Shown: piece by piece, positions 1-64,000 of the stretch | Layout: the number at the start of each line of letters is the position of its first letter | Position numbering within the stretch: the stretch's first letter is position 1 | The notes under the pieces: generated by a model | What the model saw: the letters and a program-made list of their open reading frames with translations, nothing else | Told to the model about the DNA's origin: nothing | Databases searched by the model: none | Made by a program: the position numbers and the translations under genes | DNA from: Candidatus Omnitrophota bacterium | GTDB lineage: Bacteria > Omnitrophota > Gorgyraeia > Gygaellales > Profunditerraquicolaceae | Direction: 5' to 3' | DNA: 64,000 nt | Assembly: GCA_041661605.1 (NCBI GenBank) | Contig: JBAZUE010000001.1 | Coordinates: 786-64,785, forward strand

Positions 1-2
1 TT

Positions 3-3000
3 GATACGGATTATACTTTAACCGGGGTAGGCGCTAATGATGTTTCCGGAAATGCCGGCTCAACCGTTGCGGTAAGCAGTAATAAATTGATAGTTACCCT
101 GGGCACGGCAGTACCTGCCGCAGGGCAAGTTGGTTTAGTTATCAATAATATAAAGAATCCTGCTGTTCAGACTACGGATGCCTATTCTATTTTGACTAAA
201 AATTCAGGCGGCAATCAACTTGACCAGGGCAGTGTTTCAGGTAAAGCGATAACAGCAGGGGCCTTAACCGGGCTTTCTGTAAGTGCCGCTACTTATGAAA
301 TAGGGGAGAGTACAAGTTATACGGTCAATCTTACGCTGGCGCATGATATACCGATAAACGGTTATATAAAAATAGGCTTTGATAATAATTATTCTTTGAC
401 CAATGCAACGGTAGCAACCAGCGGCTATGCCTTAACCGAGACCGGAAGTAATTATCTTTTGCTTAGGACAGGTTCTGCTCGAACAGGGGCAATCTCCATA
501 CAACTTAACACCATTGTTAACCCTGTATTCGTATCTAATACACTGACCGGTTTTGCCGTCCAGACACAGCTGGCCAATAACCAGATAATCGATACAGGCA
601 CTGCCGCCGCAGTTACTACTACGGCAGGCGCTTTCTCGGCTGTAACAGTTACCCCAGCGTCTTTAGGGGTAAGCACTCTTACGAATTATACATTCCACTT
701 TACCACAGACCACGCAGTATCAGCCGGCGACAAGGTGATTATCACACTTGATTCTGACTGCAGTTTAGTGGAGGTTCAGGAGGTAGATGTTTCCGGTAAC
801 GAAGGTTCATATGTTTTAACTTCTGCTAATGTGCTTACTGTAATCTTAGGCCAGGATATCGCTAAAAATACACCGGTATCTCTGGTCATCTCTAACATCA
901 GGAACCCGGCATATGTGCAGACAACAGCTGATTTTGCCTTAGCCACCAGGAATGCTGCCAATGCCTTAATTGACCAGGGGACAGCTGCCGGGGTTCTAAT
1001 AACAGCAGGCACTTTGACCAGCGTATCGGGGGTCCCGGTAAACTATGCCGCCGGAGCTACGACTCAATATACGTTTGATTTTATGCCCGCGCATGATGTG
1101 GCAGCAGGCGGGTATTTAAGGATAGAGTTTAACTCCGAATATAATTTAAGCGGCGCCTATGTTATCAGCCCGTCATCTACATACAGTATATCCAGCAAAA
1201 CCGGCAATGTTATCGTGCTTAATGTGCTCCAGGAGATATTGGCAAATAGCTCTCAAAGCATAAATATCGGCGGCATAATCAACCCCGGACGCGAAAAGAC
1301 AGCGATTAAATTTACATTAACTACGCGCACTTCCGCCGGAGCCGATATCGATACTGCCCAGTCAGCTGCCATAAATATAACCACAGGTTTGTTAACCTCA
1401 GGTTCTGTTACTGCCAGCACTTATACAACTTATGATTTAGCTTCATATACATTCAGCTTTACTACTGCTAACGCTTTGAATGTTGGCAGTAAGGTGGAAA
1501 TAACTTTTGATGCCGATTATAACGTATCCGGGGCAGTCTTTACTTTTGGAAATAACGGCTCTACGCTCTCTGTGGCAGGCCGCGTGGTCATTATTACCTT
1601 AGGCACAGCGATAGCCAAGCTGGAAAGCGTAAGTTTAGCCATATCTGAAGTCAGGAACCCCGGTGTCCAATCCACAGATAGTTATTCTATAGTTACCAAA
1701 GACGCTACGGATGTAAGGGTGGATACCGGCACGATTGCAGGTAAAGTAATTACCGGCGGCAGCATGAGCGCTACTTCCGTAGTTGCCGGTTCAACACAGC
1801 CCAGCGTAAATACAAGTTATACATTCGGCTTTACTCCTGACCATGTAATCCCCGCTAATGGTTATGTTAAAATAACCTTTGATACAGACTATGTTTTAGA
1901 TTTTGCTTCAGTTCAGACAGCGGGTTATGCCCCCAATGTCGGGCCTGGTTATATACTCTTAACTAATACAACCGGAGGAGATTTAAGCGGCGCCCGAAGC
2001 ATAGCCTTGCTTAATGTCAAGAATCCTCCTTCTGTTGAAGAGCCGACAGGTAATTTCTATCTTACAACAATGACCCAGAATCAGGATACCATAGATACCA
2101 AGAGCATTACCGGCATAACTATGACGCCGAGCCCGATAACTGTTGCGTCTATTTCAGCTGTTTCAACGAAGATATCCGCGCTTACTTCATATACCGTAAG
2201 AATAACGCCGATTCATACTATCCCTATAGGAGGCAAGGTTCTGGTTACTTTTGACAGCGATTATATTTTAGCCAACATCGGACCTGATGATGTGTTGGGC
2301 AATGGCGCTGTTGCTTCCGTAAGCGGCAGCGTCTTGACAGTTACTTTAGGCGAGGTGGCTCCTCAAGGAAACGTGCTTACCTTGATAATTTCAAATGTTC
2401 AGAATCCGCCTTATGTACAGGCAGCAGACGCGTTTTTGGTAATGACTAAAGATTCCTCAGGGGGCAAGTTAGATACCTGCAGTATAAATGGACTCTCAAT
2501 AACCGAAGGCCAGTTGTCCGCTTTATCGGCAACGCCTGTAGATACTACTTTGGATGCGGTTACGAATTATCTATTCCAGTTTACTCCGGAACATACCATA
2601 CCTTTAAATGGCTATGTAAGGATAGGTTTTGATACTGATTTTGATTTAAGCGGCGCCTATTGCGGAGACAGTACTTATTCCGTTGTTTCATTAGGCAGCG
2701 GCTATATCTTACTTAAGGCTTTAGCCGAGAAATCAGCCAGCCAAAGTTTCCAGATACTTAATATAAAGAACCCTCCATATGTACAGACAACGGATGCCTT
2801 CTCCATTACTACGCAGAATTCCGCTCAGAAGAATATAGATATAGGTAATGCCGCCGGCATTACCACTACGGCAGGTTTATTGACCGCTCGCTCAGTCAGC
2901 CAGGTTTCTACGCAGGCTGGGGCTTCCACAAGCTATACCTTTGGTTTTACTACGGTTCACGCTATTGCTTCCGGAGGAAAAATTGAGATAACCTTTGACC

Positions 3001-6000
3001 CGGATTACGTCCTTAGCTCTGTTACCGCTTTTGATGTATCCGGAATCGCAAATTCAACCGTAGCTGTAAGCAACAATAAACTTATAGTGACCACGGGCGC
3101 TTCGGTTTCGGCAGGGGGGCAAGTTTCATTAACTATTAATCATATAAAGAACCCGGCGTATGTGCAGGCAACAAGCGCCTTTACGATAGATACCAAGAAC
3201 GCTTCAGGCGGTATATTGGATAATGGCGCAATAGCCGGTATTAATATTACAGCAGGGGCTTTGTCGGCTGTTTCAGCTACGCCGGCCTCTACCGAAGTAG
3301 CCAAGAGCACGGATTATACATTCGCATTCACCGGAGAACATAACCTGCCCGCAGGAGGTTATGTGCAAGTACAGTTTGATCCAGCTTATAATTTAAGTGA
3401 AGCTATAGTTTTGACATCAGGTTATTCTTTGGTAACCAGGGCCAGTAATTACCTTAGACTTCAGACTTCCGAAGAAAGATCAGGTTCTGCCAGCATAGCT
3501 TTAAGAAATATAGTTAATCCTTCTTACGCGTTAACTACTTCAAGCTTTACCATAATCACGCAGACATCCGCCGGCGATACAATTGATATGGGTACTTGTA
3601 ACGGTATCACGATTACTGCCGCATCTTTAATAAGCGCATCCGCCAGCGCAGCGGTAAGCGAAGTAAGCAGCCAGAGCGATTATACTTTTATCATTACTCC
3701 TCAGCATAACGTACCCATAAACGGCAAGATCAGGATAACTTTTGATAATGATTATAATGTCAGTGAAGTACTGGCAGGCGATGTTGCCTGTAACGGCGGA
3801 AGCGCTACAGTTGCGGTAAGCGCCAAGACTTTGATTATAACATTAGGCTATGAACTGGTAAGCGGCACAGAAGAAAACATAGTTATTTCCAGAATCAAGA
3901 ATCCCTCTTTTGCGCAGACCACAGCCAACTTTGCCATACAGACCAGAGACGACCAGGATAGGATAATTAACCAGGGCAGCGCTTCCGGCATAGTGATAAC
4001 CGCAGGCCCTCTGACCGCGGTATCGGTCAGCGCCGATTCTCTCGTGGCAGGATATACGACAAACTACACGTTTAATTTTACACCCACTCACGCTATTAAC
4101 GTGGGAGGATATGTTGTAATAGATTTTGACTCTACTTATAATGCCGGAGCTGGTTACGTAGTCAGCCCGCTTGATACATTTAGTTTGTTGTCCAGGTCAG
4201 CTAACCGCATAACCCTTAACGTATTAAAGGCTTTATCAGCCGGCATAGAGCAAAGCGTGATTATAGGCTCTATTGTTAACCCCGGTTCCGTAAAACAGGT
4301 TACCTTTACTATTACTACCCAGAATACTACCCAGAATCCCGTCGATACAGCGGTTTCTCCTGCCATAAGCACGCTGGCAGCGCCAATGACAGCTGTCTCT
4401 GTAAGCACGGCCAGCACTGTTGCCTTGAATGTTACCTCATACACTTTTGGGTTTACTACTGTTAACTCAATAGGTTTAGGCGGCAAGATCGAGATAACCT
4501 TTGATCCGGAATATGACCTGACCCAGGCCGCATATACTTCAGGCTTAGTAGCCGGCTCAACACCGTTAGCGGCAACCCTGGAATTAAGCGGCAGTAAGCT
4601 GATATTAACCTCAAATACTGTAATCGGTACGCAAACGAGCGTTTCAATATCCTTATCCAATATTAAAAACCCTGGAGTCCAGACTGTAGATGGCTTTGCC
4701 CTTCTTACCAGAGACTCAACAAATAGAGAGCTTGATCAAGGAACGGCAACAGGAGTTACTATAATCGCCGGTTCCCTGACAGGCCTGTCGGTAACAGCAG
4801 GTTCAACCGAGATAAGCAAAAATTCAACCTATAGTTTTGGCTTTACGGTAGCCCACACTGTGCCGGTTAATGGTTATGTAAAACTGGCATTTGACAGCGA
4901 CTATTCATTTGTGAACGCCAATATTTTAAGCGAAGGTTATGTAATATCCGATAAACAGAGTAATTTTATCCTGCTTAAGAGGACCGCTCAACTTATAGGT
5001 TCAAATACTTTACAGTTGGGCAATATAGTAAATCCGTCATATGTCCAGGCAGCAGATCCTTTTGTCATCACAACCCAGCTTGCCGATAATAAAGTGATCG
5101 ATACCGGCACTACTCAAAGCATCAATATCACTCCCGGAGTCCTGACATTGACATCCGCAACTGCCAATGATGCCTTGATAAGCGCAACTACCACTTACAA
5201 TTTCAGCTTTAAGACTTCGCATGCCATAGAAGCAGAAGGCAAGATAATAATCACATTTGATTCGGATTATGATTTGAGTCTGGTATCTGTGGGGTCGCAG
5301 GATATTTCCGGCAGCGGCACTCCTGCCATTGAATTAGTAAATGGGAACAAAATAGATATAGTTCTTGCTACGGAGGTAGCGGCTTCTTCTACAGTTTCTT
5401 TGACCATATCCAATATAAAGAACCCCGCTTATGTGCAGACAACTTCTGCTTTCGTATTGCAGACCAAGACCGCTTTAGGAGCAATTACAGATGAGGGTGC
5501 GGCCGCGGGCCTGACAACTACAGCCGGAGCATTAAGCGGCATTACCGTCATATCGGGCAGTTCAATAGCAGGTGCCAGGACAGATTATACTTTTACTTTT
5601 ACCCCCGCCCATAACGTGGAGATAAACGGTTATTTAAGAGTTGATTTAAATGCGTTATACGACGCCAATATCTCTTATGTAATGGCTCCGACAAGCGCGA
5701 CATTTGAAATATCCGAGAAGGCGGCTAATTATGTTGTGGTAAAGGCAAAATCCGCCTTGGCAGCCGGCACGGGGTATACGCTCAGGCTGGGCAGTATTGA
5801 TAACCCCGGCCGTTCAATGGATGTGAATTTTACTTTGACCACCAAGACCGCAGGTAACGCTACGATAGACACCGGCATAAGCTCAAGCCTGCATATATCA
5901 CCGGCACCTATGCAGTCAGCATCTATTTCAGCAAGCAATTTAATCGCTACCCAGACAGCTACTTATACTGTGAGTTTTGTCCCGATTAATACTATAGAGG

Positions 6001-8540
6001 CAGGCGGCAGGGTTGAGATTACATTTGATGCCGACTATGTGCTTACTGGAGTCACCAGTGTTACAGGTTATGACGCCAGCGTAACAGTAGCCGGTAATAT
6101 CCTGGTAATTACTTTAAACACGCAATTACAGGTAGGAGAAGCCTGTTCTTTCGTAATTCCGAATATTAAAAACCCGGGTGCGCAGAGTACAGACGCTTAT
6201 TCCCTGGTAACCAAGGATTCTACGGGTACTTCTTTAGATGAAGGCACGATAGCCGGTAAAGTCATCCTTGCCGGAGCATTAAGCGGGCTTTCCACCTCGG
6301 CTACGTCGTATGAAGTAATGGGCACAAGCGAGACTGCGACATATACCTTTAATTTTACCTGCCAGCATACTATTCCTGTTAACGGATATGTCAGGATAGG
6401 TTTTGACGCGGATTATTTCCTGGATAACGCGGTTAACCAGAGCCCGCAATATTTAATATCTTCTAAGGGAGCGGATTATTTATTAATCAGGACTACCCAG
6501 GAGCGCAGCGGAAATTGCACTATACAGATAAGCGGCATAAGGAACCCGGGCTATGTACAGACAACCGCTAATTTTACAGTAGCCACGCAGCTACCCGCGC
6601 AGCAAAATATTGATACCGGCACCATTGCAGGGATTACCACTACTGCAGGTTCCTTGAGTAACCTTTCAGTAACGACAACTAACTCTAAAATCGCCGAGGC
6701 AGCTACGTATACCTTTGGGTTTACGGCGGACCACGCCATCGCGGTAGGAGGCAAAGTAGCTATAACTTTAGATTCCGATTATAACCTGGCATCGGTCCAG
6801 CCTACCGATGTATCCGGTAATACCGGCTCGACTGTGGCAGTTAACGGAGCAGACCTGGTTATTACTTTGGGTGAACAGGTCTTTGCTTCAGATAATGTAT
6901 CGCTCTCGGTAGCCAATATAATCAACCCGTCATACGTCAAGACCGCGGCTAATTTTAGTATTAAGGCCAAGAATACCGAGGATGGATTAATAGATGAAGG
7001 CAGCGTAGCCGGATTAACTTTTGAGCCGGGAGTTTTAGGCGCCGTAAGTGTCAGCTCGAACAGCCTGCAGGTAAATGCCCAGTCGATTTATACCTTTACC
7101 TTTACACCCGCGCATCCAATTCCTGCCGGCGGATATATTAAAATAGACCTGGATAATGATTTTAATATAGGTTCGGCATATCTATACCTGGTATCAGGTT
7201 ATTCTTTCACTAAGAACCTGACTGATGTTTATTTTACTTTACAACCAAACAGCGCAAAACCGGCAGGGACACCTATAGTAATATCTATAGCCGGCATTGC
7301 CAACCCTCCATATAGCCAGACCACGGATAATTTCGCAATTAACACGCAGGCGGTTAATCAGAATGGTATCGATTCCGGAACAGCTCCCGGAGTTGAGATT
7401 ACCGCAGGAGAGCTTTCAGGGGTAAGTGTTAGCGCCGCCGGAGGAAACTATGTAGCCGGAGCACAGACAAGTTATACTATTGCATTTACCACTATAAATG
7501 CCGTGGGTGTCGGAGGCAAGATTAAGATTACATTTGATTCTGATTACGGGCTCCTGTTAGACGGCACAGTGTTAGGTAATTCCGGCTCAACAGCCGCAGT
7601 AAACGGAAATATTATTACTGTAACTTTAGGAACGGCAATTCCGGCTAATCAAGCTGTCAGCTTAACCATGGGCACTTTCAGGAACCCCGGATACGCGCAG
7701 ACAACGGAAAACTACACCATAAGAACGTATGATTCCTTAAATAACGCCCTGGATTCAGGTACGGCGCCGGGGCGTGATATTACTATAGGCGCTTTGACCG
7801 GTTTAGCCGTAAATGCCAGTTCATTTACCGTGCTTAATGCGGATACGAAATTGACATTTGACCTTAATGCCACACATACGATCCCCCAGGATGGTTATAT
7901 CAAGATTACTTTGGATAGCGATTATATAGTTGTAGCTCCTTATATTAAGAGTTCTACCGGGGCCAACCTGACCTTACTTACAGAAGCAGGCAGCCAGGAT
8001 GGGTATCTTTTGTTTAAGCTAAATTCGGCATTTACAGGGGCAATGAGCGTTGAGGTAGGAGGGCTTACCAACCCTGCTTATGAGCAGACTACAGCGAATT
8101 TTGTGGTTACTACTATGTATACCGGAGAACAGAGTATTGACACAGGTACTATTACGGGTTTGGCTATTACTGCCGGCTCCCTGAATATAAGTTCTGTGAG
8201 CAGCCCGGATGTTTATTCCGGCTCAACTACAGAATATACCATTGATTTCGTAGCAGCACACAATATCCCGATCACAAGTAAGATTGAAATTGTTTTTGAT
8301 AGTGATTATGATTTAAGTACTTCCACATTGAGCAGCCCGGAAGGGAGTTTAACCGTCTCAGGAAATACCTTGAGTATATCTTTAAATGCCGGAGTTACGA
8401 CCTCTGCTAATGTAAGTCTGAAGATAGCCGGTATTATAAATCCGAAATATTCGCAGACAACGGGTATTTTCAGGGTGACTATAAAGGATTCAGGAAACAA
8501 TGTTGTAGATAAGGGTGAGCATGCAGGAATTGCCATATTG
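3..8540 (+). repeat. Coding tandem array of at least 23 divergent ~125-aa beta-rich modules, organised as ~500-aa four-module super-repeats
   Basis: Each module carries TxYTFxFTxxHxIPxxGxIxIxFDxDY, then (I/L)xN(I/V)xNPxYxQTTxxFxIxT, then IDxGT. I counted 23 NP anchors. The A-type anchors fall at nt 156, 1656, 3150, 4668, 6171 and 7683. Confidence 0.85.
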
Positions 8541-11500
8541 CCCACGCAAATACAGTTTGTGACGCCTGCGGCAGGATATGCTTATTCAGTCGGAGATACT
8601 AAGGTTGTTAAATGGCAGGTTACAGGAGGGGATATCTCCAGGACTAGCAGTCACTGGCTGGCTCAATTCTCTACAACCGTTGATTTCAATTCGGTTATAA
8701 ACGTCCATGAAGGCCTGGCGCAGAAAGATGCAGGGGGTAACCTGTATTTTGAATTATCGGTAGATTCAAGCATGCTTTCAGAGGCTGCTTATATCAGGGT
8801 CTCTTGCACGGATGCGTTATATACCGATGTTACCACAACTTCCGGGCAGTTTAGCGTAAGGCCTGCCGGAGGGTTCATCGGTTTTGCTTCGCCTATCGCA
8901 GCTGTTAAATGGGCTGTCGGCAGCGATAATATAATAGAGTGGTCTACGCAGGGAGCCCTTTCCAATAACTTTAAGATTGAATATCTTTCCAAGGGCACCT
9001 GGACAACTATTTTTGAGCAAGGCATCAGCCCCGGATCAATTACTAAAACTGCAGGCGCTCACTGGTATGAAGATAAATGGTCTTATACCTGGACAGTAGA
9101 GCCGGCGGCAAACCTTCCTGATTCCGGAGTAGTAATAAAAGTTACTAATCTCGATAATAATACAATTACCGGGGTTACAGATGCTTTTGAAATAGCAAAT
9201 GCCTATATTAAAATAACCAGCCCGCTCATCGGAGTTACCTGGGTAAGGACAGAAACCAATAATATTACCTGGGAAGGCCAGGGTGAATCAGGTACCAGGT
9301 TTAGAATAGCATATTCGGATGATGCCGGGGTTACGACTACTGAGATTTTTAACGGTCAGGTAGACAGGACCTTCTCTGAAGGAAAATGGTTATATAGCTA
9401 TCCGTGGGTAGTAGGCGCGCAGCTTGATCAGACCGCAACAGCGGTAATAATAATAACTAATTTGGATAATGACGAGATTGCCGATACATCCGCTTTGTTT
9501 AAAGTCAACGCCAGCGGCATATTGGATATCACAGCTCCGCTGGCCGCAGATAAATGGGTTGTCGGAGCCAAATACCAGATAAAGTGGGATTCCCAAGGTC
9601 AGGCCCTGAGCAATTCATCTTTAAGAATAACTTATACCGCAGACGGTATTCCGGAAACATTGATTACAAATTCTGCGCCTAATAACGGCAGTAAAGATTT
9701 TACTTGTCCTTCTACCGCACTGACCAATGTAAAGATACATTTGTTCCAGGTAGGCGGCGATGTCAGGGCTGATTCCGGTACTTTCAGTATTGTATCGGTG
9801 CCCGCGCTTACCTTTACCTCGCCGGTTGTCAATGATAACTGGATTGCTTCTTTCGGCAAGGAGATAAAATGGAACTGCGTTGGCGACGGAGCAACAAAGA
9901 AATTAGTGATCAAGTATTCACTTGACGGCGGCTCAACCTATCCAAATACAATCTTTGATTATAATGTAGATTCTTATGATGAAAAGATAGCGTCTGTAAT
10001 TACAGGACCGATTACCGCTTATACGCTGGCCTGGACTGTGCCGGTTAGTTACAGCAATAATGTCAAAATCAAGATTGAAGATATGGGGGTAATGCGTTCG
10101 AGTCTGCCTTTAACCTGTATAAGCGGCAAGTTCTCTATTACCGCTCCGATTGCGACTATTTCCCAGCCGGCCGGAGGTGAAGAGTGGATTGCCGGAACAG
10201 AGCATGATATTATCTGGTCGGAGACCGGTATTGTAGGCAAAGACATAAAGATAAGCTATTCTGTCGACGGGGGAACAACCTATCCGTATGTAATCTTCCA
10301 GAATCCCGGGGGAGACAATACCACCTATGTAAACAATATAACCGTCTCCGGCACATCTCTTAGTTATAAATGGACAATACCTAATACTATCGCTTCGACA
10401 TGCCGTGTTAAGATACAAGGCCTGACCAATAACGGAGGAGGCTCTTCGCTTTCTAATTTCGCGATCAAGCTTCCCGTTATAACTATAACTTCTCCCGTTG
10501 CCGCGGATTTATGGTCGGTTTATGATACCGGCAAGTCGATCACCTGGACTAAGACCGGAAACGTAAGCGATAACTTAAAGATAGAATATTTTAAGGATAA
10601 TCTTACATCCAAGGTCATAATAGATGATACTAACAGTACTTTGACATCTTACAGTTGGGATATAACAGAGAGTTTCAGCGATTATGTCTCGGATGCCGGA
10701 TGGATAAAAATTACTGATTTAAATTCTCAGGCTACCTTTGGCCAGGTAGTTTCGGCGGTATCGGCTTCTTTTAAGCTTTCTTTGCCCGGTTTCGATATTG
10801 CCGTGCCTGCAACTCCTTTGATCGTCGGCAATACCTATACAATAACCTGGCAGGGTATTGGCATGTATTCCGAATGCAGCAATGACCCGGCTAACACCAT
10901 ACGCCTTGAGTATGGTATTGGGGATAATCCTGAATGGGTCTTGATAGCAGCTTCTGCGCAGAATGACGGTTCGTATGAGAATTGGACAGTTCCTAATGTG
11001 CATTCCGGAGAGGTAAAGTTCAGGATTACCAATAACAGGTGGTCTTTTATCACGGGGATTTCAGACCCATTCAAGATAATGGGTTCAGTCTCTATTACCA
11101 GTCCTGCTGCCGCAACAAAGCTTTTTGTGGGACAGGATCAGATGATAGAGTGGGATACCAATGGCACGATTAATAAACTAAACCTGTATTATTCAAAGAA
11201 TGGCGGCACTACCTGGAATACCATAGTTTCAAATACCACTAATAACGGTTATTATGTGTGGACAATACCCGATGCCGTGCTTGTTGACCGTTCTCCTAAC
11301 AGCAGCGTATATTTTAAGGTAGAAGATGCCACGGATGCGGCGGTCTATACCAACAGGCAATATACGATAAGCTATTATAAGGTTACCTGGAATGTCATTG
11401 ATGCCGATGGCTTAGTGGGTGATTTAGACGGCTTAAGCGTAAATTCGCTTGATGTAACCAATAATAACACCGTATGGGAAGACAGGACAGGTATGAGTTG

Positions 11501-13643
11501 TTCGGAATCTATCAAGAGCCCCGCGGTTGATGCCGACGACATAGTGCTTTATTATTATCCCGGCCACCTTTATCAGACTACCTGGTCAAGAGACGCTTAT
11601 TTGGACGCTACTGTCCAGCCTTCTCCGTGGGTAGCGGATTCAGACGGTAAAGTGGTGACCGTAAAGTTAGCTACTATGCTGGTTTTAAAAACAAGGACAG
11701 TGTACTCTGAAGTCAAATATGACGCGCCTAGCGATACCTTAAATATACAATGTTGGCTGCAGGAAGAAGAAAAACTGCTTACTGAAGTAAGCGGCCTGCA
11801 GGGCTGTTTGATAAAAATTTATGATGATAACGATACGGAGATCAAGAGTTTTGAATATAACGCTGCGCAGTCAGATACAAGCGGCGTCTTCTGGACAAAG
11901 TGGTTGCATCCAGGGCTTCAAACAAGCAAGAGTTATTTTGCCCGTTTCAGGATCCAGTTTGAAGGCGCTTTCCACTATGGCGGAAAGACATTTGAGATAA
12001 GCTCAGCCGAACAGATACAGGATATATCCAAAAACGTAAGTGCCGGGGTGGTTACTATTACCGCGGCAATTGCCGAAAGCTCCAAACAGATAAAAGAAAA
12101 GATAGAAACAACGGCAACAGCAACGCAGACAAAAGTAGAAACAACCGCAGCGGCAACACAGGCGGCTATAAGCAGCGCCCAGCAGTCAATAGAGCAGAAG
12201 GTTACGGTTATCGGAGAAGAGACCAAGTCGGCGGTTAATACAGCCGCTACTACAGTAAAGGAGAATCTCAGCCGGGAGTCCTCCAGCCGTATAATAAATG
12301 AGGAGAGCTTTATAAAATCAGGAAAGACATTAAAGATTAAATATAAGGTTGATTCCGGATTAACCCCGGAGATAGATGTATATGACCCGGAGAATACCCA
12401 ACGTGTAACTAAAGGGGAGATGAAGGAGATAGAAGAAACCGGGGTTTATGAATATGACCTTACCTTCTTAACTGCCTGGGGCACAGGTTCATTCTCCATT
12501 GTCTGTTCTGAATCAACCTATGGAACAATTGACGGAATAAGCATAGAGGTGGTAAAGGCAGACCTGGAGGATATTAATAGCGCCGCGGTTGTGGCTATGT
12601 CGCAATTATCCAATATCGACACTGACCAGATGAAGAATTTATCTACCAGTATTGGTATTGTCAGCTCCAGTATAGAAAAGATCGTCGGCACAATGACTGA
12701 TCTGGGTTCAATGAGTAATAAGATCTCCGAGTTGACTAACGACATTCAGAAGACCGTTTTTGATCAGCTATCCGCGGCTTCGGATAAGATGAAAGAGATA
12801 GCTAAGCAGCAGAGTGTCAAGATAGATAAGATGATTGATGTATCCGAAAAAGGCCGGGAGGATGTAAGTTACCTTAAGAAGAAGACCCTGGAGATTAAAG
12901 CGGCAACGGAACTGACCAGCGAGATAGTCCAAAGAACTAATGATAAACCTATAAATAAGAGCTGGCTTGAGCCGGGCAGTATTTTAATGAACGCGATGGT
13001 AGTTAACCCTTCAACCACAAAGAGCCAGACCGCTATGCTCAAGGCCTATTTACCTGTTGAGAGTAAACCTGAAGATATCGTGAATTTAGGGGATCTTTCC
13101 GTTAGCTATGATGTCCAGGAGAACCTGTATTATGTGTTTAAGGAGTTTACCCTCGGTCCCGGAGAAACGGCTAAGCGCCAGATAGAGCTTAAGGATGTGT
13201 GGGTAATCTCTGAAAAAGAATTGAATGCAACGATCGAAAGAATCAACGAGATGCTCCTGGATCTAAAGGGGAGCTCTTTCTATAGCAAGGCCTCTGTTAT
13301 CAAGGAGTCTATCCAAACAAGGGTTGATCAGATATTAGAGGCGCAGAAGAAAGCCATGGAAGCATTACCCGATGCCCACATTGCCGTCTATAGAGCAAAT
13401 ATGCAGATTTTAAATACAATTAAAGAGGACCTTGCCAGAGTGGAAGCTATGCTGCTTCAGGCCAAGCCCGCCGTAGGCCTGGCGTTTAACAAGGTATTTG
13501 TCAAGACCAGCTGGTGGATAATCTTGCTGGTGGTTGCTTTCCTTGCGGCGCTTTCATTCGGGCTTTTCATTGTATGGCATAAACAGGCAAAAATGGCGCA
13601 AACCGATAAAAAGGCCGAGAAGACGGAAGAGCCTACAGATTAA
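3..13643 (+). CDS. Giant repeat-rich surface protein with a C-terminal membrane anchor; the 5' end lies outside the window (at least 4,546 codons visible)
   Basis: One uninterrupted frame runs from nt 3 to the TAA at 13641-13643. Codons at nt 3-86 (DTDYTLTGVGANDVSGNAGSTVAVSSNK) continue the internal repeat consensus, so the TTG at 87 in the ORF track is not the true start. Confidence 0.9.
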   Translation, partial: DTDYTLTGVGANDVSGNAGSTVAVSSNKLIVTLGTAVPAAGQVGLVINNIKNPAVQTTDAYSILTKNSGGNQLDQGSVSGKAITAGALTGLSVSAATYEIGESTSYTVNLTLAHDIPINGYIKIGFDNNYSLTNATVATSGYALTETGSNYLLLRTGSARTGAISIQLNTIVNPVFVSNTLTGFAVQTQLANNQIIDTGTAAAVTTTAGAFSAVTVTPASLGVSTLTNYTFHFTTDHAVSAGDKVIITLDSDCSLVEVQEVDVSGNEGSYVLTSANVLTVILGQDIAKNTPVSLVISNIRNPAYVQTTADFALATRNAANALIDQGTAAGVLITAGTLTSVSGVPVNYAAGATTQYTFDFMPAHDVAAGGYLRIEFNSEYNLSGAYVISPSSTYSISSKTGNVIVLNVLQEILANSSQSINIGGIINPGREKTAIKFTLTTRTSAGADIDTAQSAAINITTGLLTSGSVTASTYTTYDLASYTFSFTTANALNVGSKVEITFDADYNVSGAVFTFGNNGSTLSVAGRVVIITLGTAIAKLESVSLAISEVRNPGVQSTDSYSIVTKDATDVRVDTGTIAGKVITGGSMSATSVVAGSTQPSVNTSYTFGFTPDHVIPANGYVKITFDTDYVLDFASVQTAGYAPNVGPGYILLTNTTGGDLSGARSIALLNVKNPPSVEEPTGNFYLTTMTQNQDTIDTKSITGITMTPSPITVASISAVSTKISALTSYTVRITPIHTIPIGGKVLVTFDSDYILANIGPDDVLGNGAVASVSGSVLTVTLGEVAPQGNVLTLIISNVQNPPYVQAADAFLVMTKDSSGGKLDTCSINGLSITEGQLSALSATPVDTTLDAVTNYLFQFTPEHTIPLNGYVRIGFDTDFDLSGAYCGDSTYSVVSLGSGYILLKALAEKSASQSFQILNIKNPPYVQTTDAFSITTQNSAQKNIDIGNAAGITTTAGLLTARSVSQVSTQAGASTSYTFGFTTVHAIASGGKIEITFDPDYVLSSVTAFDVSGIANSTVAVSNNKLIVTTGASVSAGGQVSLTINHIKNPAYVQATSAFTIDTKNASGGILDNGAIAGINITAGALSAVSATPASTEVAKSTDYTFAFTGEHNLPAGGYVQVQFDPAYNLSEAIVLTSGYSLVTRASNYLRLQTSEERSGSASIALRNIVNPSYALTTSSFTIITQTSAGDTIDMGTCNGITITAASLISASASAAVSEVSSQSDYTFIITPQHNVPINGKIRITFDNDYNVSEVLAGDVACNGGSATVAVSAKTLIITLGYELVSGTEENIVISRIKNPSFAQTTANFAIQTRDDQDRIINQGSASGIVITAGPLTAVSVSADSLVAGYTTNYTFNFTPTHAINVGGYVVIDFDSTYNAGAGYVVSPLDTFSLLSRSANRITLNVLKALSAGIEQSVIIGSIVNPGSVKQVTFTITTQNTTQNPVDTAVSPAISTLAAPMTAVSVSTASTVALNVTSYTFGFTTVNSIGLGGKIEITFDPEYDLTQAAYTSGLVAGSTPLAATLELSGSKLILTSNTVIGTQTSVSISLSNIKNPGVQTVDGFALLTRDSTNRELDQGTATGVTIIAGSLTGLSVTAGSTEISKNSTYSFGFTVAHTVPVNGYVKLAFDSDYSFVNANILSEGYVISDKQSNFILLKRTAQLIGSNTLQLGNIVNPSYVQAADPFVITTQLADNKVIDTGTTQSINITPGVLTLTSATANDALISATTTYNFSFKTSHAIEAEGKIIITFDSDYDLSLVSVGSQDISGSGTPAIELVNGNKIDIVLATEVAASSTVSLTISNIKNPAYVQTTSAFVLQTKTALGAITDEGAAAGLTTTAGALSGITVISGSSIAGARTDYTFTFTPAHNVEINGYLRVDLNALYDANISYVMAPTSATFEISEKAANYVVVKAKSALAAGTGYTLRLGSIDNPGRSMDVNFTLTTKTAGNATIDTGISSSLHISPAPMQSASISASNLIATQTATYTVSFVPINTIEAGGRVEITFDADYVLTGVTSVTGYDASVTVAGNILVITLNTQLQVGEACSFVIPNIKNPGAQSTDAYSLVTKDSTGTSLDEGTIAGKVILAGALSGLSTSATSYEVMGTSETATYTFNFTCQHTIPVNGYVRIGFDADYFLDNAVNQSPQYLISSKGADYLLIRTTQERSGNCTIQISGIRNPGYVQTTANFTVATQLPAQQNIDTGTIAGITTTAGSLSNLSVTTTNSKIAEAATYTFGFTADHAIAVGGKVAITLDSDYNLASVQPTDVSGNTGSTVAVNGADLVITLGEQVFASDNVSLSVANIINPSYVKTAANFSIKAKNTEDGLIDEGSVAGLTFEPGVLGAVSVSSNSLQVNAQSIYTFTFTPAHPIPAGGYIKIDLDNDFNIGSAYLYLVSGYSFTKNLTDVYFTLQPNSAKPAGTPIVISIAGIANPPYSQTTDNFAINTQAVNQNGIDSGTAPGVEITAGELSGVSVSAAGGNYVAGAQTSYTIAFTTINAVGVGGKIKITFDSDYGLLLDGTVLGNSGSTAAVNGNIITVTLGTAIPANQAVSLTMGTFRNPGYAQTTENYTIRTYDSLNNALDSGTAPGRDITIGALTGLAVNASSFTVLNADTKLTFDLNATHTIPQDGYIKITLDSDYIVVAPYIKSSTGANLTLLTEAGSQDGYLLFKLNSAFTGAMSVEVGGLTNPAYEQTTANFVVTTMYTGEQSIDTGTITGLAITAGSLNISSVSSPDVYSGSTTEYTIDFVAAHNIPITSKIEIVFDSDYDLSTSTLSSPEGSLTVSGNTLSISLNAGVTTSANVSLKIAGIINPKYSQTTGIFRVTIKDSGNNVVDKGEHAGIAILPTQIQFVTPAAGYAYSVGDTKVVKWQVTGGDISRTSSHWLAQFSTTVDFNSVINVHEGLAQKDAGGNLYFELSVDSSMLSEAAYIRVSCTDALYTDVTTTSGQFSVRPAGGFIGFASPIAAVKWAVGSDNIIEWSTQGALSNNFKIEYLSKGTWTTIFEQGISPGSITKTAGAHWYEDKWSYTWTVEPAANLPDSGVVIKVTNLDNNTITGVTDAFEIANAYIKITSPLIGVTWVRTETNNITWEGQGESGTRFRIAYSDDAGVTTTEIFNGQVDRTFSEGKWLYSYPWVVGAQLDQTATAVIIITNLDNDEIADTSALFKVNASGILDITAPLAADKWVVGAKYQIKWDSQGQALSNSSLRITYTADGIPETLITNSAPNNGSKDFTCPSTALTNVKIHLFQVGGDVRADSGTFSIVSVPALTFTSPVVNDNWIASFGKEIKWNCVGDGATKKLVIKYSLDGGSTYPNTIFDYNVDSYDEKIASVITGPITAYTLAWTVPVSYSNNVKIKIEDMGVMRSSLPLTCISGKFSITAPIATISQPAGGEEWIAGTEHDIIWSETGIVGKDIKISYSVDGGTTYPYVIFQNPGGDNTTYVNNITVSGTSLSYKWTIPNTIASTCRVKIQGLTNNGGGSSLSNFAIKLPVITITSPVAADLWSVYDTGKSITWTKTGNVSDNLKIEYFKDNLTSKVIIDDTNSTLTSYSWDITESFSDYVSDAGWIKITDLNSQATFGQVVSAVSASFKLSLPGFDIAVPATPLIVGNTYTITWQGIGMYSECSNDPANTIRLEYGIGDNPEWVLIAASAQNDGSYENWTVPNVHSGEVKFRITNNRWSFITGISDPFKIMGSVSITSPAAATKLFVGQDQMIEWDTNGTINKLNLYYSKNGGTTWNTIVSNTTNNGYYVWTIPDAVLVDRSPNSSVYFKVEDATDAAVYTNRQYTISYYKVTWNVIDADGLVGDLDGLSVNSLDVTNNNTVWEDRTGMSCSESIKSPAVDADDIVLYYYPGHLYQTTWSRDAYLDATVQPSPWVADSDGKVVTVKLATMLVLKTRTVYSEVKYDAPSDTLNIQCWLQEEEKLLTEVSGLQGCLIKIYDDNDTEIKSFEYNAAQSDTSGVFWTKWLHPGLQTSKSYFARFRIQFEGAFHYGGKTFEISSAEQIQDISKNVSAGVVTITAAIAESSKQIKEKIETTATATQTKVETTAAATQAAISSAQQSIEQKVTVIGEETKSAVNTAATTVKENLSRESSSRIINEESFIKSGKTLKIKYKVDSGLTPEIDVYDPENTQRVTKGEMKEIEETGVYEYDLTFLTAWGTGSFSIVCSESTYGTIDGISIEVVKADLEDINSAAVVAMSQLSNIDTDQMKNLSTSIGIVSSSIEKIVGTMTDLGSMSNKISELTNDIQKTVFDQLSAASDKMKEIAKQQSVKIDKMIDVSEKGREDVSYLKKKTLEIKAATELTSEIVQRTNDKPINKSWLEPGSILMNAMVVNPSTTKSQTAMLKAYLPVESKPEDIVNLGDLSVSYDVQENLYYVFKEFTLGPGETAKRQIELKDVWVISEKELNATIERINEMLLDLKGSSFYSKASVIKESIQTRVDQILEAQKKAMEALPDAHIAVYRANMQILNTIKEDLARVEAMLLQAKPAVGLAFNKVFVKTSWWIILLVVAFLAALSFGLFIVWHKQAKMAQTDKKAEKTEEPTD
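8541..11369 (+). repeat. Coding tandem array of nine ~105-aa Ig-like modules (Kre9/KNH-like, Ser/Thr-rich surface-domain pattern)
   Basis: The recurrent signature is (I/V)T(S/A)Pxxxxx(W)xxGxxxxIxW, then xGxx, then (I/V)xYSxDGGxT(Y/W), then YxWT(I/V)P, then (V/I)K(I/V). Module starts are near nt 8541, 8868, 9200, 9520, 9805, 10148, 10475, 10790 and 11085. Confidence 0.6.
13512..13577 (+). other. Single predicted transmembrane helix (tail anchor) of the giant protein
   Basis: A 22-residue hydrophobic run, WWIILLVVAFLAALSFGLFIVW, is followed by a 21-aa K/E-rich tail (HKQAKMAQTDKKAEKTEEPTD) and the stop codon. Confidence 0.8.
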
Positions 13644-13644
13644 T

Positions 13645-13705
13645 ATCCGGGGACGTTTCTATTTTACTTATTCAAATGTTTGAAAAAATGGAAACGTCCC
13701 CGGAT
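13645..13705 (+). terminator. Hairpin terminator candidate downstream of the giant ORF
   Basis: A perfect 15-bp inverted repeat, ATCCGGGGACGTTTC (13645-13659) and GAAACGTCCCCGGAT (13691-13705), starts 2 nt after the stop codon. The 31-nt loop can pair further internally. The T-rich TTCTAATTTT follows. Confidence 0.55.
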
Positions 13706-13730
13706 TTCTAATTTTAGTAGTAACTTCATA

Positions 13731-13869
13731 TGTGTTTGCCCTTGCTCGCTAAAGCTCGCAAGGACTGCGTTGGATAAAATCTATAAGGTGCTTGCTTCAG
13801 GTGCTTGCCCTTGATTTCGCTTCGCTCAATCAAGGACTGCGTTGGATAAAATCTATAAGGTGCTTGCTT
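13731..13869. repeat. Intergenic 72-bp tandem repeat (two full units plus a partial third start), each unit containing a hairpin
   Basis: A perfect 39-bp direct repeat, CAAGGACTGCGTTGGATAAAATCTATAAGGTGCTTGCTT, occurs at 13759-13797 and 13831-13869. Hairpins are CCTTGC/GCAAGG (13740-13745 / 13758-13763) and CCTTGATT/AATCAAGG (13809-13816 / 13828-13835). Confidence 0.9.
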
Positions 13870-13906
13870 TAGCAATTTGAATGTGGTAAAATTTTAATGG
13901 AATATT

Positions 13907-14692
13907 ATGCGGATAAAACATAAAAAATGGGTTAATTGGCTGTTATTAAGCAGTTTTTTACTTGTCCCCCTGCAAGCTCGAGCCGCCGGGATTAACTGGA
14001 ATAACGAAGAAAAAAGTAAACATTTTGTCATTTATTACCAGGATGCATCTACTGATTATATCAACCGGCTGGTCACGGAAGCCGAACATTGCTACAAGAA
14101 CATTACCGAATACCTGGGGTTTGTAAGATTTGATTTTTGGGTTTGGGATAACCGTTGTAAAATATACCTCTATCCCGACGAGGAAACTTATTTAGGCACA
14201 ACGGGTGTTATTGGCTGGTCAAGGGGCAGCGTTCAGGTTACCAAAAAGGAAATTAGCACATACATGTGGCAGGAGATGCTCTTTGATACGATACTGCCGC
14301 ATGAGATGGGGCATATAATATTCAGGGAGTTTGTCGGTTTTAACAGATCCCTGCCCCTTTGGCTTGATGAGGGGGTTGCCTGTATGCAGGAATATGAAAG
14401 CAAAGAGCGCCTGGCAACCGCTAAATGCCTGGTAAATTTGAAGTTATACACGCATTTGGAAGACCTGTCTAAAATCAGGGATTCCAGCGTAATTATACCA
14501 TTTATTTTTTATAATGAGGCGGCAAGCTTGGTGGATTTTCTTTTAAGAAGATTCGGCAGGAATAAATTTGTGGATTTTTGCCGTTCTATGCGGGATGAAC
14601 CGGATTGGGAGCAATCGCTTAAAGGTGTATATAAAATAAGGAACCTGGAAGAGTTGGAAAAGCTTTGGGTTGAGGATTTGACTGAAAATTAA
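13907..14692 (+). CDS. Secreted zinc metallopeptidase, peptidase-MA-like (HExxH)
   Basis: The N-terminal signal peptide is LLLSSFLLVPLQARAAG. The HEMGH motif is followed by PLWLDEGVA, the pattern of the Peptidase_MA_2-type family. Confidence 0.6.
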   Translation: MRIKHKKWVNWLLLSSFLLVPLQARAAGINWNNEEKSKHFVIYYQDASTDYINRLVTEAEHCYKNITEYLGFVRFDFWVWDNRCKIYLYPDEETYLGTTGVIGWSRGSVQVTKKEISTYMWQEMLFDTILPHEMGHIIFREFVGFNRSLPLWLDEGVACMQEYESKERLATAKCLVNLKLYTHLEDLSKIRDSSVIIPFIFYNEAASLVDFLLRRFGRNKFVDFCRSMRDEPDWEQSLKGVYKIRNLEELEKLWVEDLTEN

Positions 14693-14710
14693 AAGCCGGA
14701 GGATTATGTT

Positions 14711-15622
14711 ATGAAGAATGAAGTAAAAGCGCGTGAATTCAATATCCTGGTTGTTGAGGACGATGATAATACGTTTAAGGCCATAAAAAACGGCCTGATA
14801 AATCCGGAGTATAAGCTGCACCGGGTGACTACGGGCCAGGAAGCAATCAGCTTGGCCAAAGAAGGTTATTTTGTCGGTATTATCACAGAGATGCAGATCG
14901 GCGACATGAACGGCATTGAATTAGTGCGCCGGCTTAAGAAAATAGACCAGCGGATTAATATAATCGGCCTGACTGTTTATGCCTTTGTCAATTTAGCCGT
15001 AGAGGCAATGAAGGAAGGCGTTTACGCTTATCTGATGAAACCCATAAATAACGATGAGCTTAATTTAGTCTTAAGGCGGGCGATAGAAAATACATTCCTT
15101 CTGATCCAGGCAGGGCAAAGGAAATATTATCAGGATATCGCCACAATGGACGGCTTGACCGGTGTTTATAATCACCGCCATTTTCATGAAATGCTGGATT
15201 GGAATATTTCGCACTTGAACCGCTCCCCCCAGGCGTTCTCTTTGTTTATTACCGATATCGATAATTTTAAGAAATACAATGATACTTACGGCCACGTGGA
15301 AGGGGATAAAATACTGCACAATTTCGCCCAGCTTTTAGTCAGCTCTACCAGGGATAATGATATGGTTTTTAGATATGGCGGAGAGGAGTTCGCGGTGATC
15401 CTCTCGCAGACAGACCAATTCGGCGCGCAGAAAGTAGGGGAGAGGTTATTGACAATAGTAAGGAGCAAGATGCCTATAACCATGAGCGTGGGTTTAGCCA
15501 GCTTTCCCGTGAATGCCCAGGTTAAAAGTGAGTTGGTCGTGCGCGCCGATAAAGCGCTTTACCGGGCAAAGAGCACAGGAAAAGACAGATTGTGCACTTA
15601 TGACGAGAAGATAGACAAATGA
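14711..15622 (+). CDS. Receiver-domain / GGDEF diguanylate cyclase (GGEEF active site, RxxD I-site)
   Basis: The N-terminal CheY-like fold has the VVEDDD acidic pocket, T in IIGLTVYA and K in LMKPI. The C-terminal GGDEF domain carries RDNDMVFRYGGEEF (GGEEF at nt 15377-15391). The stop overlaps the next gene's start (ATGA). Confidence 0.85.
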   Translation: MKNEVKAREFNILVVEDDDNTFKAIKNGLINPEYKLHRVTTGQEAISLAKEGYFVGIITEMQIGDMNGIELVRRLKKIDQRINIIGLTVYAFVNLAVEAMKEGVYAYLMKPINNDELNLVLRRAIENTFLLIQAGQRKYYQDIATMDGLTGVYNHRHFHEMLDWNISHLNRSPQAFSLFITDIDNFKKYNDTYGHVEGDKILHNFAQLLVSSTRDNDMVFRYGGEEFAVILSQTDQFGAQKVGERLLTIVRSKMPITMSVGLASFPVNAQVKSELVVRADKALYRAKSTGKDRLCTYDEKIDK

Positions 15623-15831
15623 AAAATATAACTATTATCCTGATAATGTTAATCAGTACTTTAGGCCCGTCAGGGGTTATTGCTGCAGTAGGTTTTTCCG
15701 GGGTTAAAGCCATCGGCAGGAATCCTTCGGCAGCTCCCAAGATATTGATTTCGATGATATTGGCTTTTGTTTTCGCCGAGGCCATAGCTATAATCGGGCT
15801 TCTGGTTGTATATAACTTGTTCGGGCAGTAA
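15619..15831 (+). CDS. atpE: F-type ATPase subunit c
   Basis: This 70-aa two-helix hairpin has the GRNPSAAP loop and a carboxylate in helix 2 (FAEAIAIIGLLVV). Confidence 0.8.
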   Translation: MKNITIILIMLISTLGPSGVIAAVGFSGVKAIGRNPSAAPKILISMILAFVFAEAIAIIGLLVVYNLFGQ

Positions 15832-15849
15832 TTTAACCTAGGAGTAAAG

Positions 15850-16611
15850 ATGCTGGTATGGCAGATCATTCTTATTCAAATAGCTACTTTTGCCTTGATT
15901 GTTTTATTTTTGCGTTGGCTTCTTTACAGCCATATCAGCCGGGCGCTGGAGAGGCTGCAAAAACTTAACCAGCAAAACCTGGAAAAAGAGAAGGTGCTTA
16001 AGGAGGAGTTTGAGCGGGCAAGAAAACAGGCGGAAATCGAGATCCAGCAGGGTAAGGTTGAGGCTGAGAATATAAAAGAACAGGCGAAGGAAGAAGGAGA
16101 AAAGACAAGAAGGAATTTACTTGAGTCTTCCAAAGAAGAGGCAAAGCGTATTGTCAATGAGGGGGTCAGGGACAGCCAGAGAAAGTATAATGACCTGCTT
16201 TTGGAGATGCAGGATAAGGCGGTATATCTGGCAGTAGATATCGTAAGGTATATTTTTACGGAGAGGATCCGCCGGTCTTTACATGAACAGGTTATCGATG
16301 AACTGATTGAGGATGTATCCGGATTGGATAAGGAAAAGATAAGGGCTCAGGGAGATAAGGCGGAGATTGTCTGCGCTTATCCGTTGGGTTCAGACCAGAA
16401 ACAGCGCCTGCAGCAGGCATTATCTAATAAGCTGGAACGTAATATTATACTGGAGGAGACCCCTGATCCGGAGATTGTAGGTGGCTTGATTATACGCTTA
16501 AGCGGGTTCGTGGTTATTGACGGCAGTATCAAGAATAAATTTAAAAGAATATTGCCGATAATGAAAGATAAGGCCAGGGCGGGCATTGTTGAGCAGGCGG
16601 AGAAGAAATAA
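15850..16611 (+). CDS. atpF: F-type ATPase subunit b fused to a delta (OSCP) C-terminal domain
   Basis: An N-terminal TM helix is followed by a long charged coiled coil (b-like). The C-terminus, AEIVCAYPLGSDQKQRLQQALSNKLERNIILEETPDPEIVGGLIIRLSGFVVIDGSIKNKFKRI, matches the delta C-terminal pattern. No separate delta gene is present. Confidence 0.7.
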   Translation: MLVWQIILIQIATFALIVLFLRWLLYSHISRALERLQKLNQQNLEKEKVLKEEFERARKQAEIEIQQGKVEAENIKEQAKEEGEKTRRNLLESSKEEAKRIVNEGVRDSQRKYNDLLLEMQDKAVYLAVDIVRYIFTERIRRSLHEQVIDELIEDVSGLDKEKIRAQGDKAEIVCAYPLGSDQKQRLQQALSNKLERNIILEETPDPEIVGGLIIRLSGFVVIDGSIKNKFKRILPIMKDKARAGIVEQAEKK

Positions 16612-18078
16612 ATGCAGGAGATAAATTTAAAACCATTAGAAATAAAGGACGTAGGCACGGTTAGAGAAATCAAGGGCGGGGTAATTAAAATAGGAGGGCT
16701 TGCTTCCTGCGTAAACGGCCAGTTAATCGAACTTGCCCCCGATTTAATGGGGATGGTAATAGGTTTTACCAAGAGGGATGTCTTGGTCCTGGTCCTTGGC
16801 GATGAAAATAAGGTGCATATCGGCGATACTGTTTATGGTGAAGAAGGGGTTTTTGAAATCCCCGTGGGTAGTAATTTCCTGGGCCGGGTAGTAAATACTT
16901 TTGGCCAGCCATTAGACGGTAAAGGAAAGATCGAAGGGGTTGATTCCTATCCGATTTTTAGAAACGCTCCCGGCGTCCTGGACAGGACTCCTATCGTGGA
17001 GTCATTCCTTACCGGTACCAAGATAATCGATACCTGTATCCCCTTGGGTAAAGGCCAAAGGGAGCTTATCCTTGGGGACAGGGTTACCGGAAAGACCACC
17101 CTGGTTATTGACGCAATTATAAATCAAAAAGATAAAGATGTGATCTGTATATATTGCTGGATAGGAGGAAGCCAGTCGGCGTTTTTGAAGATTATGGAAC
17201 AGCTGAGATTAAGCGGCGCAATGGATTGGACTATTGTTGTCGCAGCCTCGGCGTCTGCTTCTCCGGCAGAGCAATATCTTGTTCCCTATGCCGCTTGCGC
17301 CTTAGGCGAATATTTCATGGATCATGGCCGGGATGTTTTCTGCGCTTTTGATAACCTGAGCAGGCATGCCTGGATTTACCGTGAAATCTCCCTGCTTTTA
17401 GAGAGAAGCCCGGGAAGAGAGGCTTATCCCGGGGATATATTTTATATCCATTCCCAGTTAATGGAAAGGGCAGGCAAGCTAAACGAAGAAAAGGGCTCAG
17501 GCTCAATGACATTTTTGCCTATAGTAGAAACTCAGGAAGGGGATATTACCGGTCTTGTCCAGTCAAACCTTGTTTCAATAACCGACGGGCAAATTTATAT
17601 GAGTGCTTCTCTTTTTAATGAAGGTTTCCGGCCGGCTATTGATTTAGGGCTTTCTGTTTCGCGAATCGGAAGCAAGGTTCAGTGTGAAGCGATAAAAAAA
17701 GTCAGCCGGTCATTAAAGAGAGAGTTTGCCCAGTATAAGGAGCTGGCCGCCCTTACAACAATCAGGACAAAACTTTCCGCTGATATAGAGCTGCGTTTAA
17801 AAAGAGGCCAGGCATTAAAAGATTTCCTTATCCAGGATAAAACAAAGCCTCTTTGCGTAGAGGAGATGATCGTGCTTTTCTATGCTTTCAATAAAGAGCT
17901 GCCTGAGGTTTTGGAAGATGCGCAGAGAGCAAATTTTAAGCAGCATATATACGATTATCTGCTCAAGAACCATCCGGAATTGATCGAGGAGCTTACGATC
18001 CAGAAATTCCTGACCGGAGGGGTAGAAAGAGGCCTGGATAAGGCATTTGAGGAGTTTTTTGCAGGTTCCGGCAGTTAA
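16612..18078 (+). CDS. atpA: F1 ATPase alpha subunit (divergent)
   Basis: It carries Walker A GDRVTGKT, plus PGREAYPGDIFYIHSQLMERA, ITDGQIYM and RPAIDLGLSVSRIG. The start codon follows immediately after the upstream stop. Confidence 0.85.
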   Translation: MQEINLKPLEIKDVGTVREIKGGVIKIGGLASCVNGQLIELAPDLMGMVIGFTKRDVLVLVLGDENKVHIGDTVYGEEGVFEIPVGSNFLGRVVNTFGQPLDGKGKIEGVDSYPIFRNAPGVLDRTPIVESFLTGTKIIDTCIPLGKGQRELILGDRVTGKTTLVIDAIINQKDKDVICIYCWIGGSQSAFLKIMEQLRLSGAMDWTIVVAASASASPAEQYLVPYAACALGEYFMDHGRDVFCAFDNLSRHAWIYREISLLLERSPGREAYPGDIFYIHSQLMERAGKLNEEKGSGSMTFLPIVETQEGDITGLVQSNLVSITDGQIYMSASLFNEGFRPAIDLGLSVSRIGSKVQCEAIKKVSRSLKREFAQYKELAALTTIRTKLSADIELRLKRGQALKDFLIQDKTKPLCVEEMIVLFYAFNKELPEVLEDAQRANFKQHIYDYLLKNHPELIEELTIQKFLTGGVERGLDKAFEEFFAGSGS

Positions 18079-18093
18079 ATCTTAAGGTGTAAA

Positions 18094-18990
18094 ATGATAC
18101 CGCTGACGATATTACGCAAAGATTTAGCGTTTAATAAAGTAATGGAAAATATAATCGAAGTTTTAAAGGGGGTAGCCGCCACCGAATATTTCCATCTCCA
18201 GACAAAAAGAAAAAGTTTTGATGAGTTTGAGGGCCGTCTCAGGGATTTGTTCGCTCAGGTAGATATCCATGATTTCCAGCATCCTTTCTTAGGGGCTGAG
18301 GCCTCTTCAAATAATATCGTGATGATAACCTCGGATACCGGTTTCCTGGGTGAGCTTAATATGTCGGTAATAAATTATGGCTTGAGCCAGCATAGAGAGG
18401 CTGATCTGCTTACGGTAGTCGGCAAGGAAGGGGTCAGGTATATAGGAGAGCATGGCATCAAGTACGATAGTTTCGCCGGTATTGATGACGATATATCTTA
18501 TGGGCCGGTGGTAAAATTAAGAGACCACATAATAAAGCAGTTTTTTGATAAGAAATTAAGCAATACAGTGATTATCTATCCGCATTTTATTTCTTTTTCC
18601 GTACAGAAGATTGAACAGTTCCAGCTGTTTCCCTGCCGGTTTTTATTCCCGCAGGCGCAGAAATCCGCCGGGCCGGGGGAGAGCCAGACCGGTTTTTGGC
18701 AGGTCGATCCGGAAGAGAAAATAATCCTGGACTCACCCCTAAAGACAATTGTGGAATACCTGGTTAAAGTCTGGATCGGCCAGTTGATCCACCTCATCTT
18801 TTGGGAGAGTAAGCTTTCTGAATGGGCAGCGCGGGTAATGCATTTAGAAAGAAGTACCACCGAAATCAGGGACCAGCAGAAAAAGATGAGATTGCAATAT
18901 TTCCGGACTTTGCACGAAAGAAGCGATAAGAGTACCAGGGAGATTTTTGTCAGCAGGATGGCTTTGATAAAAAGCGGGGCCATATTATAA
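18094..18990 (+). CDS. atpG: F1 ATPase gamma subunit (divergent)
   Basis: It lies between alpha and beta. It has an N-terminal helix, the central [12 protein letters not shown] motif, and a C-terminal helix ([34 protein letters not shown]) that follows the gamma pattern. Confidence 0.7.
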
Positions 18991-19015
18991 GCTTGAAAGC
19001 AAGAGGGGGATTTTA

Positions 19016-20425
19016 ATGCAGGAAGGCAGGGTTGTTTCAGTCCAGGGGCCGATTGTAGATATAGAGTTTCCTCCTGAATCGTCTTTTCCGGCTGTATATG
19101 ACATTATTGAGACAGAGACATTTGACGGCTCAAGGATAGTGCTTGAGGTGGTCGAATATTTAAGCAAGGCCGAAAACGATAAGACCAATACTATGAGATG
19201 CATTTCCTTGACTCCTAATTTTGGTCTGCGCAGGAATGCCAAGGCTTTTGCTACCGGTGCAACCATAAGCGTCCCCGTCGGAGATGTAACCTGTTCCCGG
19301 ATATTGAATGTGTTAGGCGAACCGGTGGATAAAAAAGGGGCGATTAAGGTTGGTCCGGAATTTATCAGGCCTACCCATAAAAAGCATCAAATAGCCACGG
19401 TTGATACCGGTGACGGCAAGGAGAAAAAATTTGAAGTAATGCAGACAGGCATTAAAATGTTTGATTTGTTGTTTCCTTTAATCAAGGGCTCAAGGAACGG
19501 TATCTTAGGAGGGGCGGCTTGCGGCAAGAGCGTAATTATCCTTGAGCTAATGCATAATATTATTAAGATGCAGAAAGGTTATTGCGTTTTTACCGGCGCA
19601 GGGGAGCGGACCAGGGAAGGTAATGAGTTATATTATGAACTGGAGAAACAGGGGATCCTGAACAGGTCGGCCCTGGTGTTTGGCCAGATGAATGAATCCC
19701 CCGGGGCAAGGTTTGAAGTAGTGCATACCGGCCTGACCCTGGCTGAGAATTTTGCCGAGAAAGGCGAAGACGTCTTGTTGTTTGTGGATAATGTTTACAG
19801 ATTTGCCCAGGCAGGAAGCGAGTTGTCTACTCTTTTAGGCAGGATTCCTTCTGAAACAGGCTATCAGCCTACTCTGCCGACAGAGATGGCTGAGTTCCAG
19901 GAGAGGATCCGCTCAAGCGGCCAGGCTTCAATTACCGCGATGGAAGCGGTCTATGTGCCTTCTGACGATTTGACTGACCCGGCAGTTGTCTGTATATTCA
20001 GCTATTTGGATTCTATAGTCATTCTCTCCCGTAGGTATGTGCAACTGGGCCTTTTTCCTGCGATTGACGCTTTAACTTCTTCCTGTTCTTTTCTTGACCC
20101 GGTGATCATTGGGAAAAGGCATTTTAAGACTGCCCAGGATGTCTTAAGGACCCTTAATAGGTATGAAGAGCTCAGGCGTATCGTCGCTATCGTAGGCGTC
20201 GAGGAACTTTCCGGAGGAGACAGAATTATATTTGAAAGGGCGCAAAAACTGCAGAATTTTCTTACCCAGCCGTTTTTTACTGCTGAAGCTTATACAGGTA
20301 AAAAAGGGGAGTATGTATCTTTAGAGGCAACTTTAGAGGGCTGCGACAGGATAGTCGCAGGCGAGGTAGATAAAATAGCCGCGGAGAGATTTTATATGAT
20401 AGGGTCCTTACCTATGGAGTTATAA
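19016..20425 (+). CDS. atpD: F1 ATPase beta subunit (divergent P-loop GGAACGKS)
   Basis: Motifs present are [48 protein letters not shown] and [11 protein letters not shown]. The DELSEED-equivalent reads EELSGGD. Confidence 0.85.
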
Positions 20426-20456
20426 GGCAAGATTATAAACAGGGAGATTAAAAGAA

Positions 20457-22181
20457 ATGATAATTAAAATAGGCCAGATGTTGATTAACAAAAAATTAAT
20501 TACCTCTGAACAACTAGAGTCGGCCCTGCAGGAACAGGGAAAAACGGGCGAGCTTTTGGGGTTAATCCTGGTTAAAAAAGGTTTTTTAACCGAGGAGGAT
20601 TTCTTAAAAGTACTTTCCGAGCAATTTAATGTTCCTTTCATAAAATTAAAAGAAACCACTATTGATCCTTCAGCGATAAAAAAGGTTCCTGCCAAATTCG
20701 CCTGGTATTATAAAGTTATGCCGGTTAAGTTCGTGGATAATAAATTAGTTATCGCATCTAGCGACCCCCTGCGATCGCTGGATGATTTAAGAATATTTTT
20801 AGGTTATGACTTAAAGCCCGCTTTGGCTTCGGAAGCTGAAATAATGGAAACGATTAAAGAGCATTACGGAGTAGGCGCTGAGACTGTGGAAGGCATTATT
20901 GCCAAGGCTCCAAAAGAAACCCGGGAGCAGGAAGCGCCAAAAGAAACAGGCAAGATTGAGGATATAGAAAAATTAGCCGAAGATGCCTCGGTAGTCAAGC
21001 TGGTAAATCAGATAATCCTGGAGGCTTACCAGAAGAGGGCTACCGACATCCATATTGAACCCTTCCGGGGGAAAATGAATATAAGGTACCGCATTGACGG
21101 GGTGCTTTATAACGCCAATGTCCCGGCGGATATCGAACGTTTCTTCCTGGCGATTATTTCACGCATAAAGATAATGTCCAGGTTAAATATTGTGGAGCGC
21201 CGTCTTCCTCAGGACGGACGTACTGTAATAAAGATAGGGCAGGAGGAATTGGACCTTAGAATTTCCATTATCCCGACTCGTTATGGCGAGGGCATGGTTA
21301 TAAGGATCCTTCCCATGAGCATGCTTTTTAGCTTAGAGAGATTGGGCCTGGTCCCTGAGGATTTAGAAATACTGGCAAGGTTAATCAAGAAACCTCACGG
21401 CATAATCCTGGTTACCGGGCCGACCGGCAGCGGCAAGAGCACTACTTTGTATGGATGCTTGAATGATATTAAAAGCAGCAAGAATAAGATTATTACCATT
21501 GAGGACCCTATAGAATATGAACTGGAAGGTATAATCCAGATCCAGGTTTTACCGGAGATAGGCTTTACCTTTGCCCAGGGATTAAGAAGCATATTGAGGC
21601 ATGACCCGGATATCATGATGGTGGGGGAGATCAGGGACTTTGAGACCGCGGAGCTGGCAATCAGGAGCGCCTTAACCGGGCATTTGGTTTTTTCCACCTT
21701 GCACACAAATGACGCTGCCGGGGCCGTGGCCAGGCTGCTTAATATCGGCATTGAACCATACTTGGTAGCTTCTTCCGTAGAGGCATTTATTGCCCAAAGG
21801 CTGGTGCGTTTAATCTGCCCGGAATGTAAAGAAATAGATACAGCAGTGCCGGATAATATCAGGACAATAATAAGCCAGGATGTTGCCAAGAGCAACATAG
21901 GGTTAAAACACTTAAGGGCCGCGGAGATTAAATTTTATAAGGGCAGGGGTTGTAAGGATTGCAACTTTACCGGTTATAAAGGAAGGACAGCAATCCATGA
22001 GATATTGGTAGTGGACAAAGCGATAAGAGAGCTGATGTTAAAGAAGGCATCAACCGATGAATTGAGGGATAAGGCGGTCAGCCAGGGGATGAAGACATTG
22101 CGTTTATGCGGATGGAAAAAGGTTATCGACGGACTGACTACTCCCGAAGAGATACTAAGAGTAACCCAGGCGGAGGAGTAG
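20457..22181 (+). CDS. gspE: Type II secretion / type IV pilus assembly ATPase (GspE/PilB/MshE family)
   Basis: It has an N-terminal T2SSE_N-type domain, Walker A GPTGSGKST, His box TGHLVFSTLHTND and a tetracysteine motif (CPEC...CKDC). Confidence 0.9.
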   Translation: MIIKIGQMLINKKLITSEQLESALQEQGKTGELLGLILVKKGFLTEEDFLKVLSEQFNVPFIKLKETTIDPSAIKKVPAKFAWYYKVMPVKFVDNKLVIASSDPLRSLDDLRIFLGYDLKPALASEAEIMETIKEHYGVGAETVEGIIAKAPKETREQEAPKETGKIEDIEKLAEDASVVKLVNQIILEAYQKRATDIHIEPFRGKMNIRYRIDGVLYNANVPADIERFFLAIISRIKIMSRLNIVERRLPQDGRTVIKIGQEELDLRISIIPTRYGEGMVIRILPMSMLFSLERLGLVPEDLEILARLIKKPHGIILVTGPTGSGKSTTLYGCLNDIKSSKNKIITIEDPIEYELEGIIQIQVLPEIGFTFAQGLRSILRHDPDIMMVGEIRDFETAELAIRSALTGHLVFSTLHTNDAAGAVARLLNIGIEPYLVASSVEAFIAQRLVRLICPECKEIDTAVPDNIRTIISQDVAKSNIGLKHLRAAEIKFYKGRGCKDCNFTGYKGRTAIHEILVVDKAIRELMLKKASTDELRDKAVSQGMKTLRLCGWKKVIDGLTTPEEILRVTQAEE

Positions 22182-22188
22182 GAAGGGA

Positions 22189-22428
22189 ATGTTCAAAGTA
22201 TCGGTGCTGGATATAAAGACAGCTTCAACTATATTCCAGGAATTGGCCTCTTCAGTTGTACTGCCGGGAGATGAAGGGGAACTTTCTATACTGGATTTTC
22301 ATCAGCCGGTTATCTCCTGTCTTAAAGACGGCATAATCAGAATAGACAGCAAGCCTCCTATGGTTATTAAGAACGGTATCGCCAGTATGCAGGATAATGA
22401 ATTAATAGTGTTGGTGGAGAAGAAATAA
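22189..22428 (+). CDS. atpC: F1 ATPase epsilon subunit, N-terminal beta-sandwich domain only (79 aa)
   Basis: FKVSVLDIKTASTIFQELASSVVLPGDEGELSILDFHQPVISCLKDGIIRI...IKNGIASMQDNELIVLVE aligns by eye with the epsilon NTD (GELGIL.GH.P pattern). No C-terminal helical hairpin is present. Confidence 0.75.
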   Translation: MFKVSVLDIKTASTIFQELASSVVLPGDEGELSILDFHQPVISCLKDGIIRIDSKPPMVIKNGIASMQDNELIVLVEKK

Positions 22429-22429
22429 T

Positions 22430-23683
22430 ATGCCGATATTCATTTATAAAGCAAAGAACGGCCCGCAAGAGGTTATTGAAGGGACTGTTGAGGCAGTGAC
22501 TAAGGAAGCAGCTGTTAGTAAGATAGAGCAGATGGGCTATGTCCCTATCCGGATTAATCTTAAAGAAGAGTCTCGCACCGCTGCTGCCGGAAAACCTCCG
22601 GAAAATAAAAATTCCGCTGTCGGGGCCGGGAATTTAGGGTTGTTTAACAGGGTTGGTTCATATGATTTAAATGTATTTACTGAACAGCTGGCTACTTTAG
22701 TTAAGTCCAAAGTGCCGCTTTTTGAAGCCATAAATATCCTTTCTTCGCAGACGGAAAATCCCAAGCTTAAGCTGATAATAACTTCTATATCCGGTGAATT
22801 AAAAGACGGTAAGACTCTGTCGGAGGCCTTAAGCAAATATCCCCAGGTCTTTCCTTTGCTATACGTTAATATGGTCCGCTCAGGAGAATCAGGCGGGGTT
22901 TTAGACGAGACCTTAACCAGGCTGGCTAAATTCCGTGAAGAACAGGAAGAGGTAAGAGCGAATATAAGCTCAGCCCTGGCCTATCCGATCTTTATAACAA
23001 TAGTAGGCTTGATTACGGTTATCATTCTGCTTACTTTTGGTATCCCGCGTTTGGTTTCTATGTTCAGCGAAACCAAACAGGCCCTGCCGCTGCCTACCAG
23101 GATTTTGATTTCAATAAGCAGCGGGATCAGGAACTACTGGTATTTGGGCGTAATGTTTATAGCCATGCTTATTTTTATGTTAAAACAAAAGCAGGCAAAT
23201 AGGAAGAAAAAGGTCATCTTTGATAAAATCATATTAAGGTTACCCATTTTGGGTAAATTTAACAAAAAAGCTATGTTGGCAGAATTTACCCGGACCTTTG
23301 CCCTGCTTTTGGCTAATGGCGTACCGGTACTTGAGGCGCTTCAGATAACTGTACCGACAATAAATAATGAAATATTCAAATCGGAGCTGGAAAAGGTGCA
23401 TAGTGATATTATCGTAGGCACCCCGCTTTCGCAGAGCATGAAAAAGTCCAGCTGGTTCCCGCCATTCCTGACCAATATGATCGCGGTAGGAGAAAGAGGG
23501 GGTAATCTGCAGGAGGTATTATTGGAGGTGGCAGTTTTTTACGAACGCGAAGTAAGAAAGATAAATAAAATAATGACTTCCTTGCTTGAACCGGCGATAA
23601 TCTTAGTCATGGGTTTAATTGTAGGTTTTATTGTCATGGCGATGCTTCTGCCTATTTTTGAGATCAATATGGCGGTAAGATAA
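22430..23683 (+). CDS. gspF: Type II secretion / type IV pilus platform protein (GspF/PilC family)
   Basis: This 417-aa protein has a duplicated T2SSF-type domain and three TM segments. It begins 1 nt after the epsilon stop. Confidence 0.9.
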   Translation: MPIFIYKAKNGPQEVIEGTVEAVTKEAAVSKIEQMGYVPIRINLKEESRTAAAGKPPENKNSAVGAGNLGLFNRVGSYDLNVFTEQLATLVKSKVPLFEAINILSSQTENPKLKLIITSISGELKDGKTLSEALSKYPQVFPLLYVNMVRSGESGGVLDETLTRLAKFREEQEEVRANISSALAYPIFITIVGLITVIILLTFGIPRLVSMFSETKQALPLPTRILISISSGIRNYWYLGVMFIAMLIFMLKQKQANRKKKVIFDKIILRLPILGKFNKKAMLAEFTRTFALLLANGVPVLEALQITVPTINNEIFKSELEKVHSDIIVGTPLSQSMKKSSWFPPFLTNMIAVGERGGNLQEVLLEVAVFYEREVRKINKIMTSLLEPAIILVMGLIVGFIVMAMLLPIFEINMAVR

Positions 23684-23699
23684 TTAAGGGGGAATTTAG

Positions 23700-24116
23700 A
23701 TGAAGGCAAAAAGAGCATTTACGCTCATAGAATTGATGCTGGTGGTCATAATTATCGGAGTTTTGGGGGCAATGGTGTTGCCAAGGCTGGCTGGCCGTTC
23801 CGAGCAGGCAAAATCAGCGGTGGCCAAGACAGATATCAACGCCAATATAGCAACTGCCCTGGATCTTTATGAACTGGATAATGGCCGCTATCCTACTACG
23901 GAACAGGGGCTGGCCGCCCTCGGGACAAAACCGGGGGATCTTTCCGAAGGTTCAAATTGGAACGGACCTTATCTTAAAAAAGAGCCCAAAGACCCATGGG
24001 GCAAGGACTATCAATATAAATATCCCGGAACGCATGAAGGCGTAGACTATGATTTGTATTCTTTGGGAGCAGACGGTATAGAGAGCGATGATGACATCGG
24101 AAACTGGAAAAAATAA
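23700..24116 (+). CDS. gspG: Major pseudopilin GspG
   Basis: It has the prepilin leader with FTLIELMLVV, and the GspG-type body AKTDI...ALDLYELDNGRYPTTEQGL...GPYLKK.PKDPWGKDYQYKYPG...YDLYSLGADG. Confidence 0.9.
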   Translation: MKAKRAFTLIELMLVVIIIGVLGAMVLPRLAGRSEQAKSAVAKTDINANIATALDLYELDNGRYPTTEQGLAALGTKPGDLSEGSNWNGPYLKKEPKDPWGKDYQYKYPGTHEGVDYDLYSLGADGIESDDDIGNWKK

Positions 24117-24486
24117 AGGTTTTACATTAATTGAGATAATGATCAGCATAGCCATCCTGTCGTTAGGCCTGATCCTGATTCTTCAGGGGCTCACTCAGTG
24201 TCTTAACATCCTGCGTATTTCCCAGAACAACCTGGAAACAAGTTTATTGGCCGAGGAAAAGATGGCGGAGATGGAGATAGCCGTTAAGCAGGATAAGGAG
24301 ATGTTTTCTAAAGATACAAGCGGAGAATCGCAATCCGGCAATATAGAATTCAACTGGCATGTACGCTTGAACCCTGATATGCAATATGAAGATTTGTATG
24401 AGGTCCTGACTACGGTTAACTGGACAGAAGGAAGAAGAAAGGGCTCCAGTATTTTTAACAGCTATCTAATGATTCCGCATGGTTAG
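24088..24486 (+). CDS. Minor pseudopilin (GspH/GspI-like)
   Basis: It has the prepilin-type N-terminus KGFTLIEIMISIAILSLG, is 132 aa long, and sits directly after gspG. Confidence 0.7.
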   Translation: MMTSETGKNKGFTLIEIMISIAILSLGLILILQGLTQCLNILRISQNNLETSLLAEEKMAEMEIAVKQDKEMFSKDTSGESQSGNIEFNWHVRLNPDMQYEDLYEVLTTVNWTEGRRKGSSIFNSYLMIPHG

Positions 24487-25093
24487 AAGAAATAAGGAAA
24501 ATTTCATTGCGGGCTTTACCCTGATTGAACTTATTATCAGCGGAGCGCTTATTTTCCTGGTTTCCATAACCGTTTATTCTGTCTTTGCCAGCGGGATCAG
24601 CGTTTGGAAGAGGGCTAATCAAGCCAGGAGCGCCGGTTACGGATTAAGGCTGCTTGCGGATAAGTTGAGCGTTGAATTGAGGAACGCTTTCAGGTTTTCC
24701 AGTATTCCGTTTGAGGGCAAGCAAGATTCTATTGCCTTTGCCGGGCTTATCGATAACCAGGTGGGCAGGATCAGTTATTTTCTTAATGAAGAAGATACCT
24801 TTTGCCGAAGGTTACAGAGCTATCCGGATGTTTTTAAGAAGGGGGAGTCCGGTAAATATGAATTATTGCTTCCCGGGGTTTCGAAGTTAAAGTTTAGCTA
24901 CTGTTATCTTGATAATGCAACCGGAGATTATAAGTGGAAGGATGAATGGGTAAAAGAAGAGCAGGACACTATCCCCCGGGCTGTAAAAATAGAGTTAACT
25001 TATAAAAGAAAACCTGAAGAAGAATCAAAATTTATCAAAACGATATTTATCCCTATCGGGACAGGCGAACAAAAGATAGAGCTTGTACAATAA
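24479..25093 (+). CDS. Minor pseudopilin (GspJ-like)
   Basis: It has the prepilin-type N-terminus AGFTLIELIISGALIFL and is 204 aa long. Its position matches gspJ. Confidence 0.65.
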   Translation: MVRRNKENFIAGFTLIELIISGALIFLVSITVYSVFASGISVWKRANQARSAGYGLRLLADKLSVELRNAFRFSSIPFEGKQDSIAFAGLIDNQVGRISYFLNEEDTFCRRLQSYPDVFKKGESGKYELLLPGVSKLKFSYCYLDNATGDYKWKDEWVKEEQDTIPRAVKIELTYKRKPEEESKFIKTIFIPIGTGEQKIELVQ

Positions 25094-25102
25094 AGGGCTT
25101 TT

Positions 25103-26122
25103 ATGACAAAAGAGGGCAATTGCCCGCGGGCGAGCATACTGATTATTACCCTCTGGGTGTTAGGTTTCCTGACCATCCTTGTGGTCAACCTGGGTTTTAT
25201 GGTCAGAACGCAATTACAATTTGCCGACCATCTGCAGGACAGGCTGAAGATGTATTATCTGGCCAGGGCAGGCATAGAAAGGGCGGTTGTTGAATTATAT
25301 AAAGATGAGAATAAGAGCTATGATTCTTTCAACGAGCCTTGGGCCAACAAGGAAGAGTTTTTTAAAGATTTTGCCTTTGGAGGAGGTTTTATCACACTTA
25401 AGTATCAAACCGGAAGCCTCGCCGCTCAAGAAAATATAACATTATACGGGGCAATGGATGAAAGCAGTAAAATAGATATAAATAGCCTGCCTCTGGATAT
25501 ATTAACAATTTTGCTGGAGCGTATCGGGCAAATAGAAACAGAAGAAGCAATAGATATAGCCAGGGCAATCGTGGATTGGAGGGATATAGATATTGCCGTT
25601 TTACCCGGCGGAGCGGAAGATGAATATTACCAGGGTTTGTCCTCTCCTTATAAGTGTAAAAATGGCAAATTTCAAATACTGGAGGAGTTATTGCTGGTTA
25701 AAGGTATGACCCCTGAGATATTCTCCAGGATAAAGGGGATAATCACTGTTTATGGCACAGAAAAGGTAAATATCAATACCGCAAGTTTTGATTGTCTATA
25801 CGCTTTGGGTTTAAGCAGCAGCCTGTGCGAGCGGATAATTAAATTCCGCCAGGGCAGCGATGAGATATGCGGCACCGGGGATGATTTCATTTTTAAATCC
25901 CCCAGTGATCTGATGAGCGTAGGTTCCTTATTTACCGATGAAGCCACGCAGATAAATACTTTGATTTCCAGGAATATGCTTACGGTAAGATCGGATATTT
26001 TCAGGATTAATTCCCTGGGGATTCTTAGGAATGAAAAAGGCGACCGCTCAAGAGAAATTATTTGTGTATTAAAGCGCCAGGAAGAAAAGGCGCCGAAAAT
26101 ATTATATTGGCATGAAAATTAA
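25103..26122 (+). CDS. gspK: Minor pseudopilin GspK-like
   Basis: It has the N-terminal hydrophobic segment RASILIITLWVLGFLTILV without the conserved Glu. It is 339 aa, with helix-hairpin-helix-like INTAS...L segments typical of GspK. Confidence 0.7.
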   Translation: MTKEGNCPRASILIITLWVLGFLTILVVNLGFMVRTQLQFADHLQDRLKMYYLARAGIERAVVELYKDENKSYDSFNEPWANKEEFFKDFAFGGGFITLKYQTGSLAAQENITLYGAMDESSKIDINSLPLDILTILLERIGQIETEEAIDIARAIVDWRDIDIAVLPGGAEDEYYQGLSSPYKCKNGKFQILEELLLVKGMTPEIFSRIKGIITVYGTEKVNINTASFDCLYALGLSSSLCERIIKFRQGSDEICGTGDDFIFKSPSDLMSVGSLFTDEATQINTLISRNMLTVRSDIFRINSLGILRNEKGDRSREIICVLKRQEEKAPKILYWHEN

Positions 26123-27614
26123 CTTAACGAAATTATTCCAAAAGCAGGAACAGGTTACAACCGTCTTCCAGATAGATAATAACTGGTTGAGGTTAATCCA
26201 GGTAACGACGCTTAAGCGGGAGAAAAAGGTTTCCATGATAAAGGCCATGGACATTGTTTCTTTATCCGATGAGGAGATAACCCAAAAGGTATCTGAGCTG
26301 GTTGCTGAATTAAAGATAAATTCGCGCTATCTTATCTTATCTATACCGCGCCAACTTACAACCACCAGGAACCTTGATTTGCCTTCCGCAAATCCGCTTG
26401 AGATAAAAGACATGATTGAGCTGCAGATCGGCAAGCAAACACCCTATGCCAGCGATGAAGTGATTAAGGATTACCAGATCCTGGGCAGCGGAGCCGACGG
26501 ATACAGCAAGGTGCTTTTGGTTATCGTGCACCGGGATATTGTGGGAAGGTATTTAAAAATATTAGAGTCAGCCGGGCTTAAGGCGCAAAGGGTAAGTTTT
26601 GGTTCCGAAGGACTGTTAAATTGGAGGAACCTGGCTTACCGGGAAAAACTGGCTGCTGAAAAGGTGCACATATTGATTGAAGTTGATTATGATGCCAGCG
26701 ATTTTGAGGTTGTGCTCAATGACAAGATGGTTTTTGGCAGGAGCATCTCTTTAGGTTTTTCCCAGCTTCCCGGCCAACTCGAGCAGTGGCAGAAGAAGTT
26801 TGTCGAAGAGGTAAACCATTCAATTTATGCTTACCAGAATGAAATAATGGGTAAGGAGATCGATAAGATTATAATCAGCCAGCCCAGGTTAGTCGGCGAC
26901 AGCCTGGATCAGGCCGTATTGGAAAAGGAGTTCGGCCTGCCTGTAGAGATCATAGACCAATTTAAGGATATCCCTTTTACCGAAGAAGGGGTGAGTTCTT
27001 ACAACAGCCTGATCAGGACGGATCTATCTTTTGCCGGGCTGCTCGGTTTGGGATTACCGGCTTTAGAACATAAGATTGACCTTGTCCCCCAGGAGCATCA
27101 GATTGGCAAAGCAGTTAAAGAAAAAGGCAAAGACCTTTATATCATGGGCATTCTATTGGTGTTTATCCTGGTTGCTTTTTCCGGAGTATTTTTAGGGAGA
27201 ATGTATAATAAAGAACGGTATTTAGGCCAGCTAAAGCAGCGCCTCGGAGAAATCCAGAATAAAACCAAAGAGCTAAATAGCATGATCCGGGGGATAGAGA
27301 CAATCAAAGACCGGGTTTATACAAGGGGTATGTCGCTTAACCTTCTATATGAGGTGCACCGCTCAGTCCTGCCCGAAATGTATTTAAACTCCGTAAGCTT
27401 TGACGGAAAACAAGAGCTGACTTTGCGGGGCGAGTCCAATGAAATGTCGGAGGTTTTTAACTTTGTTAATAAATTGGAAGAATCAGCGTATTTTCAGAAC
27501 GTTAAGTCAAAATACGCGACCAAGCGCAAGGAGGGGGATAAGGAGATGACGGATTTTGAGATTTCCTGTCCTTTGGCGGATAAATATAAAATTACCGATA
27601 AATACAAATTATAA
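26112..27614 (+). CDS. PilM-like actin-fold assembly protein fused to a PilN-like TM / periplasmic region (GspL-equivalent)
   Basis: The N-terminal ~330 aa follow the PilM pattern. Then come a TM helix (LYIMGILLVFILVAFSGVFLG), a coiled coil and a small C-terminal domain, as in PilN/GspL. Confidence 0.65.
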   Translation: MKINLTKLFQKQEQVTTVFQIDNNWLRLIQVTTLKREKKVSMIKAMDIVSLSDEEITQKVSELVAELKINSRYLILSIPRQLTTTRNLDLPSANPLEIKDMIELQIGKQTPYASDEVIKDYQILGSGADGYSKVLLVIVHRDIVGRYLKILESAGLKAQRVSFGSEGLLNWRNLAYREKLAAEKVHILIEVDYDASDFEVVLNDKMVFGRSISLGFSQLPGQLEQWQKKFVEEVNHSIYAYQNEIMGKEIDKIIISQPRLVGDSLDQAVLEKEFGLPVEIIDQFKDIPFTEEGVSSYNSLIRTDLSFAGLLGLGLPALEHKIDLVPQEHQIGKAVKEKGKDLYIMGILLVFILVAFSGVFLGRMYNKERYLGQLKQRLGEIQNKTKELNSMIRGIETIKDRVYTRGMSLNLLYEVHRSVLPEMYLNSVSFDGKQELTLRGESNEMSEVFNFVNKLEESAYFQNVKSKYATKRKEGDKEMTDFEISCPLADKYKITDKYKL

Positions 27615-27620
27615 ATAAAA

Positions 27621-28154
27621 ATGGAATTTCTATCAAGGTTATCTAAAAAAGAAAGACGCCTGTTTTATATCGCGGTGACGGTGGTGGCCGTTGTTTTTCT
27701 TGACAGGGTGGTCTTCAGGCCCGTCCTGAATAAACTGGAAAGTTTTAACGGGAAGATCTCCCTGGAGGAAAAAAAGCTGGAGAAGTCATTGCTTATACTG
27801 GGGCAGGAATCGGCCATAACGCAAGAATACAAGAAATTTGCTCAAAGTATAAAACAGGAACAGTCTGATGAAGAAACGATAGCCAGCCTGCTTAGCAGTA
27901 TAGAAAAAATGGCCAAGAGTGTTTCTGTTTTTATCCTGGATATGAAGCCGGCCCCGGTAGAAAAAGCGGAGTTTTATAAAAAATACGCCGTAAAGATCGA
28001 AGCCGAGGCAAAAATCAGCAACTTGACAGATTTTATTTATCAACTGGAAAATTCTCCTAATTTACTCAGGGTGGCGGATTTCCGCATTACTCCCCAGAAA
28101 AAAGAAACTGTTTTAAAAATTAATATGACAGTTACCGAGGTTTTGATTAATTAA
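27621..28154 (+). CDS. PilO/GspM-like bitopic assembly protein
   Basis: This 177-aa protein has an N-terminal TM (LFYIAVTVVAVVFL), a coiled coil and a ferredoxin-like C-terminal region. It is the last gene of the cluster. Confidence 0.55.
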   Translation: MEFLSRLSKKERRLFYIAVTVVAVVFLDRVVFRPVLNKLESFNGKISLEEKKLEKSLLILGQESAITQEYKKFAQSIKQEQSDEETIASLLSSIEKMAKSVSVFILDMKPAPVEKAEFYKKYAVKIEAEAKISNLTDFIYQLENSPNLLRVADFRITPQKKETVLKINMTVTEVLIN

Positions 28155-28209
28155 AAATCCGCGCGAACTCCTATCCGTCTAAAGCGCCTGAGTATAAATA
28201 AAAAACCCC

Positions 28210-29313
28210 ATGAAAGTATTGATCCAATTTGAGAATAAGCCGCGTTTATTTTCTGACCCCGAGTTTATCATATCCTGCTTTGATCCGTCTTTATTAGCTT
28301 CCGGTTTTAAAGAGATGGAGCGGGCGCTTTCTGCCGGGTATCATCTGGCCGGTTTTTTTTCATATGAAGCAGGGTATTGTTTTGAAAAAAAGCTGCAAAG
28401 GAATAAGTTGTATGATTTTCCCCTGCTTTATTTTGGGGCATATAAAGGCTTAAGCCGCGATAAGCTTGAACTTTTAAGGCCGGCCTCTTTGAGGAATATC
28501 GGTTTAAATATCAAGCAGGATGAGTATTCTTTAAATATCAATACTATCCGTGATTACATAGCCAAAGGGGACGTTTATCAGATTACTTATTGCATAAAAC
28601 TATTATTTGAATTAGACGGATGCGCTTTTTCTCTTTACAGGAGGCTCCTGAAAGAGCAGCCGGTGCCATATTCGGCCTATATCGAAACAGATAATTTTCG
28701 TATCCTTTCTTTGTCCCCGGAACTGTTTATCAAAAAAGAATCCACGCATATATTGACTAAGCCTATGAAGGGTACCTGGCCCAGGGGCCAGGGTTTATTT
28801 TCGGATTTTCTCTCACCGCTGCGCTTAAAATATGATTCAAAGAACCGGGCGGAGAATGTAATGATTGCCGATTTGCTAAGAAATGACCTGGGAAGACTGG
28901 GCCTTGGTATTAAAGCGCCTGCGTTATTTGAGGTAGCCAAGTACAAGACCTTGTGCCAGATGACCTCTACCGTAACTGCTGATGTGGACAAGGACATATC
29001 CGTTTATGAACTTTTTTCTTCGCTCTTTCCGTCAGGATCGGTTACCGGGGCGCCCAAGGTAAGCGCTATGGAGATAATAAGCCGGATAGAGAAAGAAGAA
29101 CGCAAGATTTACACCGGAGCTATTGGTTATATAACTCCCGGAAAAGACATGTTTTTTAATATCCCTATCCGCACGCTTTTAATCCAGGGCACCTGCGGCC
29201 AGATGGGTATCGGCGGCGGGATAGTCTGGGATTCAACACCTGCCGGTGAATGGAACGAAGGGCTGCTTAAAGCGAAGTTCCTGACAGACTTTGCAGCAGA
29301 AAGAAATGATTAG
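28210..29313 (+). CDS. pabB: Chorismate-utilising enzyme, aminodeoxychorismate synthase component I-like
   Basis: Chorismate-binding motifs are GDVYQI, SPELF, KPMKGT, NRAENVMIADLLRNDLGR, PSGSVTGAPK and IYTGAIGY...GIGGGIV. Confidence 0.75.
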   Translation: MKVLIQFENKPRLFSDPEFIISCFDPSLLASGFKEMERALSAGYHLAGFFSYEAGYCFEKKLQRNKLYDFPLLYFGAYKGLSRDKLELLRPASLRNIGLNIKQDEYSLNINTIRDYIAKGDVYQITYCIKLLFELDGCAFSLYRRLLKEQPVPYSAYIETDNFRILSLSPELFIKKESTHILTKPMKGTWPRGQGLFSDFLSPLRLKYDSKNRAENVMIADLLRNDLGRLGLGIKAPALFEVAKYKTLCQMTSTVTADVDKDISVYELFSSLFPSGSVTGAPKVSAMEIISRIEKEERKIYTGAIGYITPGKDMFFNIPIRTLLIQGTCGQMGIGGGIVWDSTPAGEWNEGLLKAKFLTDFAAERND

Positions 29314-29372
29314 CTTTAGAGCCCCGGAAGAAGTATAATTTATTAAAAGAGACCAGCTAATTTTTTAAAACA

Positions 29373-30830
29373 ATGCCTTCAAAAATATCTAAAGACCTGA
29401 ATTTGCTCACCTTCATAGAAACAAACCTCGAGGCAATAGTGGTTGTGGATAAGTCCGGCCTTGTGCTTTTTGCCAATCCTGCCGCCTCAAGGCTCTTTGA
29501 CCGTGAAAAGAAAGAGTTAATCGGAAAGCCGTTTGGATTCCCTTTACCCGGAGACAGAATAGTTGAAATCAATATTCCCGGAAAAAACAAGGAAGTCGGC
29601 ATAGCGCAAATGCAGCAGATGCCTATAGAATGGCAGGGCAGGCGGGCGGTTATCTTATTGATACATGATATTTCTGAGCTTAAGAAAACAGAAATGCTTA
29701 AAGCCGCCATGGATGAGCGCAGGCGTATCGACAGGATAAAGAATGAATTTATTTCCAATGTTTCCCACGAACTGCGCACTCCGCTTACTTCCGTAAGAGA
29801 GGGGATAAGCCAGATCCTGGAGGGTTTCTTAGGCAAGACCACACAAAAGCAAAAAGAGTTTTTGTCGATGTGCCTTGAGGATATTGACCGGCTTTCCAGG
29901 ATTATTGACGGGCTGCTGGATATTTCAAGGATTGAATCCGGCAAGATCATTTTGAAGAAAGAAACGCTGGATATCGTGGAATTGGCCAGGAGCGCGGTAT
30001 CTTCTCTTTCGGTCAAGATAAAAAATAAAGGACTGGAATTGATAGAGGATTTTCCTAAAGAGAAAACAGAAATATATGTGGATAGAGACAGGATTATCGA
30101 GGTGTTTATCAATTTACTGGGTAATGCTATCAAGTTTACCGATAAGGGTCAAATCGGCGTTTCCGTGAAAAATAAAGCCAAGTTGGTAGAGTGTATTGTC
30201 TCGGATACCGGCAGGGGCATAGCTAAAAAGGACCTGCCCAGGGTCTTTAGCAGGTTCCAGCAGTTTGGCCGCGTTTTTGGCCCCGGAGAAAAAGGTACAG
30301 GCCTTGGGCTTTCTATCGTTAAAAGCATAATTGAATTGCATAAAGGCCAGATCCGGGTAGAGAGCAAGTTGGATAAAGGGACAAAGTTCATCTTTACCTT
30401 ATTTAAATATACTTCCAGGGAACTGTTCAGGCAGTATATAGTTGACGGCTTAAGGGAGGCGGTACATAATGACGAGCCGCTTTCTATTTTTGTCTTCTAT
30501 ATTGAAGATTTTGCCGCGGTTAAGAAAGAGTTTGACACTAAAAGGATTAGCCTCCTGATGAATAAATTCTATGAAATAATAGGCGGGCACCTGCGCCGCC
30601 AGGCTGATTTAGCGGTTAAAGATGACAGCGCGATTTTACTGGTGCTGCCGGTAACTAAAAACGAATATATCGACAGCATACAAACCAGATTAACTCAAGC
30701 TCTCGAGGAATATTTATCTAAAGAAGGCCTGGATAAGAAAATAAGAATAGGATGCAAAACAGCGGGTTTTCCCAGGGATGGCTCCAACTCCGATGTATTA
30801 TTTGATAAAATAAAAGAGGCGATAAATTAA
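29373..30830 (+). CDS. PAS sensor histidine kinase with a C-terminal degenerate GGDEF-like domain
   Basis: It has a PAS region, HisKA (FISNVSHELRTPLTSV), and HATPase_c (N box, DTGRGI, GTGLGLSIVK). A ~130-aa tail has GGDEF-like topology but no GGDEF motif. Confidence 0.85.
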   Translation: MPSKISKDLNLLTFIETNLEAIVVVDKSGLVLFANPAASRLFDREKKELIGKPFGFPLPGDRIVEINIPGKNKEVGIAQMQQMPIEWQGRRAVILLIHDISELKKTEMLKAAMDERRRIDRIKNEFISNVSHELRTPLTSVREGISQILEGFLGKTTQKQKEFLSMCLEDIDRLSRIIDGLLDISRIESGKIILKKETLDIVELARSAVSSLSVKIKNKGLELIEDFPKEKTEIYVDRDRIIEVFINLLGNAIKFTDKGQIGVSVKNKAKLVECIVSDTGRGIAKKDLPRVFSRFQQFGRVFGPGEKGTGLGLSIVKSIIELHKGQIRVESKLDKGTKFIFTLFKYTSRELFRQYIVDGLREAVHNDEPLSIFVFYIEDFAAVKKEFDTKRISLLMNKFYEIIGGHLRRQADLAVKDDSAILLVLPVTKNEYIDSIQTRLTQALEEYLSKEGLDKKIRIGCKTAGFPRDGSNSDVLFDKIKEAIN

Positions 30831-30845
30831 GGCGGGAGGAATATA

Positions 30846-31211
30846 ATGGCAAAGAAGATATTATTGGTTGATGATGAGCCTCATATAATTACAATGCTGG
30901 AAAACAGGATGAAACATGAAGGCTATGAGGTAATTACCGCTTCTGACGGCCAGCAGGCTCTTCTAAGGGCGCAGAAAGAGAAGCCCGACCTTATTATATT
31001 AGACCTGATGCTTCCTAAGTTAGACGGCTATAAAGTCTGCCGGATGCTCAAATTTGATGAAAAATATAAGCACATCCCTATAATTATGCTTTCTGCCCGG
31101 GCGCAGGAAGCAGATAAGAAAATGGGGGAGACTGTTGGCGCAGACGGATATGTTACCAAGCCTTTTGAGCCCCAGGTATTGTTAGGCAAGATAAAGGACC
31201 TGATAAAATAG
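30846..31211 (+). CDS. Single-domain CheY-like response regulator
   Basis: Motifs are LLVDDE, DLIILDLMLPKLDG (canonical Asp), MLSA and VTKPF. The protein is 121 aa. Confidence 0.9.
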   Translation: MAKKILLVDDEPHIITMLENRMKHEGYEVITASDGQQALLRAQKEKPDLIILDLMLPKLDGYKVCRMLKFDEKYKHIPIIMLSARAQEADKKMGETVGADGYVTKPFEPQVLLGKIKDLIK

Positions 31212-31543
31212 TGAGAAAGCCCGGATTAAAAATAAATCTTTTTGTAGCTAAACAGATCTGTGCTTGTGACAGCCAAGCGGGTTGTTGCGCCGCTCCCGGG
31301 CAAAGTAAGAAAGAAATAGCCGGATTGACAGGAGCGCTAAAGAAAATTACGCAGGTTGACACTAAGATAAATGATATAAGGGATATAAAGACTGCGGATG
31401 AGTTTCCCAAGGCAGCAGCCTTGTTTAAAAAATATGGCTACAACTGCCTGCCTATTGTTATGGTTGACGAGGAAATTGTGACATATGGCATACCGGATGA
31501 AGAGTTTATCGTTAATTCCATAAAGAAAGTTAAGCCCAGATGA
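31211..31543 (+). CDS. ArsD-like thioredoxin-fold metallochaperone candidate
   Basis: The N-terminus is Cys-rich (CACDSQAGCC). The C-terminal pattern LPIVMVDEEIVTYGIPDEEF resembles ArsD (LP..LVDGE.V..G.YP). The GTG start overlaps the upstream stop. Confidence 0.4.
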   Translation: MRKPGLKINLFVAKQICACDSQAGCCAAPGQSKKEIAGLTGALKKITQVDTKINDIRDIKTADEFPKAAALFKKYGYNCLPIVMVDEEIVTYGIPDEEFIVNSIKKVKPR

Positions 31544-32538
31544 GCAAATCCAGCAAAATTTTATTAATTATCTTAGGTTTTTTATTCATCGGCCAACCAA
31601 GCCATGCCCAATCTCCAGATCAGTCTGGTTTTGACAAGCAGATAAATGTCAGTTTTGCCGCCGGTCTAAATAGTTCTGTCAATCAGGCTATAAATGAGTT
31701 CAAAAAGGTATATCCCAAGGCAAGCTTTGTCAAGGAGTCCGGGGCAACCCTACTGTTAATACGCAAGATAACTGAACTTAACCAGGCGCCTGATGTGGTA
31801 TTTGTCGCGGATGCCCTGGCAATTAAAGAAAAATTAATTCCTGAATACGCGGATTGGTATATAAAGTTTTATGAAGACCGCATAGTGCTTGCTTATTCCG
31901 ATAAAAGTAAGTATACCAATGAAATAAGCAGCCGGAATTGGTATCAGGTCATATTGCGTAAAGATGTGCGCTACGGTTATGCCAACCCCAATCTTGCTCC
32001 CGTAGGTTACCGGACGCTTATGGTCTGGCAGCTTGCGGACATATATTATAAGCAAAGGATAGGAAGCAAGAATATTTACGACAGCTTAAAAGACGCCTGT
32101 CCCATTGAGAATATTATGCCGGATGTCGCTGAGCTTCTGAATTTGCTTGAATCCCTTTCGCTGGATTACGCCTTTGTTTATGAATCTACGGCTAAACAAC
32201 ATAATTTAAAGTATATCCGGCTGCCCAAAGAGATTGATTTGGGAAGCGATGAATTGAGCGAATTTTATAAGCAGGCAAAGGTGGAAATATCTACCAAGAA
32301 GAACGCGCAAAAGGAGGTTCTTACCGGCTCGCCGGTTACCTTTGGCCTGACTATCCTCAAAAGCGCTTCCAACGCTAAAGGGGCGGTAGAATTTGTTAAA
32401 TTTTTTCTTGGGCCAGTCGGCCGCAAGATTCTTGATTCCAACTATCAGACAATGCTGGAACCTACCCTGGCGTATAATATCAAGAATCTTCCGGATGAGC
32501 TCAAGCAATTTGTACTCCCTGAGGATATTGCTAAGTAA
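31540..32538 (+). CDS. Periplasmic oxyanion (molybdate/tungstate/sulfate-type) ABC substrate-binding protein, WtpA-like
   Basis: It has a signal peptide, the class-II PBP pattern (APDVVFVADA, YANPNLAPVGYRT), and sits in an operon with an ABC permease and ATPase. Confidence 0.6.
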   Translation: MSKSSKILLIILGFLFIGQPSHAQSPDQSGFDKQINVSFAAGLNSSVNQAINEFKKVYPKASFVKESGATLLLIRKITELNQAPDVVFVADALAIKEKLIPEYADWYIKFYEDRIVLAYSDKSKYTNEISSRNWYQVILRKDVRYGYANPNLAPVGYRTLMVWQLADIYYKQRIGSKNIYDSLKDACPIENIMPDVAELLNLLESLSLDYAFVYESTAKQHNLKYIRLPKEIDLGSDELSEFYKQAKVEISTKKNAQKEVLTGSPVTFGLTILKSASNAKGAVEFVKFFLGPVGRKILDSNYQTMLEPTLAYNIKNLPDELKQFVLPEDIAK

Positions 32539-33714
32539 ATGATATACCTGTTGTTGTCTGCCATTCTTTTATGCCTGCATTTTATTTTCTTCGCTTTCTT
32601 TGTTGACACAGGGACAAACGCGGTTATTTTAGCGGCGAATATTCTTTTTGCTTTTAACGGAGTCAAGGTTTACCGTAAAGAGAGCCTGAACAAGTTTATC
32701 CTCTATCTTTTCGGCTACCTGCTGCTTTTTGTTTTTGTCTTTCTGTTATCCAGGGCCAATCTTTTATTTGCTATTTTTGTTATCCTTTATAGCGCCGTCT
32801 TTAACATTGCCTATCTTTTGCCTTACTTAATAATCTTAATCTTTTCCGTGATTTTTGTTACTCCTTATTGGATGCAGGTTTTTATTTTATTCAGCGCCTT
32901 TTATTTTTTCGCCAGCAGTATTTACAGAAGGACATATTCCAAGTTTTTTGTCGCCTTGTTCAGCATAGGTTTTATTTCCATTCTTTTGATTATTTTCCCT
33001 ATCTTATATATTTTTCTGCAGGTCAGCCCCCAAAGCCTTTTATTAGCTTTTAAGAATAATGAATTCCAGCAGGCGCTGCTTAACAGCCTGGTTACTTCGG
33101 GAATAAGCACTTTGATAATTTTAATATTCGGGGTTCCTTTTGCTTATGTCATGGCGCGTAAGAATTTTGCGGGCAAAGGGTTCCTGGATAACCTGATTAA
33201 TTTGCCGATACTTATACCGCAAACTGTAGCCGGAATCGCGCTCTTAGTGGTATTAGGCCCTAAATCCCCGGTGGGTGAATTTATGTTTAAAAACTGCCGT
33301 TTAGCTATCGCTAACGGATACTTAGGGATCATTGCCGCACAGGTTTTTGTCAGCTCGCCTTTTTTGATCCGCAGCGCGATAACCGCTTTTGAGAGTATTG
33401 ACCAGAGGCTGGAAGATGCCAGTCGTACGCTGGGGGCTTCGGAATTGAGCACCTTTATGCGTATCTCGCTTCCTCTGGCAGGCAGCGGGATCTTTAGCGG
33501 TTGTATTCTTGCTTTAGCCAGGGCATTAAGTGAGGTAGGCAGCCTTATGGTTATTGCTTATCATCCTATGACTGCTCCGATATACATATATGACCAATTT
33601 ATCCAATATGGCTTAAGTGAAATTCAACCCATGGCGGTTTTACTGGTAATCTCCTGTTTATGGGCCTTTATCGGCCTGCATTGGCTGCGCCACCAGCTGA
33701 TAAAGAAAGGTTAA
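32539..33714 (+). CDS. ABC transporter permease (ModB/CysT/WtpB-like) with a ~165-aa extra N-terminal multi-TM extension
   Basis: The C-terminal half has the binding-protein-dependent permease EAA-type loop (EDASRTLGASELSTFMRISLPLA). The N-terminal half is a Phe/Leu/Ile-rich set of additional TM helices. Confidence 0.75.
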   Translation: MIYLLLSAILLCLHFIFFAFFVDTGTNAVILAANILFAFNGVKVYRKESLNKFILYLFGYLLLFVFVFLLSRANLLFAIFVILYSAVFNIAYLLPYLIILIFSVIFVTPYWMQVFILFSAFYFFASSIYRRTYSKFFVALFSIGFISILLIIFPILYIFLQVSPQSLLLAFKNNEFQQALLNSLVTSGISTLIILIFGVPFAYVMARKNFAGKGFLDNLINLPILIPQTVAGIALLVVLGPKSPVGEFMFKNCRLAIANGYLGIIAAQVFVSSPFLIRSAITAFESIDQRLEDASRTLGASELSTFMRISLPLAGSGIFSGCILALARALSEVGSLMVIAYHPMTAPIYIYDQFIQYGLSEIQPMAVLLVISCLWAFIGLHWLRHQLIKKG

Positions 33715-33719
33715 TAAGG

Positions 33720-34424
33720 ATGTTTCTTAAAATCAACGGGTTTAATAAAAACTGGGATGGCTTTAGCCTGAAAGATATTTCTCTTGAAATAGAGGAAGGG
33801 CAATATTTTGTCCTTTTGGGCCCCTGCGGCGCAGGCAAGACCTTGCTGCTTAACGGTATCGCAGGTTTATACAGGCCTGATTCAGGAAATATTTTTATGC
33901 AGGGTTTAGAGGTAACTTTTTTACCGGCAGAAAAGCGTAATATCGGTTACCTTTTCCAGAGGGACGCGATTTTTACCCACTTAAGCGTTAAGGAAAATAT
34001 CTATTACGGATTGAAGTATCATAAGCCGGATAAAAAATATTTAGATACGCTCTTTGATCTGCTGGATATCGCAGATCTGCTTGGACGGCGCGATACAGTT
34101 AATTTAAGCGGCGGAGAGGCGCGTAAGGTTGCTTTAGCCAGAAGCCTGGCAGTCGGGCCGCGTTTATTATTGCTTGATGAGCCTTTGTCTTTTTTGGACC
34201 CTTTAAGCCAGGAAAAGGTAATGCAGAGCCTTGGCGCCCTGAATAAACAAATGGGGCTTTCCATAATCCATGTAACTCATGATGTGCAGGAAGTAAAAAG
34301 CATCGCTAAAAATGCGGCAGTCTTATTTGACGGCTCAATCGTGCAAGCCGGCACAATGGAGAAGGTACTAAGGGACCCTTCGGATTTCCTGAAAGAAAAA
34401 TTCTGGGGGTGCAGCCATGTTTGA
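33720..34424 (+). CDS. ABC transporter ATP-binding protein
   Basis: It has Walker A GPCGAGKT, signature LSGGEARKVALA and Walker B LLLLDEP. I chose the ATG at 33720 (preceded by AAGGA) over the track start at 33660, which overlaps the permease. Confidence 0.85.
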   Translation: MFLKINGFNKNWDGFSLKDISLEIEEGQYFVLLGPCGAGKTLLLNGIAGLYRPDSGNIFMQGLEVTFLPAEKRNIGYLFQRDAIFTHLSVKENIYYGLKYHKPDKKYLDTLFDLLDIADLLGRRDTVNLSGGEARKVALARSLAVGPRLLLLDEPLSFLDPLSQEKVMQSLGALNKQMGLSIIHVTHDVQEVKSIAKNAAVLFDGSIVQAGTMEKVLRDPSDFLKEKFWGCSHV

Positions 34425-35394
34425 GAGTTTAAAGTGGAAACTGGTTGAGCGGCCGATTTTGCCTATCGGAAACACCTACCTGGATGCTTTTGTGTTTCTT
34501 GTTTTCTTCGCCTTGTTATTCTGCGCGGGCATTGCTTTAAAAAGCAAGTGGGGGATAAGATTAAGGCCTTTTGTGCAGGCAGCTGCCTTTATCTTCTTTA
34601 TTTTTATCGTTCACAGGTGTTTTTGCGCTCTTCGCGGCACAATATTCAGCTTTCAGGATATCGGTAAGAACGATTTAAATGTTTTTAACGGGCTTTTTAT
34701 CTTTGTGCCTTTGATTGCTTTTACGCTTATGTTCGGCCGCATATTCTGCGGCTGGCTATGCCCGCTTGGCTCGATGCAGGAAACATTTTTTAGGCTGCCG
34801 TTTATAAAAAAATTTATGATTGAGCCGGCACCGGGGTTAAAACGGTTAAGGTTGTTTTTATTAATAATCATATTTTCCGTGGCAGTATTTTTATTGTTGA
34901 AATTCAAGCCGAAAACATTTTTCTTTGTCCAGAATATCGCTGCCTTTTGGGGGTTAGTTACCGTAATCCTTGCCGGCGGGCTTGTTTTAAACCAGGAGGC
35001 TGACCTTAAGTTAAAGAAGCTGCGTTATTTTTTGCTTTTTGGCTGGCTGGTTATAATCAGCCTGGGTATTTTTGTTACAGACCCATGGTGCGCTTTATTC
35101 GGAAATGAAATAGATTATTCTTCACTGATTGCCTTCTTTGCCGTATTGGCTTCGGCTGTCATCGTCCCGATGGCCTGGTGCAGATATTTATGCCCGCTAG
35201 GCTCATCCTTAAGCCTGCTTACTAAATTTTCCCAGGTTAAGGTAAAAAGAAAAAAGGGTTCGGTGATTTCAAAAAAAGAAGCAAAGAATATTTGTTATAT
35301 CCAGGCTCTGGAAGAAAAGGGGCTTGATAAGAGCTCCTGTTTAACCTGTAAGAGGTGTGTTGATGCAGGCGCTTCGGATATAGAGGAATCATAG
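34417..35394 (+). CDS. Polyferredoxin-like integral membrane protein (NapH/YccM-type 4Fe-4S CxxCP motifs)
   Basis: It has multiple TM helices, two CGWLCPLG / CRYLCPLG motifs and a C-terminal CLTCKRC. Confidence 0.55.
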   Translation: MFESLKWKLVERPILPIGNTYLDAFVFLVFFALLFCAGIALKSKWGIRLRPFVQAAAFIFFIFIVHRCFCALRGTIFSFQDIGKNDLNVFNGLFIFVPLIAFTLMFGRIFCGWLCPLGSMQETFFRLPFIKKFMIEPAPGLKRLRLFLLIIIFSVAVFLLLKFKPKTFFFVQNIAAFWGLVTVILAGGLVLNQEADLKLKKLRYFLLFGWLVIISLGIFVTDPWCALFGNEIDYSSLIAFFAVLASAVIVPMAWCRYLCPLGSSLSLLTKFSQVKVKRKKGSVISKKEAKNICYIQALEEKGLDKSSCLTCKRCVDAGASDIEES

Positions 35395-36725
35395 TGGTCA
35401 GTTATGCTAAAAAGTTAGTCAGCGTTCTAATCTTCTGTCTGGTCTGTCTGAATTCAAAGGCTAATTGTGATGATTGGACAGGTTTCCAGCGTGATTCTTT
35501 GCATAGCGGAAATTCTCAGGTCAATTTCCCGGATAAAAATTTATCCCTTCTTTGGTTTTTTTCTCCAACCGGCCGCACCTGGAACTATAAAAGCGGTTCC
35601 AGCGTCTGGTCAAGTTCTGCCTGCATCGCCGAAGCAGGGGGCAGGAGTATTATCTACGCGGGGTTTTATAACAATAATTTCTATGCCGTCGATGCCAAAG
35701 ACGGCAGCCTGATCTGGCGTTTCATCGGAGGAAACAGGTTCAACCAGTCGCCTGTCTTTGCCAAGATTAACAACAGGCCTATGGTTTTTGTTCCCTGCGC
35801 AGACAGGACTATTTATTGCCTCGATGGCTTAAGCGGAGAAAAGATCTGGAGTTATGAAACATTGGGCTGGTCCTATATGTTATCGGAGGCAATCCCTTCT
35901 TCGCCGATAATTATTCCTGCCCGGGATTTATCCCTGTTGGTTTGTCCGGTATGGAATTCGTCTCATGCGCCGTTTAATAATTTCCAAAAAGGTGAAATAT
36001 ATGTTTTAAATGCGGCTACCGGAGAAAAATTGTATAGCGCGGTTTTATCTTCTACTCCTCTAAATTCTCCCTGTTTTGGCAATGTAGACGGCCAGCCGCT
36101 AATATTTATCTCTTCCAATGACGGCAATGTTTTTGCTTTAGGCGCCAAAGACGGAAAGATTATCTGGCAGTTAACCCTTGATTCCGGGTTATTTTCTTCT
36201 CCGTCAATACTACCGGATAAAGAAGGCAGTCGTATTTTTATAAGCAGCCGTTTTGGCAACCTTTATTGCCTGGATGCGGCAACAGGCAAGGTAATTTGGA
36301 CGAAAAAGGCCGGGCATGCGATTGATTCTACTGCTGCTGTCGGCACTATAGAAGGTAAATCTTACGTATATGTAGGTTCTTATGACAGGAATATCTATTG
36401 CTTTGATGCAATAACCGGAGAGAAGATTTGGAATTATAGGACCGGTGATTATGTGGTATCATCCTGCGCCTTGGCGAAAATTTCAGGAAAGACAGTAGTT
36501 TTTGCCCATTCTTTGGATAATAAATTATATTGCCTTGATGGGTTAACCGGTTCAGCCATCTGGAGTTTTGATTTAGGCAAGCTCATATGGGCATACAATA
36601 CGCGCGGAGATACCATTTGGTCATCTCCGGCCGTAGGAATGGCAGGGGATAAACCCATCCTTGTTTTTCCTTGTTATGACAGTAAGCTATACGCGTTTTC
36701 CGCCGTAAAAGGAGGGAGTAATTGA
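35394..36725 (+). CDS. Secreted PQQ-like (BamB-type) beta-propeller repeat protein
   Basis: It has a signal peptide and at least six repeats of the form (N/K)(I/L)YC(L/F)DxxTGxxIW. Confidence 0.75.
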   Translation: MVSYAKKLVSVLIFCLVCLNSKANCDDWTGFQRDSLHSGNSQVNFPDKNLSLLWFFSPTGRTWNYKSGSSVWSSSACIAEAGGRSIIYAGFYNNNFYAVDAKDGSLIWRFIGGNRFNQSPVFAKINNRPMVFVPCADRTIYCLDGLSGEKIWSYETLGWSYMLSEAIPSSPIIIPARDLSLLVCPVWNSSHAPFNNFQKGEIYVLNAATGEKLYSAVLSSTPLNSPCFGNVDGQPLIFISSNDGNVFALGAKDGKIIWQLTLDSGLFSSPSILPDKEGSRIFISSRFGNLYCLDAATGKVIWTKKAGHAIDSTAAVGTIEGKSYVYVGSYDRNIYCFDAITGEKIWNYRTGDYVVSSCALAKISGKTVVFAHSLDNKLYCLDGLTGSAIWSFDLGKLIWAYNTRGDTIWSSPAVGMAGDKPILVFPCYDSKLYAFSAVKGGSN

Positions 36726-37558
36726 AAGGTTATATTCAGGATTTTTGCGGTGAATCGCTGGGGACTTTTATTCTTGTTTTCTTTGGCTGCGGGTCAATAG
36801 CAGTATCCGTGTTATTTTCAGCCTATCAGGGGTTATTCCAGATTGCCGCGGTTTGGGGTATCGGCGTTACTCTGGCAATTTACGCCAGCCGCGGGCTTTC
36901 CTGCGCGCATCTTAATCCGGCGGTAAGCATTGCTTTTGTATGCGCCAGGAGGATGCCCATAAGAAAACTTCCTGTGTATCTTATCGCGCAATTTACAGGA
37001 GCCTTTTTTGCCGCTTTATTGCTTTATTTAATCTTCTCAGGTTCTATAGCCAAATTTGAATCAGCAAATAACATCATACGCGGCGCCTCTGAATCAGTGC
37101 GCACGGCAATGATGTTCGGGGAATATTTCCCTTCTCCTTCGATAGATGTGTCGCTAATCTCTGTTTCATTGCTTAACGCCTTTATTGCCGAAGGCCTTGG
37201 TACATTTTTGTTCATATTCCTCATATTTTTCATAACAGAAGGATGTAACCTCGGCCGGCCTGATTCTTCGATTGCTCCGGTTTTTATCGGAGCCGCTGTA
37301 GCAGGCATAATAAGTATTATCGCTCCTTTGACCCAGGCAGGATTAAATCCGGCCAGGGATTTTGGTCCGAGATTAGTAGCTTATCTAACCGGCTGGGGGC
37401 AAGTTGCTATTCCCGGGCCAAAAGGCGGTTTTTTTGTTGTGTATATACTCGCTCCGGTTTTGGGCGGCATTCTTGCCGCTGTTATTTTTACCAAAATTAT
37501 ACAGCCTTTAATGGAAAAGAAGGTTCTTTTCGGGAAGGGCTGCTGTGAAAAAAATTAA
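36722..37558 (+). CDS. MIP-family channel (aquaglyceroporin-like)
   Basis: It has two NPA boxes (HLNPAVSIAF and GLNPARDFGPR) and six predicted TM helices. An AAAGGAGGGA RBS lies upstream. Confidence 0.85.
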   Translation: MKGYIQDFCGESLGTFILVFFGCGSIAVSVLFSAYQGLFQIAAVWGIGVTLAIYASRGLSCAHLNPAVSIAFVCARRMPIRKLPVYLIAQFTGAFFAALLLYLIFSGSIAKFESANNIIRGASESVRTAMMFGEYFPSPSIDVSLISVSLLNAFIAEGLGTFLFIFLIFFITEGCNLGRPDSSIAPVFIGAAVAGIISIIAPLTQAGLNPARDFGPRLVAYLTGWGQVAIPGPKGGFFVVYILAPVLGGILAAVIFTKIIQPLMEKKVLFGKGCCEKN

Positions 37559-38636
37559 ATTTATGCTTGTGGGCGGTTTTTTGGGCGCAGGCAAAACCAC
37601 CGCGCTTTGCCGCCTGGCAAGATACTTTACAGGCAAAGGTTTGCGCGTTGGTTTAATCACCAATGACCAGGCAGATAACCTTGTGGATACACATTTAGTG
37701 AAGATAGAAGGTTTTAACGTGGAAGAAATTGCCGGAGGTTGTTTCTGCTGTAAGTTTAATGATTTAGTCAAGGCAGCTGATAAGCTGATCGCGAAAGTTA
37801 AGCCCGATATAATCCTGGCGGAGCCGGTGGGCAGCTGCACAGATCTAGTGGCAACCGTAATTAAGCCTTTAAAACTTTACCACAAAGATAATTTCAGGGT
37901 TGCTCCTTATACAACTTTATTAGATCCCCGGCGCGCTAAGGAGATGATTGTTTCCGGTAAATTTGGCGGTTTTTCCAGGAATGTGGCCTATATTTTTAGA
38001 AAACAATTAGAAGAGTCAGATATCATCGCCTTGAATAAAATAGATGCGCTTAGCCCTGAGGAGTCTCGCGATTTGCTAAGTTTACTAAGAAAGAAATTCC
38101 CCAACTCTAAAATAATTGGAATCTCCTGCCGCACAGGCAAGGGATTTAGCTATTTGGTAAATGCAGTGGAGGCCGAAAAAAGTGGTAGCAATATTTTAGA
38201 TCTGGATTATGATATTTACGCAAGAGGGGAAGCGGAACTCGGCTGGTTGAACTCCGTAGCTGAGCTCTGCGGTAAGGTGCCTTTCTCAACCGAGAAATTC
38301 CTTAAGGCGTTAACATTAAGGATGAAGAGTTCGCTTAACGAAATCCCCGCCGAAATTGCGCATTTAAAGTTAGCGCTTTCAACCGGCCTGGGAAATTCAT
38401 TGATTCATCTGACGCGTAGTTCCCAGGGCTTAGAGTTTTTCAAGAAGGAATCCGGTAAATCTATTAAGGCCCGGCTGATAGTGAATGCCAGGGTGAACGT
38501 AGATCCGGAGGCTTTAAGCGGGATATTCATTGACGTATTAAATAAGTTGTGTAAAGAAGAGGGGGTAGGTTTCAGGATCCGTTCGCAGCAGTATTTCCGT
38601 CCGGGCCGGCCTGTCCCTGTGTATCGTATCACATAA
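37545..38636 (+). CDS. CobW/G3E-family GTPase metallochaperone-like protein
   Basis: It has the P-loop GGFLGAGKTT, the CobW-type motif GGCFCC, EPVGSC and NKID. Confidence 0.65.
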   Translation: MKKIKFMLVGGFLGAGKTTALCRLARYFTGKGLRVGLITNDQADNLVDTHLVKIEGFNVEEIAGGCFCCKFNDLVKAADKLIAKVKPDIILAEPVGSCTDLVATVIKPLKLYHKDNFRVAPYTTLLDPRRAKEMIVSGKFGGFSRNVAYIFRKQLEESDIIALNKIDALSPEESRDLLSLLRKKFPNSKIIGISCRTGKGFSYLVNAVEAEKSGSNILDLDYDIYARGEAELGWLNSVAELCGKVPFSTEKFLKALTLRMKSSLNEIPAEIAHLKLALSTGLGNSLIHLTRSSQGLEFFKKESGKSIKARLIVNARVNVDPEALSGIFIDVLNKLCKEEGVGFRIRSQQYFRPGRPVPVYRIT

Positions 38637-38670
38637 AAGAAACGGCTTAATAGAAGGATAAGCTTAGGGA

Positions 38671-38952
38671 ATGAGGATAAAAATTGTAGGCAGATGGCTT
38701 GAGGGCAGGCCTCTAAAATGCGATGCGTGCCTGGAATTAGAGAGGCTGGTTCAGCTGGCGCTTGATGAATTAGGGCTTAAGGGTATCTTGATTGAAAAAT
38801 GCGCTTCTGAAGAGGAGTATAATTCTTACGGTGTAGTGGCAACCCCGGTTTTAATTATTAACGGAGTAATCAGAATGGCCGGGAAGGTGCCTCCAAAAGA
38901 AATGCTCAAGGAATTTCTAAAATTTGAGTTTAAAAAGGAGAAGAAAACATGA
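38671..38952 (+). CDS. Small thioredoxin-fold protein (redox-active disulfide protein 2 / Thioredoxin_3-like)
   Basis: This 93-aa protein has CDAC plus YGVVATPVLIINGVIRMAGKVP, a pattern typically found beside YraQ/ArsP-type permeases. Confidence 0.6.
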   Translation: MRIKIVGRWLEGRPLKCDACLELERLVQLALDELGLKGILIEKCASEEEYNSYGVVATPVLIINGVIRMAGKVPPKEMLKEFLKFEFKKEKKT

Positions 38953-39761
38953 AACGTTTTTTACTTGTTATCCTGGTTTTATTGATAGGGGTATGCGGAT
39001 GCGGCGTCATGAAATCCAATAAAGAAAAATCCTTAAGTATTTCTGTTCCTTGCAGCATATTCGCGGCTTTCTGCGAGATACTTGACGCTTATAAGGCAGA
39101 TAATCCCGGAGTAAAGGTGAGCTTTGATACCGGCAACACAATAGTCTTGATGCGTAAGATCCTTTATAAAGGCGCCCGTCCGGACATCTACATATCAACA
39201 GGCCCCTTAGAAATCGAGCCTTTGATAAAAAAAGGACTTATAGTAGAAGAGGCTAAGGCTGTGCTTACCTCTGATTCCATTATCCTGGCAACTCCGGCTG
39301 CTAATCCCAAGAATATCCAGGATATCTCTGATTTGGCGCGAAACGATGTAACTTCTATAGCTATCCCGGATCCGTCAACGAATTCTTCCGGGAAATTCGC
39401 GGTAGAGGCATTAAAAAAACTTAATTTGTGGGATAAGATCAAGGGGAAGGTTATGTTCACTGAATTCGGCCGCCATACCAGGAATTATATTATGGAGGGT
39501 AAAATTGATGCCGGCATAATTTATAAGTCTTGTTTATACGAGGATCTTAAGGCTTATGATGAGGTAGTCGCGCCGAAGGATATAGTGGTGATCGAGGATA
39601 TATTAAAAGAAAGTAACAGCCAGATTCCTTCTTATATAGCTATATTGAAAACGTCAAAGAATAAAGCTTTAGCGGCGGGATTTGTCAGCTATATGATTTC
39701 CGAGAAGGGCAAAGCTATATTGAAAAAATGGGAAGGCAAAGAAGTGGTGAATAAGCAATAA
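38949..39761 (+). CDS. ModA-like oxyanion-binding lipoprotein
   Basis: It has a lipoprotein-type signal (LLIGVCGCG) and the ModA-like pattern RPDIYISTG...IAIPDPSTNSSGKFAVEALKKL...IDAGIIYKS. Confidence 0.6.
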   Translation: MKRFLLVILVLLIGVCGCGVMKSNKEKSLSISVPCSIFAAFCEILDAYKADNPGVKVSFDTGNTIVLMRKILYKGARPDIYISTGPLEIEPLIKKGLIVEEAKAVLTSDSIILATPAANPKNIQDISDLARNDVTSIAIPDPSTNSSGKFAVEALKKLNLWDKIKGKVMFTEFGRHTRNYIMEGKIDAGIIYKSCLYEDLKAYDEVVAPKDIVVIEDILKESNSQIPSYIAILKTSKNKALAAGFVSYMISEKGKAILKKWEGKEVVNKQ

Positions 39762-39777
39762 ATTTGCAGGGAGCTTT

Positions 39778-40923
39778 ATGCATAACCTAGCTGAGTTAGT
39801 CGATATATTCAAATGCTGCATCTTTAACTGGGGCGCCTTAACTAGCATTATTCCCGCCTTTGCCATTGCCGGAGCGATTATCGCTTTTGTGCCGAGCGCT
39901 TCTATCGGCAGGTATTTAGGCGCAGGCTCAAAAAGATATATTGCCTATCCGGCAGCTGCCATTGCCGGAGCGATATTGCCTGCCTGCTCCTGTAATATTG
40001 TGCCGCTTTTTGCCAGTATTCTTAAGTGCGGCTCAGGCATAGGCCCCGCATTTACTTTTCTTTATGCCGGCCCGGCCATAAATCTAATCTCTCTGGTGTT
40101 GACATTTAAAGTAATCGGGCCAATACTGGGGATGTGGAGGGTAATAGGAGTGCTTTTAATTTCCATGCTCCTGGGTTTGATTATGGAGTTTTTATTTTCC
40201 GGAAGAGGAAAACCTGCTTCGATCGCGCAGGGAACGCAACATCCGATGAACCCGGAGGTTACAAAAACAGAAAAACCCCGGTTATTGCTGCTTTTCGGCT
40301 TACTTTTTGCAATTCTAATTACAGGTTCTTCATTGGTTACTCCTTCCGGGACGTATCCTTTAGATAAAACACAAATATTCTTGAATGCCGGCATTTTCTT
40401 TACTTTAGTGGTTTTGCTTATCAGCCTGGTTATTGTTAAATTTAAGAAAATTGAAGTCCTCGACTGGGCAAAACAGACCTTTAAGCTTATTAAAACCATT
40501 GTGCCTTTATTTATCCTTTCTATATTAATAATAGGCTTGATTGCTAAATATATCGATATCCGCTGGATCCATAACCTGTTTTCAGCTCAAAAAGATATTT
40601 TAGGCAACCGGTTGTTTTTTCCCAGCTTAAGGTCGACTTTTTACGCGACTGTTTTTGGAGAGTTTATGTATTTTCCGATACTCTCTGAAATTGCGTTTAC
40701 AAAAGCGTTTTTAAAGTTGGGCATGGATGTGGGGCCGGCGCTGGCAATACTTTTGGCCGGAGCAGGAACCAGCCTGCCGGGTTTTATCCTTATTTCCAGA
40801 TTTGTGAGCTGGAGAAAAGTAGTTGCGTATTTTTTAATTTCAGTAGTATTAGAGGTGACTTTTGCCACCTCAGTTTCTATGGCAATAGGAGATTACGTCT
40901 GCGCGTGTTTAAACTTGAAATAA
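39778..40923 (+). CDS. Permease of the YraQ/ArsP (DUF318) family
   Basis: It has ~10 TM helices and the motif ILPACSCNIVPLFASILKCG. It neighbours the small thioredoxin-fold gene. Confidence 0.65.
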   Translation: MHNLAELVDIFKCCIFNWGALTSIIPAFAIAGAIIAFVPSASIGRYLGAGSKRYIAYPAAAIAGAILPACSCNIVPLFASILKCGSGIGPAFTFLYAGPAINLISLVLTFKVIGPILGMWRVIGVLLISMLLGLIMEFLFSGRGKPASIAQGTQHPMNPEVTKTEKPRLLLLFGLLFAILITGSSLVTPSGTYPLDKTQIFLNAGIFFTLVVLLISLVIVKFKKIEVLDWAKQTFKLIKTIVPLFILSILIIGLIAKYIDIRWIHNLFSAQKDILGNRLFFPSLRSTFYATVFGEFMYFPILSEIAFTKAFLKLGMDVGPALAILLAGAGTSLPGFILISRFVSWRKVVAYFLISVVLEVTFATSVSMAIGDYVCACLNLK

Positions 40924-40945
40924 TTTAAATATTAAGGAGGGCTCG

Positions 40946-42109
40946 ATGAAAAAAAATTTGTCGCTTATATTCATTCTTACAGTATTCCTGGGTTTCTTAA
41001 TGGCAATGTCTTATTTTAGCCGCAGGGCCAACCATAATAACCGCACTCCGCTTAATATATATGTCCCTTGCGGCCTGACCCTGCCATTTAAAGAGCTTGG
41101 CCTGGCTTTTGAGCAGGCGCACCAAAATATAAAGGTAGAGGGAACTTTCGATAACGCTGTTGTCCTGACTAAATTTATCCTGAAAAAAGAAAAAAGGCCG
41201 GATTTATTTATTTCTCCCGGAAAAAAAGAAACCGGCATGCTGGTTCAAGGAGGCTTGCTGGATGAGCCTTCTATAAAAGCATTCGGCAAATATGAACTTA
41301 TCTTGATTGCTCCTTCAGGCTCAAAAGAGATGAGTAAGCTGGAGGATTTATTGAAGGATTCGGTGAAGATCATCGTTATCGCCAACCCTAATTATAATTC
41401 TATCGGGGAGTATTCGGTTATGGCGCTTAAAAAACTGGGATATTGGGATAAATTACAGAAAACTAAATCTATAATGCTTACTAACACGCCTATTGAGGCG
41501 CTGACATTTATCGCTGCCAATAAGGCCGATGCCGGAATACATTATAATGTCTGCCCTTTTGAGACAGATACCGGCAAGGTTTCCCAGGGCGCGATAAAGG
41601 TTGTTGCCCAATTGCCCAGCGAAAGCCATCCTCCGATTTATAACTATATCGGTATATTAACTGAAAGCAAAAATAAGAAAAACGCCCAGAGCTTTATTGA
41701 TTTTATGTTTTCTCCAAAGGGGCAGGAGATATTATCCAAATATGGCCTGGGAGGTAATGCTGAAGGGGCAAGTCAGGCTTCCCCCAAACAAACTATAGCA
41801 AAGGTTAATATACAGGCATATTACCCCTTTAATGAAGAGCATCTTTATATCAAGGATTATCTGGAAACCCTGCCGCAGAAGTTTAACGGGCTTGTTAAAG
41901 TAGAATGCGTTGATTTCCGTAGTGATGAAGGCTATGTGCTTTGGCGTAAGACCGGCCTTGCCTGCGGGGGGATATTGATAAACGGCAAGTATAAATTCTC
42001 CATAAGTAAGGATGGAAAGGCCAAAGAAGTGGAATTCTTGAAGAAAATAGATTTGTTTTGGACCAAAGAGGAGCTTGAAGATGCGGTTAAGCAGGAATTA
42101 GAGAAATAA
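40946..42109 (+). CDS. Second ModA-like binding protein (paralogue of 38949-39761) with an extra ~100-aa C-terminal domain
   Basis: RPDLFISPG...IANPNYNSIGEYSVMALKKL...ADAGIHYNVC parallels the upstream paralogue. The C-terminal segment VNIQAYYPF...CGGILINGKY... has no counterpart there. Confidence 0.55.
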   Translation: MKKNLSLIFILTVFLGFLMAMSYFSRRANHNNRTPLNIYVPCGLTLPFKELGLAFEQAHQNIKVEGTFDNAVVLTKFILKKEKRPDLFISPGKKETGMLVQGGLLDEPSIKAFGKYELILIAPSGSKEMSKLEDLLKDSVKIIVIANPNYNSIGEYSVMALKKLGYWDKLQKTKSIMLTNTPIEALTFIAANKADAGIHYNVCPFETDTGKVSQGAIKVVAQLPSESHPPIYNYIGILTESKNKKNAQSFIDFMFSPKGQEILSKYGLGGNAEGASQASPKQTIAKVNIQAYYPFNEEHLYIKDYLETLPQKFNGLVKVECVDFRSDEGYVLWRKTGLACGGILINGKYKFSISKDGKAKEVEFLKKIDLFWTKEELEDAVKQELEK

Positions 42110-42130
42110 TAGCGCATTGATTTATACTAT

Positions 42131-42158
42131 TTGACAAATCCTAATAAAGAGGTATAAT
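42131..42158 (+). promoter_or_regulatory. Sigma70-type promoter candidate
   Basis: TTGACA (42131-42136), a 16-nt spacer, then TATAAT (42153-42158). Both hexamers are perfect consensus. Confidence 0.55.
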
Positions 42159-42189
42159 AATACGAAGATTAGGAATTTATAAGTTTAGG

Positions 42190-42226
42190 CCGCAAGGAGA
42201 GGGCAACTAACCTTTGCGGTTTTTTT
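42190..42226 (+). terminator. Hairpin plus U-tract (intrinsic terminator or attenuator-like)
   Basis: CCGCAAGG (42190-42197) pairs with CCTTTGCGG (42211-42219) with one bulge, followed by 7 T (42220-42226). It lies ~30 nt downstream of the predicted promoter. Confidence 0.5.
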
Positions 42227-42236
42227 GGTTGTTGCG

Positions 42237-42407
42237 ATGCCGTTTTTGGAGGTGCGTATCAAAAAGGTAAAGACTTCGCTTAAGGGCAGGAAATGTAAAT
42301 ATCTGCACTGCAAGCATATATTAAGTATTTATAACCATGAAGAGTATTGCCATATCCATCTTGGCCTGCTGACTTATGGCGACAAGATTAAGACAAGCAA
42401 GGTATAA
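42237..42407 (+). CDS. Small Cys/His-containing protein (possible zinc-ribbon), hypothetical
   Basis: This 56-aa ORF contains CKYLHC...(13 aa)...CHIH. Its stop overlaps the helicase ATG by 1 nt (TAATG). No clear RBS is visible. Confidence 0.3.
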   Translation: MPFLEVRIKKVKTSLKGRKCKYLHCKHILSIYNHEEYCHIHLGLLTYGDKIKTSKV

Positions 42408-43696
42408 TGATGAATAAGACGATAATAACAAATAATCCCGTTCAGCCAAATTCGGGTTTTTTTGGTTTAGGGATTGCGCCTAAAATTCTGGATATTTTGG
42501 AGGATATGAAGTTTAAGGTGCCGACACCTATCCAGTTAAAGGCGATTCCCCTGGCTATTGAAGGTAAGGATATTGTGGGAATTGCCCAGACCGGAACCGG
42601 TAAAACGCATTCTTTTGCCATACCCATGGTGCAGCGGCTGGTGCAGAAGAAAGGCATAGGATTAGTGCTTGCTCCGACTAGGGAGCTGGCTATCCAAATC
42701 GATGAGGCTTGCCGGGTAATTGCTCATGCCTTTGGTATGAAGACCGCCTGTCTTATTGGCGGAGCGCCTATGGAACCGCAGGTGCAGGCTTTGCGAAAAG
42801 ATCCCCGCCTGGTAATTGCTACTCCGGGCAGATTAATTGATCATATGTCGCAGTGGAATTTCCTCCCGGATAGCGTGGTTATGCTTGTGCTTGATGAGGC
42901 CGACCGCATGCTGGATATGGGATTTGCCCCGCAAATTGAGAAAATATTACGCTTCCTGCCTAAAGAAAGACAAACAATGCTTTTTTCGGCAACTATGCCT
43001 AAAGAGATCATGAATATTGCCGCTAAATATATGAAATTGCCTTTGAGTGTTGAAATAGCTCCGTCAGGGACGACCTCTGAAAAGGTTACCCAGGAGTTGT
43101 TTATCGTAAAGAAAGAGGCAAAAACCCAATTGCTTAAGAAACTGCTCGCGCAATATCATGGTACGGTACTTTTGTTTTCGCGCACTAAACATAATGCCAG
43201 GAAGATAGTTAAGTCAATCAGGGATATGGGGCATTCTGCTTCAGAGATCCATTCTAACCGTTCCCTTAGCCAGCGCCGGGAGGCTTTGGAAGGCTTTAAA
43301 TCCGGTAAATATAAGGTGTTGGTTGCTACCGATATCGCTTCCCGGGGTATTGATGTCACCGGGATTGAACTGGTGATTAATTATGATTTACCTGAGGACG
43401 CGGAGAATTATGTGCATCGTATCGGCCGGACTGCCCGCGCAGGGCATAAGGGCCACGCAATTTCTTTCGCTACACCTGATCAGGGGCATGATGTCCGCGA
43501 TATTGAGAAGCTTATTAAGGCGACTTTACCCGTATCAAAGCATGCCGAGCTTACTCTTGATAGATTCAGTGAATCCACCCAAAGCTCCAGCCACCATTCC
43601 GATCGTCATTCCGGCCGTCAGTCTTACCATGGACAGTCCAGACAAAGCCAAACCAAGAAACCATATAAATACCCCAAGCCCAAATTCTACCGTTAA
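42407..43696 (+). CDS. DEAD-box ATP-dependent RNA helicase (RhlE/DeaD-like)
   Basis: Motifs are AQTGTGKT, PTRELA, DEAD, SAT and HRIGRTARAG. The C-terminal tail is basic and Ser/His/Gln-rich. Confidence 0.9.
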   Translation: MMNKTIITNNPVQPNSGFFGLGIAPKILDILEDMKFKVPTPIQLKAIPLAIEGKDIVGIAQTGTGKTHSFAIPMVQRLVQKKGIGLVLAPTRELAIQIDEACRVIAHAFGMKTACLIGGAPMEPQVQALRKDPRLVIATPGRLIDHMSQWNFLPDSVVMLVLDEADRMLDMGFAPQIEKILRFLPKERQTMLFSATMPKEIMNIAAKYMKLPLSVEIAPSGTTSEKVTQELFIVKKEAKTQLLKKLLAQYHGTVLLFSRTKHNARKIVKSIRDMGHSASEIHSNRSLSQRREALEGFKSGKYKVLVATDIASRGIDVTGIELVINYDLPEDAENYVHRIGRTARAGHKGHAISFATPDQGHDVRDIEKLIKATLPVSKHAELTLDRFSESTQSSSHHSDRHSGRQSYHGQSRQSQTKKPYKYPKPKFYR

Positions 43697-43701
43697 ACCT
43701 C

Positions 43702-44554
43702 AAGACGTTTTATCTAACCTTTTGTAAATAAACAAGTTCTGAAACAATTGTTTTATGAACTATGTTTAGAATAAAAAAGTTGTTAGAGTTATCCTTCTTT
43801 TACGTCTCTTGATAGTGAAAGGAGGGCGGAGTATGCCAACTTATACTAGAAAGCATCAGCTGTCTGGTTCTTTTATTTTTCATCTGATTAACAGGGGGAA
43901 TAAAAAAGAAGCGGTTTTTAATGAAACAAGAGAATATCTTTATTTTATAAAATTGCTTAAAGAATACAGGGAAAGATTCAACCTTAAGATTTACCACTGG
44001 GTGCTCATGCCGAATCATTATCACCTTTTGTTAGAGATAGATGAGCCTGAGCGTATATCCAGTTGTATGGCCGGGATCAACCGTGCATATACATGTTATT
44101 ACCATAAGAATTATCTTACTGCTGGATTTTTGTGGCAGGGTAGATTTAAGCTCCAACCAGTACAGAAAGGAGAATATCTGTTTGCTTGCGGCAGATATAT
44201 CGAGAGAAATCCTTTAAGGGCGAATATGGTTTCCCAGGCGCAGGATTACTTTTTTAGCAGCGCACGATTTTATTGTTTGGGGGAACAGGACGGGGTTACT
44301 ACGGAGAGCCCTATCTTTGGTGAATTCGGTCAAGACGTTAGTTTAAGGCGCTTAGTCTACAAGAAGTTTTTGAGCAATTTTGATAATAATGAAGAAGAAA
44401 TATTTCGAACTTTAGATGTTCCATTAGGGGATAAAGAATTTATAAGTAGGATAACAAAAGCCCATGGCAGGTTATTTCCCAAAAGAAGAGGCCGGCCTCG
44501 AGAAAGAATTGTTGCACAACCCGTTGATTATGATAAGATTGCATAAAGCGTCTT
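43702..44554 (+). mobile_element. IS200/RAYT-type single-gene element bounded by short inverted repeats
   Basis: AAGACGTTTTAT (43702-43713) matches the reverse complement of ATAAAGCGTCTT (44543-44554) at 11 of 12 positions. These flank an HUH/Y1 transposase gene. The 12-bp palindrome AAACAATTGTTT sits at 43742-43753. Confidence 0.5.
43833..44546 (+). CDS. HUH-family Y1 transposase (IS200-like / REP-associated tyrosine transposase)
   Basis: It has the HUH motif PNHYHLLL and the catalytic-Tyr region GRYIERNPLRA. I chose the ATG at 43833, behind GAAAGGAGGG, over the track start at 43809. Confidence 0.75.
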   Translation: MPTYTRKHQLSGSFIFHLINRGNKKEAVFNETREYLYFIKLLKEYRERFNLKIYHWVLMPNHYHLLLEIDEPERISSCMAGINRAYTCYYHKNYLTAGFLWQGRFKLQPVQKGEYLFACGRYIERNPLRANMVSQAQDYFFSSARFYCLGEQDGVTTESPIFGEFGQDVSLRRLVYKKFLSNFDNNEEEIFRTLDVPLGDKEFISRITKAHGRLFPKRRGRPRERIVAQPVDYDKIA

Positions 44555-44560
44555 ATTAAT

Positions 44561-45775
44561 ATGGATAATAAAAAAAGAACAGCGTTTCAGCTTATTTTTC
44601 TTTTTGGTTTAGTGAGCCTTTTTGGAGATATGGTCTATGAAGGGGCGCGCAGCGTCAATGGCCCGTACCTTAAGACCCTTGGCGCAAACGCCGCGATAGT
44701 AGGCTTGGTAGCCGGTATTGCCGAATTCCTGGGCTACGCCATACGTTTGTTTTCGGGATATTTTGCAGACAAGACTAAATCATATTGGTTATTTACTTTT
44801 CTTGGATATGGCCTGTTGGTCAGCGTCCCGTTACTTGCTTTAACCGGCATTTGGCAGGTAGCGGTTATTTTTATTATTATTGAGAGATTAGGTAAGGCCT
44901 TGCGCAGCCCGGCAAAGGATACTATTCTTTCCCAGGCCACCAAACAAGTAGGGACAGGCTTTGGTTTTGCTATAGCTGAAGTGCTCGATCAGATCGGCGC
45001 AATCAGCGGACCGCTGATTTTTACCATACTTTTTCTGGTTATCGGTAAAGGGGATAGGGCTCTGCCAGATTATCAGCGAGGATATTCATTACTTTGGGTC
45101 CCCTTGATTTTGGTCATGCTCTGCATAATACTTGCGTATCGGCGTCTGCCTAATCCGGAAACTTTAGAGGTTCCTGCAGCCAAGCCTCAGGAAACAGATA
45201 AGCTAAGTAAAGTTTTCTGGATTTATACAATCTTTACCTTTATTACTACACTTGGTTTTGCTAATTTTGCTTTAATCGGTTATCACTTTAAGGCTAAACA
45301 CGTCTTAAGTGACGCGCAGATACCTTTGTTTTACGCTATAGCCATGGGGGTTGACGCATTGGCAGCTTTGGCTATTGGCAAGGCTTATGATATTTTTAAG
45401 TCCAGGCGCGGCAATGAAAAGGCCGGCCTGGTTACCTTGATCGCTATCCCGGTTTTCTCCTTATTTATACCTGCATTTGTTTTCTCCACAAAGTTTTCAT
45501 TTGCTTTGGCCGGCGCAATAATCTGGGGGATTGTTATGGGCGCTCATGAAACAGTTATGAAATCCGCGATTGCCGACCTGACCCCTTTAAAGAAGAGGGG
45601 TACCGGTTACGGGATATTTAATACCGCTTACGGCCTGGCGATTTTTATCGGCAGCGCATTTACCGGCCTGCTTTATGAACATTCAATATTGGCGGTTATA
45701 ATTATCAGTATTGCAGTGGAGATAGCCGCAATCCCGGTGTTCTTTATTCTGAAAAAAGAAGCCCTGAGAATTTAA
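44561..45775 (+). CDS. MFS transporter
   Basis: This 404-aa protein has ~12 TM helices and the typical MFS N-terminal loop pattern. Confidence 0.7.
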   Translation: MDNKKRTAFQLIFLFGLVSLFGDMVYEGARSVNGPYLKTLGANAAIVGLVAGIAEFLGYAIRLFSGYFADKTKSYWLFTFLGYGLLVSVPLLALTGIWQVAVIFIIIERLGKALRSPAKDTILSQATKQVGTGFGFAIAEVLDQIGAISGPLIFTILFLVIGKGDRALPDYQRGYSLLWVPLILVMLCIILAYRRLPNPETLEVPAAKPQETDKLSKVFWIYTIFTFITTLGFANFALIGYHFKAKHVLSDAQIPLFYAIAMGVDALAALAIGKAYDIFKSRRGNEKAGLVTLIAIPVFSLFIPAFVFSTKFSFALAGAIIWGIVMGAHETVMKSAIADLTPLKKRGTGYGIFNTAYGLAIFIGSAFTGLLYEHSILAVIIISIAVEIAAIPVFFILKKEALRI

Positions 45776-45800
45776 AATAAGATAACGGCAAGGAAGTAAG

Positions 45801-46709
45801 ATGCTGCGTTTGGTATTAATTGTTTTAATTTTAATGAGTAGTTTAAGCTTTTCTGCCTATGCACATCAAGACCCTTTAGCAGAGGAGTGGAATCCGTCTT
45901 CAGCCGGCACGCTCACCACTTGGACAGCCCCGCTTTGCGCTAAAGGAGAGTTTGTAATTCAGCCCTTCATTTTTTATAATAGAACAAGAGGCAGTTTTGA
46001 TTCAGATAGCAAATATCACGGATTAGCTAAGGGTGACAGAAAAGATCAATATCAAGAACAGCTATTTGTGCAATATGGTATTACCGACAGGCTGGAGATT
46101 GATGCCCAGACAGTTTATCAGGAAAATTATATCAGGCAGGATGGTACAAACGCTCATAAAAACGGTTTTGGGGACAGTTATTTGTTTCTGCGTTATTGCG
46201 CCATAGAAGAAAAAGGCTGGCTGCCTCATATAACCGGTTTATTCCAGCTTAAAATTCCTACCGGTAAATATCAGCATTTAAATCCTGATAAATTGGAAAC
46301 CGACTCTATGGGTACCGGTTCCTGGGATCCCGGGTTTGGTTTTAACCTGACTAAAAAGCTTAAGCCGTTTATATTCCATGCTGATACTATCTTTAGTTTT
46401 CCTCAGAAAGTAATGATAGACGGGGTAAAAACAAGATACGCCAGCTATGCTAACTATGATTTTGGGGTAGAATATTTCCTGCCCAAAGGTTTTAATTTGA
46501 TGCTTGAGGCCAATGGGTATGTGCAGGGGGATACTTGGCAGGATGGAGGAAGAAGCGCATCAACGGCGGTAAACTATTTGACCTTAGTTCCCGGTGTAGG
46601 CTGGTCATGCGATAAGGTGCAGTTTTTATTAGCTTATCAGAGGGTAGTCTCGGGGACTAACACAGATGCCAATGATTCGGTAGTATTAACCGGGGTTTAT
46701 ACTTTTTAA
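45801..46709 (+). CDS. Outer-membrane beta-barrel protein (MetA-pathway/transporter-like OMP)
   Basis: It has a signal peptide ending in AYA, an alternating beta-strand pattern, and a terminal VVLTGVYTF with C-terminal Phe. Confidence 0.55.
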   Translation: MLRLVLIVLILMSSLSFSAYAHQDPLAEEWNPSSAGTLTTWTAPLCAKGEFVIQPFIFYNRTRGSFDSDSKYHGLAKGDRKDQYQEQLFVQYGITDRLEIDAQTVYQENYIRQDGTNAHKNGFGDSYLFLRYCAIEEKGWLPHITGLFQLKIPTGKYQHLNPDKLETDSMGTGSWDPGFGFNLTKKLKPFIFHADTIFSFPQKVMIDGVKTRYASYANYDFGVEYFLPKGFNLMLEANGYVQGDTWQDGGRSASTAVNYLTLVPGVGWSCDKVQFLLAYQRVVSGTNTDANDSVVLTGVYTF

Positions 46710-46735
46710 GAAGATAATCGGCGAAAGGAAATAAT

Positions 46736-47422
46736 ATGCATATCCCCGATGGATATTTAGGTCCGGCGACATGCGGTTTATTTTACCTTGTTATGCTGCC
46801 TATATGGACAGCGGCTTCATCTATTGTTAAGAAAACTCTTAATTCCAGACAGGTGCCTTTGCTGGCGGTTGGGGCGGCATTTAGTTTTGTAATCATGATG
46901 TTCAATGTTCCTATCCCGGGCGGCACTACAGGCCATGCGGTAGGCGGTGTGCTTGTGGCAATACTTCTTGGGCCATGGGCTGCATGTATTGCCATTACGG
47001 TAGCGCTTGTGATTCAGTCGTTACTGTTTGGGGACGGAGGGATCACTGCCATAGGCGCAAATTGTTTTAATATGGCGTTTGTGCTTCCTTTTGCCGGATA
47101 TTATATATATAAAGTAATCAGCTGGAAAGCCCCGGTAGATTCGAGGAGAAGGGTTATTGCCGCAGGTATTGCCGGCTATGTCGCACTTAATATCTCCGCC
47201 GGGATAACCGGATTTATGTTTGGTATCCAGCCTCTGTTGTATAAAACCGCAAGCGGTGCGGCCCTGTATTGTCCTTATGGCTTAAACGTTGCTTTGCCTG
47301 CTATGCTGGGAGAACATCTTCTGTTTTTTGGATGGGTAGAGGCAATTGTAACTGCCTTGGTAATAAAATATTTGCAAAAACATGCCCCGGAGCTTTTGGA
47401 AGAGGGGAGGAAAGCCCAATGA
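46736..47422 (+). CDS. cbiM: ECF-type cobalt/nickel transporter substrate component CbiM/NikM
   Basis: It has the canonical N-terminus MHIPDGYL and the GHAVGG motif, with ~6-7 TM helices. Confidence 0.85.
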   Translation: MHIPDGYLGPATCGLFYLVMLPIWTAASSIVKKTLNSRQVPLLAVGAAFSFVIMMFNVPIPGGTTGHAVGGVLVAILLGPWAACIAITVALVIQSLLFGDGGITAIGANCFNMAFVLPFAGYYIYKVISWKAPVDSRRRVIAAGIAGYVALNISAGITGFMFGIQPLLYKTASGAALYCPYGLNVALPAMLGEHLLFFGWVEAIVTALVIKYLQKHAPELLEEGRKAQ

Positions 47423-47745
47423 AGATTATTTCTAAATTCTGGATTTTTATCGGAGTGTTAATTGTTTTATCTCCCTTGGGACTTTTGTTGCCTGAACATT
47501 TTAAGGCAGGCTCAGCCTGGGGGGAGTGGGGAGCTGGTGAGATGCGGCAGTTGGTTGGGTATGTCCCAAAAGGTTTAGAAAAGCTCTCGACTCTTTGGAG
47601 AGCGCCGATCCCTGATTATGCCTTTAACGGCTGGAAAGATCAGTCTTTGCCAGCTTTAAGCCTTGCTTATATTTTTTCAGCTGTTATAGGGATACTTATT
47701 TGCGTTGTCGTGGTGTTTATATTAGGTAAGTTTCTAAAGAAGTAA
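47419..47745 (+). CDS. PDGLE-domain small membrane protein (CbiN/NikL-equivalent accessory subunit)
   Basis: Its ATG overlaps the cbiM stop (ATGA). It has two TM helices flanking a loop with GEWGAGE...PDYAF. The track start at 47269 is an in-frame upstream extension inside cbiM. Confidence 0.6.
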   Translation: MKIISKFWIFIGVLIVLSPLGLLLPEHFKAGSAWGEWGAGEMRQLVGYVPKGLEKLSTLWRAPIPDYAFNGWKDQSLPALSLAYIFSAVIGILICVVVVFILGKFLKK

Positions 47746-47796
47746 GTAATTGTTTCGTAAACCAAAGAGTTTACATTAGTTATATAAAGCGTCTTA
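47746..47796. repeat. 51-nt intergenic element, copy A (paired with 55874-55924)
   Basis: It aligns without gaps to 55874-55924, with 38 of 51 positions identical. The ends GTAATTGTTT and TAAAGCGTCTT are conserved and the 9-nt core is variable. It begins directly after a TAA stop codon. Confidence 0.8.
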
Positions 47797-47805
47797 TGTC
47801 CTTAC

Positions 47806-47834
47806 TTGACATATTGGTTTATTTTTGTTATAAG
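47806..47834 (+). promoter_or_regulatory. Sigma70-type promoter candidate for the gcv-lip operon
   Basis: TTGACA (47806-47811), a 17-nt spacer, then TATAAG (47829-47834). Confidence 0.45.
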
Positions 47835-47895
47835 TATAAAAAGATTTACCCCTCAAAAGTATAATAATTATTTCCCAATTTAGAAAGTTTAAGCG

Positions 47896-49005
47896 ATGGA
47901 TGAAAATTCAGCACTTGCCGAAACCCCCCTTGTTAATAATCATAGAAAATTGACTGCGAAGCTGGCGCCTTTTGGCGGCTGGTTAATGCCTATTCAATAT
48001 AGCGGTATTATCGAAGAACATAACTGGGTACGTAAAAATGCCGGGTTATTCGATATCTGCCATATGGGTGAGTTTATTATCCAGGCGGATTTAACTAAGA
48101 GCAATCTTGGTAATTTAGTGACAGTTAACCTTGAGGGGATGCCGTTTAATTCCTGCCGTTACGGATTTATGCTTAATGAGCAGGGAGGCATTATTGACGA
48201 CCTGCTTGTTTATAGGATCGGCAACTCCGAGTGGATGATCGTAGTTAACGCCGCAACCACCGGCAGGGATTTTGCCCACCTAAAGAAACATTTAACCGGC
48301 ATAAGACTCCTTGAGAATGTTTCTCAATCGCTGGGCAAGCTTGATTTACAGGGCCCGCTTGCCGCAGAGGTATTAGCAGCTCTAACCGGACCGGGTATTA
48401 AGGGTTTGAGATATTACACCTTTGATTATTTTTCAGTATTGGGTGAAGAAATTATTATCAGCCGGACAGGATATACCGGAGAACTGGGGTATGAATTGTA
48501 TATGCCGAATAATAAGATCCCGGAATTATGGGAGAAATTACTTAGTGACCGGCGGGTTAAACCTATAGGCCTTGGGGCGCGCGATACATTGCGCCTGGAG
48601 ATGGGTTACAGCCTTTATGGCCAGGACATAGATGAAAAAACCACTCCATTAGAAGCAGGGCTGGGGTATTTTATAGATTGGGATAAGGAGTTTATTGGAA
48701 AATCCAGCCTTTTAAAACAAAAACAAAACGGGGTTGGCCGCAGGATGATCTGTTTTATCGCTGATTCCCGGCGCTCACCCCGCTATAATTACCGTATAAC
48801 CTATCAAGGCAAGGATGTAGGAGCGGTAACCAGCGGTTCGTTTTCTCCCAGTCTGGGCCTTGGCATCGGGATGGGTTATGCCGGATGTGAAATTCCTTCC
48901 GGAGAAGAAATTACTCTTTGCGAAAACTCAATTGTTATAAATGCGAAAACCACGCGCAAACCTTTCTATAAAAACGGCAGCGCAAAATTAGGAGAAATAA
49001 AATGA
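47896..49005 (+). CDS. gcvT: Glycine cleavage system T protein (aminomethyltransferase)
   Basis: Length, the GcvT pattern (FGGWLMPIQY, FDICHMG, RTGYTGELGYE, RDTLRLE) and the downstream gcvH-gcvP context all fit. Confidence 0.9.
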   Translation: MDENSALAETPLVNNHRKLTAKLAPFGGWLMPIQYSGIIEEHNWVRKNAGLFDICHMGEFIIQADLTKSNLGNLVTVNLEGMPFNSCRYGFMLNEQGGIIDDLLVYRIGNSEWMIVVNAATTGRDFAHLKKHLTGIRLLENVSQSLGKLDLQGPLAAEVLAALTGPGIKGLRYYTFDYFSVLGEEIIISRTGYTGELGYELYMPNNKIPELWEKLLSDRRVKPIGLGARDTLRLEMGYSLYGQDIDEKTTPLEAGLGYFIDWDKEFIGKSSLLKQKQNGVGRRMICFIADSRRSPRYNYRITYQGKDVGAVTSGSFSPSLGLGIGMGYAGCEIPSGEEITLCENSIVINAKTTRKPFYKNGSAKLGEIK

Positions 49006-49391
49006 CCGTACCGGATAACCTTTTATACACTAAAGACCATGAGTGGGCAAAGCTTGAGGGGGATAAGGCAACTATAGGGATAACTGATTTCGCGCAGCAT
49101 TCTCTTGGTGATATTACCTTTATCGATCTGCCAAAACCAGGGGCTCAAGTTAAACAATCCGCCTGGTGCGCGACTGTCGAATCAGTAAAGGCCGCTTCAG
49201 ATGTTTACGCGCCGCTTTCAGGCGAAGTGCTCAAGGCTAACGCGGAATTAACCAGCCATCCGGAGCTGGTGAACAAATCCGCTTATGAGGCAGGGTGGTT
49301 TGCGGTAATTAAAATTGCCGACTTAGAAGAAAAGAAAACACTTATGAATCCTGTCCAATATAAAGAATACATACAAGGTTTATCTAAATGA
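49002..49391 (+). CDS. gcvH: Glycine cleavage system H protein
   Basis: YTKDHEW...GITDFAQ and the lipoyl-lysine motif ESVKAASDVYAPLSGEV are present. Confidence 0.9.
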   Translation: MTVPDNLLYTKDHEWAKLEGDKATIGITDFAQHSLGDITFIDLPKPGAQVKQSAWCATVESVKAASDVYAPLSGEVLKANAELTSHPELVNKSAYEAGWFAVIKIADLEEKKTLMNPVQYKEYIQGLSK

Positions 49392-50725
49392 ACTATATTC
49401 CGCACACAGAATTAGAAAAGAAGGAGATGCTTAAAACTATCGGCGTAGAAAGCGTTGATGATCTTTTTAAGCATATCCCAGCGGAGCTGCGGCCCAAGTC
49501 TTTTAATATCCCGGAAGGTAAATCTGAATTTGAAGTAATGGAGCATTTAAAAATTCTTAGCCGTAAAAACGCTACTAATCTTACGGATTTTGTGGGCGGA
49601 GGTTTTTATGACCACTATATTCCGGCGGCGGTTGACGCATTAGCCGGACGCGCTGAATTTTATACCGCATATACCCCTTATCAGCCTGAATGTTCACAAG
49701 GCTGGCTCCAGGCGATCTATGAATATCAGACGGTGATTTGTGAATTGACCGGTTTGGACGTTTCCAACGCCTCTCTTTATGACGGCGGCACAGCGCTCTA
49801 TGAAGCGGCGATGATGGCGGTAAGGCTGTCCGGAAGAAAAAAAATAATTGTTGATAGCGGGGTAAGTTTAATTTACCGCACCATGCTTTACGCTTATACA
49901 TCCAATCTTTCCATTGAGTTCGTAGAAACTCCGGTAGTGCACGGTCAGGCTTGCCGAGAAGACATTTATAAACATTTGGATGACAAGACCGCGGCAGTGA
50001 TTGTGCAGAACCCTAACTTTTTCGGGGCAGTGGATGATTTCTCCGATATTGTGGAACGCGTGCATAAATGCGGGGCGCTGGCAATCGCTTCAGTTTATCC
50101 GGTTTCTCTGGGCATGCTTAAGAGTCCGGGGGAGATGGGTATTGATATCGCGACCGGGGAGGGCCAGAGTTTAGGCATACCTTTATCTTTTGGCGGTCCG
50201 TATTTAGGTTTTATCGCGGTAAAAAAAGAGCATATGCGCCAGCTGCCCGGCAGGATAGTAGGGGCAACCGTGGATAAAGATAACAAGCGGGGTTTTGTTT
50301 TGACCCTGCAGGCGCGCGAACAGCATATCCGCAGAGAGAGGGCAACCTCAAATATCTGTTCTAACGAGGCGCTTTGCGCATTGCGCGCCTTGATATATAC
50401 TTGCCTTTTGGGTAAGTCCGGTTTTTATGAGCTGGCCAGGTTAAATTATCAGAAGGCGGAGTTTGCCAAGGTAACATTAGATAAAGTCACCGGGGTAAAG
50501 GTTAAGCGCAGCGCGCCGACATTTAATGAATTTACGGTCTGCCTGCCTAAGAATGCCGATGAAGTAGTTTGCAGCTTGATTGATAAGGGGTTTGCCTGCG
50601 GTTTCCCGCTGGGTAGATTTTATAAGGGGTTAGATAATTATCTTTTGGTCGCGGTTACGGAAAAACGCACCAAAGAAGAGATTGTGCAATTTGCCAACAG
50701 CCTGGAGGCGGTGCTATGCAGTTAA
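49388..50725 (+). CDS. gcvPA: Glycine dehydrogenase (decarboxylating) subunit 1
   Basis: It is 445 aa with the pattern TPYQPE.SQG.LQ and RREKATSNICSNEAL-like (RRERATSNICSNEAL). Confidence 0.9.
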   Translation: MNYIPHTELEKKEMLKTIGVESVDDLFKHIPAELRPKSFNIPEGKSEFEVMEHLKILSRKNATNLTDFVGGGFYDHYIPAAVDALAGRAEFYTAYTPYQPECSQGWLQAIYEYQTVICELTGLDVSNASLYDGGTALYEAAMMAVRLSGRKKIIVDSGVSLIYRTMLYAYTSNLSIEFVETPVVHGQACREDIYKHLDDKTAAVIVQNPNFFGAVDDFSDIVERVHKCGALAIASVYPVSLGMLKSPGEMGIDIATGEGQSLGIPLSFGGPYLGFIAVKKEHMRQLPGRIVGATVDKDNKRGFVLTLQAREQHIRRERATSNICSNEALCALRALIYTCLLGKSGFYELARLNYQKAEFAKVTLDKVTGVKVKRSAPTFNEFTVCLPKNADEVVCSLIDKGFACGFPLGRFYKGLDNYLLVAVTEKRTKEEIVQFANSLEAVLCS

Positions 50726-52167
50726 TCTTTGAGAAAAGCCGGCCCGGCCGAAAAGGATTTGCGCTGCCTGAAATAGATGTGCCGATAGCCCCTGGCTTAA
50801 CCGAGAAGTATTGCCGTAAGCAGGCAGCTCCTTTGCCTGAAGTTTCTGAATTAGATGTGGTACGCCATTTTTCTAATTTAAGCCGCCTGAATTTTTCAGT
50901 GGATACAAATTTTTATCCTTTGGGTTCCTGTACTATGAAATACAATCCTAAATTTACCGAGAAAGCCTGCGCGCTGGAGGGTTTTAGCGATCTGCATCCT
51001 TTGTTGCCCCAGCTCCTGGGAGGGGGGATGCTCGCCCAGGGTTCTTTGGAGGTCTTGTATAATACGGAAAGATTGCTCAGCGAGATTACGGGGATGCATG
51101 CTTTTACTACTCAGCCGCTTGCCGGAGCCCACGGTGAGTTAACCGGGGTCATGTTGATTGCCGCATACCATAAGAACAATGGCGAGCGAAGAAAACATAT
51201 AATTATCCCGGATTCTTCACATGGCACTAATCCTGCCAGCGCAGCAATTGCCGGATATAACGTAGTAGTTATCCCGACGGATAAAGATGGTTTCCTGGAT
51301 ATGACCGCATACAAAAAAGCCCTAAGCCGGGAAACCGCGGCAGTTATGCTTACTTGTCCGGATACGCTTGGGTTTTTTAATCCTAAAATAAAAGAGATCG
51401 CGGATTTAGCCCATGGAGCAGGGGCATTGATGTATTATGACGGAGCTAATCTTAACGCGATACTGGGAAAATGCCGTCCGGGAGATATTGGTTTTGATGT
51501 GATACATCTTAACTTGCATAAAACTTTTGCCACTCCGCATGGCGGAGGAGGTCCGGGAGCAGGACCGGTAGGGGTGTGTGAAAAGTTAGCGGATTTCCTT
51601 CCCATATCCAGGGTTATCCGCCGCTCTGACGGGACATTTGCTTTAGATTATCATAAACATAAATCCATCGGCTATATCGCTCCTTTTTATGGGAACTTTG
51701 GCGTGATTTTGAAAGCATACGCGTATATTTTATGTTTAGGCAGGGCCGGGCTTATTGAGGCCAGTGAAAACGCGGTATTAAGCGCGAATTATTGCCTTAG
51801 CCGCCTGAAAGATTATTACGCGCCGGCTTACGGCAAAAGATGCATGCATGAATGTGTTTTGTCTGCGGCCAGTCAGTTAGAGCAGGGGGTGCATGCTTTG
51901 GATATCTCCAAATACCTTATTGATAAAGGATTTCATCCGCCGACGATATATTTCCCTCTAATCGTAAAAGAGGCAATGATGATTGAGCCGACAGAAACCG
52001 AGAGCAAGGAAACGCTTGATGCCTTTATTGATTGTTTGATCGAAGCGGCATTGCTTTCTAAGTCCAATCCTGAGGCTCTGCATTCAGCCCCGCTGTCTAT
52101 GCCGGTTAAGCGGCTTGATGAAACAAAAGCCGCCCGGGAACCAAATTTGCGCTGGCAGCAAAAATAA
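50716..52167 (+). CDS. gcvPB: Glycine dehydrogenase (decarboxylating) subunit 2
   Basis: It is 483 aa and has the PLP-lysine region HLNLHKTFATPHGGGGPG. Confidence 0.9.
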   Translation: MQLIFEKSRPGRKGFALPEIDVPIAPGLTEKYCRKQAAPLPEVSELDVVRHFSNLSRLNFSVDTNFYPLGSCTMKYNPKFTEKACALEGFSDLHPLLPQLLGGGMLAQGSLEVLYNTERLLSEITGMHAFTTQPLAGAHGELTGVMLIAAYHKNNGERRKHIIIPDSSHGTNPASAAIAGYNVVVIPTDKDGFLDMTAYKKALSRETAAVMLTCPDTLGFFNPKIKEIADLAHGAGALMYYDGANLNAILGKCRPGDIGFDVIHLNLHKTFATPHGGGGPGAGPVGVCEKLADFLPISRVIRRSDGTFALDYHKHKSIGYIAPFYGNFGVILKAYAYILCLGRAGLIEASENAVLSANYCLSRLKDYYAPAYGKRCMHECVLSAASQLEQGVHALDISKYLIDKGFHPPTIYFPLIVKEAMMIEPTETESKETLDAFIDCLIEAALLSKSNPEALHSAPLSMPVKRLDETKAAREPNLRWQQK

Positions 52168-52174
52168 GAAAATC

Positions 52175-52900
52175 ATGAAGAGATTCAGGCTTATCCGTTC
52201 AATGCCGGCAAGCGCCGAATATAATATGGCGCTGGATGAGAAAATATTCCATCGTTATATAGAAGATGGTATTCCGGTGCTGCGGATATATGGATGGCAG
52301 GGGCCTTCTTTTACGTATGGGATAGGGCAGAATCCTGAAAGCCAGCTCGACCTGAAATTATGCCAGCGTGACGGCGTGCAGATCGCGCAAAGAATTACCG
52401 GCGGCGGCATACTCTTTCATCATAACGAGATTACTTACAGTATTGTTTGTTCTAAAGAAGATATAGGCGAAGAAAGAAAAGTTTTTGTTTCCTACCGGCA
52501 GATTTGCGCTTTCCTGATTTATTTTTATAAATCCCTTGGTTTAAATGTTTCTTTCGCTCTGGAGGCCGATGATTTTAAAATGAGGAGCCTGCCGCATCAA
52601 TTATGCAGCGCTTCGCATGAAAAATATGATATTGTTATCGGCGGGAGGAAAATTGGAGGCAATGCCCAGAAACGCAGACGCCAGGCTGTATTCCAGCATG
52701 GTTCTATTCCGCTTAGCATTGATTGGGATTTTTTGCGCCGTTATGTACGCTTACTGCCGGATAACATTTCTTTGGGAGCCACGGCATTGGCTGAAGAGTT
52801 GGCTGTCATGCCGGACAGGCATTCCCTGGAGCAGAGGCTCATTGATGCTTTGGCGCATGTGTATGGAGTTAGTTTAGAAGCCTGTAGACAGTGTATGTAA
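52175..52900 (+). CDS. Lipoate-protein ligase A family / octanoyltransferase (LplA/LipM-like catalytic domain)
   Basis: Motifs are RRITGGGILFH-type (QRITGGGILFHH) and GGRKIGGNAQKR. I chose the ATG at 52175 rather than the track start at 52115, which overlaps gcvPB. Confidence 0.7.
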   Translation: MKRFRLIRSMPASAEYNMALDEKIFHRYIEDGIPVLRIYGWQGPSFTYGIGQNPESQLDLKLCQRDGVQIAQRITGGGILFHHNEITYSIVCSKEDIGEERKVFVSYRQICAFLIYFYKSLGLNVSFALEADDFKMRSLPHQLCSASHEKYDIVIGGRKIGGNAQKRRRQAVFQHGSIPLSIDWDFLRRYVRLLPDNISLGATALAEELAVMPDRHSLEQRLIDALAHVYGVSLEACRQCM

Positions 52901-53027
52901 TTCTATGTGTATCATCTACTTATGCAAGAAATACTTTTGATAATGTTTATAGGGCGGTGAATTACGAATGAAAGATTTGTTTTGTAACTGATTATATTGC
53001 AATAGATTATATAGACTGTCTACAGAG

Positions 53028-53870
53028 ATGATGAAGCCGGAGTGGTTGAATAAAAAGATTTCGCTTAGGGATTGCAGTCAGGTCAAGAATTTACTTAAAG
53101 GCCTGCGGCTGCATACGGTTTGCGAAGAGGCGCTCTGCCCGAATATGGGGGAATGTTTTAATAAGGGGCAGGCGACATTTATTATTCTTGGGGCAATCTG
53201 CACGCGGGCTTGCCGTTTTTGCGGGGTGGCTAAGGGTCGGCCGCTTGCTCCTGATGCTGACGAGCCGAGGCGTATTGTTGAGGCTGTGCAGAAGATGGGG
53301 CTAAAGCATGTGGTCATTACCAGTGTTACCCGTGATGATTTAGCTGACGGAGGGGCCTCGGTATTTGTAGAAACTATTTTACGCCTGCGCGCTCTAACCA
53401 GTAAAGTTTCAATTGAAACACTTATACCGGATTTTAATGCCGATGAAAAGTCTTTAGGCGCGCTTGCGCAAGCAAGCCCTGATATCATCGCTCATAATAT
53501 GGAAACAGTGCCGCGGTTATATAAAGATATACGGCCGCAGGGAGCAGAATATCGGCGTTCGCTGGAGGTTTTAAATATGTTAAAGCATATTGCTCCGGGA
53601 ATACCTCTTAAGTCCGGAATTATGCTTGGCCTGGGTGAGAAAAAAGATGAGGTTTTTTCAGTTTTTGATGACCTTATCAAAGCAGGCTGTTCGTTATTGA
53701 GTATCGGTCAGTATCTTGCGCCGAGTAATAAACATTTTTCCGTGCAGGAGTATGTCGCTCCGGAGGCTTTTCAGGAGTATAGGGATGAAGCCCTCAGGCG
53801 GGGATTTGCATTTGTAAAAAGCGGTCCGTATGTGCGCAGCTCTTATGCCGCCTATGAATATCTAAAATGA
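53028..53870 (+). CDS. lipA: Lipoyl synthase
   Basis: It has the N-terminal cluster CPNMGEC, the radical-SAM motif CTRACRFC, and a terminal RSSY. Confidence 0.9.
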   Translation: MMKPEWLNKKISLRDCSQVKNLLKGLRLHTVCEEALCPNMGECFNKGQATFIILGAICTRACRFCGVAKGRPLAPDADEPRRIVEAVQKMGLKHVVITSVTRDDLADGGASVFVETILRLRALTSKVSIETLIPDFNADEKSLGALAQASPDIIAHNMETVPRLYKDIRPQGAEYRRSLEVLNMLKHIAPGIPLKSGIMLGLGEKKDEVFSVFDDLIKAGCSLLSIGQYLAPSNKHFSVQEYVAPEAFQEYRDEALRRGFAFVKSGPYVRSSYAAYEYLK

Positions 53871-54709
53871 GAAAAAATTCCTCCAGTAACGGGTTCATTG
53901 AACATTCCTTGATGGGAGTTTTGTCGTTTATTAAAACCTCTTTATTTGCCGAGGAATATGCTTTAAAAGGCGGGTTTATGCAATCCCTGGATCAGCGGAT
54001 AAAAGCACTAAGTTTTGTTTTGTTGATCATCGCGACGCTGTTAACAAAAAATATCTTAGTCGTTTTCTGCCTCTATTTATTTTGTTTATTTCTGGCTGTC
54101 ATTTCTAAAGTCGGCCTGGGTTTTTTCTTGAAACGCACCTGGGTATTTATCCCGTTATTTTCGTTATTTATCGCGTTGCCTGCATTATTTAGTAATTTTA
54201 CCCCCGGGGCGGAATTTTTCAGTTTCAAAATCGCAGGCGTTTCCCTGGTAATTACCCGGCCGGGATTATTAACTGTTTTGTTATTTGTTTTGCGCGTTAC
54301 CGCCGCGGTTTCTTTTGCCGTGCTATTGAGCATCACTACGCGGCATTTTGAGTTGTTAAAGGTCCTGCGTACTTTTGGGATCCCTCAGGTTTTTGTGATG
54401 ACCTTAGGAGTCTGTTACCGTTATATTTATCTTTTGATAGGAATAATTGAGAATACGTATCTAGCCATTAAGAGCAGGGTGGGTTCAGTTGTGCATTATA
54501 AGAAAGGACAGCAAATAGTCGGCTGGAATATCGCTTTTCTCTGGGTGCGTTCCTGTCGTCTGAATGAAGATGTTTATAATGCCATGCTTTCCCGCGGGTA
54601 CAGCGGACAGCCTTATGTTCTGGATGATTTCCGGGCGCGCTTAAGGGATTGGCTGTGGCTGGCATTTACAGGAGTAACTCTAATATGGATTATCCGGTTT
54701 TTTCATTAA
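53867..54709 (+). CDS. cbiQ: ECF transporter transmembrane (T) component CbiQ
   Basis: This 280-aa multi-TM protein has the CbiQ-type loop TTRHFELLKVLRTFGIP...IENTYLAIKSR. Its ATG overlaps the lipA stop (ATGA). Confidence 0.75.
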   Translation: MRKNSSSNGFIEHSLMGVLSFIKTSLFAEEYALKGGFMQSLDQRIKALSFVLLIIATLLTKNILVVFCLYLFCLFLAVISKVGLGFFLKRTWVFIPLFSLFIALPALFSNFTPGAEFFSFKIAGVSLVITRPGLLTVLLFVLRVTAAVSFAVLLSITTRHFELLKVLRTFGIPQVFVMTLGVCYRYIYLLIGIIENTYLAIKSRVGSVVHYKKGQQIVGWNIAFLWVRSCRLNEDVYNAMLSRGYSGQPYVLDDFRARLRDWLWLAFTGVTLIWIIRFFH

Positions 54710-55503
54710 AGAATGTCTGGTTTTCTTATTTAGGCAGGTTTCCGGCATTAACTGCCGTGGATATTGATATTAAGCCGGGTGAAAAGATATCTATTATCGG
54801 CGCAAACGGTTCAGGCAAATCCACGCTTTTGCATCTCCTGGATGGACTGATTTTTGCGGATAAAGGGTCGGTGAATTTCTGCGGTAAAGAGTTAAATGAG
54901 AAAAGTTTTAATGATATCGAGTTTTCCCGTAATTTCAGGCGTAAAGTAGGATTTGTTTTTCAGAACCCTGATGTGCAGTTGTTCTGCCCGAGCGTTAAAG
55001 AGGATATTATCTTTGGGCCACTGCAACTGGGTGTAGCGAAAAGCGAAATCCAGGTCCGGCTGGAAAGACTCGTAACTATATTGGGGATCCAGGGTTTGCT
55101 GGACAGATCGCCGAATCAATTAAGTATAGGAGAGAAGCGTAAGGTAGCCTTAGCATCCACTTTAATTATCGAACCGGATGTCATTATCCTGGATGAACCG
55201 ACGGCCGGGCTTGACCCGTCAACTACGAGGCATATTATCGACCTGCTTCTGGATGAAAATGTTGCCGGAAAGACAATTATCACCTCTACGCATGACCTGC
55301 ATATTGTAGGGGAGATCTCGGATATGGTTTATGTTTTTGGAGCGGATAAAAGAATAGTTAAGTCCGGCCAGGCGGATAATATTTTAAATGACCTGGATTT
55401 GCTTACCGCCAATAACCTTGTGCACATCCACAGCCACAGGCATAAAGATAAGATGCATATCCATCCGCATGTGCATTTGGACCATCATGATGAGGAGCAT
55501 TGA
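54685..55503 (+). CDS. cbiO: ECF transporter ATPase CbiO with a C-terminal His-rich tail
   Basis: It has Walker A GANGSGKST, signature LSIGEKRKVALA and Walker B IILDEP. The tail is HIHSHRHKDKMHIHPHVHLDHHDEEH. The start is either the ATG at 54685 or the earlier in-frame site at 54649. Confidence 0.8.
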   Translation: MDYPVFSLKNVWFSYLGRFPALTAVDIDIKPGEKISIIGANGSGKSTLLHLLDGLIFADKGSVNFCGKELNEKSFNDIEFSRNFRRKVGFVFQNPDVQLFCPSVKEDIIFGPLQLGVAKSEIQVRLERLVTILGIQGLLDRSPNQLSIGEKRKVALASTLIIEPDVIILDEPTAGLDPSTTRHIIDLLLDENVAGKTIITSTHDLHIVGEISDMVYVFGADKRIVKSGQADNILNDLDLLTANNLVHIHSHRHKDKMHIHPHVHLDHHDEEH

Positions 55504-55504
55504 A

Positions 55505-55840
55505 ATGAAAAGAGATAGCGCTCCAGGAAAAGTTTTTTGTACGCCCCTTAAAGGCAGGCAAAGATTTTTACGTTTGTTTGGGGAATCAAGTAAGCAGTAT
55601 GGTTTAGCCTCCGGGCTTGTAACTTTAAAAAGCAAAGAGTCAGTTGGCCTGCATAACACTAAAAATAAAGAGGAGGCCTTGATTATTTTAGAAGGCCAGG
55701 CCCAAGTGTCATATGGAAAAGGCTCCAGAATCAAAGTAAAAAAGAACTGCTTTGTTTATATCCCGCCTAAGACCGACCACGACCTCAAAAACACAGGTAA
55801 AGGTATTCTAAAATACGTTTATATAACCGCTTGTATATAA
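55505..55840 (+). CDS. Cupin-domain protein
   Basis: This 111-aa protein has the cupin pattern G.HNTKNKEEALIILEG...YIPPKTDHDLKNTG. The ATG lies 1 nt after the cbiO stop. The track ORF 55388-55840 is an upstream extension within cbiO. Confidence 0.6.
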   Translation: MKRDSAPGKVFCTPLKGRQRFLRLFGESSKQYGLASGLVTLKSKESVGLHNTKNKEEALIILEGQAQVSYGKGSRIKVKKNCFVYIPPKTDHDLKNTGKGILKYVYITACI

Positions 55841-55924
55841 AGACGCAAAACAATTGTTTTTTGTTGAATTTAAGTAATTGTTTTGTAAGTCAAAGAGACC
55901 TGAAGGGTTATGTAAAGCGTCTTG
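55840..55924. repeat. Miniature inverted-repeat-bounded intergenic element containing copy B of the 51-nt element
   Basis: AAGACGC (55840-55846) and GCGTCTT (55917-55923) form terminal inverted repeats. The 14-bp palindrome AAAACAATTGTTTT is at 55847-55860. Copy B occupies 55874-55924. Confidence 0.65.
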
Positions 55925-55949
55925 AAATTTAAGATTATTAATGTAGAAT
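55922..55949 (+). promoter_or_regulatory. Sigma70-type promoter candidate for the sensor kinase gene
   Basis: TTGAAA (55922-55927), a 16-nt spacer, then TAGAAT (55944-55949). The predicted start site would fall at or next to the ATG at 55956, giving a very short or absent leader. Confidence 0.35.
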
Positions 55950-55955
55950 GATGCT

Positions 55956-58805
55956 ATGATGGAATTTTTTAAATCCCAGATGGATTATATTTTTTTCATA
56001 TATGGGATGAGCTTTTTTATCCTCTCGGCTGTCTGCCTGTTGTTAGTAAAAATCCAAGAAATAAAATTGCCCTGGTTGTGGCTGGGATTATTCGGTTTTA
56101 CCCATGCCATTAATGAATGGCTGGATTTATTTTCCATAAGCATTGGCGATACTGATGCGTTTAGCCTGCTGCGGCTGGCGGTAATGCTGGTATCATTCGT
56201 ATTCCTGGCAGGATTCTCCTGGTTGAGTTACTCGGCATTAAGAGGCAAATCTTTGAACCAGTGGTTTTTGATTCCCTGGTTATCGTTGGTTTTCTTGGGA
56301 TGGTATTTTGATAAAAATAACGGATTTAATTTTACCTGCCGATATTTGCTGGGGTTTGTCAGCGCCCTTAGCGCAGGGGCCATCCTGGTTTCTTACGCTT
56401 TAAAATTTAAGAATAGCCGGAGACGGTTAATTACTGCTTTAGGTTTCTTTATCGCAGCCTATTCTTTTACCCAACTCGTAATCTCAAGCCCGCCGCCTTT
56501 GTTTAAGCATACGTTATTGAACCAGGATAATTTTGCCCAATTTACCGGTTTTCCTATACAGCTGCTACGCTGCGTTTTGGCTATGTGCGCCGCTTTTACT
56601 ACCTTGGCATACTGGTATTTTATACAAGGCGGCCATGGCAATGACGGGTTGAGTAAAAAGAAAAGAAAACAGGTCCTCTCACTGGGGTTAGTTTATTTGA
56701 CCCTGGTAATTCTGGGTTGGTTGATTACACAAAGCATTGGGGTTTATTTCAATCGTTTAAATGTTAATGAGCTGTCGGCTAAGGCTAATACTGTGGCCGC
56801 GGCGATAAATTTCCGCTACGTGAATTCACTGACCGCTTCGGCCGCGGATACGGGTAATCCCGCTTACGAGCGCCTCAAGGAGCAGCTTAAGGCGGTAAAT
56901 GAGGTTAACGCTGATTTAAGATTTGTTTATTTAATGCGGCTTGATAAAGGTAAGATAATCTTCCTTGCGGATTCAGAGCCGGATTCTTCTGCCAGCAGTT
57001 CTTATCCGGGACAGGTTTATACAGAGGCTCCCCCGGAGTTAAAAACTAAATTCTTAAGCCGTCAGGCCTTTGTTATTAAAGCCTACACCGACAGATGGGG
57101 CAGCTGGATTTCTGTTTTTGCCCCGGTAATTGATTTAAGAAACAATGAAATAGTCGCTTTGGTCGGTATGGACATGGATGTAAAAATATGGCAGCAGAAG
57201 ATGTTTTTGCGCCGTCTGCTTGGTATCTTTATAAGTTTTTGCATGTTTATTTTGTTTTCCGTTTTTTTTATCATCAATCAGATCAACCGGGCCTCCGCCG
57301 AAAAAATAGCTGTTTCACAGAAGCATTTGCAAACATTGATTGATAATATCCCCAGCCCGGTTTTCTATAAGAATGCGCAGGGTAAATATTTAGGTTGTAA
57401 TTTTTCCTTTGCGCAATTCTTCGGGTTAACAAAAGAGACTGTAATCGGCAAGAGTTTCTTTGATATTAACCCACCTAAGAGCGCGGAAATTAATCACCTG
57501 GTAGATGTTGAGCTGTTCAGTTCGCCTGGGGGTGGATCTAAGATTTATGAATCTGAGATACTGGATGCGCAAGGTGAAAAACATATGATGCTTTTAAGCA
57601 AATCCACATATCCGGGCCCGGATGGAAAGATCGCCGGGTTAGTCGGGGTGATGCAGGATATTACCGAGCGCAAGATGATGTTGGAAGAATTAAAGCAGAA
57701 GAATATCGCGCTGGAAAAACTGGACCAATTAAAATCGGATTTTGTCGCCATGGTATCTCATGAGCTGCGTACCCCGCTTTCCATAACCAAGGAAGGCATC
57801 AGCCTGGTTTTGGACGGGATTTCCGGCAGCATTAATCCAGAGCAGAGTAAAATCCTTGCTACCTCCAAGAATAATATCGACCGGCTGGCCAGGATTATCA
57901 ACAGCCTTCTGGATATTTCTAAGATAGAAAGCGGCAGGGTGGAACTTAGAAAGAAAAACGTTGATATCGAAGCTTTGATAAAAACCGTTGTTTCTTCATT
58001 TCAAAATATGGCGGAAGAAAAAAAATTGGAGATAAGGCTTGATCTGGCTGAAGGGAAAGGGTTAAGTTTGTATGTTGATGAAGACAGGATAATCCAGGTT
58101 TTTACTAACCTGATCGGAAATTCCCTTAAATTTACCGAGAAAGGGCATATTGATGTTTCGCTGGCGCAAAGAGAAAATGAGGTGGAGTTTACAGTCAGCG
58201 ATACAGGTATCGGCATCGCAGAAGAAAATATCCCCAGGGTGTTTACTAAATTTCTGCAGTTTGGCCGCACCCCCGGGGGAGGAGAAAAAGGCACGGGTTT
58301 AGGGCTTTCTATAGCCAAGGGCCTGGTTGAACTGCACAGGGGCAAGATCCGGCTGGAGAGTGAAGTTGGCAAAGGCACAAAATTTATATTTAGCCTGCCT
58401 AAATATCCCGCGAATGAAAACGCCAGGGAGTACATTGAAGACGCTATCGATGAAGCAAATAAATGTAATATGCATCTGACTTTAGCTGTTGTAACTTTCA
58501 GCTATTCTGATAAAATAAGGAATACCTATGCCGGTTTAAAGGAAGATTTGCATAAGATTATCAGGGCTCAACTGTATAGAGAAAAAGATGCGGCTCTGGA
58601 ATACCCGGATGAATTATTTATTATCATGCGGGACTGCGACAAGAACTGCGGGTTTATTGTGCAGGGCAGGATTGAGCAGGCATTAAGAAGTTATTTTGAC
58701 AAAATTAATCTTGGTAATGATATAAAAATAAATCTCAGATTAGCTGTTTATCCTGATGAGGCCAAGAACTATCAGGAGTTAGTGAATAAGGCCAGATACG
58801 GATAA
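55956..58805 (+). CDS. Large membrane sensor histidine kinase (multi-TM N-terminus, extracytoplasmic sensor domain, PAS, HisKA, HATPase_c, degenerate GGDEF-like tail)
   Basis: The first 260 aa hold ~8 TM helices. It has a second TM pair around a ~160-aa loop, a PAS region (IDNIPSPVFYKN...), HisKA (FVAMVSHELRTPLSI) and GTGLGLSIAK. The C-terminal ~130 aa parallel the tail of the kinase at 29373-30830. Confidence 0.85.
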   Translation: MMEFFKSQMDYIFFIYGMSFFILSAVCLLLVKIQEIKLPWLWLGLFGFTHAINEWLDLFSISIGDTDAFSLLRLAVMLVSFVFLAGFSWLSYSALRGKSLNQWFLIPWLSLVFLGWYFDKNNGFNFTCRYLLGFVSALSAGAILVSYALKFKNSRRRLITALGFFIAAYSFTQLVISSPPPLFKHTLLNQDNFAQFTGFPIQLLRCVLAMCAAFTTLAYWYFIQGGHGNDGLSKKKRKQVLSLGLVYLTLVILGWLITQSIGVYFNRLNVNELSAKANTVAAAINFRYVNSLTASAADTGNPAYERLKEQLKAVNEVNADLRFVYLMRLDKGKIIFLADSEPDSSASSSYPGQVYTEAPPELKTKFLSRQAFVIKAYTDRWGSWISVFAPVIDLRNNEIVALVGMDMDVKIWQQKMFLRRLLGIFISFCMFILFSVFFIINQINRASAEKIAVSQKHLQTLIDNIPSPVFYKNAQGKYLGCNFSFAQFFGLTKETVIGKSFFDINPPKSAEINHLVDVELFSSPGGGSKIYESEILDAQGEKHMMLLSKSTYPGPDGKIAGLVGVMQDITERKMMLEELKQKNIALEKLDQLKSDFVAMVSHELRTPLSITKEGISLVLDGISGSINPEQSKILATSKNNIDRLARIINSLLDISKIESGRVELRKKNVDIEALIKTVVSSFQNMAEEKKLEIRLDLAEGKGLSLYVDEDRIIQVFTNLIGNSLKFTEKGHIDVSLAQRENEVEFTVSDTGIGIAEENIPRVFTKFLQFGRTPGGGEKGTGLGLSIAKGLVELHRGKIRLESEVGKGTKFIFSLPKYPANENAREYIEDAIDEANKCNMHLTLAVVTFSYSDKIRNTYAGLKEDLHKIIRAQLYREKDAALEYPDELFIIMRDCDKNCGFIVQGRIEQALRSYFDKINLGNDIKINLRLAVYPDEAKNYQELVNKARYG

Positions 58806-58836
58806 GCTAAAACTCAAAGAAATAAGCGGAGCGGAT

Positions 58837-60492
58837 ATGGAGATAATCGATTTATTATTAAAACAGAATTTGATCACCCAGGCGCAGGTAGAGAAGGCCA
58901 GGGATGAGGTAAAACGCACCGGGATTAAACTTGAAAAGGCCCTGGAAAAGTTAGGTTTTATTACCGAAGAGGATATCGCTGAAGCAAGGGCTAATGCCTC
59001 GGGTTTCCTGTACATGAACCTGGAGGATTATGTCATTGACGCAGAGCTTACCAAACTTATCCCGGAAAGTATCGCCAATAAATATAAGGTAGTGCCGCTT
59101 TTCAAGATTATGGATACCTTGACAGTGGGGATGGCTGACCCCAGCGATATCCAGGCGCTTGACCATGTCCGCAGGATCAGCAAGGCAGGTTCGGTGGATC
59201 CGGTGCTGGTTTCTTCAAAAAGCATCGAGAAGGTCCTGGATTTTTATTATGGGCAGGGAAATTCCGTTGAAGAGATTGTAAAGAGCATTGAAAAAAAGAA
59301 AATGCCGGCTGATAAAGGGTTCTTGATGGAGTCCGCGGAGGAGCCGCCGGTAATAAAGCTGGTGAATATTTTGATTTCCGAAGCAGTCAAGGACCGCGTA
59401 TCAGATATACATATAGAGCCGGAGATGGAGGTCCTGCGCGTGCGCTACCGTATTGACGGAATCTTGCATGAAGTGCACAGCCTGCCGAAGAAACTGCAGA
59501 ACGCGGTTATCTCAAGAGTTAAGATACTGGCAGAGATGGATATCGCCGAGAGCAGAAGGCCGCAGGACGGAAAGATCAGCGTGAAGCTGGAAAATAAGGA
59601 TTTGGATATCAGGGTTTCTACATTTCCTACAGTCCACGGCGAGAATGTGGTTATGCGCTTGTTGGACCGTTCCTCTATTTTATTAGGATTAAAAGACCTG
59701 GGTTTTAGCAAGGATAACCTGGAAATATTCAGCAGGATGATCCTGCAGCCAAACGGGATAATTTTGGTTACCGGGCCTACCGGCAGCGGTAAAACCACTA
59801 CGCTTTACTCCGCCTTAAGCACAATCAGCTCAATGGAAAAAAATATTATTACGATTGAAGATCCCGTTGAATATGAGCTGCCCTTGATCCGCCAGACCCA
59901 GGTAAATCCCAAAGCGGATATTACTTTTGCTAATGGCCTGCGTTCAATTTTGCGCCAGGATCCGGATGTGATCATGGTTGGTGAAATCCGCGACAAAGAG
60001 ACGGCGGAGGTGGCTATCCAGGCATCTTTAACCGGGCATCTGGTTTTTTCAACCTTACATACTAATGACGCCTCTAGTTCCCTGACCCGTTTGATTGATA
60101 TGGGGCTGGAGCCGTTCTTAATCTCCAGTTCATTAATCCTTGTTGTCGCCCAGCGCCTTGTGCGTCAGATCTGCCCGAAGTGCAAAGAAGAATATTCGCC
60201 TACGCCGGCGGCTTTAGAGGATTTAGGATTGGATATTAAGGCGAAATTCTTCCGCGGCAAAGGATGCCCTCTTTGTAAAAATACCGGCTTTACCGGCCGG
60301 ATAGGGATATTTGAAGTATTAGTGCTTAATGAAACTATCCGTAAAATGGTTGAAGAGAAGAATTCGGCTGACGCGATCAAGAAAAAGGCGGTTGAGCTGG
60401 GGATGAAGACTTTGCGTGAAGATGGACTGGAAAAAGCAAAGGCAGGCTTGACTACCATCGAAGAGATATTGAGAGTTACCGAGATAGAATAA
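58837..60492 (+). CDS. Type IV pilus / T2SS assembly ATPase, second paralogue (PilB/GspE family)
   Basis: It has Walker A GPTGSGKTT, His box TGHLVFSTLHTND and a tetracysteine motif (CPKC...CPLC). The protein is 551 aa. Confidence 0.9.
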   Translation: MEIIDLLLKQNLITQAQVEKARDEVKRTGIKLEKALEKLGFITEEDIAEARANASGFLYMNLEDYVIDAELTKLIPESIANKYKVVPLFKIMDTLTVGMADPSDIQALDHVRRISKAGSVDPVLVSSKSIEKVLDFYYGQGNSVEEIVKSIEKKKMPADKGFLMESAEEPPVIKLVNILISEAVKDRVSDIHIEPEMEVLRVRYRIDGILHEVHSLPKKLQNAVISRVKILAEMDIAESRRPQDGKISVKLENKDLDIRVSTFPTVHGENVVMRLLDRSSILLGLKDLGFSKDNLEIFSRMILQPNGIILVTGPTGSGKTTTLYSALSTISSMEKNIITIEDPVEYELPLIRQTQVNPKADITFANGLRSILRQDPDVIMVGEIRDKETAEVAIQASLTGHLVFSTLHTNDASSSLTRLIDMGLEPFLISSSLILVVAQRLVRQICPKCKEEYSPTPAALEDLGLDIKAKFFRGKGCPLCKNTGFTGRIGIFEVLVLNETIRKMVEEKNSADAIKKKAVELGMKTLREDGLEKAKAGLTTIEEILRVTEIE

Positions 60493-60495
60493 TTT

Positions 60496-61710
60496 ATGCC
60501 TAAATATCAATATAAAAGCAGGGATAAGTTCGGCAAAGAGGCCCGCGGGATAATGGAAGCCGATGGTGAAGATGCCGTAGCCCAAAAGCTGATCCAGATG
60601 GGTTTTACTCCCATTTCCATAACAGAAACAAAGGAGTCCGGGCTGCCGCTTAATTTCTCCAATCCAGGCACCCGGATAAAATTCTCTGAACTGAATATGT
60701 TTACGCGGCAATTGGCAACCCTGCAGAAAGCAGGCCTGCCGATTTTGCTTTCTTTAAGCGCTTTGCGCGAACAGGTACAGAATAAAACCTTTAAAGAGGT
60801 TATCAGCCAGATAATCCGGGATATTGAGGCAGGGTCAAATTTATCCGGCGCGTTAGAGAAATACCCGAAGATATTTAACAGTCTTTATCTAAATATGGTC
60901 GCCTCAGGCGAGGCCAGCGGCCGGCTGGATGAGGTTTTAGAGAGGCTGGCAACATTAAGCGAGCATGATGAAACAATCCGGCTGCGGATTAAATCCGCAA
61001 CCCGTTATCCTATTATTGTAGTAGTCGCCATGATCATCGGTTTTGTCGTGCTGACTGTTTTAGTGGTCCCCCGCTATGCCAAAATTTATGAACAATACAC
61101 CAAGGCGCTGCCTCTGCCGACGCAGATACTTTTGTGGATTAATTACGCGGTAACTAAACTTTGGTGGGCATTAGTTATTGTCGCTATAGGGGCCCGTTTT
61201 CTTTTTAAGCGGTATATTAGTACCAAAATCGGCAAGTTCAGCTGGGACAGCTTAAAACTAAAAGTCCCGGTTTTTGGCCCGTTAATATTAAAACTTTCCA
61301 TTTCGCGTTTTACGCGTATTACCGGCACACTTATGCGCAGCGGTATCCCGATCCTGAAGATCCTGGATATTTCTTCCGGATCAACCGGCAATGAGGTTGT
61401 GTCCAAAGCTGTAACTAATATCAGGAATAATGTCATGGAAGGTAAAGGTATCGCTGAACCGATGAAGGTCAGCGGCCTGTTCCCGCCCATAGTGACACAG
61501 ATGGTTTCGGTGGGGGAGGAGACCGGTAAGCTTGATGAACTGCTTATTCATGTTTCTGATTATTATGATGAGCAGGTGGATTATACTATTAGCAACCTAA
61601 CTTCATTAATTGAGCCGATACTGATCTTTTTTCTGGGGTTGGGGGTTTTATTTATGGCCCTGGGAATATTTCTGCCGATGTGGAATTTAATGAGCATCTT
61701 TAAGAAATAA
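60496..61710 (+). CDS. Type IV pilus / T2SS platform protein, second paralogue (PilC/GspF family)
   Basis: This 404-aa protein has a duplicated T2SSF-type domain and begins 3 nt after the ATPase stop. Confidence 0.9.
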   Translation: MPKYQYKSRDKFGKEARGIMEADGEDAVAQKLIQMGFTPISITETKESGLPLNFSNPGTRIKFSELNMFTRQLATLQKAGLPILLSLSALREQVQNKTFKEVISQIIRDIEAGSNLSGALEKYPKIFNSLYLNMVASGEASGRLDEVLERLATLSEHDETIRLRIKSATRYPIIVVVAMIIGFVVLTVLVVPRYAKIYEQYTKALPLPTQILLWINYAVTKLWWALVIVAIGARFLFKRYISTKIGKFSWDSLKLKVPVFGPLILKLSISRFTRITGTLMRSGIPILKILDISSGSTGNEVVSKAVTNIRNNVMEGKGIAEPMKVSGLFPPIVTQMVSVGEETGKLDELLIHVSDYYDEQVDYTISNLTSLIEPILIFFLGLGVLFMALGIFLPMWNLMSIFKK

Positions 61711-62126
61711 TGCGCCCGCTGCTTTGGCCAGGCTCATTCAAGAAAGATAAAAGCGGCCTGCTTCTTTTGGATTTGGCTGTTTCTTTGACAATTATCGGGT
61801 TTTTGATCTGGATATTCGGCGGCTTTATCGGAAGACTTACGCAGAATTCCCGTGAGGTTGCCCTGCGTTACCAGCTGAATAATTTCCGTATGCTGCTTGT
61901 GTTGTATAAGGAATTAAAAGGACATTATCCGGAGGATTTAAAAGAACTTGTTCAATCCAGGCACAGGCTATCTAAAACGGATGAGCTTATCTTCAAAGAG
62001 AAATTCTTAAGTTCAGTTGAGCAGGATGAACATGGTGCTCCGTTAGATGCCTTTGGCATGCGTCTTTATTATGATTCCAGGAAGGGGGTGGTTGGTTCAA
62101 CAACAAAAGGTTATGAAAATTGGTAG
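61710..62126 (+). CDS. Hypothetical bitopic protein with a degenerate prepilin-like N-terminus
   Basis: KSG/LLLLDLAVSLTIIGFLIWIFGG has Gly then Asp at +5, where prepilins have Glu. It is 138 aa and its ATG overlaps the upstream stop. Confidence 0.45.
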   Translation: MRPLLWPGSFKKDKSGLLLLDLAVSLTIIGFLIWIFGGFIGRLTQNSREVALRYQLNNFRMLLVLYKELKGHYPEDLKELVQSRHRLSKTDELIFKEKFLSSVEQDEHGAPLDAFGMRLYYDSRKGVVGSTTKGYENW

Positions 62127-62154
62127 TATAATATAAACTATAGGAGGATTAGAA

Positions 62155-62508
62155 ATGAAAAAGGGTTTTACGTTAATTGAATTGATCATGATTATTGTGA
62201 TCTTGGGGATTTTGGCGGCAGTTGCTGTTCCTAAGTATTTCGATCTTCAGGCTTCAGCCAAGGAAGCCGCGGAAAAAGGCGTTGTCGGCGGAGTGCGCGC
62301 GGGAATCTATACATATTTCGCGCAGAACAAAGCGTTTCCAGGAACCCTGGATTCAGCCACTACAACCTGCGATGCTACCACCCCTTGTTTTATCACGGTT
62401 TTGCAGCAAGGCGGAGTCACCTCTGATTGGACTAAAAGCGGTTTCACTTATACCGGTCCTGCAGCTGGTACTTATACTTATACTCCGGGAACCGGAGAAT
62501 TTAAATAA
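62155..62508 (+). CDS. Type IV pilin-like protein, probable major subunit (117 aa)
   Basis: It has a short leader, MKKG/FTLIELIMIIVILGILAAVAVP. A strong RBS (TAGGAGGA) lies upstream and a hairpin lies downstream. Confidence 0.8.
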   Translation: MKKGFTLIELIMIIVILGILAAVAVPKYFDLQASAKEAAEKGVVGGVRAGIYTYFAQNKAFPGTLDSATTTCDATTPCFITVLQQGGVTSDWTKSGFTYTGPAAGTYTYTPGTGEFK

Positions 62509-62524
62509 GCGGTTAAACAATTTT

Positions 62525-62568
62525 AGCGCAAGGCGTCTTGAACAGTATCTTTTAAGGCGTCTTGCGCT
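62525..62568 (+). terminator. Hairpin downstream of the pilin gene
   Basis: AGCGCAAG (62525-62532) pairs with CTTGCGCT (62561-62568). The loop and stem contain two copies of AAGGCGTCTTG (62530-62540 and 62554-62564). TTTATAATAAAATT follows. Confidence 0.4.
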
Positions 62569-62588
62569 TTATAATAAAATTGTCTAAA

Positions 62589-63386
62589 ATGATCAAACAA
62601 AGAAAAGGGCTGGCTCTTATTGCCGCGGTAATGTTGATTGTTTTTGTGTCTATTGCGGTTTTAGGGCTTTCTATTTTTATAGTCGGCTGGTATGGGCAGA
62701 TCAATAACGTAGAAAGACAGGAGCGCTGCATTTACAATGCTGCTGCCGGAGTTAATTACGCTTTATACCAATACCGCAATAGCGCAACCCTTACCAATGC
62801 TACTGTCAATATTGACGCGAATAATAATTTTACCGTTTCTACGGTTGCAAACGGAGGCAGCGGCGGTGCCGCGGGGGCGCTGGTGGTCGATGCTACAAAT
62901 GCCCATCTAGGGAGCAATAACAGGCGCCTGCTGGGAGTAACGATAAGGAATTCTTCGGGTAGCTCTGTTACTATCGACCGGATGATTGTTACCTGGAGTA
63001 TCAGCAATAGAACGATGTCTCAAATCAGGATCAATGGTTATACTGTCTGGTCGGGCTCAGCAAATTCCAGTCCTGCCGATGTAAATATCAGTAATACTAC
63101 AATACCTGCCAACACCACGCGCGCTATTGATCTTATACAATTTAACAGCACCATGATTAACGCGGTTATTACTTTAAGCTTTCATATGACTGACGAGACT
63201 ACCACTACTGCCTGTACAGCCTGGCCGGAACAGGGCTCTGTTTGTACGCAGGCTGCTGCCGGTCTTACTATAACAAGCATGGGCAAGACTGCCGGCTCAA
63301 ATCAATACCGTTCGATTCAGGCAACTTATAATACGGCTAACGGAAACATTTCGGATTATGATGAAGTTAATCAAGTTGTCCCGTAG
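62589..63386 (+). CDS. PilX-like pilus-associated protein (N-terminal hydrophobic helix, Asn/Thr/Ser-rich body)
   Basis: The ATG at 62589 gives MIKQRKGLALIAAVMLIVFVSIAVLGL (PilX_N-like). The track start at 62562 is a TTG inside the hairpin. Confidence 0.55.
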   Translation: MIKQRKGLALIAAVMLIVFVSIAVLGLSIFIVGWYGQINNVERQERCIYNAAAGVNYALYQYRNSATLTNATVNIDANNNFTVSTVANGGSGGAAGALVVDATNAHLGSNNRRLLGVTIRNSSGSSVTIDRMIVTWSISNRTMSQIRINGYTVWSGSANSSPADVNISNTTIPANTTRAIDLIQFNSTMINAVITLSFHMTDETTTTACTAWPEQGSVCTQAAAGLTITSMGKTAGSNQYRSIQATYNTANGNISDYDEVNQVVP

Positions 63387-63774
63387 AAAAACCGGTAAGA
63401 GAGGCTTTACTTTAATTGAACTGATTATGGCGATAGTCGTAGTCGGTATTATTGCCCTGCCCATCTCTATTACTTTGGGTAAACATGTGCAAAGCGTGTT
63501 TGTCTCCCAGGATTACACTACGGCCTTAAATTTAGCCCGCTTTGATATGGAGCAGGCGCTCAATACTGCTTATGCCAGTCTAAGCAACGCCTCTTTCAAC
63601 AATTACCAGGGGTATGATTATAATTTGAGCCGCACTGTAACCTATGCTCAAGGCAGCTCCGGATCGGCGGAGAGTTTAAAATTAGTCACTATCAGCGTAA
63701 CCAAAGCAGGCAAGGCGGATGTCCTGGTCACTTTAAAAACATATATTGCCAAAAATGTAACTTCAGGCCTATGA
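63358..63774 (+). CDS. Prepilin-type minor pilin
   Basis: It has a longer leader followed by KRG/FTLIELIMAIVVVGIIALP. The protein is 138 aa. Confidence 0.7.
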   Translation: MMKLIKLSRRKTGKRGFTLIELIMAIVVVGIIALPISITLGKHVQSVFVSQDYTTALNLARFDMEQALNTAYASLSNASFNNYQGYDYNLSRTVTYAQGSSGSAESLKLVTISVTKAGKADVLVTLKTYIAKNVTSGL

Positions 63775-64000
63775 GGTTTCGAAAAGGTTTTACTTTTATT
63801 GAGTTAATTATGGTAATTGCCATAATCGGCGTATTGGCGGGTTCAGGCGCCTGGATTATGGCTTATACTGTAAAGAATTCCGTATTTATCCCCAACCAGT
63901 TAGGCATGGATAAGCTGGCAACGGATGCTTTAAATATTATGGCCGAAGGCGATATCCAGGCCAAGGGTTTACGTTTTAGCAGGGCCATTACCGCTATCAA
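63771..64000 (+). CDS. Prepilin-type minor pilin, 3' end outside the window
   Basis: The ATG at 63771 overlaps the upstream stop (ATGA). It encodes MRFRKG/FTFIELIMVIAIIGVLAG... and the frame stays open to nt 64000. It is absent from the ORF track because no stop lies in the window. Confidence 0.7.
   Translation, partial: MRFRKGFTFIELIMVIAIIGVLAGSGAWIMAYTVKNSVFIPNQLGMDKLATDALNIMAEGDIQAKGLRFSRAITAI

Follow-up and report, generated by a model that had tools for sequence, protein, structure and literature searches.

The 3′ part of a giant gene from a Candidatus Omnitrophota bacterium encodes an array of ~125-aa modules that follow one another in a fixed A-B-C-D order, and this four-module super-repeat is real and conserved across species. 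The array lies in a stretch of 64,000 nucleotides, here called the window. We consider it likely, as a whole explanation, that the array is the stalk of a Sec-exported, C-terminally anchored surface fibre composed of block-duplicated quartets. It would form the membrane-proximal half of a giant, adhesin-like stalk, a rigid rod in which beta-sandwich modules abut directly.

The giant ORF runs past the 5′ edge of both the window and the contig (922,655 bp, Omnitrophota MAG) and is followed by WC731_00010. Window aa 1 corresponds to aa ~3334 of the orthologous locus L004, and by this colinearity the full protein is estimated at ~7,880 aa or more. In L004 and L007 the entire 21.7-kb locus is a single ORF with both ends open; neither the giant protein nor its orthologs show an N-terminus, and hence a signal peptide. 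A type II secretion system (T2SS)-like cluster begins 7 kb 3′ of the gene, and Omnitrophota giant genes are reported to adjoin T2SS-like loci (bioRxiv 10.1101/2023.11.21.568195). The features are listed in Table 1.

Table 1. Features of the giant gene and its surroundings (window nucleotide positions).
Feature	Position	Strand	Basis
Giant gene, 3′ part, 4,546 codons plus stop	3..13643	+	Frame open from the window's first codon
23 beta-sandwich modules, ~125 aa, M1 truncated	3..8537	+	HMM segmentation
Starts of M1-M12	3, 252, 621, 1002, 1380, 1752, 2124, 2502, 2868, 3249, 3615, 3999		
Starts of M13-M23	4374, 4764, 5130, 5520, 5898, 6267, 6642, 7023, 7401, 7782, 8169		
Quartet 1: M1 A (truncated), M2 B, M3 C, M4 D	3..1379	+	Class by position
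Quartet 2: M5 A, M6 B, M7 C, M8 B-type in D slot	1380..2867	+	
Quartet 3: M9 (A slot), M10 B, M11 C, M12 D	2868..4373	+	Unit modelled in 3D
Quartet 4: M13 A, M14 B, M15 C, M16 D	4374..5897	+	
Quartet 5: M17 A, M18 B, M19 C, M20 (D slot, divergent)	5898..7400	+	
Last, incomplete quartet: M21 A, M22 B, M23 C	7401..8537	+	
Counterpart of the conversion tract's downstream copy, end of M2 through most of M3	450..1005	+	Colinearity
Second repeat, 9 copies of ~95-115 aa (ITSP..W..G....I.W..G...I.Y)	8538..11387	+	Manual segmentation, alignment, self-HMM (9 matches)
Non-repeat beta-rich region, then long low-complexity helix-like segment	11388..13511	+	Sequence inspection
Single C-terminal TM helix, aa 4504-4526, WWIILLVVAFLAALSFGLFIVW	13512..13580	+	Kyte-Doolittle
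Short charged tail, HKQAKMAQTDKKAEKTEEPTD	13581..13640	+	
T2SS/type IV pilus-like cluster: gspE, F, G, pseudopilins, J, K, pilM/N, pilO	20457..28154	+	Pfam matches

An HMM built from the modules returned 23 domains over aa 1 to 2845, of which the edge of the window truncates the first, matching the 23 Asn-Pro anchors counted in an earlier sequence-only reading. Anchors lie 121 to 130 aa apart, and the window modules are the final 23 of at least 46 in orthologs. The anchors assigned to A modules, at nt 156, 1656, 3150, 4668, 6171, and 7683, were confirmed with their spacings of 1500, 1494, 1518, 1503, and 1512 nt; this ~1.5-kb spacing alone is no proof of a four-module period, because any fourth ~125-aa module lies that far off. 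The A signature proposed alongside stands as to its anchors but is a composite, with parts found outside A modules or in only some of them: VSGNxGSTVAV..L.VTLG occurs in M1, M9, and M21 plus the C modules M3 and M19, and NPGVQ(S/T)TD in M5, M13, and M17, and approximately in M1. Some modules depart from their slots; M8, M20, and M-8 are B-like in D slots, and M9 and M21 are C-like in A slots, M9 by its scores. M8 and M20 had been called degenerate; M20 is indeed divergent and groups with B modules, but M8 is a B-type module, not a degenerate one, with M10 and M18 as best partners (46% identity). The most divergent modules are M21 to M23, where ortholog identity is also lowest (0.53 to 0.70).

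The dominant order within the window is a strict two-module alternation of odd (X) and even (Y) modules, with a modest quartet layer on top. Modules separated by an odd lag have a mean global BLOSUM62 score of ~130; the mean rises to ~172 for lags of 2, 6, 10, and 14 and to ~205 for lags of 4, 8, 12, and 16, which is evidence for the period within the window. The nearest neighbour has the same parity for 22/22 modules of the window and the same mod-4 class for 14/22. Adjacent modules share 31 to 34% identity versus 38 to 39% at lag 4. When X-Y pairs were shuffled within the window, the quartet signal gave z=3.3 (p=0.024); an identity test of A versus C gave p=0.04, with C-C identity (0.361) below A-C identity (0.385). 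Bootstrap support in the window tree was 85% for the odd/even split and 99% for a D core of M4, M12, and M16. The X-Y alternation is absent from the sequence-only description.

The quartet order was tested in orthologous loci from four other MAGs, where a single run comprises 40 full modules. In L004 (85% identical, 40 full modules), the A-B-C-D phase was extended into 17 upstream modules beyond the window; it predicts the nearest-neighbour class of 34/40 modules, including 16/17 upstream ones, where chance given parity is ~47%. The fixed four-module order first proposed from the window is thereby upheld. The nearest neighbour shares parity in 40/40 L004 modules, and A separates from C with z=6.1 (20 X modules) and B from D with z=7.0. 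A three-tier lag profile recurs in three orthologous arrays of 40 to 41 modules, also with upstream modules alone, and lags 4, 8, 12, and 16 exceed lags 2, 6, 10, and 14 by ~35 to 45 score units. Between species, mean scores at odd, 2-mod-4, and 0-mod-4 lags are 145, 191, and 220. A tree grouping modules by position modulo 4 was found in part: in the 40-module tree, clades hold 9/10 A and 7/10 D modules and the B clade includes the D-slot modules M8, M20, and M-8, but C is a basal grade and exact-class bootstrap support is 0.

The module is confidently predicted to be a beta-sandwich. AlphaFold2 gave pLDDT 95.9 and 8 strands for one module, and pLDDT 95.4 and pTM 0.76 for a four-module unit (quartet 3) in which strands cross module borders. 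The quartet model resembles multi-Ig stalks (PrgB Ig-like domains, integrin legs), and the module fold is no closer to adhesin domains than to sandwiches of the BslA, cohesin, and macroglobulin types. The suggestion of an undescribed beta-sandwich agrees with the searches, in which no single module reached a Pfam cutoff and neither NCBIfam nor PDB sequences gave a match. The best single-module Pfam score was for DUF2808 (PF10989; 21.0 bits versus a 25.3 cutoff), the sole curated family with recurrent weak matches (E<1 in 6/22 modules; in M15, HMM positions 10 to 117 of 146); all modules are nevertheless below the gathering score, and the whole-protein 43.7 bits sums weak matches. The module is carried by 2,593 cluster representatives, and copy numbers in relatives vary from 3 to 41.

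All 23 modules have positional orthologs, with 68% colinear identity to P0187/P0002 and unchanged lengths in 20 to 22 of 22 modules. Conservation is highest in D (0.77 versus 0.64 in C), and the B-type replacements in three D slots are also conserved. Long exact nucleotide repeats are lacking in the window, as first noted: the best match is 132 nt at 72% (M1 versus M9), the rest are at 60 to 78%, and no 90-nt stretch reaches 75% identity at any in-frame offset. In L004, L006, and L007, a 500- to 555-nt tract (locus nt ~8934 to 9488) shares 90 to 100% identity with a copy 1524, 1515, and 1521 nt downstream, respectively, exactly four modules away. The corresponding M-1 and M3 are 0.90, 1.00, and 1.00 identical within genomes, whereas orthologous M3 copies between genomes reach only ~0.72, which argues for ongoing gene conversion and indicates that the quartet is the register still in use for it. 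In the window, the counterpart of the downstream copy was placed by colinearity (locus nt 10001 is window nt 3); its partner would lie four modules upstream, beyond the window. An array that is ancient rather than recently amplified therefore describes the window and most of the array, but not this near-identical tract in orthologs.

Function might also keep the quartet order, or have created it, through class-specific surfaces and docking sites every four modules that would serve partner proteins, a periodic ligand, or self-assembly in the lateral direction; shared constraint would then account for the similarity within classes. Class-specific motifs kept across orthologs would fit this, as would the strong conservation of D, the invariant lengths, the rigid quartet model, and the greater number of aromatic residues in Y modules (~11 versus ~7.5 in X). 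However, three D slots tolerate conserved B-type replacement, and both the hierarchical similarity and the quartet-offset conversion are predicted by common descent with homology-driven recombination. As the main explanation it is improbable, and it complements block duplication without excluding it.

Downstream of the modules, the second repeat is probably Ig-like; its sole Pfam signal is a weak match to Kre9_KNH under the cutoff (E=0.026). The helix-like segment (aa ~4000 to 4490) gives weak apolipoprotein-like matches, which are typical of amphipathic helices, and the product of the region holding it has homologous counterparts at the C-terminal ends of P0004, P0007, and P0013 (25% identity). 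The TM helix peaks at 3.04 in a 19-residue Kyte-Doolittle window and is kept in orthologs P0188, P0185, and P0186; the tail is presumed to be cytoplasmic from the positive-inside rule. Signal peptides occur in full-length relatives, and a TM anchor much like this one is present in P0005. Orthologs carry a seven-blade LVIVD beta-propeller (229 bits) inside a split module (HMM positions 1 to 52 and 56 to 120); PMC12077191 describes this arrangement in fibrillar adhesins, whose ligand-binding domains emerge where a stalk domain is split. The giant protein lacks canonical adhesin anchors (LPXTG, outer-membrane barrel, type I secretion system [T1SS] signal), and a profile search of its visible 4,546 aa found no dockerin, TSP3, SecA-DEAD, or multiple TM segments.

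The same repeat order could instead serve an architectural, not adhesin-like, role, either in a scaffold of the S-layer or sheath kind or as a ruler across the periplasm. A C-terminal TM anchor in the cytoplasmic membrane, the long helical segment beside the membrane, and a fold equally near BslA, cohesin, and macroglobulin-type sandwiches are compatible with it. Against this role, projecting fibres typically show such a length (at least 46 modules) and such an insertion of a propeller into a split module, and the range of copy numbers in relatives would be unusual for a lattice component; we judge it unlikely. The remaining reading, that only the X-Y alternation is real and the four-module period reflects a few odd D modules (M4, M12, M16) plus chance, draws on the weak A-versus-C test, the two supported tree splits, and the mod-4 neighbour count in the window, but is very improbable and largely refuted by the phase and A-versus-C separation in orthologs, their multiples-of-4 lags all above 2-mod-4 lags, and the conversion tract offset by exactly one quartet.

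Several known systems resemble the proposed surface stalk in part. SasG E-G5 is an alternating two-type adhesin stalk. CLIPPER and CLIPPER_2 (DUF11/DUF7507) likewise alternate in fibrillar adhesin stalks (bioRxiv 10.1101/2025.04.25.650565), sharing with SasG and this array tandem beta-sandwiches in strict two-type alternation. CLIPPER (PDB 9ifr) is the module's top Foldseek match (E=4.6e-5), but with a TM-score of only 0.45 and 12% identity; the modules have no DUF11 Pfam match and no conserved Lys for an isopeptide bond. Unlike in CLIPPER and SasG, the X and Y modules have diverged within a single family, and a four-module level is added. Omnitrophota giants, described as "Dockerin-type" and Archaeovorins (bioRxiv 10.1101/2023.11.21.568195) and as a "tandem-repeat scaffold" class (bioRxiv 10.64898/2026.06.07.730766), share the phylum, very long repeat-rich ORFs, an adjacent T2SS-like locus, a predicted extracellular bulk, a C-terminal TM region, decayed nucleotide tandems under a persisting domain architecture, and assemblies fragmenting at repeats. 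This protein (at least ~7.9 kaa) is under their giant thresholds, however, and its dominant repeat is not in Pfam; the text of neither preprint mentions a super-repeat or DUF2808. RTX and other fibrillar adhesins (PMC12077191) have a long stalk of tandem Ig-like domains comparable to this one, the orthologs' LVIVD propeller in a split-module loop adding to the likeness, but they have an N-terminal retention module and near-identical stalk repeats, whereas the giant protein has a C-terminal TM helix and diverged repeats and lacks RTX repeats and a C-terminal T1SS signal.

Under the block-duplication explanation, duplication and divergence would have turned one module into an X-Y pair and, in a second round, the pair into an A-B-C-D quartet; the quartet would have been amplified about ten times, all before the split of at least five sampled lineages. 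This stepwise history is a model rather than a resolved phylogeny, because the bootstrap gives no support for exact monophyly of the four classes, and C forms a grade. From then on, the array would have kept the number, order, and length of its modules unchanged, apart from occasional B-type replacement of D-slot modules (M8, M20, M-8) and one active conversion tract pairing copies one quartet apart. Titin has 7- and 11-domain Ig/FnIII super-repeats and nebulin a 7-module super-repeat; there too, similarity peaks one super-repeat apart and is lowest between neighbours, and the pattern arose by block duplication and is conserved between species. Those proteins are eukaryotic and intracellular, with super-repeats matched to a periodic partner (thick or thin filament), whereas the Omnitrophota array is bacterial, predicted to be extracellular, of period four, and of a fold family unrelated by sequence. 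Divergence of adjacent modules fits the principle stated in PMC4660218; the order may have been retained since least-similar direct neighbours would reduce inter-domain misfolding and alternating interfaces would define rod geometry, although low neighbour identity need not mean selection because block duplication yields it automatically. The stalk represents a titin-like super-repeat in a bacterial giant protein of what would be >7,800 aa.

The modules are encoded by a single ORF that runs from nt 3 (first full codon) to a stop at 13643, with its 5′ edge crossing the window start. The ORF is followed by MFA6129352.1 (locus tag WC731_00010). The contig is 922,655 bp long and belongs to a Candidatus Omnitrophota MAG; from the tag number we infer that the giant gene opens the contig and lost its 5′ part in assembly. 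Sequencing run SRR18595301 contains genes identical to those of this genome. The 23 modules (M1 to M23, ~125 aa each) have anchor-to-anchor distances of 121 to 130 aa. They are followed by a second repeat, whose sole Pfam signal is a sub-threshold Kre9_KNH match, and then by a beta-rich region and a helix-like region. A T2SS/T4P-like cluster lies 7 kb downstream of the giant gene, and such a cluster has been reported beside Omnitrophota giant genes (bioRxiv 10.1101/2023.11.21.568195). This secretion/pilus cluster is interleaved with the ATP synthase operon (window 19016-23683), in the same order as on Logan contig L002.

Features of the giant protein and of neighboring loci (window nt unless marked aa)
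Feature	Position	Remarks
Module array, 23 back-to-back domains	aa 1-2845 (nt 3-8537)	HMM built from the modules
Second repeat, nine copies of ~100 aa (ITSP..W..G....I.W)	8538-11387	Between module array and membrane-proximal region; unannotated
Single C-terminal TM helix	aa 4504-4526	Followed by a short charged tail; both conserved in orthologs
F-ATPase beta gene	19016-20425	
gspE (T2SS ATPase)	20457-22181	Between F-ATPase beta and epsilon genes
F-ATPase epsilon gene	~22189-22428	gspF directly after
PAS histidine kinase, 949 aa	55956-58805	Precedes second T2SS/T4P-like cluster
Second T2SS/T4P-like cluster	58837-63774	First gene is another GspE-type ATPase (551 aa)

Modules were classed by position modulo 4 as A, B, C, and D, a quartet being A-B-C-D; odd modules (A, C) are termed X and even modules (B, D) Y. 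The 23 Asn-Pro anchors lie exactly where the sequence-only reading had placed them, with the spacings it gave, and the 1.5-kb spacing of the A anchors is uninformative as evidence of a period because every fourth module of any such array gives the same spacing. In a MAFFT alignment of the modules, mean identity was 0.31 at lag 1, 0.37 at lag 2, 0.28 at lag 3, and 0.38 at lag 4, a pattern that persists to lag 16. Parity was the dominant signal in permutation tests (mod 2, z = 10.8; mod 4 given parity, z = 3.4), and A and C were barely separable by identity (p = 0.04; C-C, 0.361, below A-C, 0.385). Pairwise global alignment scores (BLOSUM62) were more sensitive than identity and fell into three tiers, with means of ~130 at odd lags (~120-138), ~172 at lags of 2 mod 4 (~167-175 for lags 2, 6, 10, and 14), and ~205 at lags of 0 mod 4 (~199-216 for lags 4, 8, 12, and 16). 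By score, A separated from C with z = 2.9 and B from D with z = 3.7. The nearest neighbor had the same parity in 22/22 modules and the same mod-4 class in only 14/22; shuffling of whole X-Y pairs gave p = 0.024. A bootstrapped neighbor-joining tree split odd from even modules (85%) and contained a tight D core of M4, M12, and M16 (99%), with no support for four clades (A, 5%; B, 4%; C, 0%; D, 0.3%). The window alone displays a strict two-module alternation with a modest four-module modulation. Ungapped autocorrelation was too noisy, owing to indels, and was not used; shifted whole-array global alignments fell back onto the identity diagonal despite end-gap penalties, and per-module scores were used instead. 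Alignment of overlapping four-module windows was unusable, as MAFFT matched up the modules in common.

X and Y modules differ mainly in the residues before strand 3 (GGK in X, xGY in Y) and in the central strands. The D core carries the motifs GGYLRIDFN, YV.SP, and NPGR, and an A subgroup (M5, M13, M17, and M21) has a conserved His replaced by Asn and one residue fewer after NPG. No class difference in charge or Ser/Thr content was found, Y modules being only richer in aromatic residues. The A signature proposed earlier is not A-specific as one motif: VSGNxGSTVAV..L.VTLG occurs in M1, M9, and M21 but also in the C modules M3 and M19, and only its NPGVQ(S/T)TD part is specific, to M5, M13, and M17. 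M8, described as a degenerate D module, is instead a B-type module occupying a D slot.

Two ortholog proteins from Omnitrophota MAGs, P0002 and P0187, share ~68% identity and full colinearity with the window protein. The positional counterpart in P0187 is the best match for 23/23 modules, and module lengths are identical between orthologs in 20 to 22 of 22 modules. A degenerate-peptide scan, designed on the alignment of the window protein with P0187 since that of the 22 modules was too degenerate to derive a pattern from, yielded four orthologous loci with 72 to 85% identity. A metagenome scan returned only L003, an ortholog fragment without upstream extension, and a genome scan with modules 1 to 3 as one protein gave no match, exact 8-mers being too specific. 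The arrays are colinear across loci L003 to L007. In L004 and L007, the whole 21.7-kb locus is one ORF with both ends open. The orthologs contain at least 5 full modules, one split module, and then 40 further full modules, the last 23 of which correspond to the window; the run of 40 is identical in all three spanning loci (L004, L006, and L007). By colinearity, window aa 1 corresponds to aa ~3334 of L004, and the full protein is at least ~7,880 aa long.

Several of these records have peculiarities. P0002 (8-kb contig) is labeled as a Dehalococcoidales MAG, and L005 and L006 as "uncultured Planctomycetales," which suggests mis-binning or coarse classification. In L003 (AMWB02105363.1), the module frame is lost in M17 at nt ~4700 ('VEITFDLIMTFPESAALQAMTQA*'), probably through a frameshift or assembly error. 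In L006, the giant ORF is broken by a stretch of masked bases (N) at nt ~2800-2900, within its LVIVD beta-propeller region, so the 908-aa "ORF" upstream is part of the giant gene and not a neighbor.

X-Y alternation extends throughout all ortholog modules. The three 40- to 41-module orthologs give the same three-tier lag profile (odd, ~135-145; 2 mod 4, ~185-197; 0 mod 4, ~220-242), which is retained in their upstream modules alone. When the A-B-C-D phase was extended upstream in L004, the nearest neighbor fell in the predicted class for 34/40 modules, including 16/17 of those outside the window, against a chance level given parity of 9/19; the exceptions were M8, M20, M-7, M9, M21, and M23 (negative numbers denote ortholog modules upstream of M1). 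A separated from C with z = 6.1 (p = 1.5e-4) and B from D with z = 7.0 (p < 5e-5). In a tree of the 40 modules, 9/10 A modules grouped together, as did 7/10 D modules and all B modules, the latter joined by M8, M20, and M-8 from D slots, with C as a basal grade. The expected grouping by position modulo 4 was recovered in part, as A, B, and D clades; exact-class bootstrap values were 0 to 5%, and C formed no clade. From the phase test and the lag tiers in orthologs, the four-module super-repeat is real, imperfect, and nested on a stronger two-module repeat. The sequence-only reading was right about the longer period and had missed the stronger alternation beneath it.

The same reading took the array to be ancient and diverged. 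This is correct for the window and most of the array, where nucleotide identity between window modules is at most 78%, and fails at one spot at the window's edge that is under active homogenization. A 500- to 555-nt tract in L004, L006, and L007 is at least 90%, and up to 100%, identical to sequence 1524, 1515, and 1521 nt downstream, respectively, an offset of exactly four modules. No other tract of ≥90% identity was found at any module-scale offset elsewhere in these three arrays. The downstream copy corresponds to window nt ~450-1005. Within genomes, protein identity between M-1 and M3 is 0.90, 1.00, and 1.00 (L004, L006, and L007), and from one genome to another orthologous M3 copies reach only ~0.72, M3 being among the least conserved modules between orthologs. 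Such a combination marks concerted evolution through gene conversion that acted independently in each lineage, and the tract shows that recombination is still able to pair copies one quartet apart. Recent amplification is rejected for the array as a whole: periscope-type surface proteins have near-identical DNA repeats and a copy number that varies between strains, and here the DNA is diverged and the number of full modules conserved.

Two further observations concern repeated DNA. The present contig and the 13,024-bp contig of P0187, from independent MAG assemblies, begin no more than 5 codons apart, in the middle of M1. The copies of the ortholog conversion tract flank this point at ~500 nt on each side and do not lie on it, so that the repeat explains the shared contig start only in part. 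Inside the LVIVD region, a stretch of at least 90 nt recurs with 100% identity at a 300-nt offset (L004 nt ~2396; L007 nt ~2391), which may represent a recent duplication or conversion between blade pairs.

The order most probably arose by growth through block duplication, from a module to an X-Y pair, an A-B-C-D quartet, and then about ten quartets, which would have been complete before the sampled lineages split and followed by near-complete stasis. Direct neighbors are the least similar modules (31 to 34% identity), as block duplication would make them. Divergence of neighboring homologous domains avoids misfolding as a principle (PMC4660218), and the dissimilarity of neighbors in the array fits it. 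B-type modules in D slots are most simply explained as old replacements at a two-module offset.

An AlphaFold2 model of a single module, with the 22 paralogous modules as input alignment, is an eight-strand beta-sandwich (pLDDT 95.9). Among solved structures, the closest matches are generic sandwiches (CLIPPER adhesin domain 9ifr, cohesins, CBM2, macroglobulin receptor-binding domain, YcnI, and BslA), with TM-scores of 0.4 to 0.64 at ~10% identity. The module profile had no PDB sequence match, and an NCBIfam search was empty. DUF2808 (PF10989) was the only Pfam match; membership is rejected, since every module scores below the Pfam cutoff (best, M15, 21.0 bits against a gathering score of 25.3; others at most 14 bits or absent), the whole-protein 43.7 bits being a sum of weak matches. 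The module thus has no curated-family match at cutoff and is a predicted beta-sandwich, as the sequence-only reading had proposed. An isopeptide-bonded, CLIPPER-like domain is likewise rejected, with no DUF11 match, no isopeptide triad, and a fold match to 9ifr at TM 0.45; no Lys is conserved in the first strand, and the lone class-specific Lys (X, GGK) is Tyr in Y and lies in the same strand as the conserved Asp. In the model of quartet M9-M12 (pLDDT 95.4, pTM 0.76), strands are almost continuous across module borders, which indicates a rigid rod without linkers. The model resembles multi-Ig stalks (PrgB Ig-like domains and integrin legs) only generically.

The module family is large, with 2,593 cluster representatives at E ≤ 1e-3 and 846 at E ≤ 1e-10, and many members are proteins of 2,000 to 6,700 aa with up to 41 copies. 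An exhaustive profile search was required, as a word-index search with one quartet gave only P0001 and missed the orthologs. Strict X-Y alternation is limited to this orthologous group and a few fragments; as a general family trait it is rejected, most distant relatives being X-like or mixed with lag profiles that are flat or decay with distance. One relative, P0014 (1,968 aa, source "eukprot"), repeats every three modules instead, and its modules are 71% identical at lag 3. This is a separate higher-order repeat, and a far younger one; the listing of P0014 in a eukaryotic proteome collection may reflect bacterial contamination.

The modules form the stalk of a giant protein anchored in the membrane; they are beta-sandwiches joined rigidly to one another, and their two-level super-repeat is conserved. 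Tandem sandwiches number 23 in the window and at least 46 in orthologs and form an extended rod in the quartet model. Membrane anchoring is indicated by the C-terminal TM helix and charged tail, and no canonical surface-anchor motif occurs in the visible protein. The N-terminus lies outside the contig; only more distant full-length relatives display it, with classical signal peptides, and one of them has a similar C-terminal anchor. Two 5.8- to 6.6-kaa relatives (P0004 and P0007) terminate at "...EGWFE," with the window protein running ~215 aa further to its TM anchor (aa ~4318-4546 compared); these relatives may lack an anchor or have one encoded in a separate gene downstream. The protein would be Sec-exported and project from the cell as a fiber of ~200 nm, a figure based on the 4 to 5 nm spanned by an Ig-like module.

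Upstream of the part covered by the window, the split module of L004, L006, and L007 contains a seven-blade LVIVD beta-propeller (229 bits; L004 nt ~2160-3140, aa 720-1046); the equivalent region of the present genome is beyond the contig edge. The propeller is inserted in a loop of the stalk module, between HMM positions 52 and 56, with the halves matching positions 1-52 and 56-120. This propeller is a candidate for the domain that binds ligands and would serve as the binding head of the fiber. The insertion is like the split-domain arrangement that PMC12077191 reports for ligand-binding domains of fibrillar adhesins.

As in titin-like super-repeats, similarity is highest at multiples of lag 4, phase predicts unseen modules, and order is conserved in orthologs; one clade per class was not recovered at these bootstrap values. 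Titin and nebulin, however, act inside eukaryotic cells and have a periodic partner that is known. Relative to SasG, a two-type alternating bacterial stalk, the array adds a four-module level. The same extra level of order distinguishes it from the two-type alternating stalks CLIPPER/CLIPPER_2 (bioRxiv 10.1101/2025.04.25.650565), and the literature searched describes no multi-domain super-repeat in a bacterial adhesin stalk. Omnitrophota tandem-repeat giant proteins share the phylum, but the present protein has no RTX features and no isopeptide triad; unlike the Archaeovorin/Dockerin type, its visible 4,546 aa contain no dockerin, TSP3, or SecA-DEAD and a single TM helix.

The quartet could also be a functional structural period and not just a duplication relic, a reading we consider improbable. 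Class-specific faces would then recur every four modules, ~18-20 nm apart if each module spans 4 to 5 nm, and serve as a molecular ruler or as periodic sites where rods bundle laterally or partner proteins dock; the best-conserved D modules would be the likeliest docking sites, and gene conversion in quartet register would help to keep the period. If this is true, the rod would be a counterpart of the titin/nebulin ruler outside a bacterial cell, made of modules from a large stalk-domain family without a curated description.

These results are relevant to repeat-protein evolution and to giant proteins of uncultured bacteria, with no change of paradigm. Repeat counts from short-read MAGs understate the array, with 23 modules in this truncated gene and at least 46 in orthologs. 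A Pfam-type model of the ~125-aa stalk module would annotate much "dark" sequence in giant proteins of Omnitrophota and further uncultured lineages. The array provides a clear prokaryotic case: conserved super-repeats with more than one level, as known from titin and nebulin, can also occur in the stalk of a bacterial surface protein. With two regimes in one gene, most modules being frozen positional orthologs and one ~500-nt tract in concerted evolution at the super-repeat register, it provides a natural system for the study of how long repeat arrays remain foldable and stable.

Follow-up and report, generated by a model that had tools for sequence, protein, structure and literature searches.

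The association of F-type ATPase genes with pilus genes is already known in the Omnitrophota: it was briefly published in 2023 by Seymour et al. (Nat Microbiol, PMC10066038). The passages of that paper which deal with it describe "symbiotic", non-respiratory F-type ATPase genes beside type-4a-pilus genes in every class of the phylum. Both gene sets lie within 10 kb on 57 of 66 contigs, again with every class represented, and the loci are near giant ORFs. A separate 'respiratory' F-ATPase clade is found in respiring Omnitrophota. An earlier note on the DNA studied here had stated that T2SS and T4P operons contain no atp genes, but this is out of date, since exactly such an association is reported there. 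Of 176 complete genomes considered in a 2026 preprint, 125 have alpha and beta and only 30 a canonical gamma. As most complete Omnitrophota genomes thus have alpha and beta and lack a canonical gamma, the enzyme described below may be their only one of the F type. F1-related parts also occur in other machines, as in the F1-like gliding motor of Mycoplasma and the FliI/FliH/FliJ complex of type III secretion.

The locus that we describe is one instance of an Omnitrophota-wide arrangement in which the genes of an F-type ATPase and of a T2SS/T4aP-like machine are combined. This locus lies in the window, by which we mean the whole stretch of 64,000 nt that was analysed. It resembles the published loci by its phylum, by the presence of alpha/beta-type genes with GspE/PilB-type pilus genes and by a giant ORF nearby. 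On the other hand, the published passages on these loci do not mention gene-by-gene interleaving, subunits c, b-delta and epsilon, the absence of subunit a, an embedded peptidase or c-di-GMP components. What we add is the part-by-part identity of the F-type complex, the absence of a, the relocation of epsilon and the placement of the peptidase in one relative (L042). We also add the unit from peptidase to PilO behind one promoter-like element, the c-di-GMP components and the placement of alpha and beta by profile models.

A predicted transcription unit of 16 genes

Positions 13907–28154 contain 16 genes, all on the + strand, from a secreted MA-type metallopeptidase to PilO. The largest gap is 31 nt and most genes are preceded by Shine-Dalgarno-like sequences. 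There are no terminators between the genes of the unit (the terminator-like sites of the + strand are all intragenic) and the gaps are too short to hold internal promoters. All ORF coordinates were derived again from the sequence, together with five junctions: a 4-nt overlap between the GGDEF gene and c, 0 nt from b-delta to alpha, 31 nt from beta to gspE, 7 nt from gspE to epsilon and 1 nt from epsilon to gspF. They are identical to those in the earlier note, whose gene order and gene calls are also reproduced; Pfam and NCBIfam profiles bear out every assignment in the cluster.

A promoter-like element is found upstream on the + strand (13864–13892: TTGCTT, a 17-nt spacer and the extended -10 TGg-TAAAAT). 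When the window is compared with seven relatives, it is the sole conserved block in an otherwise divergent intergenic region. It follows a terminator-like hairpin (13645–13705, + strand) directly 3' of the stop codon of the preceding gene; the hairpin has 21-nt arms with 95% complementarity, a U-rich stretch after them and a folding energy of -35.6 kcal/mol (z = -8.3). From the sequence we conclude that the 16 genes form a single predicted transcription unit behind one conserved promoter-like element. Besides the metallopeptidase and a REC-GGDEF cyclase, the unit encodes a rotary ATPase anchored in the membrane and a pseudopilus machine. The earlier note had proposed an operon fusion for co-expression, a reading which is supported as far as predicted co-transcription goes.

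The preceding gene (1–13643, + strand) codes for a giant surface protein rich in Thr and Ser. Its ORF is cut by the start of the window, so that the protein has more than 4518 aa, a correction to the earlier note. It ends in an anchor module (about 200 aa, one transmembrane helix; roughly 13040–13643). In most related loci a homologue of its C-terminal 600 aa immediately precedes the cluster; L042 has the anchor module as a stand-alone gene of 264 aa. The metallopeptidase (13907–14692), the first gene of the unit, is a secreted zinc enzyme of the MA clan that carries a signal peptide and the motif HEMGH, and is a candidate cargo for secretion. Its gene adjoins the atp genes or sits among them in relatives too: in L042 it is placed between b-delta and c. 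With this conserved synteny the earlier suggestion that the giant protein and the peptidase are partners of the machine gains support. The next gene codes for a response-regulator diguanylate cyclase, REC-GGDEF (14711–15622), whose active site is GGEEF and whose I-site is RxxD; it has the same position in most order-A loci.

Parts of the ATPase and of the secretion machine

The complex is of the F type in all its parts except subunit a. Subunit c (15619–15831, 70 aa, PF00137) has a Glu aligned with D61 of E. coli, which is invariant, like the RNP loop, in 25 distinct family sequences with identities of 63–97%. The peripheral stalk is a fusion of b and delta (15850–16611; PF00430 and PF00213). 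Its b part, at residues 7–133, has one transmembrane helix followed by a long helix; its delta part is the C-terminal domain only (residues 168–234, profile positions 102–168), and the PDB alignment covers delta residues 92–177. Subunit alpha (16612–18078) scores 545 bits with TIGR00962 (cut-off 484), its top PDB matches are canonical bacterial F1 alpha, and among 23 family members neither its P-loop nor its Arg finger varies; compared with E. coli, about 12 aa are lacking at the N-terminus. Gamma (18094–18990) is divergent, with 102 bits for PF00231, 75 bits for TIGR01146, under the cut-off of 194, and 45 bits for its top PDB gamma match; it has homologues in 229 representatives at E <= 1e-10. 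The catalytic subunit beta (19016–20425) scores 537 bits with TIGR01039 (cut-off 463). Each of 121 sequences has the P-loop GGAxxGKS, the motif GER.REGN and the Walker B Asp, while EELS[KRG]ED stands in place of DELSEED. Judging from these residues, alpha and beta appear to be catalytically intact. Their identity to the E. coli subunits is 42% and 46%.

The protein of 79 aa at 22189–22428 is the epsilon subunit, as the earlier note had it, according to both its profile (PF02823, E = 1e-13) and its predicted structure. The AF2 model has a pLDDT of 91, and each of its 50 best PDB matches is an N-domain of F-ATPase epsilon (TM 0.8–0.88). Only the beta-sandwich N-domain is present; the C-terminal helices are absent. 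All 58 epsilon homologues which carry a taxon name are from Omnitrophota. Subunit a, which the earlier note had listed as missing from the gene order, was searched for with E. coli AtpB (phmmer --max): neither the window nor any of about 40 related loci gives a match, while in the same search each of the other seven E. coli subunits recovers its own ORF. The note had called all subunits noticeably divergent. Gamma, epsilon and b-delta are strongly divergent and evolve fast among the related loci; c, alpha and beta are conserved, and alpha and beta are only moderately divergent from known F1.

The locus shares the order c, b, delta, alpha, gamma, beta with the canonical F1Fo operon (atpBEFHAGDC). 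Gamma, the N-domain of epsilon, the c carboxylate, b and the C-domain of delta are all recognisable, and alpha and beta meet the equivalog cut-offs. It differs by the absence of a from the locus, of the delta N-domain and of the epsilon C-domain, by the fusion of b to delta, by the interleaved secretion genes and by a predicted c-di-GMP/two-component regulation. The N-ATPase (alternate F1Fo, atpDCQRBEFAG) likewise lacks a separate delta and has a long b whose C-terminus is delta-like, and the top NCBIfam match of b-delta is in fact alt_F1F0 B, under the cut-off of that model. However, all alternate-F1Fo scores are far under their cut-offs, there is no AtpQ, AtpR or a, and the genes are arranged in a different order.

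The Mycoplasma type 2 and type 3 systems (the M. mobile gliding motor and MSC_0618/0619) also have an F1-derived ATPase with surface or host-interaction genes and no a. To our knowledge their clusters have no recognisable c, b, delta or epsilon, whereas all four are present here. The models of MMOB1660/1670 and MSC_0618/0619 give 316–400 bits, under cut-offs of 520–850, against 537–545 for the canonical models; beta scores 311 bits with the beta of G1-ATPase (9io5_A) and 388–464 with canonical beta. These scores place alpha and beta with canonical F1 rather than with Mycoplasma types 2/3; the profile and PDB scores do not support the grouping of alpha with the latter, as given in the passages of Seymour et al. 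(PMC10066038). The type III secretion complex is a conceptual precedent for F1-derived parts in secretion, and FliH resembles b plus delta, as in the fused stalk found here. It has instead a homohexameric ATPase without a c-ring, and our alpha and beta reach only 166–208 bits with the best FliI/SctN models, far under the cut-offs.

The secretion genes start between beta and epsilon with a GspE/PilB-type assembly ATPase (20457–22181; PF00437 and PF05157). Its Walker A motif and CxxC pairs are legible in the sequence. Its N-terminus is an MshEN domain, of the c-di-GMP-binding type, with both 24-residue motifs legible (NF053729, 65 bits, cut-off 38). A link to c-di-GMP is suggested by the presence, in one cluster, of a GGDEF domain with GGEEF and an MshEN motif above the NCBIfam cut-off. 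After epsilon there follow the platform protein GspF/PilC (22430–23683; PF00482 twice; TIGR02120 375 bits, under the cut-off of 424), the major pseudopilin GspG (23700–24116; PF08334; TIGR01710 159 bits, cut-off 89) and three minor pseudopilins: one with an N-methylation motif (24088–24486, PF07963), one GspJ-like (24479–25093, PF11612) and one GspK-like (25103–26122; PF21687, HHH_3). The last two genes are a PilM-PilN fusion (26112–27614; PF11104, PF05137, TIGR01175), an architectural counterpart of GspL, and PilO/GspM (27621–28154; PF04350, PF10741). The set resembles a T2SS or MshE-type T4P by the passing equivalog of GspG, the GspE, F, J and K domains, the equivalents of GspL and GspM and the MshEN score. 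It differs from them by GspE and GspF under their equivalog cut-offs, by the absence of a secretin, GspC and a prepilin peptidase from the window and by the atp genes inside the operon. As an internal control, there is another GspE-GspF-pilin cluster in the window, and it has no atp genes.

Conservation in related loci

The interleaving described in the earlier note is present in relatives: the same cluster occurs on about 40 independent Omnitrophota contigs. Wherever there is enough flank, beta is followed by GspE and then by GspF, with epsilon intervening once; only the contiguity of beta and GspE is universal. The order beta-GspE-GspF holds down to identities of about 54% for beta, 33–39% for epsilon and 26–30% for b-delta. 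Epsilon has moved several times and occupies three different positions; among the deeper-branching relatives it is upstream of c in L030, L036, L037, L039 and L040, and directly after beta in L035. In L001 PAS and histidine kinase genes are inserted between gamma and beta. Selection for joint expression would be expected to leave such a pattern, in which the gene order is shuffled while membership is kept.

Some of the related MAGs are wrongly labelled for taxon, and the L032 'chromosome' has N-gaps inside alpha.

It is practically inconceivable that an atp and a gsp operon were brought together by an error of assembly or binning. The same junctions are found in dozens of independent assemblies (NCBI, JGI, ENA, Logan), including contigs of 0.9–2.0 Mb, so that the contig is not chimeric; we found no evidence in favour of such an artefact, which is refuted by these junctions.

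Possible function of the locus

The complex probably acts as an energiser which is driven by ATP and regulated jointly with the secretion machine. As a whole, this explanation is the best one available from the sequences, but we hold it tentatively, at somewhat less than an even chance. Two others have to be weighed against it. The complex might be an ordinary F1Fo ATP synthase, often the only one of the cell, with atpB elsewhere, which makes ATP from an Rnf-generated ion gradient or balances that gradient; its linkage to gsp genes would then be a matter of operon merging in small genomes, with co-expression only. Such a housekeeping role agrees with the closeness of alpha and beta to canonical bacterial F1, with the invariance of the catalytic residues, the c carboxylate and the RNP loop, with the genomes that have alpha and beta and no canonical gamma, and with the Rnf complex encoded in many of these lineages. 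We consider it rather unlikely, since bacterial a and c genes are almost always adjacent and a is nevertheless missing from every locus, since GspE and GspF have stayed linked to the atp genes despite phylum-deep divergence and several rearrangements, and since sensors and regulators are embedded in the loci, both the cyclase which overlaps c and the kinase genes of L001. The distinct respiratory clade reported in the passages of Seymour et al. (PMC10066038) also speaks against it.

The other explanation generalises the second reading of the earlier note, the recruitment of an F1-like module or its epsilon into a secretion machine: an F-type rotor and stator truly without a would be physically built into the pseudopilus machine and, rather than move ions, would use ATP-driven rotation mechanically or dock on the platform. 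A complex which lacks a everywhere and keeps the membrane parts c and b would fit this idea, as would the altered DELSEED loop, the fast evolution of gamma, epsilon and b-delta, and the Mycoplasma and type III precedents. The delta N-domain and the N-terminal helix of alpha, which normally bind each other, are missing or shortened, so that the attachment of the stator differs from the canonical one. But if no ions were translocated, it would be hard to see why c keeps an invariant ion-binding Glu, no plausible adaptor protein recurs in the clusters of the related loci, and in known machines GspE already occupies the cytoplasmic face of GspF. As the neighbours of epsilon vary between clades, its adjacency to GspE and GspF is no hint of a contact, which weakens the basis of that reading. 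We regard it as improbable, and the interpretation in the earlier note is, overall, partly supported.

In the co-regulated energiser that we prefer, a phosphorylation signal would turn on the REC-GGDEF cyclase, and c-di-GMP would then activate GspE. The F-type complex, made together with the secretion/pilus apparatus, would run in the direction of ATP hydrolysis. This direction is expected from the lack of the inhibitory C-terminal domain of epsilon and, in most cases, of a respiratory chain, although short epsilon subunits occur in ordinary ATP synthases too (model NF009983, 88 positions). Proteobacterial work has shown that the T2SS needs proton-motive force. Most simply the complex would pump ions in order to energise the membrane, which would require an a-type partner encoded elsewhere; as no subunit a was found, pumping remains a proposal. 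The apparatus would export the peptidase and may act with the giant surface protein upstream in the attachment to other cells, or in an attack on them.

Layout and conservation of the gene cluster

We will start with the order of the genes, all of which lie on the forward strand. The giant gene upstream (1–13643) is open at the window start, so that its Thr/Ser-rich protein has more than 4518 aa; DUF2808 is its only Pfam match. It is followed by the gene of an MA-type metallopeptidase with a signal peptide and an HEMGH motif (13907–14692) and by a REC-GGDEF gene (14711–15622), which overlaps the gene for ATPase subunit c (15619–15831, PF00137). Then come b fused to a delta fragment (15850–16611, Pfam and NCBIfam), alpha (16612–18078, TIGR00962), gamma (18094–18990, Pfam) and beta (19016–20425, TIGR01039). 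GspE (20457–22181, T2SSE and MshEN) separates beta from epsilon (22189–22428, PF02823 and predicted structure). GspF (22430–23683, T2SSF), GspG (23700–24116, TIGR01710), three minor pseudopilins (24088–26122, Pfam, including PF11612 and PF21687), a PilM-PilN fusion (26112–27614) and PilO/GspM (27621–28154), the last two assigned by Pfam and NCBIfam, complete the cluster. The distances between neighbours, from REC-GGDEF/c to PilM-PilN/PilO, are −4, 18, 0, 15, 25, 31, 7, 1, 16, −29, −8, 9, −11 and 6 nt, and most cluster genes have an SD-like sequence on their 5′ side. All the genes and junctions described in the earlier note were reproduced, each assignment being backed by Pfam and NCBIfam.

Between the genes from 13907 to 28154 there is no terminator-like site on the forward strand: independent terminators that would separate the atp and gsp genes are not found. 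This operon-like layout is that of a single predicted polycistronic unit, from the peptidase to PilO. A strong hairpin (13645–13705, −35.6 kcal/mol, z = −8.3) lies on the 3′ side of the giant gene. The sequence TTGCTT-17 nt-TGgTAAAAT (13864–13892), just 5′ of the peptidase gene, resembles a promoter and is the sole conserved intergenic block in the window and seven relatives. Between the terminator-like hairpin and this element there is a tandem direct repeat (13759–13872) with two copies, 98% identical, a 42-nt core and a distance of 72 nt; it is not conserved in the seven aligned relatives. Scans for tRNAs and with Rfam gave no match in the window.

The interleaving is also present in relatives. 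When the window proteins are used as tblastn queries, the atp genes are contiguous with GspE/GspF wherever the flank suffices, also on a 1.99-Mb genome. This co-location persists down to identities of 54% (beta), about 50% (GspE), 33–39% (epsilon) and 26–30% (b-delta); the window alpha is 52–98% identical to the orthologous alpha of all related loci sharing the context. Shared junctions in dozens of independent contigs rule out a chimeric assembly. The window proteins themselves correspond to NCBI MFA6129354-57, from a 922,655-bp contig of a Ca. Omnitrophota MAG. Homologues of epsilon, beta and c with a taxon name belong to Candidatus Omnitrophota, and a few are tagged just as 'bacterium'. Scanning a single genome for each GTDB species gave 37 loci, all of them from Omnitrophota or from evidently mislabelled bins. 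The family is of considerable size and diversity, to judge from an exhaustive HMMER search with gamma: clustered at 50% identity, the matches have 81 representatives at E <= 1e-30, and 229 when the threshold is relaxed to E <= 1e-10. One complete locus (L023, JAIWAR010000001.1) lies on a contig of 87 kb whose MAG is labelled as a Methanosarcinales archaeon, others (L006, L010, L016, L017 and more) in bins labelled Planctomycetia or Binatia. The archaeal, Planctomycetia and Binatia labels are probably due to mis-binning; in the case of Methanosarcinales the locus could come from an epibiont physically associated with its host.

The order of the genes is more variable than their contiguity. In a neighbour-joining tree of beta, the loci with the order c, b-delta, alpha, gamma, beta, GspE, epsilon, GspF form one clade. 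In deeper clades epsilon is found 5′ of c (loci L030, L036, L037, L039 and L040) or directly after beta (L035), and in L033 the order GspE-epsilon-GspF appears again. It follows that epsilon became interleaved by a clade-specific rearrangement. In this tree L038 is an artefact, an alpha ORF having been picked up instead. L032 (CP070797.1, titled 'chromosome') has 100-N scaffold gaps at 12019–12118 and 18682–18781, which interrupt alpha and fuse it with an unrelated ORF of 2271 aa; the locus is unusable downstream of alpha. The peptidase gene is placed between b-delta and c in L042, and gamma and beta of L001 are separated by genes for a PAS protein and a histidine kinase. What is universal is the contiguity of ATPase and secretion genes, accompanied by the peptidase and, upstream, by the anchor module at the C-terminus of the giant protein. 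This module, TM-anchored, occupies the last ~200 aa of the giant protein and is a separate 264-aa gene in L042 (4907–5701).

Other peculiarities are found in single loci. L017 has two tandem GspE copies (718–4240), with beta on one side and epsilon on the other. In L031, a 10-kb contig of an Omnitrophota MAG, an orphan epsilon-like gene (2435–2707, PF02823) lies directly 3′ of an SMC gene, without any other atp or gsp gene. Small GIY-YIG-like ORFs of ~100 aa occupy enlarged gaps inside or beside the atp genes of some relatives (L019 3921–4244, L020 3782–4069, L036 6391–6684, L026 16202–16450); they look like selfish insertions.

An F-type ATPase without a detectable subunit a

The earlier note considered all subunits divergent. 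The degree differs: gamma (21% identity to E. coli), epsilon (30%) and b/delta (24–27%) have diverged much further than alpha (42%) and beta (46%), which exceed the atpA and atpD equivalog cut-offs: alpha has 545 bits in TIGR00962 (cut-off 484) and beta 537 in TIGR01039 (cut-off 463). Their catalytic residues are intact. In beta the P-loop GGAxxGKS, the catalytic GER.REGN and the Walker B Asp are kept in 121/121 sequences, with EELS[KRG]ED in place of DELSEED; in alpha GDRxTGKT and the Arg finger are kept in 23/23. The N-terminus of alpha is ~12 residues shorter than in E. coli. The stalk protein combines b (residues 7–155) with the delta C-terminal domain (residues 148–239, aligned to delta 92–177). 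It has no delta N-domain, which normally clamps the alpha N-terminus, and there is no separate complete delta (OSCP).

The 79-aa protein that had been called epsilon deserves its name: it matches PF02823 with E = 1e-13, its model has a pLDDT of 91 and its best 50 PDB matches are all epsilon N-domains, with TM 0.8–0.88. It is a beta-sandwich without the C-terminal helices. Both epsilon (53 bits, cut-off 67) and gamma (75 bits, cut-off 194) are below their equivalogs and are recognised by the Pfam domain models. Subunit c is the best conserved protein of the cluster (63–97% identity). Neither its RNP loop nor the Glu aligned to E. coli D61 varies; the score of c is 32.8 bits in PF00137 (cut-off 24), but below threshold in the NCBIfam c equivalogs.

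Among the NCBIfam models, alpha and beta rank canonical atpA/atpD highest, followed by N-ATPase, Mycoplasma type 2/3 and FliI/SctN; the ranking compares scores and is not a phylogeny. Specific kinship to any of the last three families can be rejected, since every HMM cut-off is missed. The N-ATPase models of alternate alpha, beta and b give 497, 478 and 66, against cut-offs of 750, 752 and 225; the N-ATPase order atpDCQRBEFAG also differs from that of our locus, which has no extra small membrane ORFs such as AtpQ/AtpR. The FliI/YscN models of the T3SS ATPase complex reach 166–208 bits at best, against cut-offs of 380–620. For the Mycoplasma type 2/3 models (MMOB1660/1670, MSC_0619/0618) the scores are 400 vs 600, 381 vs 850, 316 vs 520 and 368 vs 570. 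In the PDB, beta gives 388–464 bits with canonical chains and 311 with the beta of the M. mobile G1-ATPase, and the best 60 matches of alpha are all canonical. Beven et al. in 2012 are said to have found the Mycoplasma type 2/3 clusters without homologues of Fo c, b, delta and epsilon; in contrast, c, b with the delta C-terminal domain and epsilon are all present here. Judged from these comparisons, scores and subunit content argue against the published Mycoplasma analogy and against a grouping of the complex with the F1-like ATPases of Mycoplasma.

Subunit a was not found in this or the related loci. A search with E. coli AtpB (phmmer --max) gave only noise in the 64-kb window and about 40 loci; as a control, the respective ORFs were all recovered when E. 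coli c, b, delta, alpha, gamma, beta and epsilon served as queries. Pfam scans of the window ORFs did not find it either, and a search for recurrent extra membrane ORFs found no recurrent unannotated multi-TM gene inside the clusters. Several candidates were discarded. The Peptidase_MA_2 ORF has a signal peptide and the HEMGH motif; the unannotated 264-aa ORF of L042 has a signal peptide and a single C-terminal TM helix and matches the anchor module of the giant protein; the giant ORF contains neither an AtpB nor a Pfam signal of this subunit. What calls for explanation, above all, is that the ion-binding residue never varies and yet no stator channel is detectable. In the Source Data of Figs 3-5 of Seymour et al. 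2023, 'genome 221' has the alpha and beta KOs K02111 and K02112, and none of the KOs listed there for it corresponds to a, b, c, delta, epsilon or gamma; the V/A-type I and K (K02123, K02124) are listed, without V1 A/B. The missing stator partner could be an orphan V-type I-like protein.

The secretion machine and its predicted control

The pseudopilins match those of type II secretion systems: GspG has 159 bits in TIGR01710 (cut-off 89), and GspJ and GspK domains (PF11612, PF21687) also occur. GspL and GspM have their counterparts in the PilM-PilN fusion and in PilO. Unlike type II systems, GspE (577, cut-off 630) and GspF (375, cut-off 424) are just short of their equivalogs, although they match Pfam T2SSE and T2SSF, and no secretin GspD, GspC or prepilin peptidase is found among the Pfam-scanned window ORFs of at least 100 aa. 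These three may be encoded elsewhere. The metallopeptidase, with its signal peptide, is a plausible cargo.

GspE shares with the MshE-type receptor ATPases an N-terminal MshEN domain (PF05157) with tandem 24-residue motifs. Both c-di-GMP motifs are readable in residues 4–56, and the motif model NF053729 gives 65 bits (cut-off 38), so that c-di-GMP binding is predicted. The REC-GGDEF protein encoded ahead of c has a GGEEF sequence and an RxxD I-site. Downstream of the cluster, past a chorismate-binding enzyme gene, the stretch 29373–31211 encodes a PAS-HisKA-HATPase protein, whose C-terminus weakly resembles GGDEF, and a receiver protein that stands alone; both may provide input to the REC-GGDEF regulator.

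A second cluster (55956–64000) contains a GspE of 551 aa with MshEN, which shares 44% identity with that of the first cluster, a GspF (33%) and pilin-like genes. Its GspE-GspF-pilin part (58837–64000) lies behind a 949-aa PAS histidine kinase and runs past the window end. Without any atp gene, it provides an internal control. Elsewhere in the window there are an IS200-like Y1 transposase gene (43809–44546) and a block of glycine-cleavage (T, H, P1, P2) and lipoate ligase/synthase genes, flanked by ECF/cobalt transporter genes (47896–53870).

Possible roles of the ATPase

F-type ATPases are textbook energy converters for which few cases of reuse in other tasks exist, namely the gliding motor of Mycoplasma and the ATPase complex of the T3SS. 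The locus agrees with the 'symbiotic' loci of Seymour et al. 2023, in an Omnitrophota host and with alpha/beta less than 10 kb from T4aP/T2SS-type genes; since that association is published, our finding was already known in outline. West-Roberts et al. 2023 and a 2026 preprint report T2SS/pilus genes adjoining giant genes. Of the 176 complete genomes in the preprint, 125 have alpha and beta and only 30 a canonical gamma, which suggests that the complex is often the sole F-type enzyme. A full-text literature search found no further paper on the ATPase/secretion association, and two later publications on the V. archaeovorus culture do not mention the ATPase. What this work adds is the inventory of subunits, the missing a, the mobility of epsilon, the peptidase embedded in the cluster and the link to c-di-GMP.

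The explanation we prefer, tentatively and with slightly less than even confidence, is that the ATPase would be produced alongside the secretion machine, the same signal controlling both. It would run in the direction of hydrolysis and energise the secretion machine, in hosts which are mostly without respiration; this machine would export the peptidase as its cargo and, on the cell surface, would be partnered by the giant protein. We consider it unlikely that the enzyme is just an ordinary ATP synthase with a housekeeping role, whose atpB would lie in another part of the genome. Such an enzyme would agree with the alpha/beta equivalogs and their catalytic residues and with a c subunit carrying the TM2 carboxylate. 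The canonical F1Fo enzyme differs by having a subunit a nearby, a complete delta, a full-length epsilon and a gamma above its equivalog. An assembly artefact has practically no chance of being correct, as dozens of independent contigs share the junctions.

There is also the rather improbable case of a true hybrid machine without subunit a, with the F-type complex as a physical part of the pseudopilus machine or as a component dedicated to it. The ATP-driven rotation of an F1 motor anchored by the c-ring and b-delta would then be harnessed for secretion or the pilus; alternatively a local ion cycle through a non-canonical stator would serve them. Such a combination of rotary ATPase and T2SS would be a nanomachine without characterised counterpart.

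The phenomenon has been published just in passing, and the missing a, the invariant c carboxylate, the mobile epsilon, the predicted c-di-GMP gating and the promoter-like element make it directly testable. Omnitrophota are ultra-small and probably predatory or parasitic bacteria. A whole phylum keeps a nearly complete F-type ATPase in a secretion/pilus operon, with a protease that is secreted and a giant protein resembling an adhesin beside it. Coupling of the two machines, if it exists, would be a new mode of powering or controlling contact-dependent attack, and it would show how non-respiring bacteria energise the machines of their envelope.

What the first reader, a model, noticed from the sequence alone, without database searches (positions are those of the whole stretch)
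20426..22430. Epsilon is displaced from beta by gspE and lacks its regulatory C-terminal helices
The 79-aa ORF at 22189-22428 aligns by eye along the whole epsilon N-terminal beta-sandwich (VSV...PGDEGELSILDFHQPVISCLKDGIIRI...NGIASMQDNELIVLVE). It then stops where the two C-terminal helices, which inhibit ATP hydrolysis in many bacteria, would begin. It is wedged between the secretion ATPase and the platform protein, with gaps of 7 nt and 1 nt. A CTD-less epsilon predicts an enzyme without epsilon-mediated auto-inhibition, meaning one free to run as an ATPase.
Basis: partly seen in the sequence, partly recalled or inferred. Interest (0 to 1): 0.7.

Follow-up and report, generated by a model that had tools for sequence, protein, structure and literature searches.

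The report
Short epsilon inside Omnitrophota ATPase–pilus operon
The 79-residue gene is a genuine ATP-synthase epsilon subunit reduced to its beta-sandwich half, and it belongs to an F-type ATPase whose genes are woven into a pilus/secretion operon, a locus type already reported in the phylum Omnitrophota and still of unknown function.

Summary
The ORF at 22189-22428 is an F-ATPase epsilon N-terminal beta-sandwich: Pfam PF02823 E=1e-13, AF2 pLDDT 97, and Foldseek hits that are all epsilon (TM 0.86-0.89). It stops exactly where the C-terminal helices would start. It lies 7 nt after gspE and 1 nt before gspF.

It is not an accident. The length and stop position are conserved, dN/dS is 0.04-0.10, and 136 of the 150 best 50%-identity cluster representatives are 100 aa or shorter.

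The wider context changes the reading. Sixteen co-directional genes with gaps of 31 nt or less form one block: peptidase_MA, RR-GGDEF, c, b/delta, alpha, gamma, beta, GspE(MshEN), epsilon, GspF, pseudopilins, PilMN and PilO. Across the related Omnitrophota loci epsilon occupies three different slots: GspE-eps-GspF in 29, beta-eps-GspE in 1, and eps-c... in 11. The ATPase-GspE-GspF linkage is always kept.

No a subunit was found in the 64-kb window or within about 10 kb in any locus.

Seymour et al. 2023 already described these 'symbiotic', non-respiratory F-type ATPase/T4aP loci. They did not discuss epsilon, its truncation or the missing a subunit.

Lack of the epsilon C-terminal domain (CTD) is consistent with an ATP-driven enzyme but does not prove it. 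Short epsilons also occur in ordinary beta-epsilon operons.

Verdict: a real feature, a new member of a known kind, of moderate interest.

The parts
87..13643 (+). Giant ORF (4518 aa) with a C-terminal hydrophobic anchor; upstream neighbour of the cluster
   Evidence: ORF list. Giant ORFs also lie upstream of the same cluster in L004, L005, L036, L040 and L041.
13907..14692 (+). Secreted Peptidase_MA-like metalloprotease (HEMGH motif); conserved first gene of the block
   Evidence: Pfam PF13485 E=6e-7, 29.8 bits, below the gathering score of 32.4. Homologues lie upstream of the ATPase genes in most loci of arrangements A, B and C.
14711..15622 (+). Response regulator with a GGDEF diguanylate cyclase domain; its stop overlaps the c-subunit start by 4 nt
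   Evidence: Pfam Response_reg plus GGDEF, E=1e-40. Present in most related loci.
15619..15831 (+). F-type c subunit (70 aa) with a conserved RNP loop and FAE carboxylate
   Evidence: Pfam ATP-synt_C E=8e-8, above the gathering score. The motifs are invariant in 28 loci.
15850..16611 (+). b/delta fusion: N-terminal TM helix, b coiled coil, and only the C-terminal half of delta
   Evidence: Pfam ATP-synt_B (residues 7-133) plus OSCP (residues 168-234, matching profile positions 102-168 of 172). It aligns full-length but sub-threshold to the N-ATPase b model TIGR03321.
16612..18078 (+). F1 alpha subunit, N-terminally shortened
   Evidence: TIGR00962 scores 544.6 bits against a cut-off of 484, and the alignment starts at model position 22. 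PDB alignment matches residue 8 to residue 22 of Bacillus alpha. The Walker A motif and the SVSRIG arginine finger are conserved.
18094..18990 (+). Divergent F1 gamma subunit
   Evidence: Pfam ATP-synt scores 102.5 bits against a gathering score of 39.9. TIGR01146 scores 75 bits against a cut-off of 194.
19016..20425 (+). F1 beta subunit with catalytic motifs intact; DELSEED replaced by EELSGGD
   Evidence: TIGR01039 scores 537 bits against a cut-off of 463. PDB alignment. Motif survey.
20457..22181 (+). GspE/PilB-type assembly ATPase with an N-terminal MshEN c-di-GMP-binding motif
   Evidence: Pfam T2SSE E=3e-129 and MshEN E=1e-17. NF053729 scores 65 bits against a cut-off of 38. The GspE and PilB equivalog models both score below their cut-offs.
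22189..22428 (+). Epsilon subunit consisting of the N-terminal beta-sandwich only (79 aa)
22430..23683 (+). GspF/PilC platform protein
   Evidence: Pfam T2SSF, two copies, E=6e-67. TIGR02120 scores 375 bits against a cut-off of 424.
23700..26122 (+). Four pseudopilin genes: GspG-like major, one N-methyl minor, GspJ-like and GspK-like
   Evidence: Pfam T2SSG, N_methyl, T2SSJ and T2SSK_1st.
26112..28154 (+). PilM-PilN fusion (GspL-like) and PilO/GspM-like protein; end of the co-directional block
   Evidence: Pfam PilM_2, PilN, PilO and T2SSM_b. A 55-nt gap follows, and the next gene is an unrelated chorismate-binding enzyme.

Best explanation
The 79-aa ORF is a functional, NTD-only epsilon subunit. 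It belongs to the F-type ATPase that Omnitrophota encode inside a T2SS/type-IVa-pilus-like operon, the 'symbiotic F-type ATPase/T4aP' locus of Seymour et al. 2023. Its position between gspE and gspF is one of three gene orders found within a single conserved supra-operon. It does not reflect gspE inserting into a housekeeping atp operon.

Mechanistically, epsilon keeps only the beta-sandwich, which in canonical enzymes clamps the foot of gamma to the c-ring. It has lost the two helices that, in E. coli, Bacillus and chloroplast enzymes, insert into alpha3beta3 and block ATP hydrolysis. The complex (alpha3beta3, gamma, epsilon, c-ring, b/delta stalk) is therefore most likely an ATP-consuming rotary enzyme that serves the pilus/secretion apparatus rather than the cell's main ATP synthase. 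Control probably comes from c-di-GMP (the RR-GGDEF gene upstream and the MshEN domain on GspE) and from co-transcription.

Shown here: the identity and fold of epsilon, purifying selection on it, the conserved linkage and the three gene orders, intact catalytic residues, the conserved c-ring carboxylate, and absence of an a-subunit gene nearby.

Inferred: the direction of catalysis, the absence of auto-inhibition, any physical or energetic coupling to the pilus machine, and c-di-GMP control.
For: Identity and fold: Pfam, NCBIfam, PDB profile, hhalign, AF2 and Foldseek all agree.

Selection and fixed length.

Single transcription unit is likely: 16 genes lie on one strand with gaps of 31 nt or less or with overlaps. 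The scan for intrinsic terminators shows none in an intergenic gap within 13.9-28.1 kb.

Conserved linkage:
- Arrangement A (GspE-eps-GspF) occurs in 29 loci, B (beta-eps-GspE) in 1, and C (eps-c-b/d-alpha-gamma-beta-GspE-GspF) in 11.
- GspE follows beta, or beta-epsilon, in every family locus with enough downstream sequence (with covering the four overlapping-ORF cases).
- The closest full-length epsilons (138 and 120 aa) lie in ordinary operons without pilus genes.

Catalytic competence: the beta Walker A and GERxREG motifs and the alpha Walker A and arginine finger are conserved in all loci. The DELSEED-equivalent motif is less acidic.

Non-canonical stator:
- Only the C-terminal half of delta is present.
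- Alpha lacks about 14 N-terminal residues.
- No a subunit was found by PROSITE pattern, by phmmer, or by Pfam scans of every polytopic ORF in the window. GspF is the only real polytopic gene in any locus; the two other candidate ORFs are antisense to ATPase genes.

Literature: PMC10066038 reports non-respiratory F-type ATPase genes adjacent to T4aP clusters in 56 of 111 Velamenicoccia species. It also reports that 57 of 66 contigs carry the two systems within 10 kb.
Against: - Alpha and beta score above NCBI's trusted cut-offs for canonical atpA and atpD. They resemble solved F1 subunits (440-480 bits) more than the Mycoplasma G1-ATPase beta (310 bits). The catalytic head is therefore indistinguishable from that of a reversible synthase.
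- The c subunit's carboxylate and RNP loop are invariant. This argues that ion translocation still matters and that an a subunit, or an analogue, exists somewhere. I could not search whole genomes.
- NTD-only epsilons also occur in ordinary contexts (L048; NCBIfam short models). Loss of the CTD therefore does not by itself mark a hydrolase.
- There is no expression, interaction or activity data.
Confidence: 0.6

Rival explanations
1. This is an ordinary, reversible housekeeping F1Fo ATP synthase whose a subunit is encoded elsewhere. The adjacency to T2SS/T4P genes reflects only shared regulation or genome compaction. The short epsilon is a neutral lineage trait, as in other bacteria with NTD-only epsilon.
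For: - Alpha and beta pass the canonical atpA and atpD cut-offs.
- All catalytic motifs and the c-ring carboxylate are conserved.
- Short epsilons exist in plain beta-epsilon contexts and as curated NCBIfam equivalogs.
- Whole genomes could not be searched for atpB.
Against: - No a subunit lies within about 10 kb in 40 or more loci or in the 64-kb window.
- The delta N-terminal domain and the alpha N-terminus that binds it are both missing.
- Linkage to GspE-GspF survives three different internal gene orders, and in L001 it survives insertion of sensor genes. Chance adjacency would not be expected to do so.
- Seymour et al. place alpha in a clade separate from the 'respiratory' Omnitrophota F-ATPases.
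Confidence: 0.24
2. The F-type rotor is a mechanical or energetic module of the pilus machine and works without an a subunit. ATP-driven rotation of gamma-epsilon-c-ring is transmitted in the membrane to a pilus component such as the GspF platform or PilMN/PilO. In arrangement A, epsilon is co-translated with GspE and GspF because it sits at that interface.
For: - The a subunit is consistently absent while c, b/delta and all F1 subunits are retained under selection.
- Epsilon is interleaved between the ATPase and the platform gene in 29 loci.
- The linkage is obligate across a large, diverse family: 2456 hits, with the best 150 cluster representatives almost all short.
Against: - There is no direct evidence of any contact.
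- Orthologous epsilons sit next to c or beta in arrangements B and C, so the GspE-GspF position is not essential.
- The epsilon surface motif that matches the c-ring-contacting region of E. coli epsilon is conserved, which fits an ordinary rotor role.
- The conserved c carboxylate suggests ion transport rather than pure torque transfer.
Confidence: 0.12
3. The 79-aa ORF is a decaying remnant or annotation artefact created when gspE landed between atpD and atpC, or the result of a sequencing frameshift.
For: The only support is its small size and odd position.
Against: - dN/dS is 0.04-0.10, with identical length and stop position in 10 orthologues.
- 58 homologues are almost all 74-97 aa; the one exception is a 54-aa fragment.
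- The family-wide median length is 83 aa.
- The AF2 model of a complete beta-sandwich has pLDDT 97.
- GspF starts 1 nt after the stop.
Confidence: 0.01

Closest known systems
Omnitrophota 'symbiotic' F-type ATPase / type-4a pilus loci (Seymour et al. 2023, Nat Microbiol, PMC10066038)
   Same: Same phylum and same co-location of F-type ATPase genes with pilB/pilC-type genes. The same neighbourhood of giant ORFs is present. The interpretation as non-respiratory is also the same. The window's closest epsilon relatives are annotated as Candidatus Omnitrophota MAGs.
   Different: The paper argues from alpha and beta phylogeny and from co-location within 10 kb. In its text and its held supplements I found no mention of the following: epsilon or its truncation, its interleaving between gspE and gspF, the three gene orders, the b/delta and alpha N-terminal peculiarities, or the missing a subunit. 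The paper groups alpha with Mycoplasma type 2/3. Here alpha and beta score better against the canonical atpA and atpD models.
Canonical bacterial epsilon subunit (E. coli AtpC, PDB 1aqt; Bacillus PS3, 2e5y)
   Same: The beta-sandwich fold is the same: TM(query) 0.86 and rmsd 2.0 A to 1aqt. The GxEGEL and H38-P motifs are conserved.
   Different: The whole two-helix C-terminal domain is absent; the protein ends at the equivalent of E. coli residue 83-84. The gene is not adjacent to atpD.
Engineered epsilon C-terminal-domain deletions of Bacillus PS3 FoF1 (PDB 8yh8, 9jc1)
   Same: The length (87 aa in 8yh8) and fold are essentially the same (rank 15). The construct shows that an NTD-only epsilon can assemble into an F1Fo complex.
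   Different: Those are laboratory truncations. Here the truncation is natural, ancient and family-wide.
Mycoplasma Type 2/Type 3 F1-like ATPases (Beven et al. 2012, PMC3369863; M. mobile G1-ATPase, PDB 9io5)
   Same: Both are extra, non-respiratory F1-derived ATPases in host-dependent, reduced-genome bacteria. Both have alpha-, beta-, gamma- and epsilon-like subunits and no a subunit, and both are proposed to power surface motility or attachment.
   Different: The Mycoplasma clusters have seven genes, with no recognisable c, b or delta and three proteins unique to them. The Omnitrophota cluster keeps clear c and b/delta genes. Its alpha and beta fall below the NCBIfam cut-offs of the Mycoplasma families.
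N-ATPase (alternate F1Fo, operon atpDCQRBEFAG)
   Same: The b subunit carries a delta-like C-terminal extension, and there is no separate delta gene. The best NCBIfam hit for the b/delta protein is the N-ATPase b model TIGR03321, aligned over its full length.
   Different: All N-ATPase models score far below their cut-offs (alpha 497 against 750, beta 477 against 752, b 66 against 225). There are no atpQ or atpR genes and no a subunit, and the gene order differs.

Membership tests
F-ATPase epsilon subunit (ATP-synt_DE_N / AtpC) | N-terminal beta-sandwich domain recognised by the family profile | tested here: met
   PF02823 scores 51.3 bits against a gathering score of 27, E=1.1e-13. AF2 pLDDT is 97.1 and the Foldseek top hits are all epsilon.
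F-ATPase epsilon subunit (ATP-synt_DE_N / AtpC) | C-terminal two-helix regulatory domain (full-length equivalog TIGR01216, 130 positions) | tested here: not met
   Only model positions 9-80 align. The score is 53.3 bits against a cut-off of 67.25. The model has no helix. The protein ends at the equivalent of E. coli residue 83.
F-ATPase epsilon subunit (ATP-synt_DE_N / AtpC) | Gene immediately downstream of atpD (beta) | tested here: not met
   gspE (1725 nt) lies between beta and epsilon. The same order is found in 29 loci. The canonical order is kept in only one family locus, L036.
Canonical F1Fo ATP synthase | alpha3beta3 catalytic head with intact nucleotide-binding and catalytic residues | tested here: met
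   atpA scores 544.6 bits against a cut-off of 484.45, and atpD scores 537.2 against 462.85. The motifs are conserved.
Canonical F1Fo ATP synthase | c-ring subunit with an ion-binding carboxylate | tested here: met
   PF00137 scores 32.8 bits against a gathering score of 24. The FAE glutamate and RNP loop are invariant in 28 loci.
Canonical F1Fo ATP synthase | a subunit (ATP-synt_A) providing the ion half-channels and the essential arginine | tested here: not met
   None was found in the 64-kb window or in about 10 kb of flanking sequence in any locus. The tests were a PROSITE PS00449 regex, phmmer with E. coli AtpB, and Pfam scans of every polytopic window ORF. Presence elsewhere in the genome could not be tested.
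Canonical F1Fo ATP synthase | Full delta/OSCP subunit whose N-terminal domain binds the alpha N-terminus | tested here: not met
   Only OSCP profile positions 102-168 of 172 match, and they are fused to b. The alpha alignment starts at model position 22.
Omnitrophota 'symbiotic' F-type ATPase/T4aP locus (Seymour et al. 2023) | F-type ATPase alpha and beta genes within 10 kb of a T4aP-type cluster in an Omnitrophota genome | tested here: met
   The beta stop and the gspE start are 31 nt apart. The nearest relatives are Omnitrophota MAGs.
Omnitrophota 'symbiotic' F-type ATPase/T4aP locus (Seymour et al. 2023) | Alpha subunit falls in the 'symbiotic' clade, distinct from the respiratory Omnitrophota alpha | not tested
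   No phylogeny was built here. HMM scores show only that alpha is nearer to canonical atpA than to the Mycoplasma families.
Mycoplasma Type 2/3 F1-like ATPase | Alpha and beta reach the family-specific models (MMOB1660/1670, MSC_0619/0618) | tested here: not met
   Scores against cut-offs are 400 vs 600, 381 vs 850, 316 vs 520 and 368 vs 570 bits.
Mycoplasma Type 2/3 F1-like ATPase | Seven-gene cluster without c, b or delta homologues, with three cluster-specific proteins | tested here: not met
   c and b/delta are clearly present. The cluster definition comes from PMC3369863.
N-ATPase | Family models for alpha, beta and b, plus atpQ/atpR and the order atpDCQRBEFAG | tested here: not met
   All three models score below their cut-offs, and the gene order and content differ.
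Type II secretion system / type IVa pilus | Assembly ATPase, platform protein, major and minor (pseudo)pilins, and an alignment subcomplex | tested here: met
   Pfam hits for T2SSE, T2SSF, T2SSG, T2SSJ, T2SSK, PilM/PilN and PilO.
Type II secretion system / type IVa pilus | Outer-membrane secretin (GspD/PilQ) in the cluster; equivalog-level GspE/GspF or PilB/PilC | tested here: not met
   No secretin was found among the window ORFs scanned. GspE scores 577 against a cut-off of 630, PilB 560 against 676, and GspF 375 against 424.

The most novel reading that the evidence does not exclude
In these bacteria an F-type rotary motor (alpha3beta3, gamma, NTD-only epsilon, c-ring, b/delta stalk) has lost its proton-channel a subunit altogether. 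It has been recruited as a working part of a T2SS/T4P-like nanomachine. ATP-driven rotation of the c-ring would be coupled in the membrane to the GspF platform or the PilMN/PilO alignment complex. Alternatively, it would energise secretion of the neighbouring giant surface protein. The epsilon gene's migration to the gspE-gspF junction would reflect assembly at that interface.
Probability: 0.12. Interest if true: 0.9.

Novelty: new member of a known kind. Interest (0 to 1): 0.5.

Why it matters
Omnitrophota are ultra-small, probably predatory or parasitic bacteria. The F-ATPase/pilus locus, next to giant surface-protein genes, is one of their few phylum-wide signatures of host interaction, and its function is unknown.

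This analysis sharpens the problem. The ATPase keeps an intact catalytic head, a c-ring with a conserved carboxylate and a rotor-coupling epsilon. It has lost the epsilon brake, the delta-alpha N-terminal attachment and, at least locally, the a subunit.

That gives concrete, testable predictions: whether atpB is present in complete genomes, whether the enzyme is latent or constitutively active, and whether it co-localises with the pilus basal body. If the a subunit is truly absent, this would be a second independent case, after the Mycoplasma gliding motors, of an F1-type motor repurposed for surface mechanics. It would be the first such case to retain a c-ring.

If the a subunit is simply elsewhere, the locus is a housekeeping enzyme with an unusual address, and the finding is ordinary.

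Tried and rejected
1. AF2 with the shallow 21-sequence alignment gave an unusable model (pLDDT 54.8). It was replaced by the 150-sequence run.
2. PDB 8yh8_H (87 aa) first looked like a natural short epsilon. Foldseek's description shows it is an engineered CTD deletion of Bacillus PS3, so I did not use it as evidence for natural short epsilons.
I then listed every ORF with four or more predicted TM helices and scanned those in the window with Pfam. Nothing was found.
4. Mining the supplements of Seymour et al. for per-genome atpB (K02108) calls reached only three genomes, because the file was cut. One of them (genome 221) has alpha and beta KOs with no a, b or c KOs. Since b and c were also missed there, this may reflect sequence divergence or an incomplete MAG. 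It is not decisive.
5. The 2026 complete-genome preprint reports alpha and beta in 125 of 176 genomes and gamma in 30 of 176. It gives no a-subunit count.
6. Literature searches for natural CTD-less epsilons in Bacteroidota or Chlorobiota found nothing usable in the held library. That point rests on the NCBIfam short models, on L048, and on my recollection of the Feniouk et al. 2006 review.
7. Attempts to assign taxa to distant short epsilons failed. The listing of cluster members returned no names, and the search for homologous proteins with P0175 returned only the query itself.
8. The promoter and terminator scans were uninformative. Promoter counts were close to the shuffled expectation, and terminator-like sites were only modestly above it (27 against 18.4, sd 4.3).
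9. N-ATPase and Mycoplasma type 2/3 membership were considered and rejected on model cut-offs and gene content.

Full report
**1. The observation**

The window carries, all on the + strand, the following genes:
- F-ATPase beta, 19016-20425
- a GspE/PilB-type ATPase, 20457-22181
- a 79-codon ORF, 22189-22428
- GspF/PilC, 22430-23683

The ORF is an epsilon N-terminal domain by every test I could run:
- Pfam PF02823 matches at E=1.1e-13, above the gathering score, and spans almost the whole 80-position profile.
- The full-length equivalog TIGR01216 aligns only its first 80 of 130 positions.
- A profile of the family finds solved epsilon chains at E=2e-10.
- hhalign pairs residues 6-78 with E. coli epsilon residues 6-83. 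The GDEGEL motif lies on E. coli GSEGEL, which contains E31, a residue I recall cross-links to the c-ring (the cross-link is from memory of Zhang and Fillingame 1995).

A first AF2 run on a shallow alignment failed (pLDDT 54.8). With 150 diverse relatives the model reached pLDDT 97.1, with eight strands and no helix. All 50 best Foldseek matches in the PDB are F-ATPase epsilon or mitochondrial delta. The best have TM(query) 0.86-0.89 and rmsd 1.3-2.0 A.

**2. Not an artefact**

- Ten close orthologues have exactly 79 codons with the stop in the same place, and dN/dS is 0.04-0.10.
- The 58 relatives in the 90%-clustered protein collection are almost all 74-97 aa; the one exception is a 54-aa fragment.
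- In a search of 1.84 billion cluster representatives, the family profile found 2456 proteins at E<=1e-3. Of the best 150, 136 are 100 aa or shorter, with a median of 83, and only six are 120 aa or longer.

The truncation is an old, selected, family-wide trait. No frameshift could restore a C-terminal domain, because gspF starts 1 nt after the stop.

**3. What the surroundings show**

The epsilon gene is one of sixteen co-directional genes between 13907 and 28154. All gaps are 31 nt or less, or the genes overlap:
- a Peptidase_MA-like protease
- a response regulator with a GGDEF domain, whose stop overlaps the next start
- F-type c
- a b/delta fusion
- alpha, gamma and beta
- GspE with an N-terminal MshEN c-di-GMP-binding motif
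- epsilon
- GspF
- four pseudopilins (G-like, one minor, J-like, K-like)
- a PilM-PilN fusion
- PilO

A 4518-aa ORF lies just upstream. No intrinsic terminator is predicted in any intergenic gap of the block.

**4. Related loci**

The nearest relatives are Candidatus Omnitrophota MAGs. I collected 49 loci and classified their gene orders with phmmer. Three arrangements occur:
- Arrangement A, GspE-eps-GspF as in the window: 29 loci (counting the window itself), plus two probable cases at contig starts. It includes epsilons down to 39% identity (L034).
- Arrangement B, beta-eps-GspE: one locus (L036).
- Arrangement C, eps-c-b/delta-alpha-gamma-beta-GspE-GspF-PilMN-PilO: 11 loci. These include Ca. 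Makaraimicrobium thalassicum (L040) and two distant metagenomic representatives (L042, L044).

In every family locus with enough sequence downstream of beta, GspE comes next, or after epsilon. The four apparent exceptions are overlapping-ORF cases that are visible. In L001 a PAS protein and a Cache/HAMP/PAS histidine kinase are inserted between gamma and beta, yet the linkage persists.

By contrast, the closest full-length epsilons (138 and 120 aa) lie in ordinary delta-alpha-gamma-beta-epsilon or beta-epsilon operons without pilus genes.

So gspE did not displace epsilon from a housekeeping operon. The ATPase and pilus genes form one conserved unit, and epsilon has moved around inside it.

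**5. The ATPase itself**

The catalytic head looks competent:
- Alpha and beta exceed NCBI's trusted cut-offs for atpA and atpD.
- They align to solved F1 subunits at 440-480 bits, against 310 bits for the Mycoplasma mobile G1-ATPase beta.
- The Walker A motifs, the beta GERxREG motif and the alpha SVSRIG arginine finger are conserved in all loci.

The c subunit is strongly conserved, with an invariant RNP loop and FAE carboxylate.

Three features are non-canonical:
- The b/delta protein contains only the C-terminal half of delta, OSCP profile positions 102-168.
- Alpha lacks the N-terminal segment that in canonical enzymes binds the delta N-terminal domain. Its alignments start at model or structure residue 22.
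- The DELSEED motif is replaced by the less acidic EELSGGD or EELSxE[D/N].

Most notably, I found no a subunit. The PROSITE pattern and a phmmer search with E. coli AtpB both found nothing. The only real polytopic gene of 150-450 aa in any locus is GspF; two other candidate ORFs are antisense to ATPase genes. Every polytopic ORF in the 64-kb window belongs to another Pfam family. Whether atpB lies elsewhere in these genomes could not be tested.

**6. What is already known**

Seymour et al. 2023 (PMC10066038) reported several points:
[quoted passage not shown] - 57 of 66 contigs carry both systems within 10 kb.

Neither their text nor the held supplements mention epsilon, its truncation, its interleaving, or the a subunit. 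West-Roberts et al. 2023 describe T2SS-like loci next to Omnitrophota giant genes without mentioning the ATPase. A 2026 preprint notes alpha and beta in 125 of 176 complete genomes but gamma in only 30 of 176 at strict thresholds. That fits the divergent gamma seen here (75 bits against a cut-off of 194).

The locus type is therefore known. The window is a further member, and the epsilon details are additions.

**7. Mechanism**

Shown:
- Epsilon retains the beta-sandwich and the motif that matches the c-ring-contacting region of E. coli epsilon.
- It lacks the helices that, from established work on the E. coli, Bacillus PS3 and chloroplast enzymes, extend into alpha3beta3 and inhibit hydrolysis.

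Inferred:
- Epsilon acts purely as the gamma-to-c-ring coupling element, and the enzyme has no epsilon-type brake.

Together with the altered stator, the locally missing a subunit and the obligate linkage to a pilus assembly ATPase and platform, the best reading is an ATP-consuming rotary enzyme dedicated to the pilus/secretion apparatus. The RR-GGDEF gene and the MshEN domain suggest c-di-GMP control. I put this reading at about 0.6.

The main rival, at about 0.24, is a normal reversible synthase with atpB encoded elsewhere. It is kept alive by the canonical scores of alpha and beta, by the invariant c carboxylate, and by the existence of NTD-only epsilons in ordinary contexts. Examples of the latter are L048, an 87-aa epsilon directly after beta with no pilus genes, and the NCBIfam epsilon equivalogs of 88 and 102 positions.

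The most novel reading, at about 0.12, is an a-less rotor mechanically coupled to the pilus platform. It is not excluded, but it has no direct support.

**8. Membership**

- The protein is a member of the epsilon N-domain family but fails the full-length epsilon equivalog.
- The complex meets the alpha, beta and c criteria for F1Fo. It fails on the a subunit (locally), on full delta and on gene order.
- It fails the Mycoplasma type 2/3 and N-ATPase models.
- It meets the operational definition of the Omnitrophota symbiotic F-ATPase/T4aP locus.
- The pilus part is a T2SS/T4P hybrid. It has a G-type major pseudopilin, J and K minor pseudopilins and PilM/N/O. GspE/PilB and GspF score below their equivalog cut-offs, and no secretin is found in the window.

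**9. Verdict**

This is a new member of a known kind, with undescribed details: a family-wide NTD-only epsilon, three gene orders, no nearby a subunit, and a trimmed delta-alpha contact. Interest is moderate (0.5). The underlying puzzle is real and now sharply testable, but the locus type has been published and nothing here demonstrates function.

Noticed in passing
window 87-13643: A 4518-aa ORF with many similar units of about 170 aa visible in the translation and a C-terminal hydrophobic anchor. No DNA-level tandem repeats of that size were found. Giant ORFs sit in the same position upstream of the cluster in L004, L005, L036, L040 and L041.
   Followed up: partly
window 13907-14692: A Peptidase_MA-like secreted metalloprotease (HEMGH) is the conserved gene between the giant ORF and the ATPase genes in arrangements A, B and C. 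It may process the giant protein.
   Followed up: partly
window 14711-15622 and 20457-20630: A response-regulator diguanylate cyclase overlaps the c-subunit start by 4 nt. The GspE in the same operon carries tandem MshEN c-di-GMP-binding motifs (NF053729 above its cut-off). This looks like a built-in c-di-GMP signal and receiver pair.
   Followed up: partly
L031 3700-6162: A single 821-aa ORF contains alpha (residues 9-491) and gamma (residues 538-818) in frame. This is either a real alpha-gamma fusion, which is hard to reconcile with 3:1 stoichiometry in a rotary motor, or a sequencing error that removed the stop.
   Followed up: partly
L033 11222-18791 (complete chromosome CP070797.1): Alpha is cut to 309 aa and followed by a 2280-aa ORF, and no gamma, beta or GspE follows. 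This may be a degraded or rearranged copy of the cluster.
   Followed up: no
L001 3425-6851: A PAS protein and an 895-aa Cache/HAMP/PAS histidine kinase are inserted between gamma and beta, inside the ATPase gene set. The rest of the cluster is intact.
   Followed up: no
window 55956-63774: A second pilus/secretion set: GspE with MshEN, GspF, and two N-methyl pilin-like genes. It follows a 949-aa PAS histidine kinase and has no ATPase genes. No secretin was found in the window.
   Followed up: partly
L048 2758-3021 and L049 10001-10261: NTD-only epsilons (87 and 86 aa) occur outside the pilus-linked cluster. One lies directly after beta in an otherwise ordinary context, and one is an orphan with no atp neighbours. 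The taxa are unknown.
   Followed up: partly
window 43809-44546: An IS200-like Y1 transposase gene lies among transporter and glycine-cleavage/lipoate genes.
   Followed up: no
window 1-64000: Essentially all long ORFs are on the + strand, and cumulative GC skew rises across almost the whole 64 kb. This fits strong co-orientation of genes with replication.
   Followed up: no
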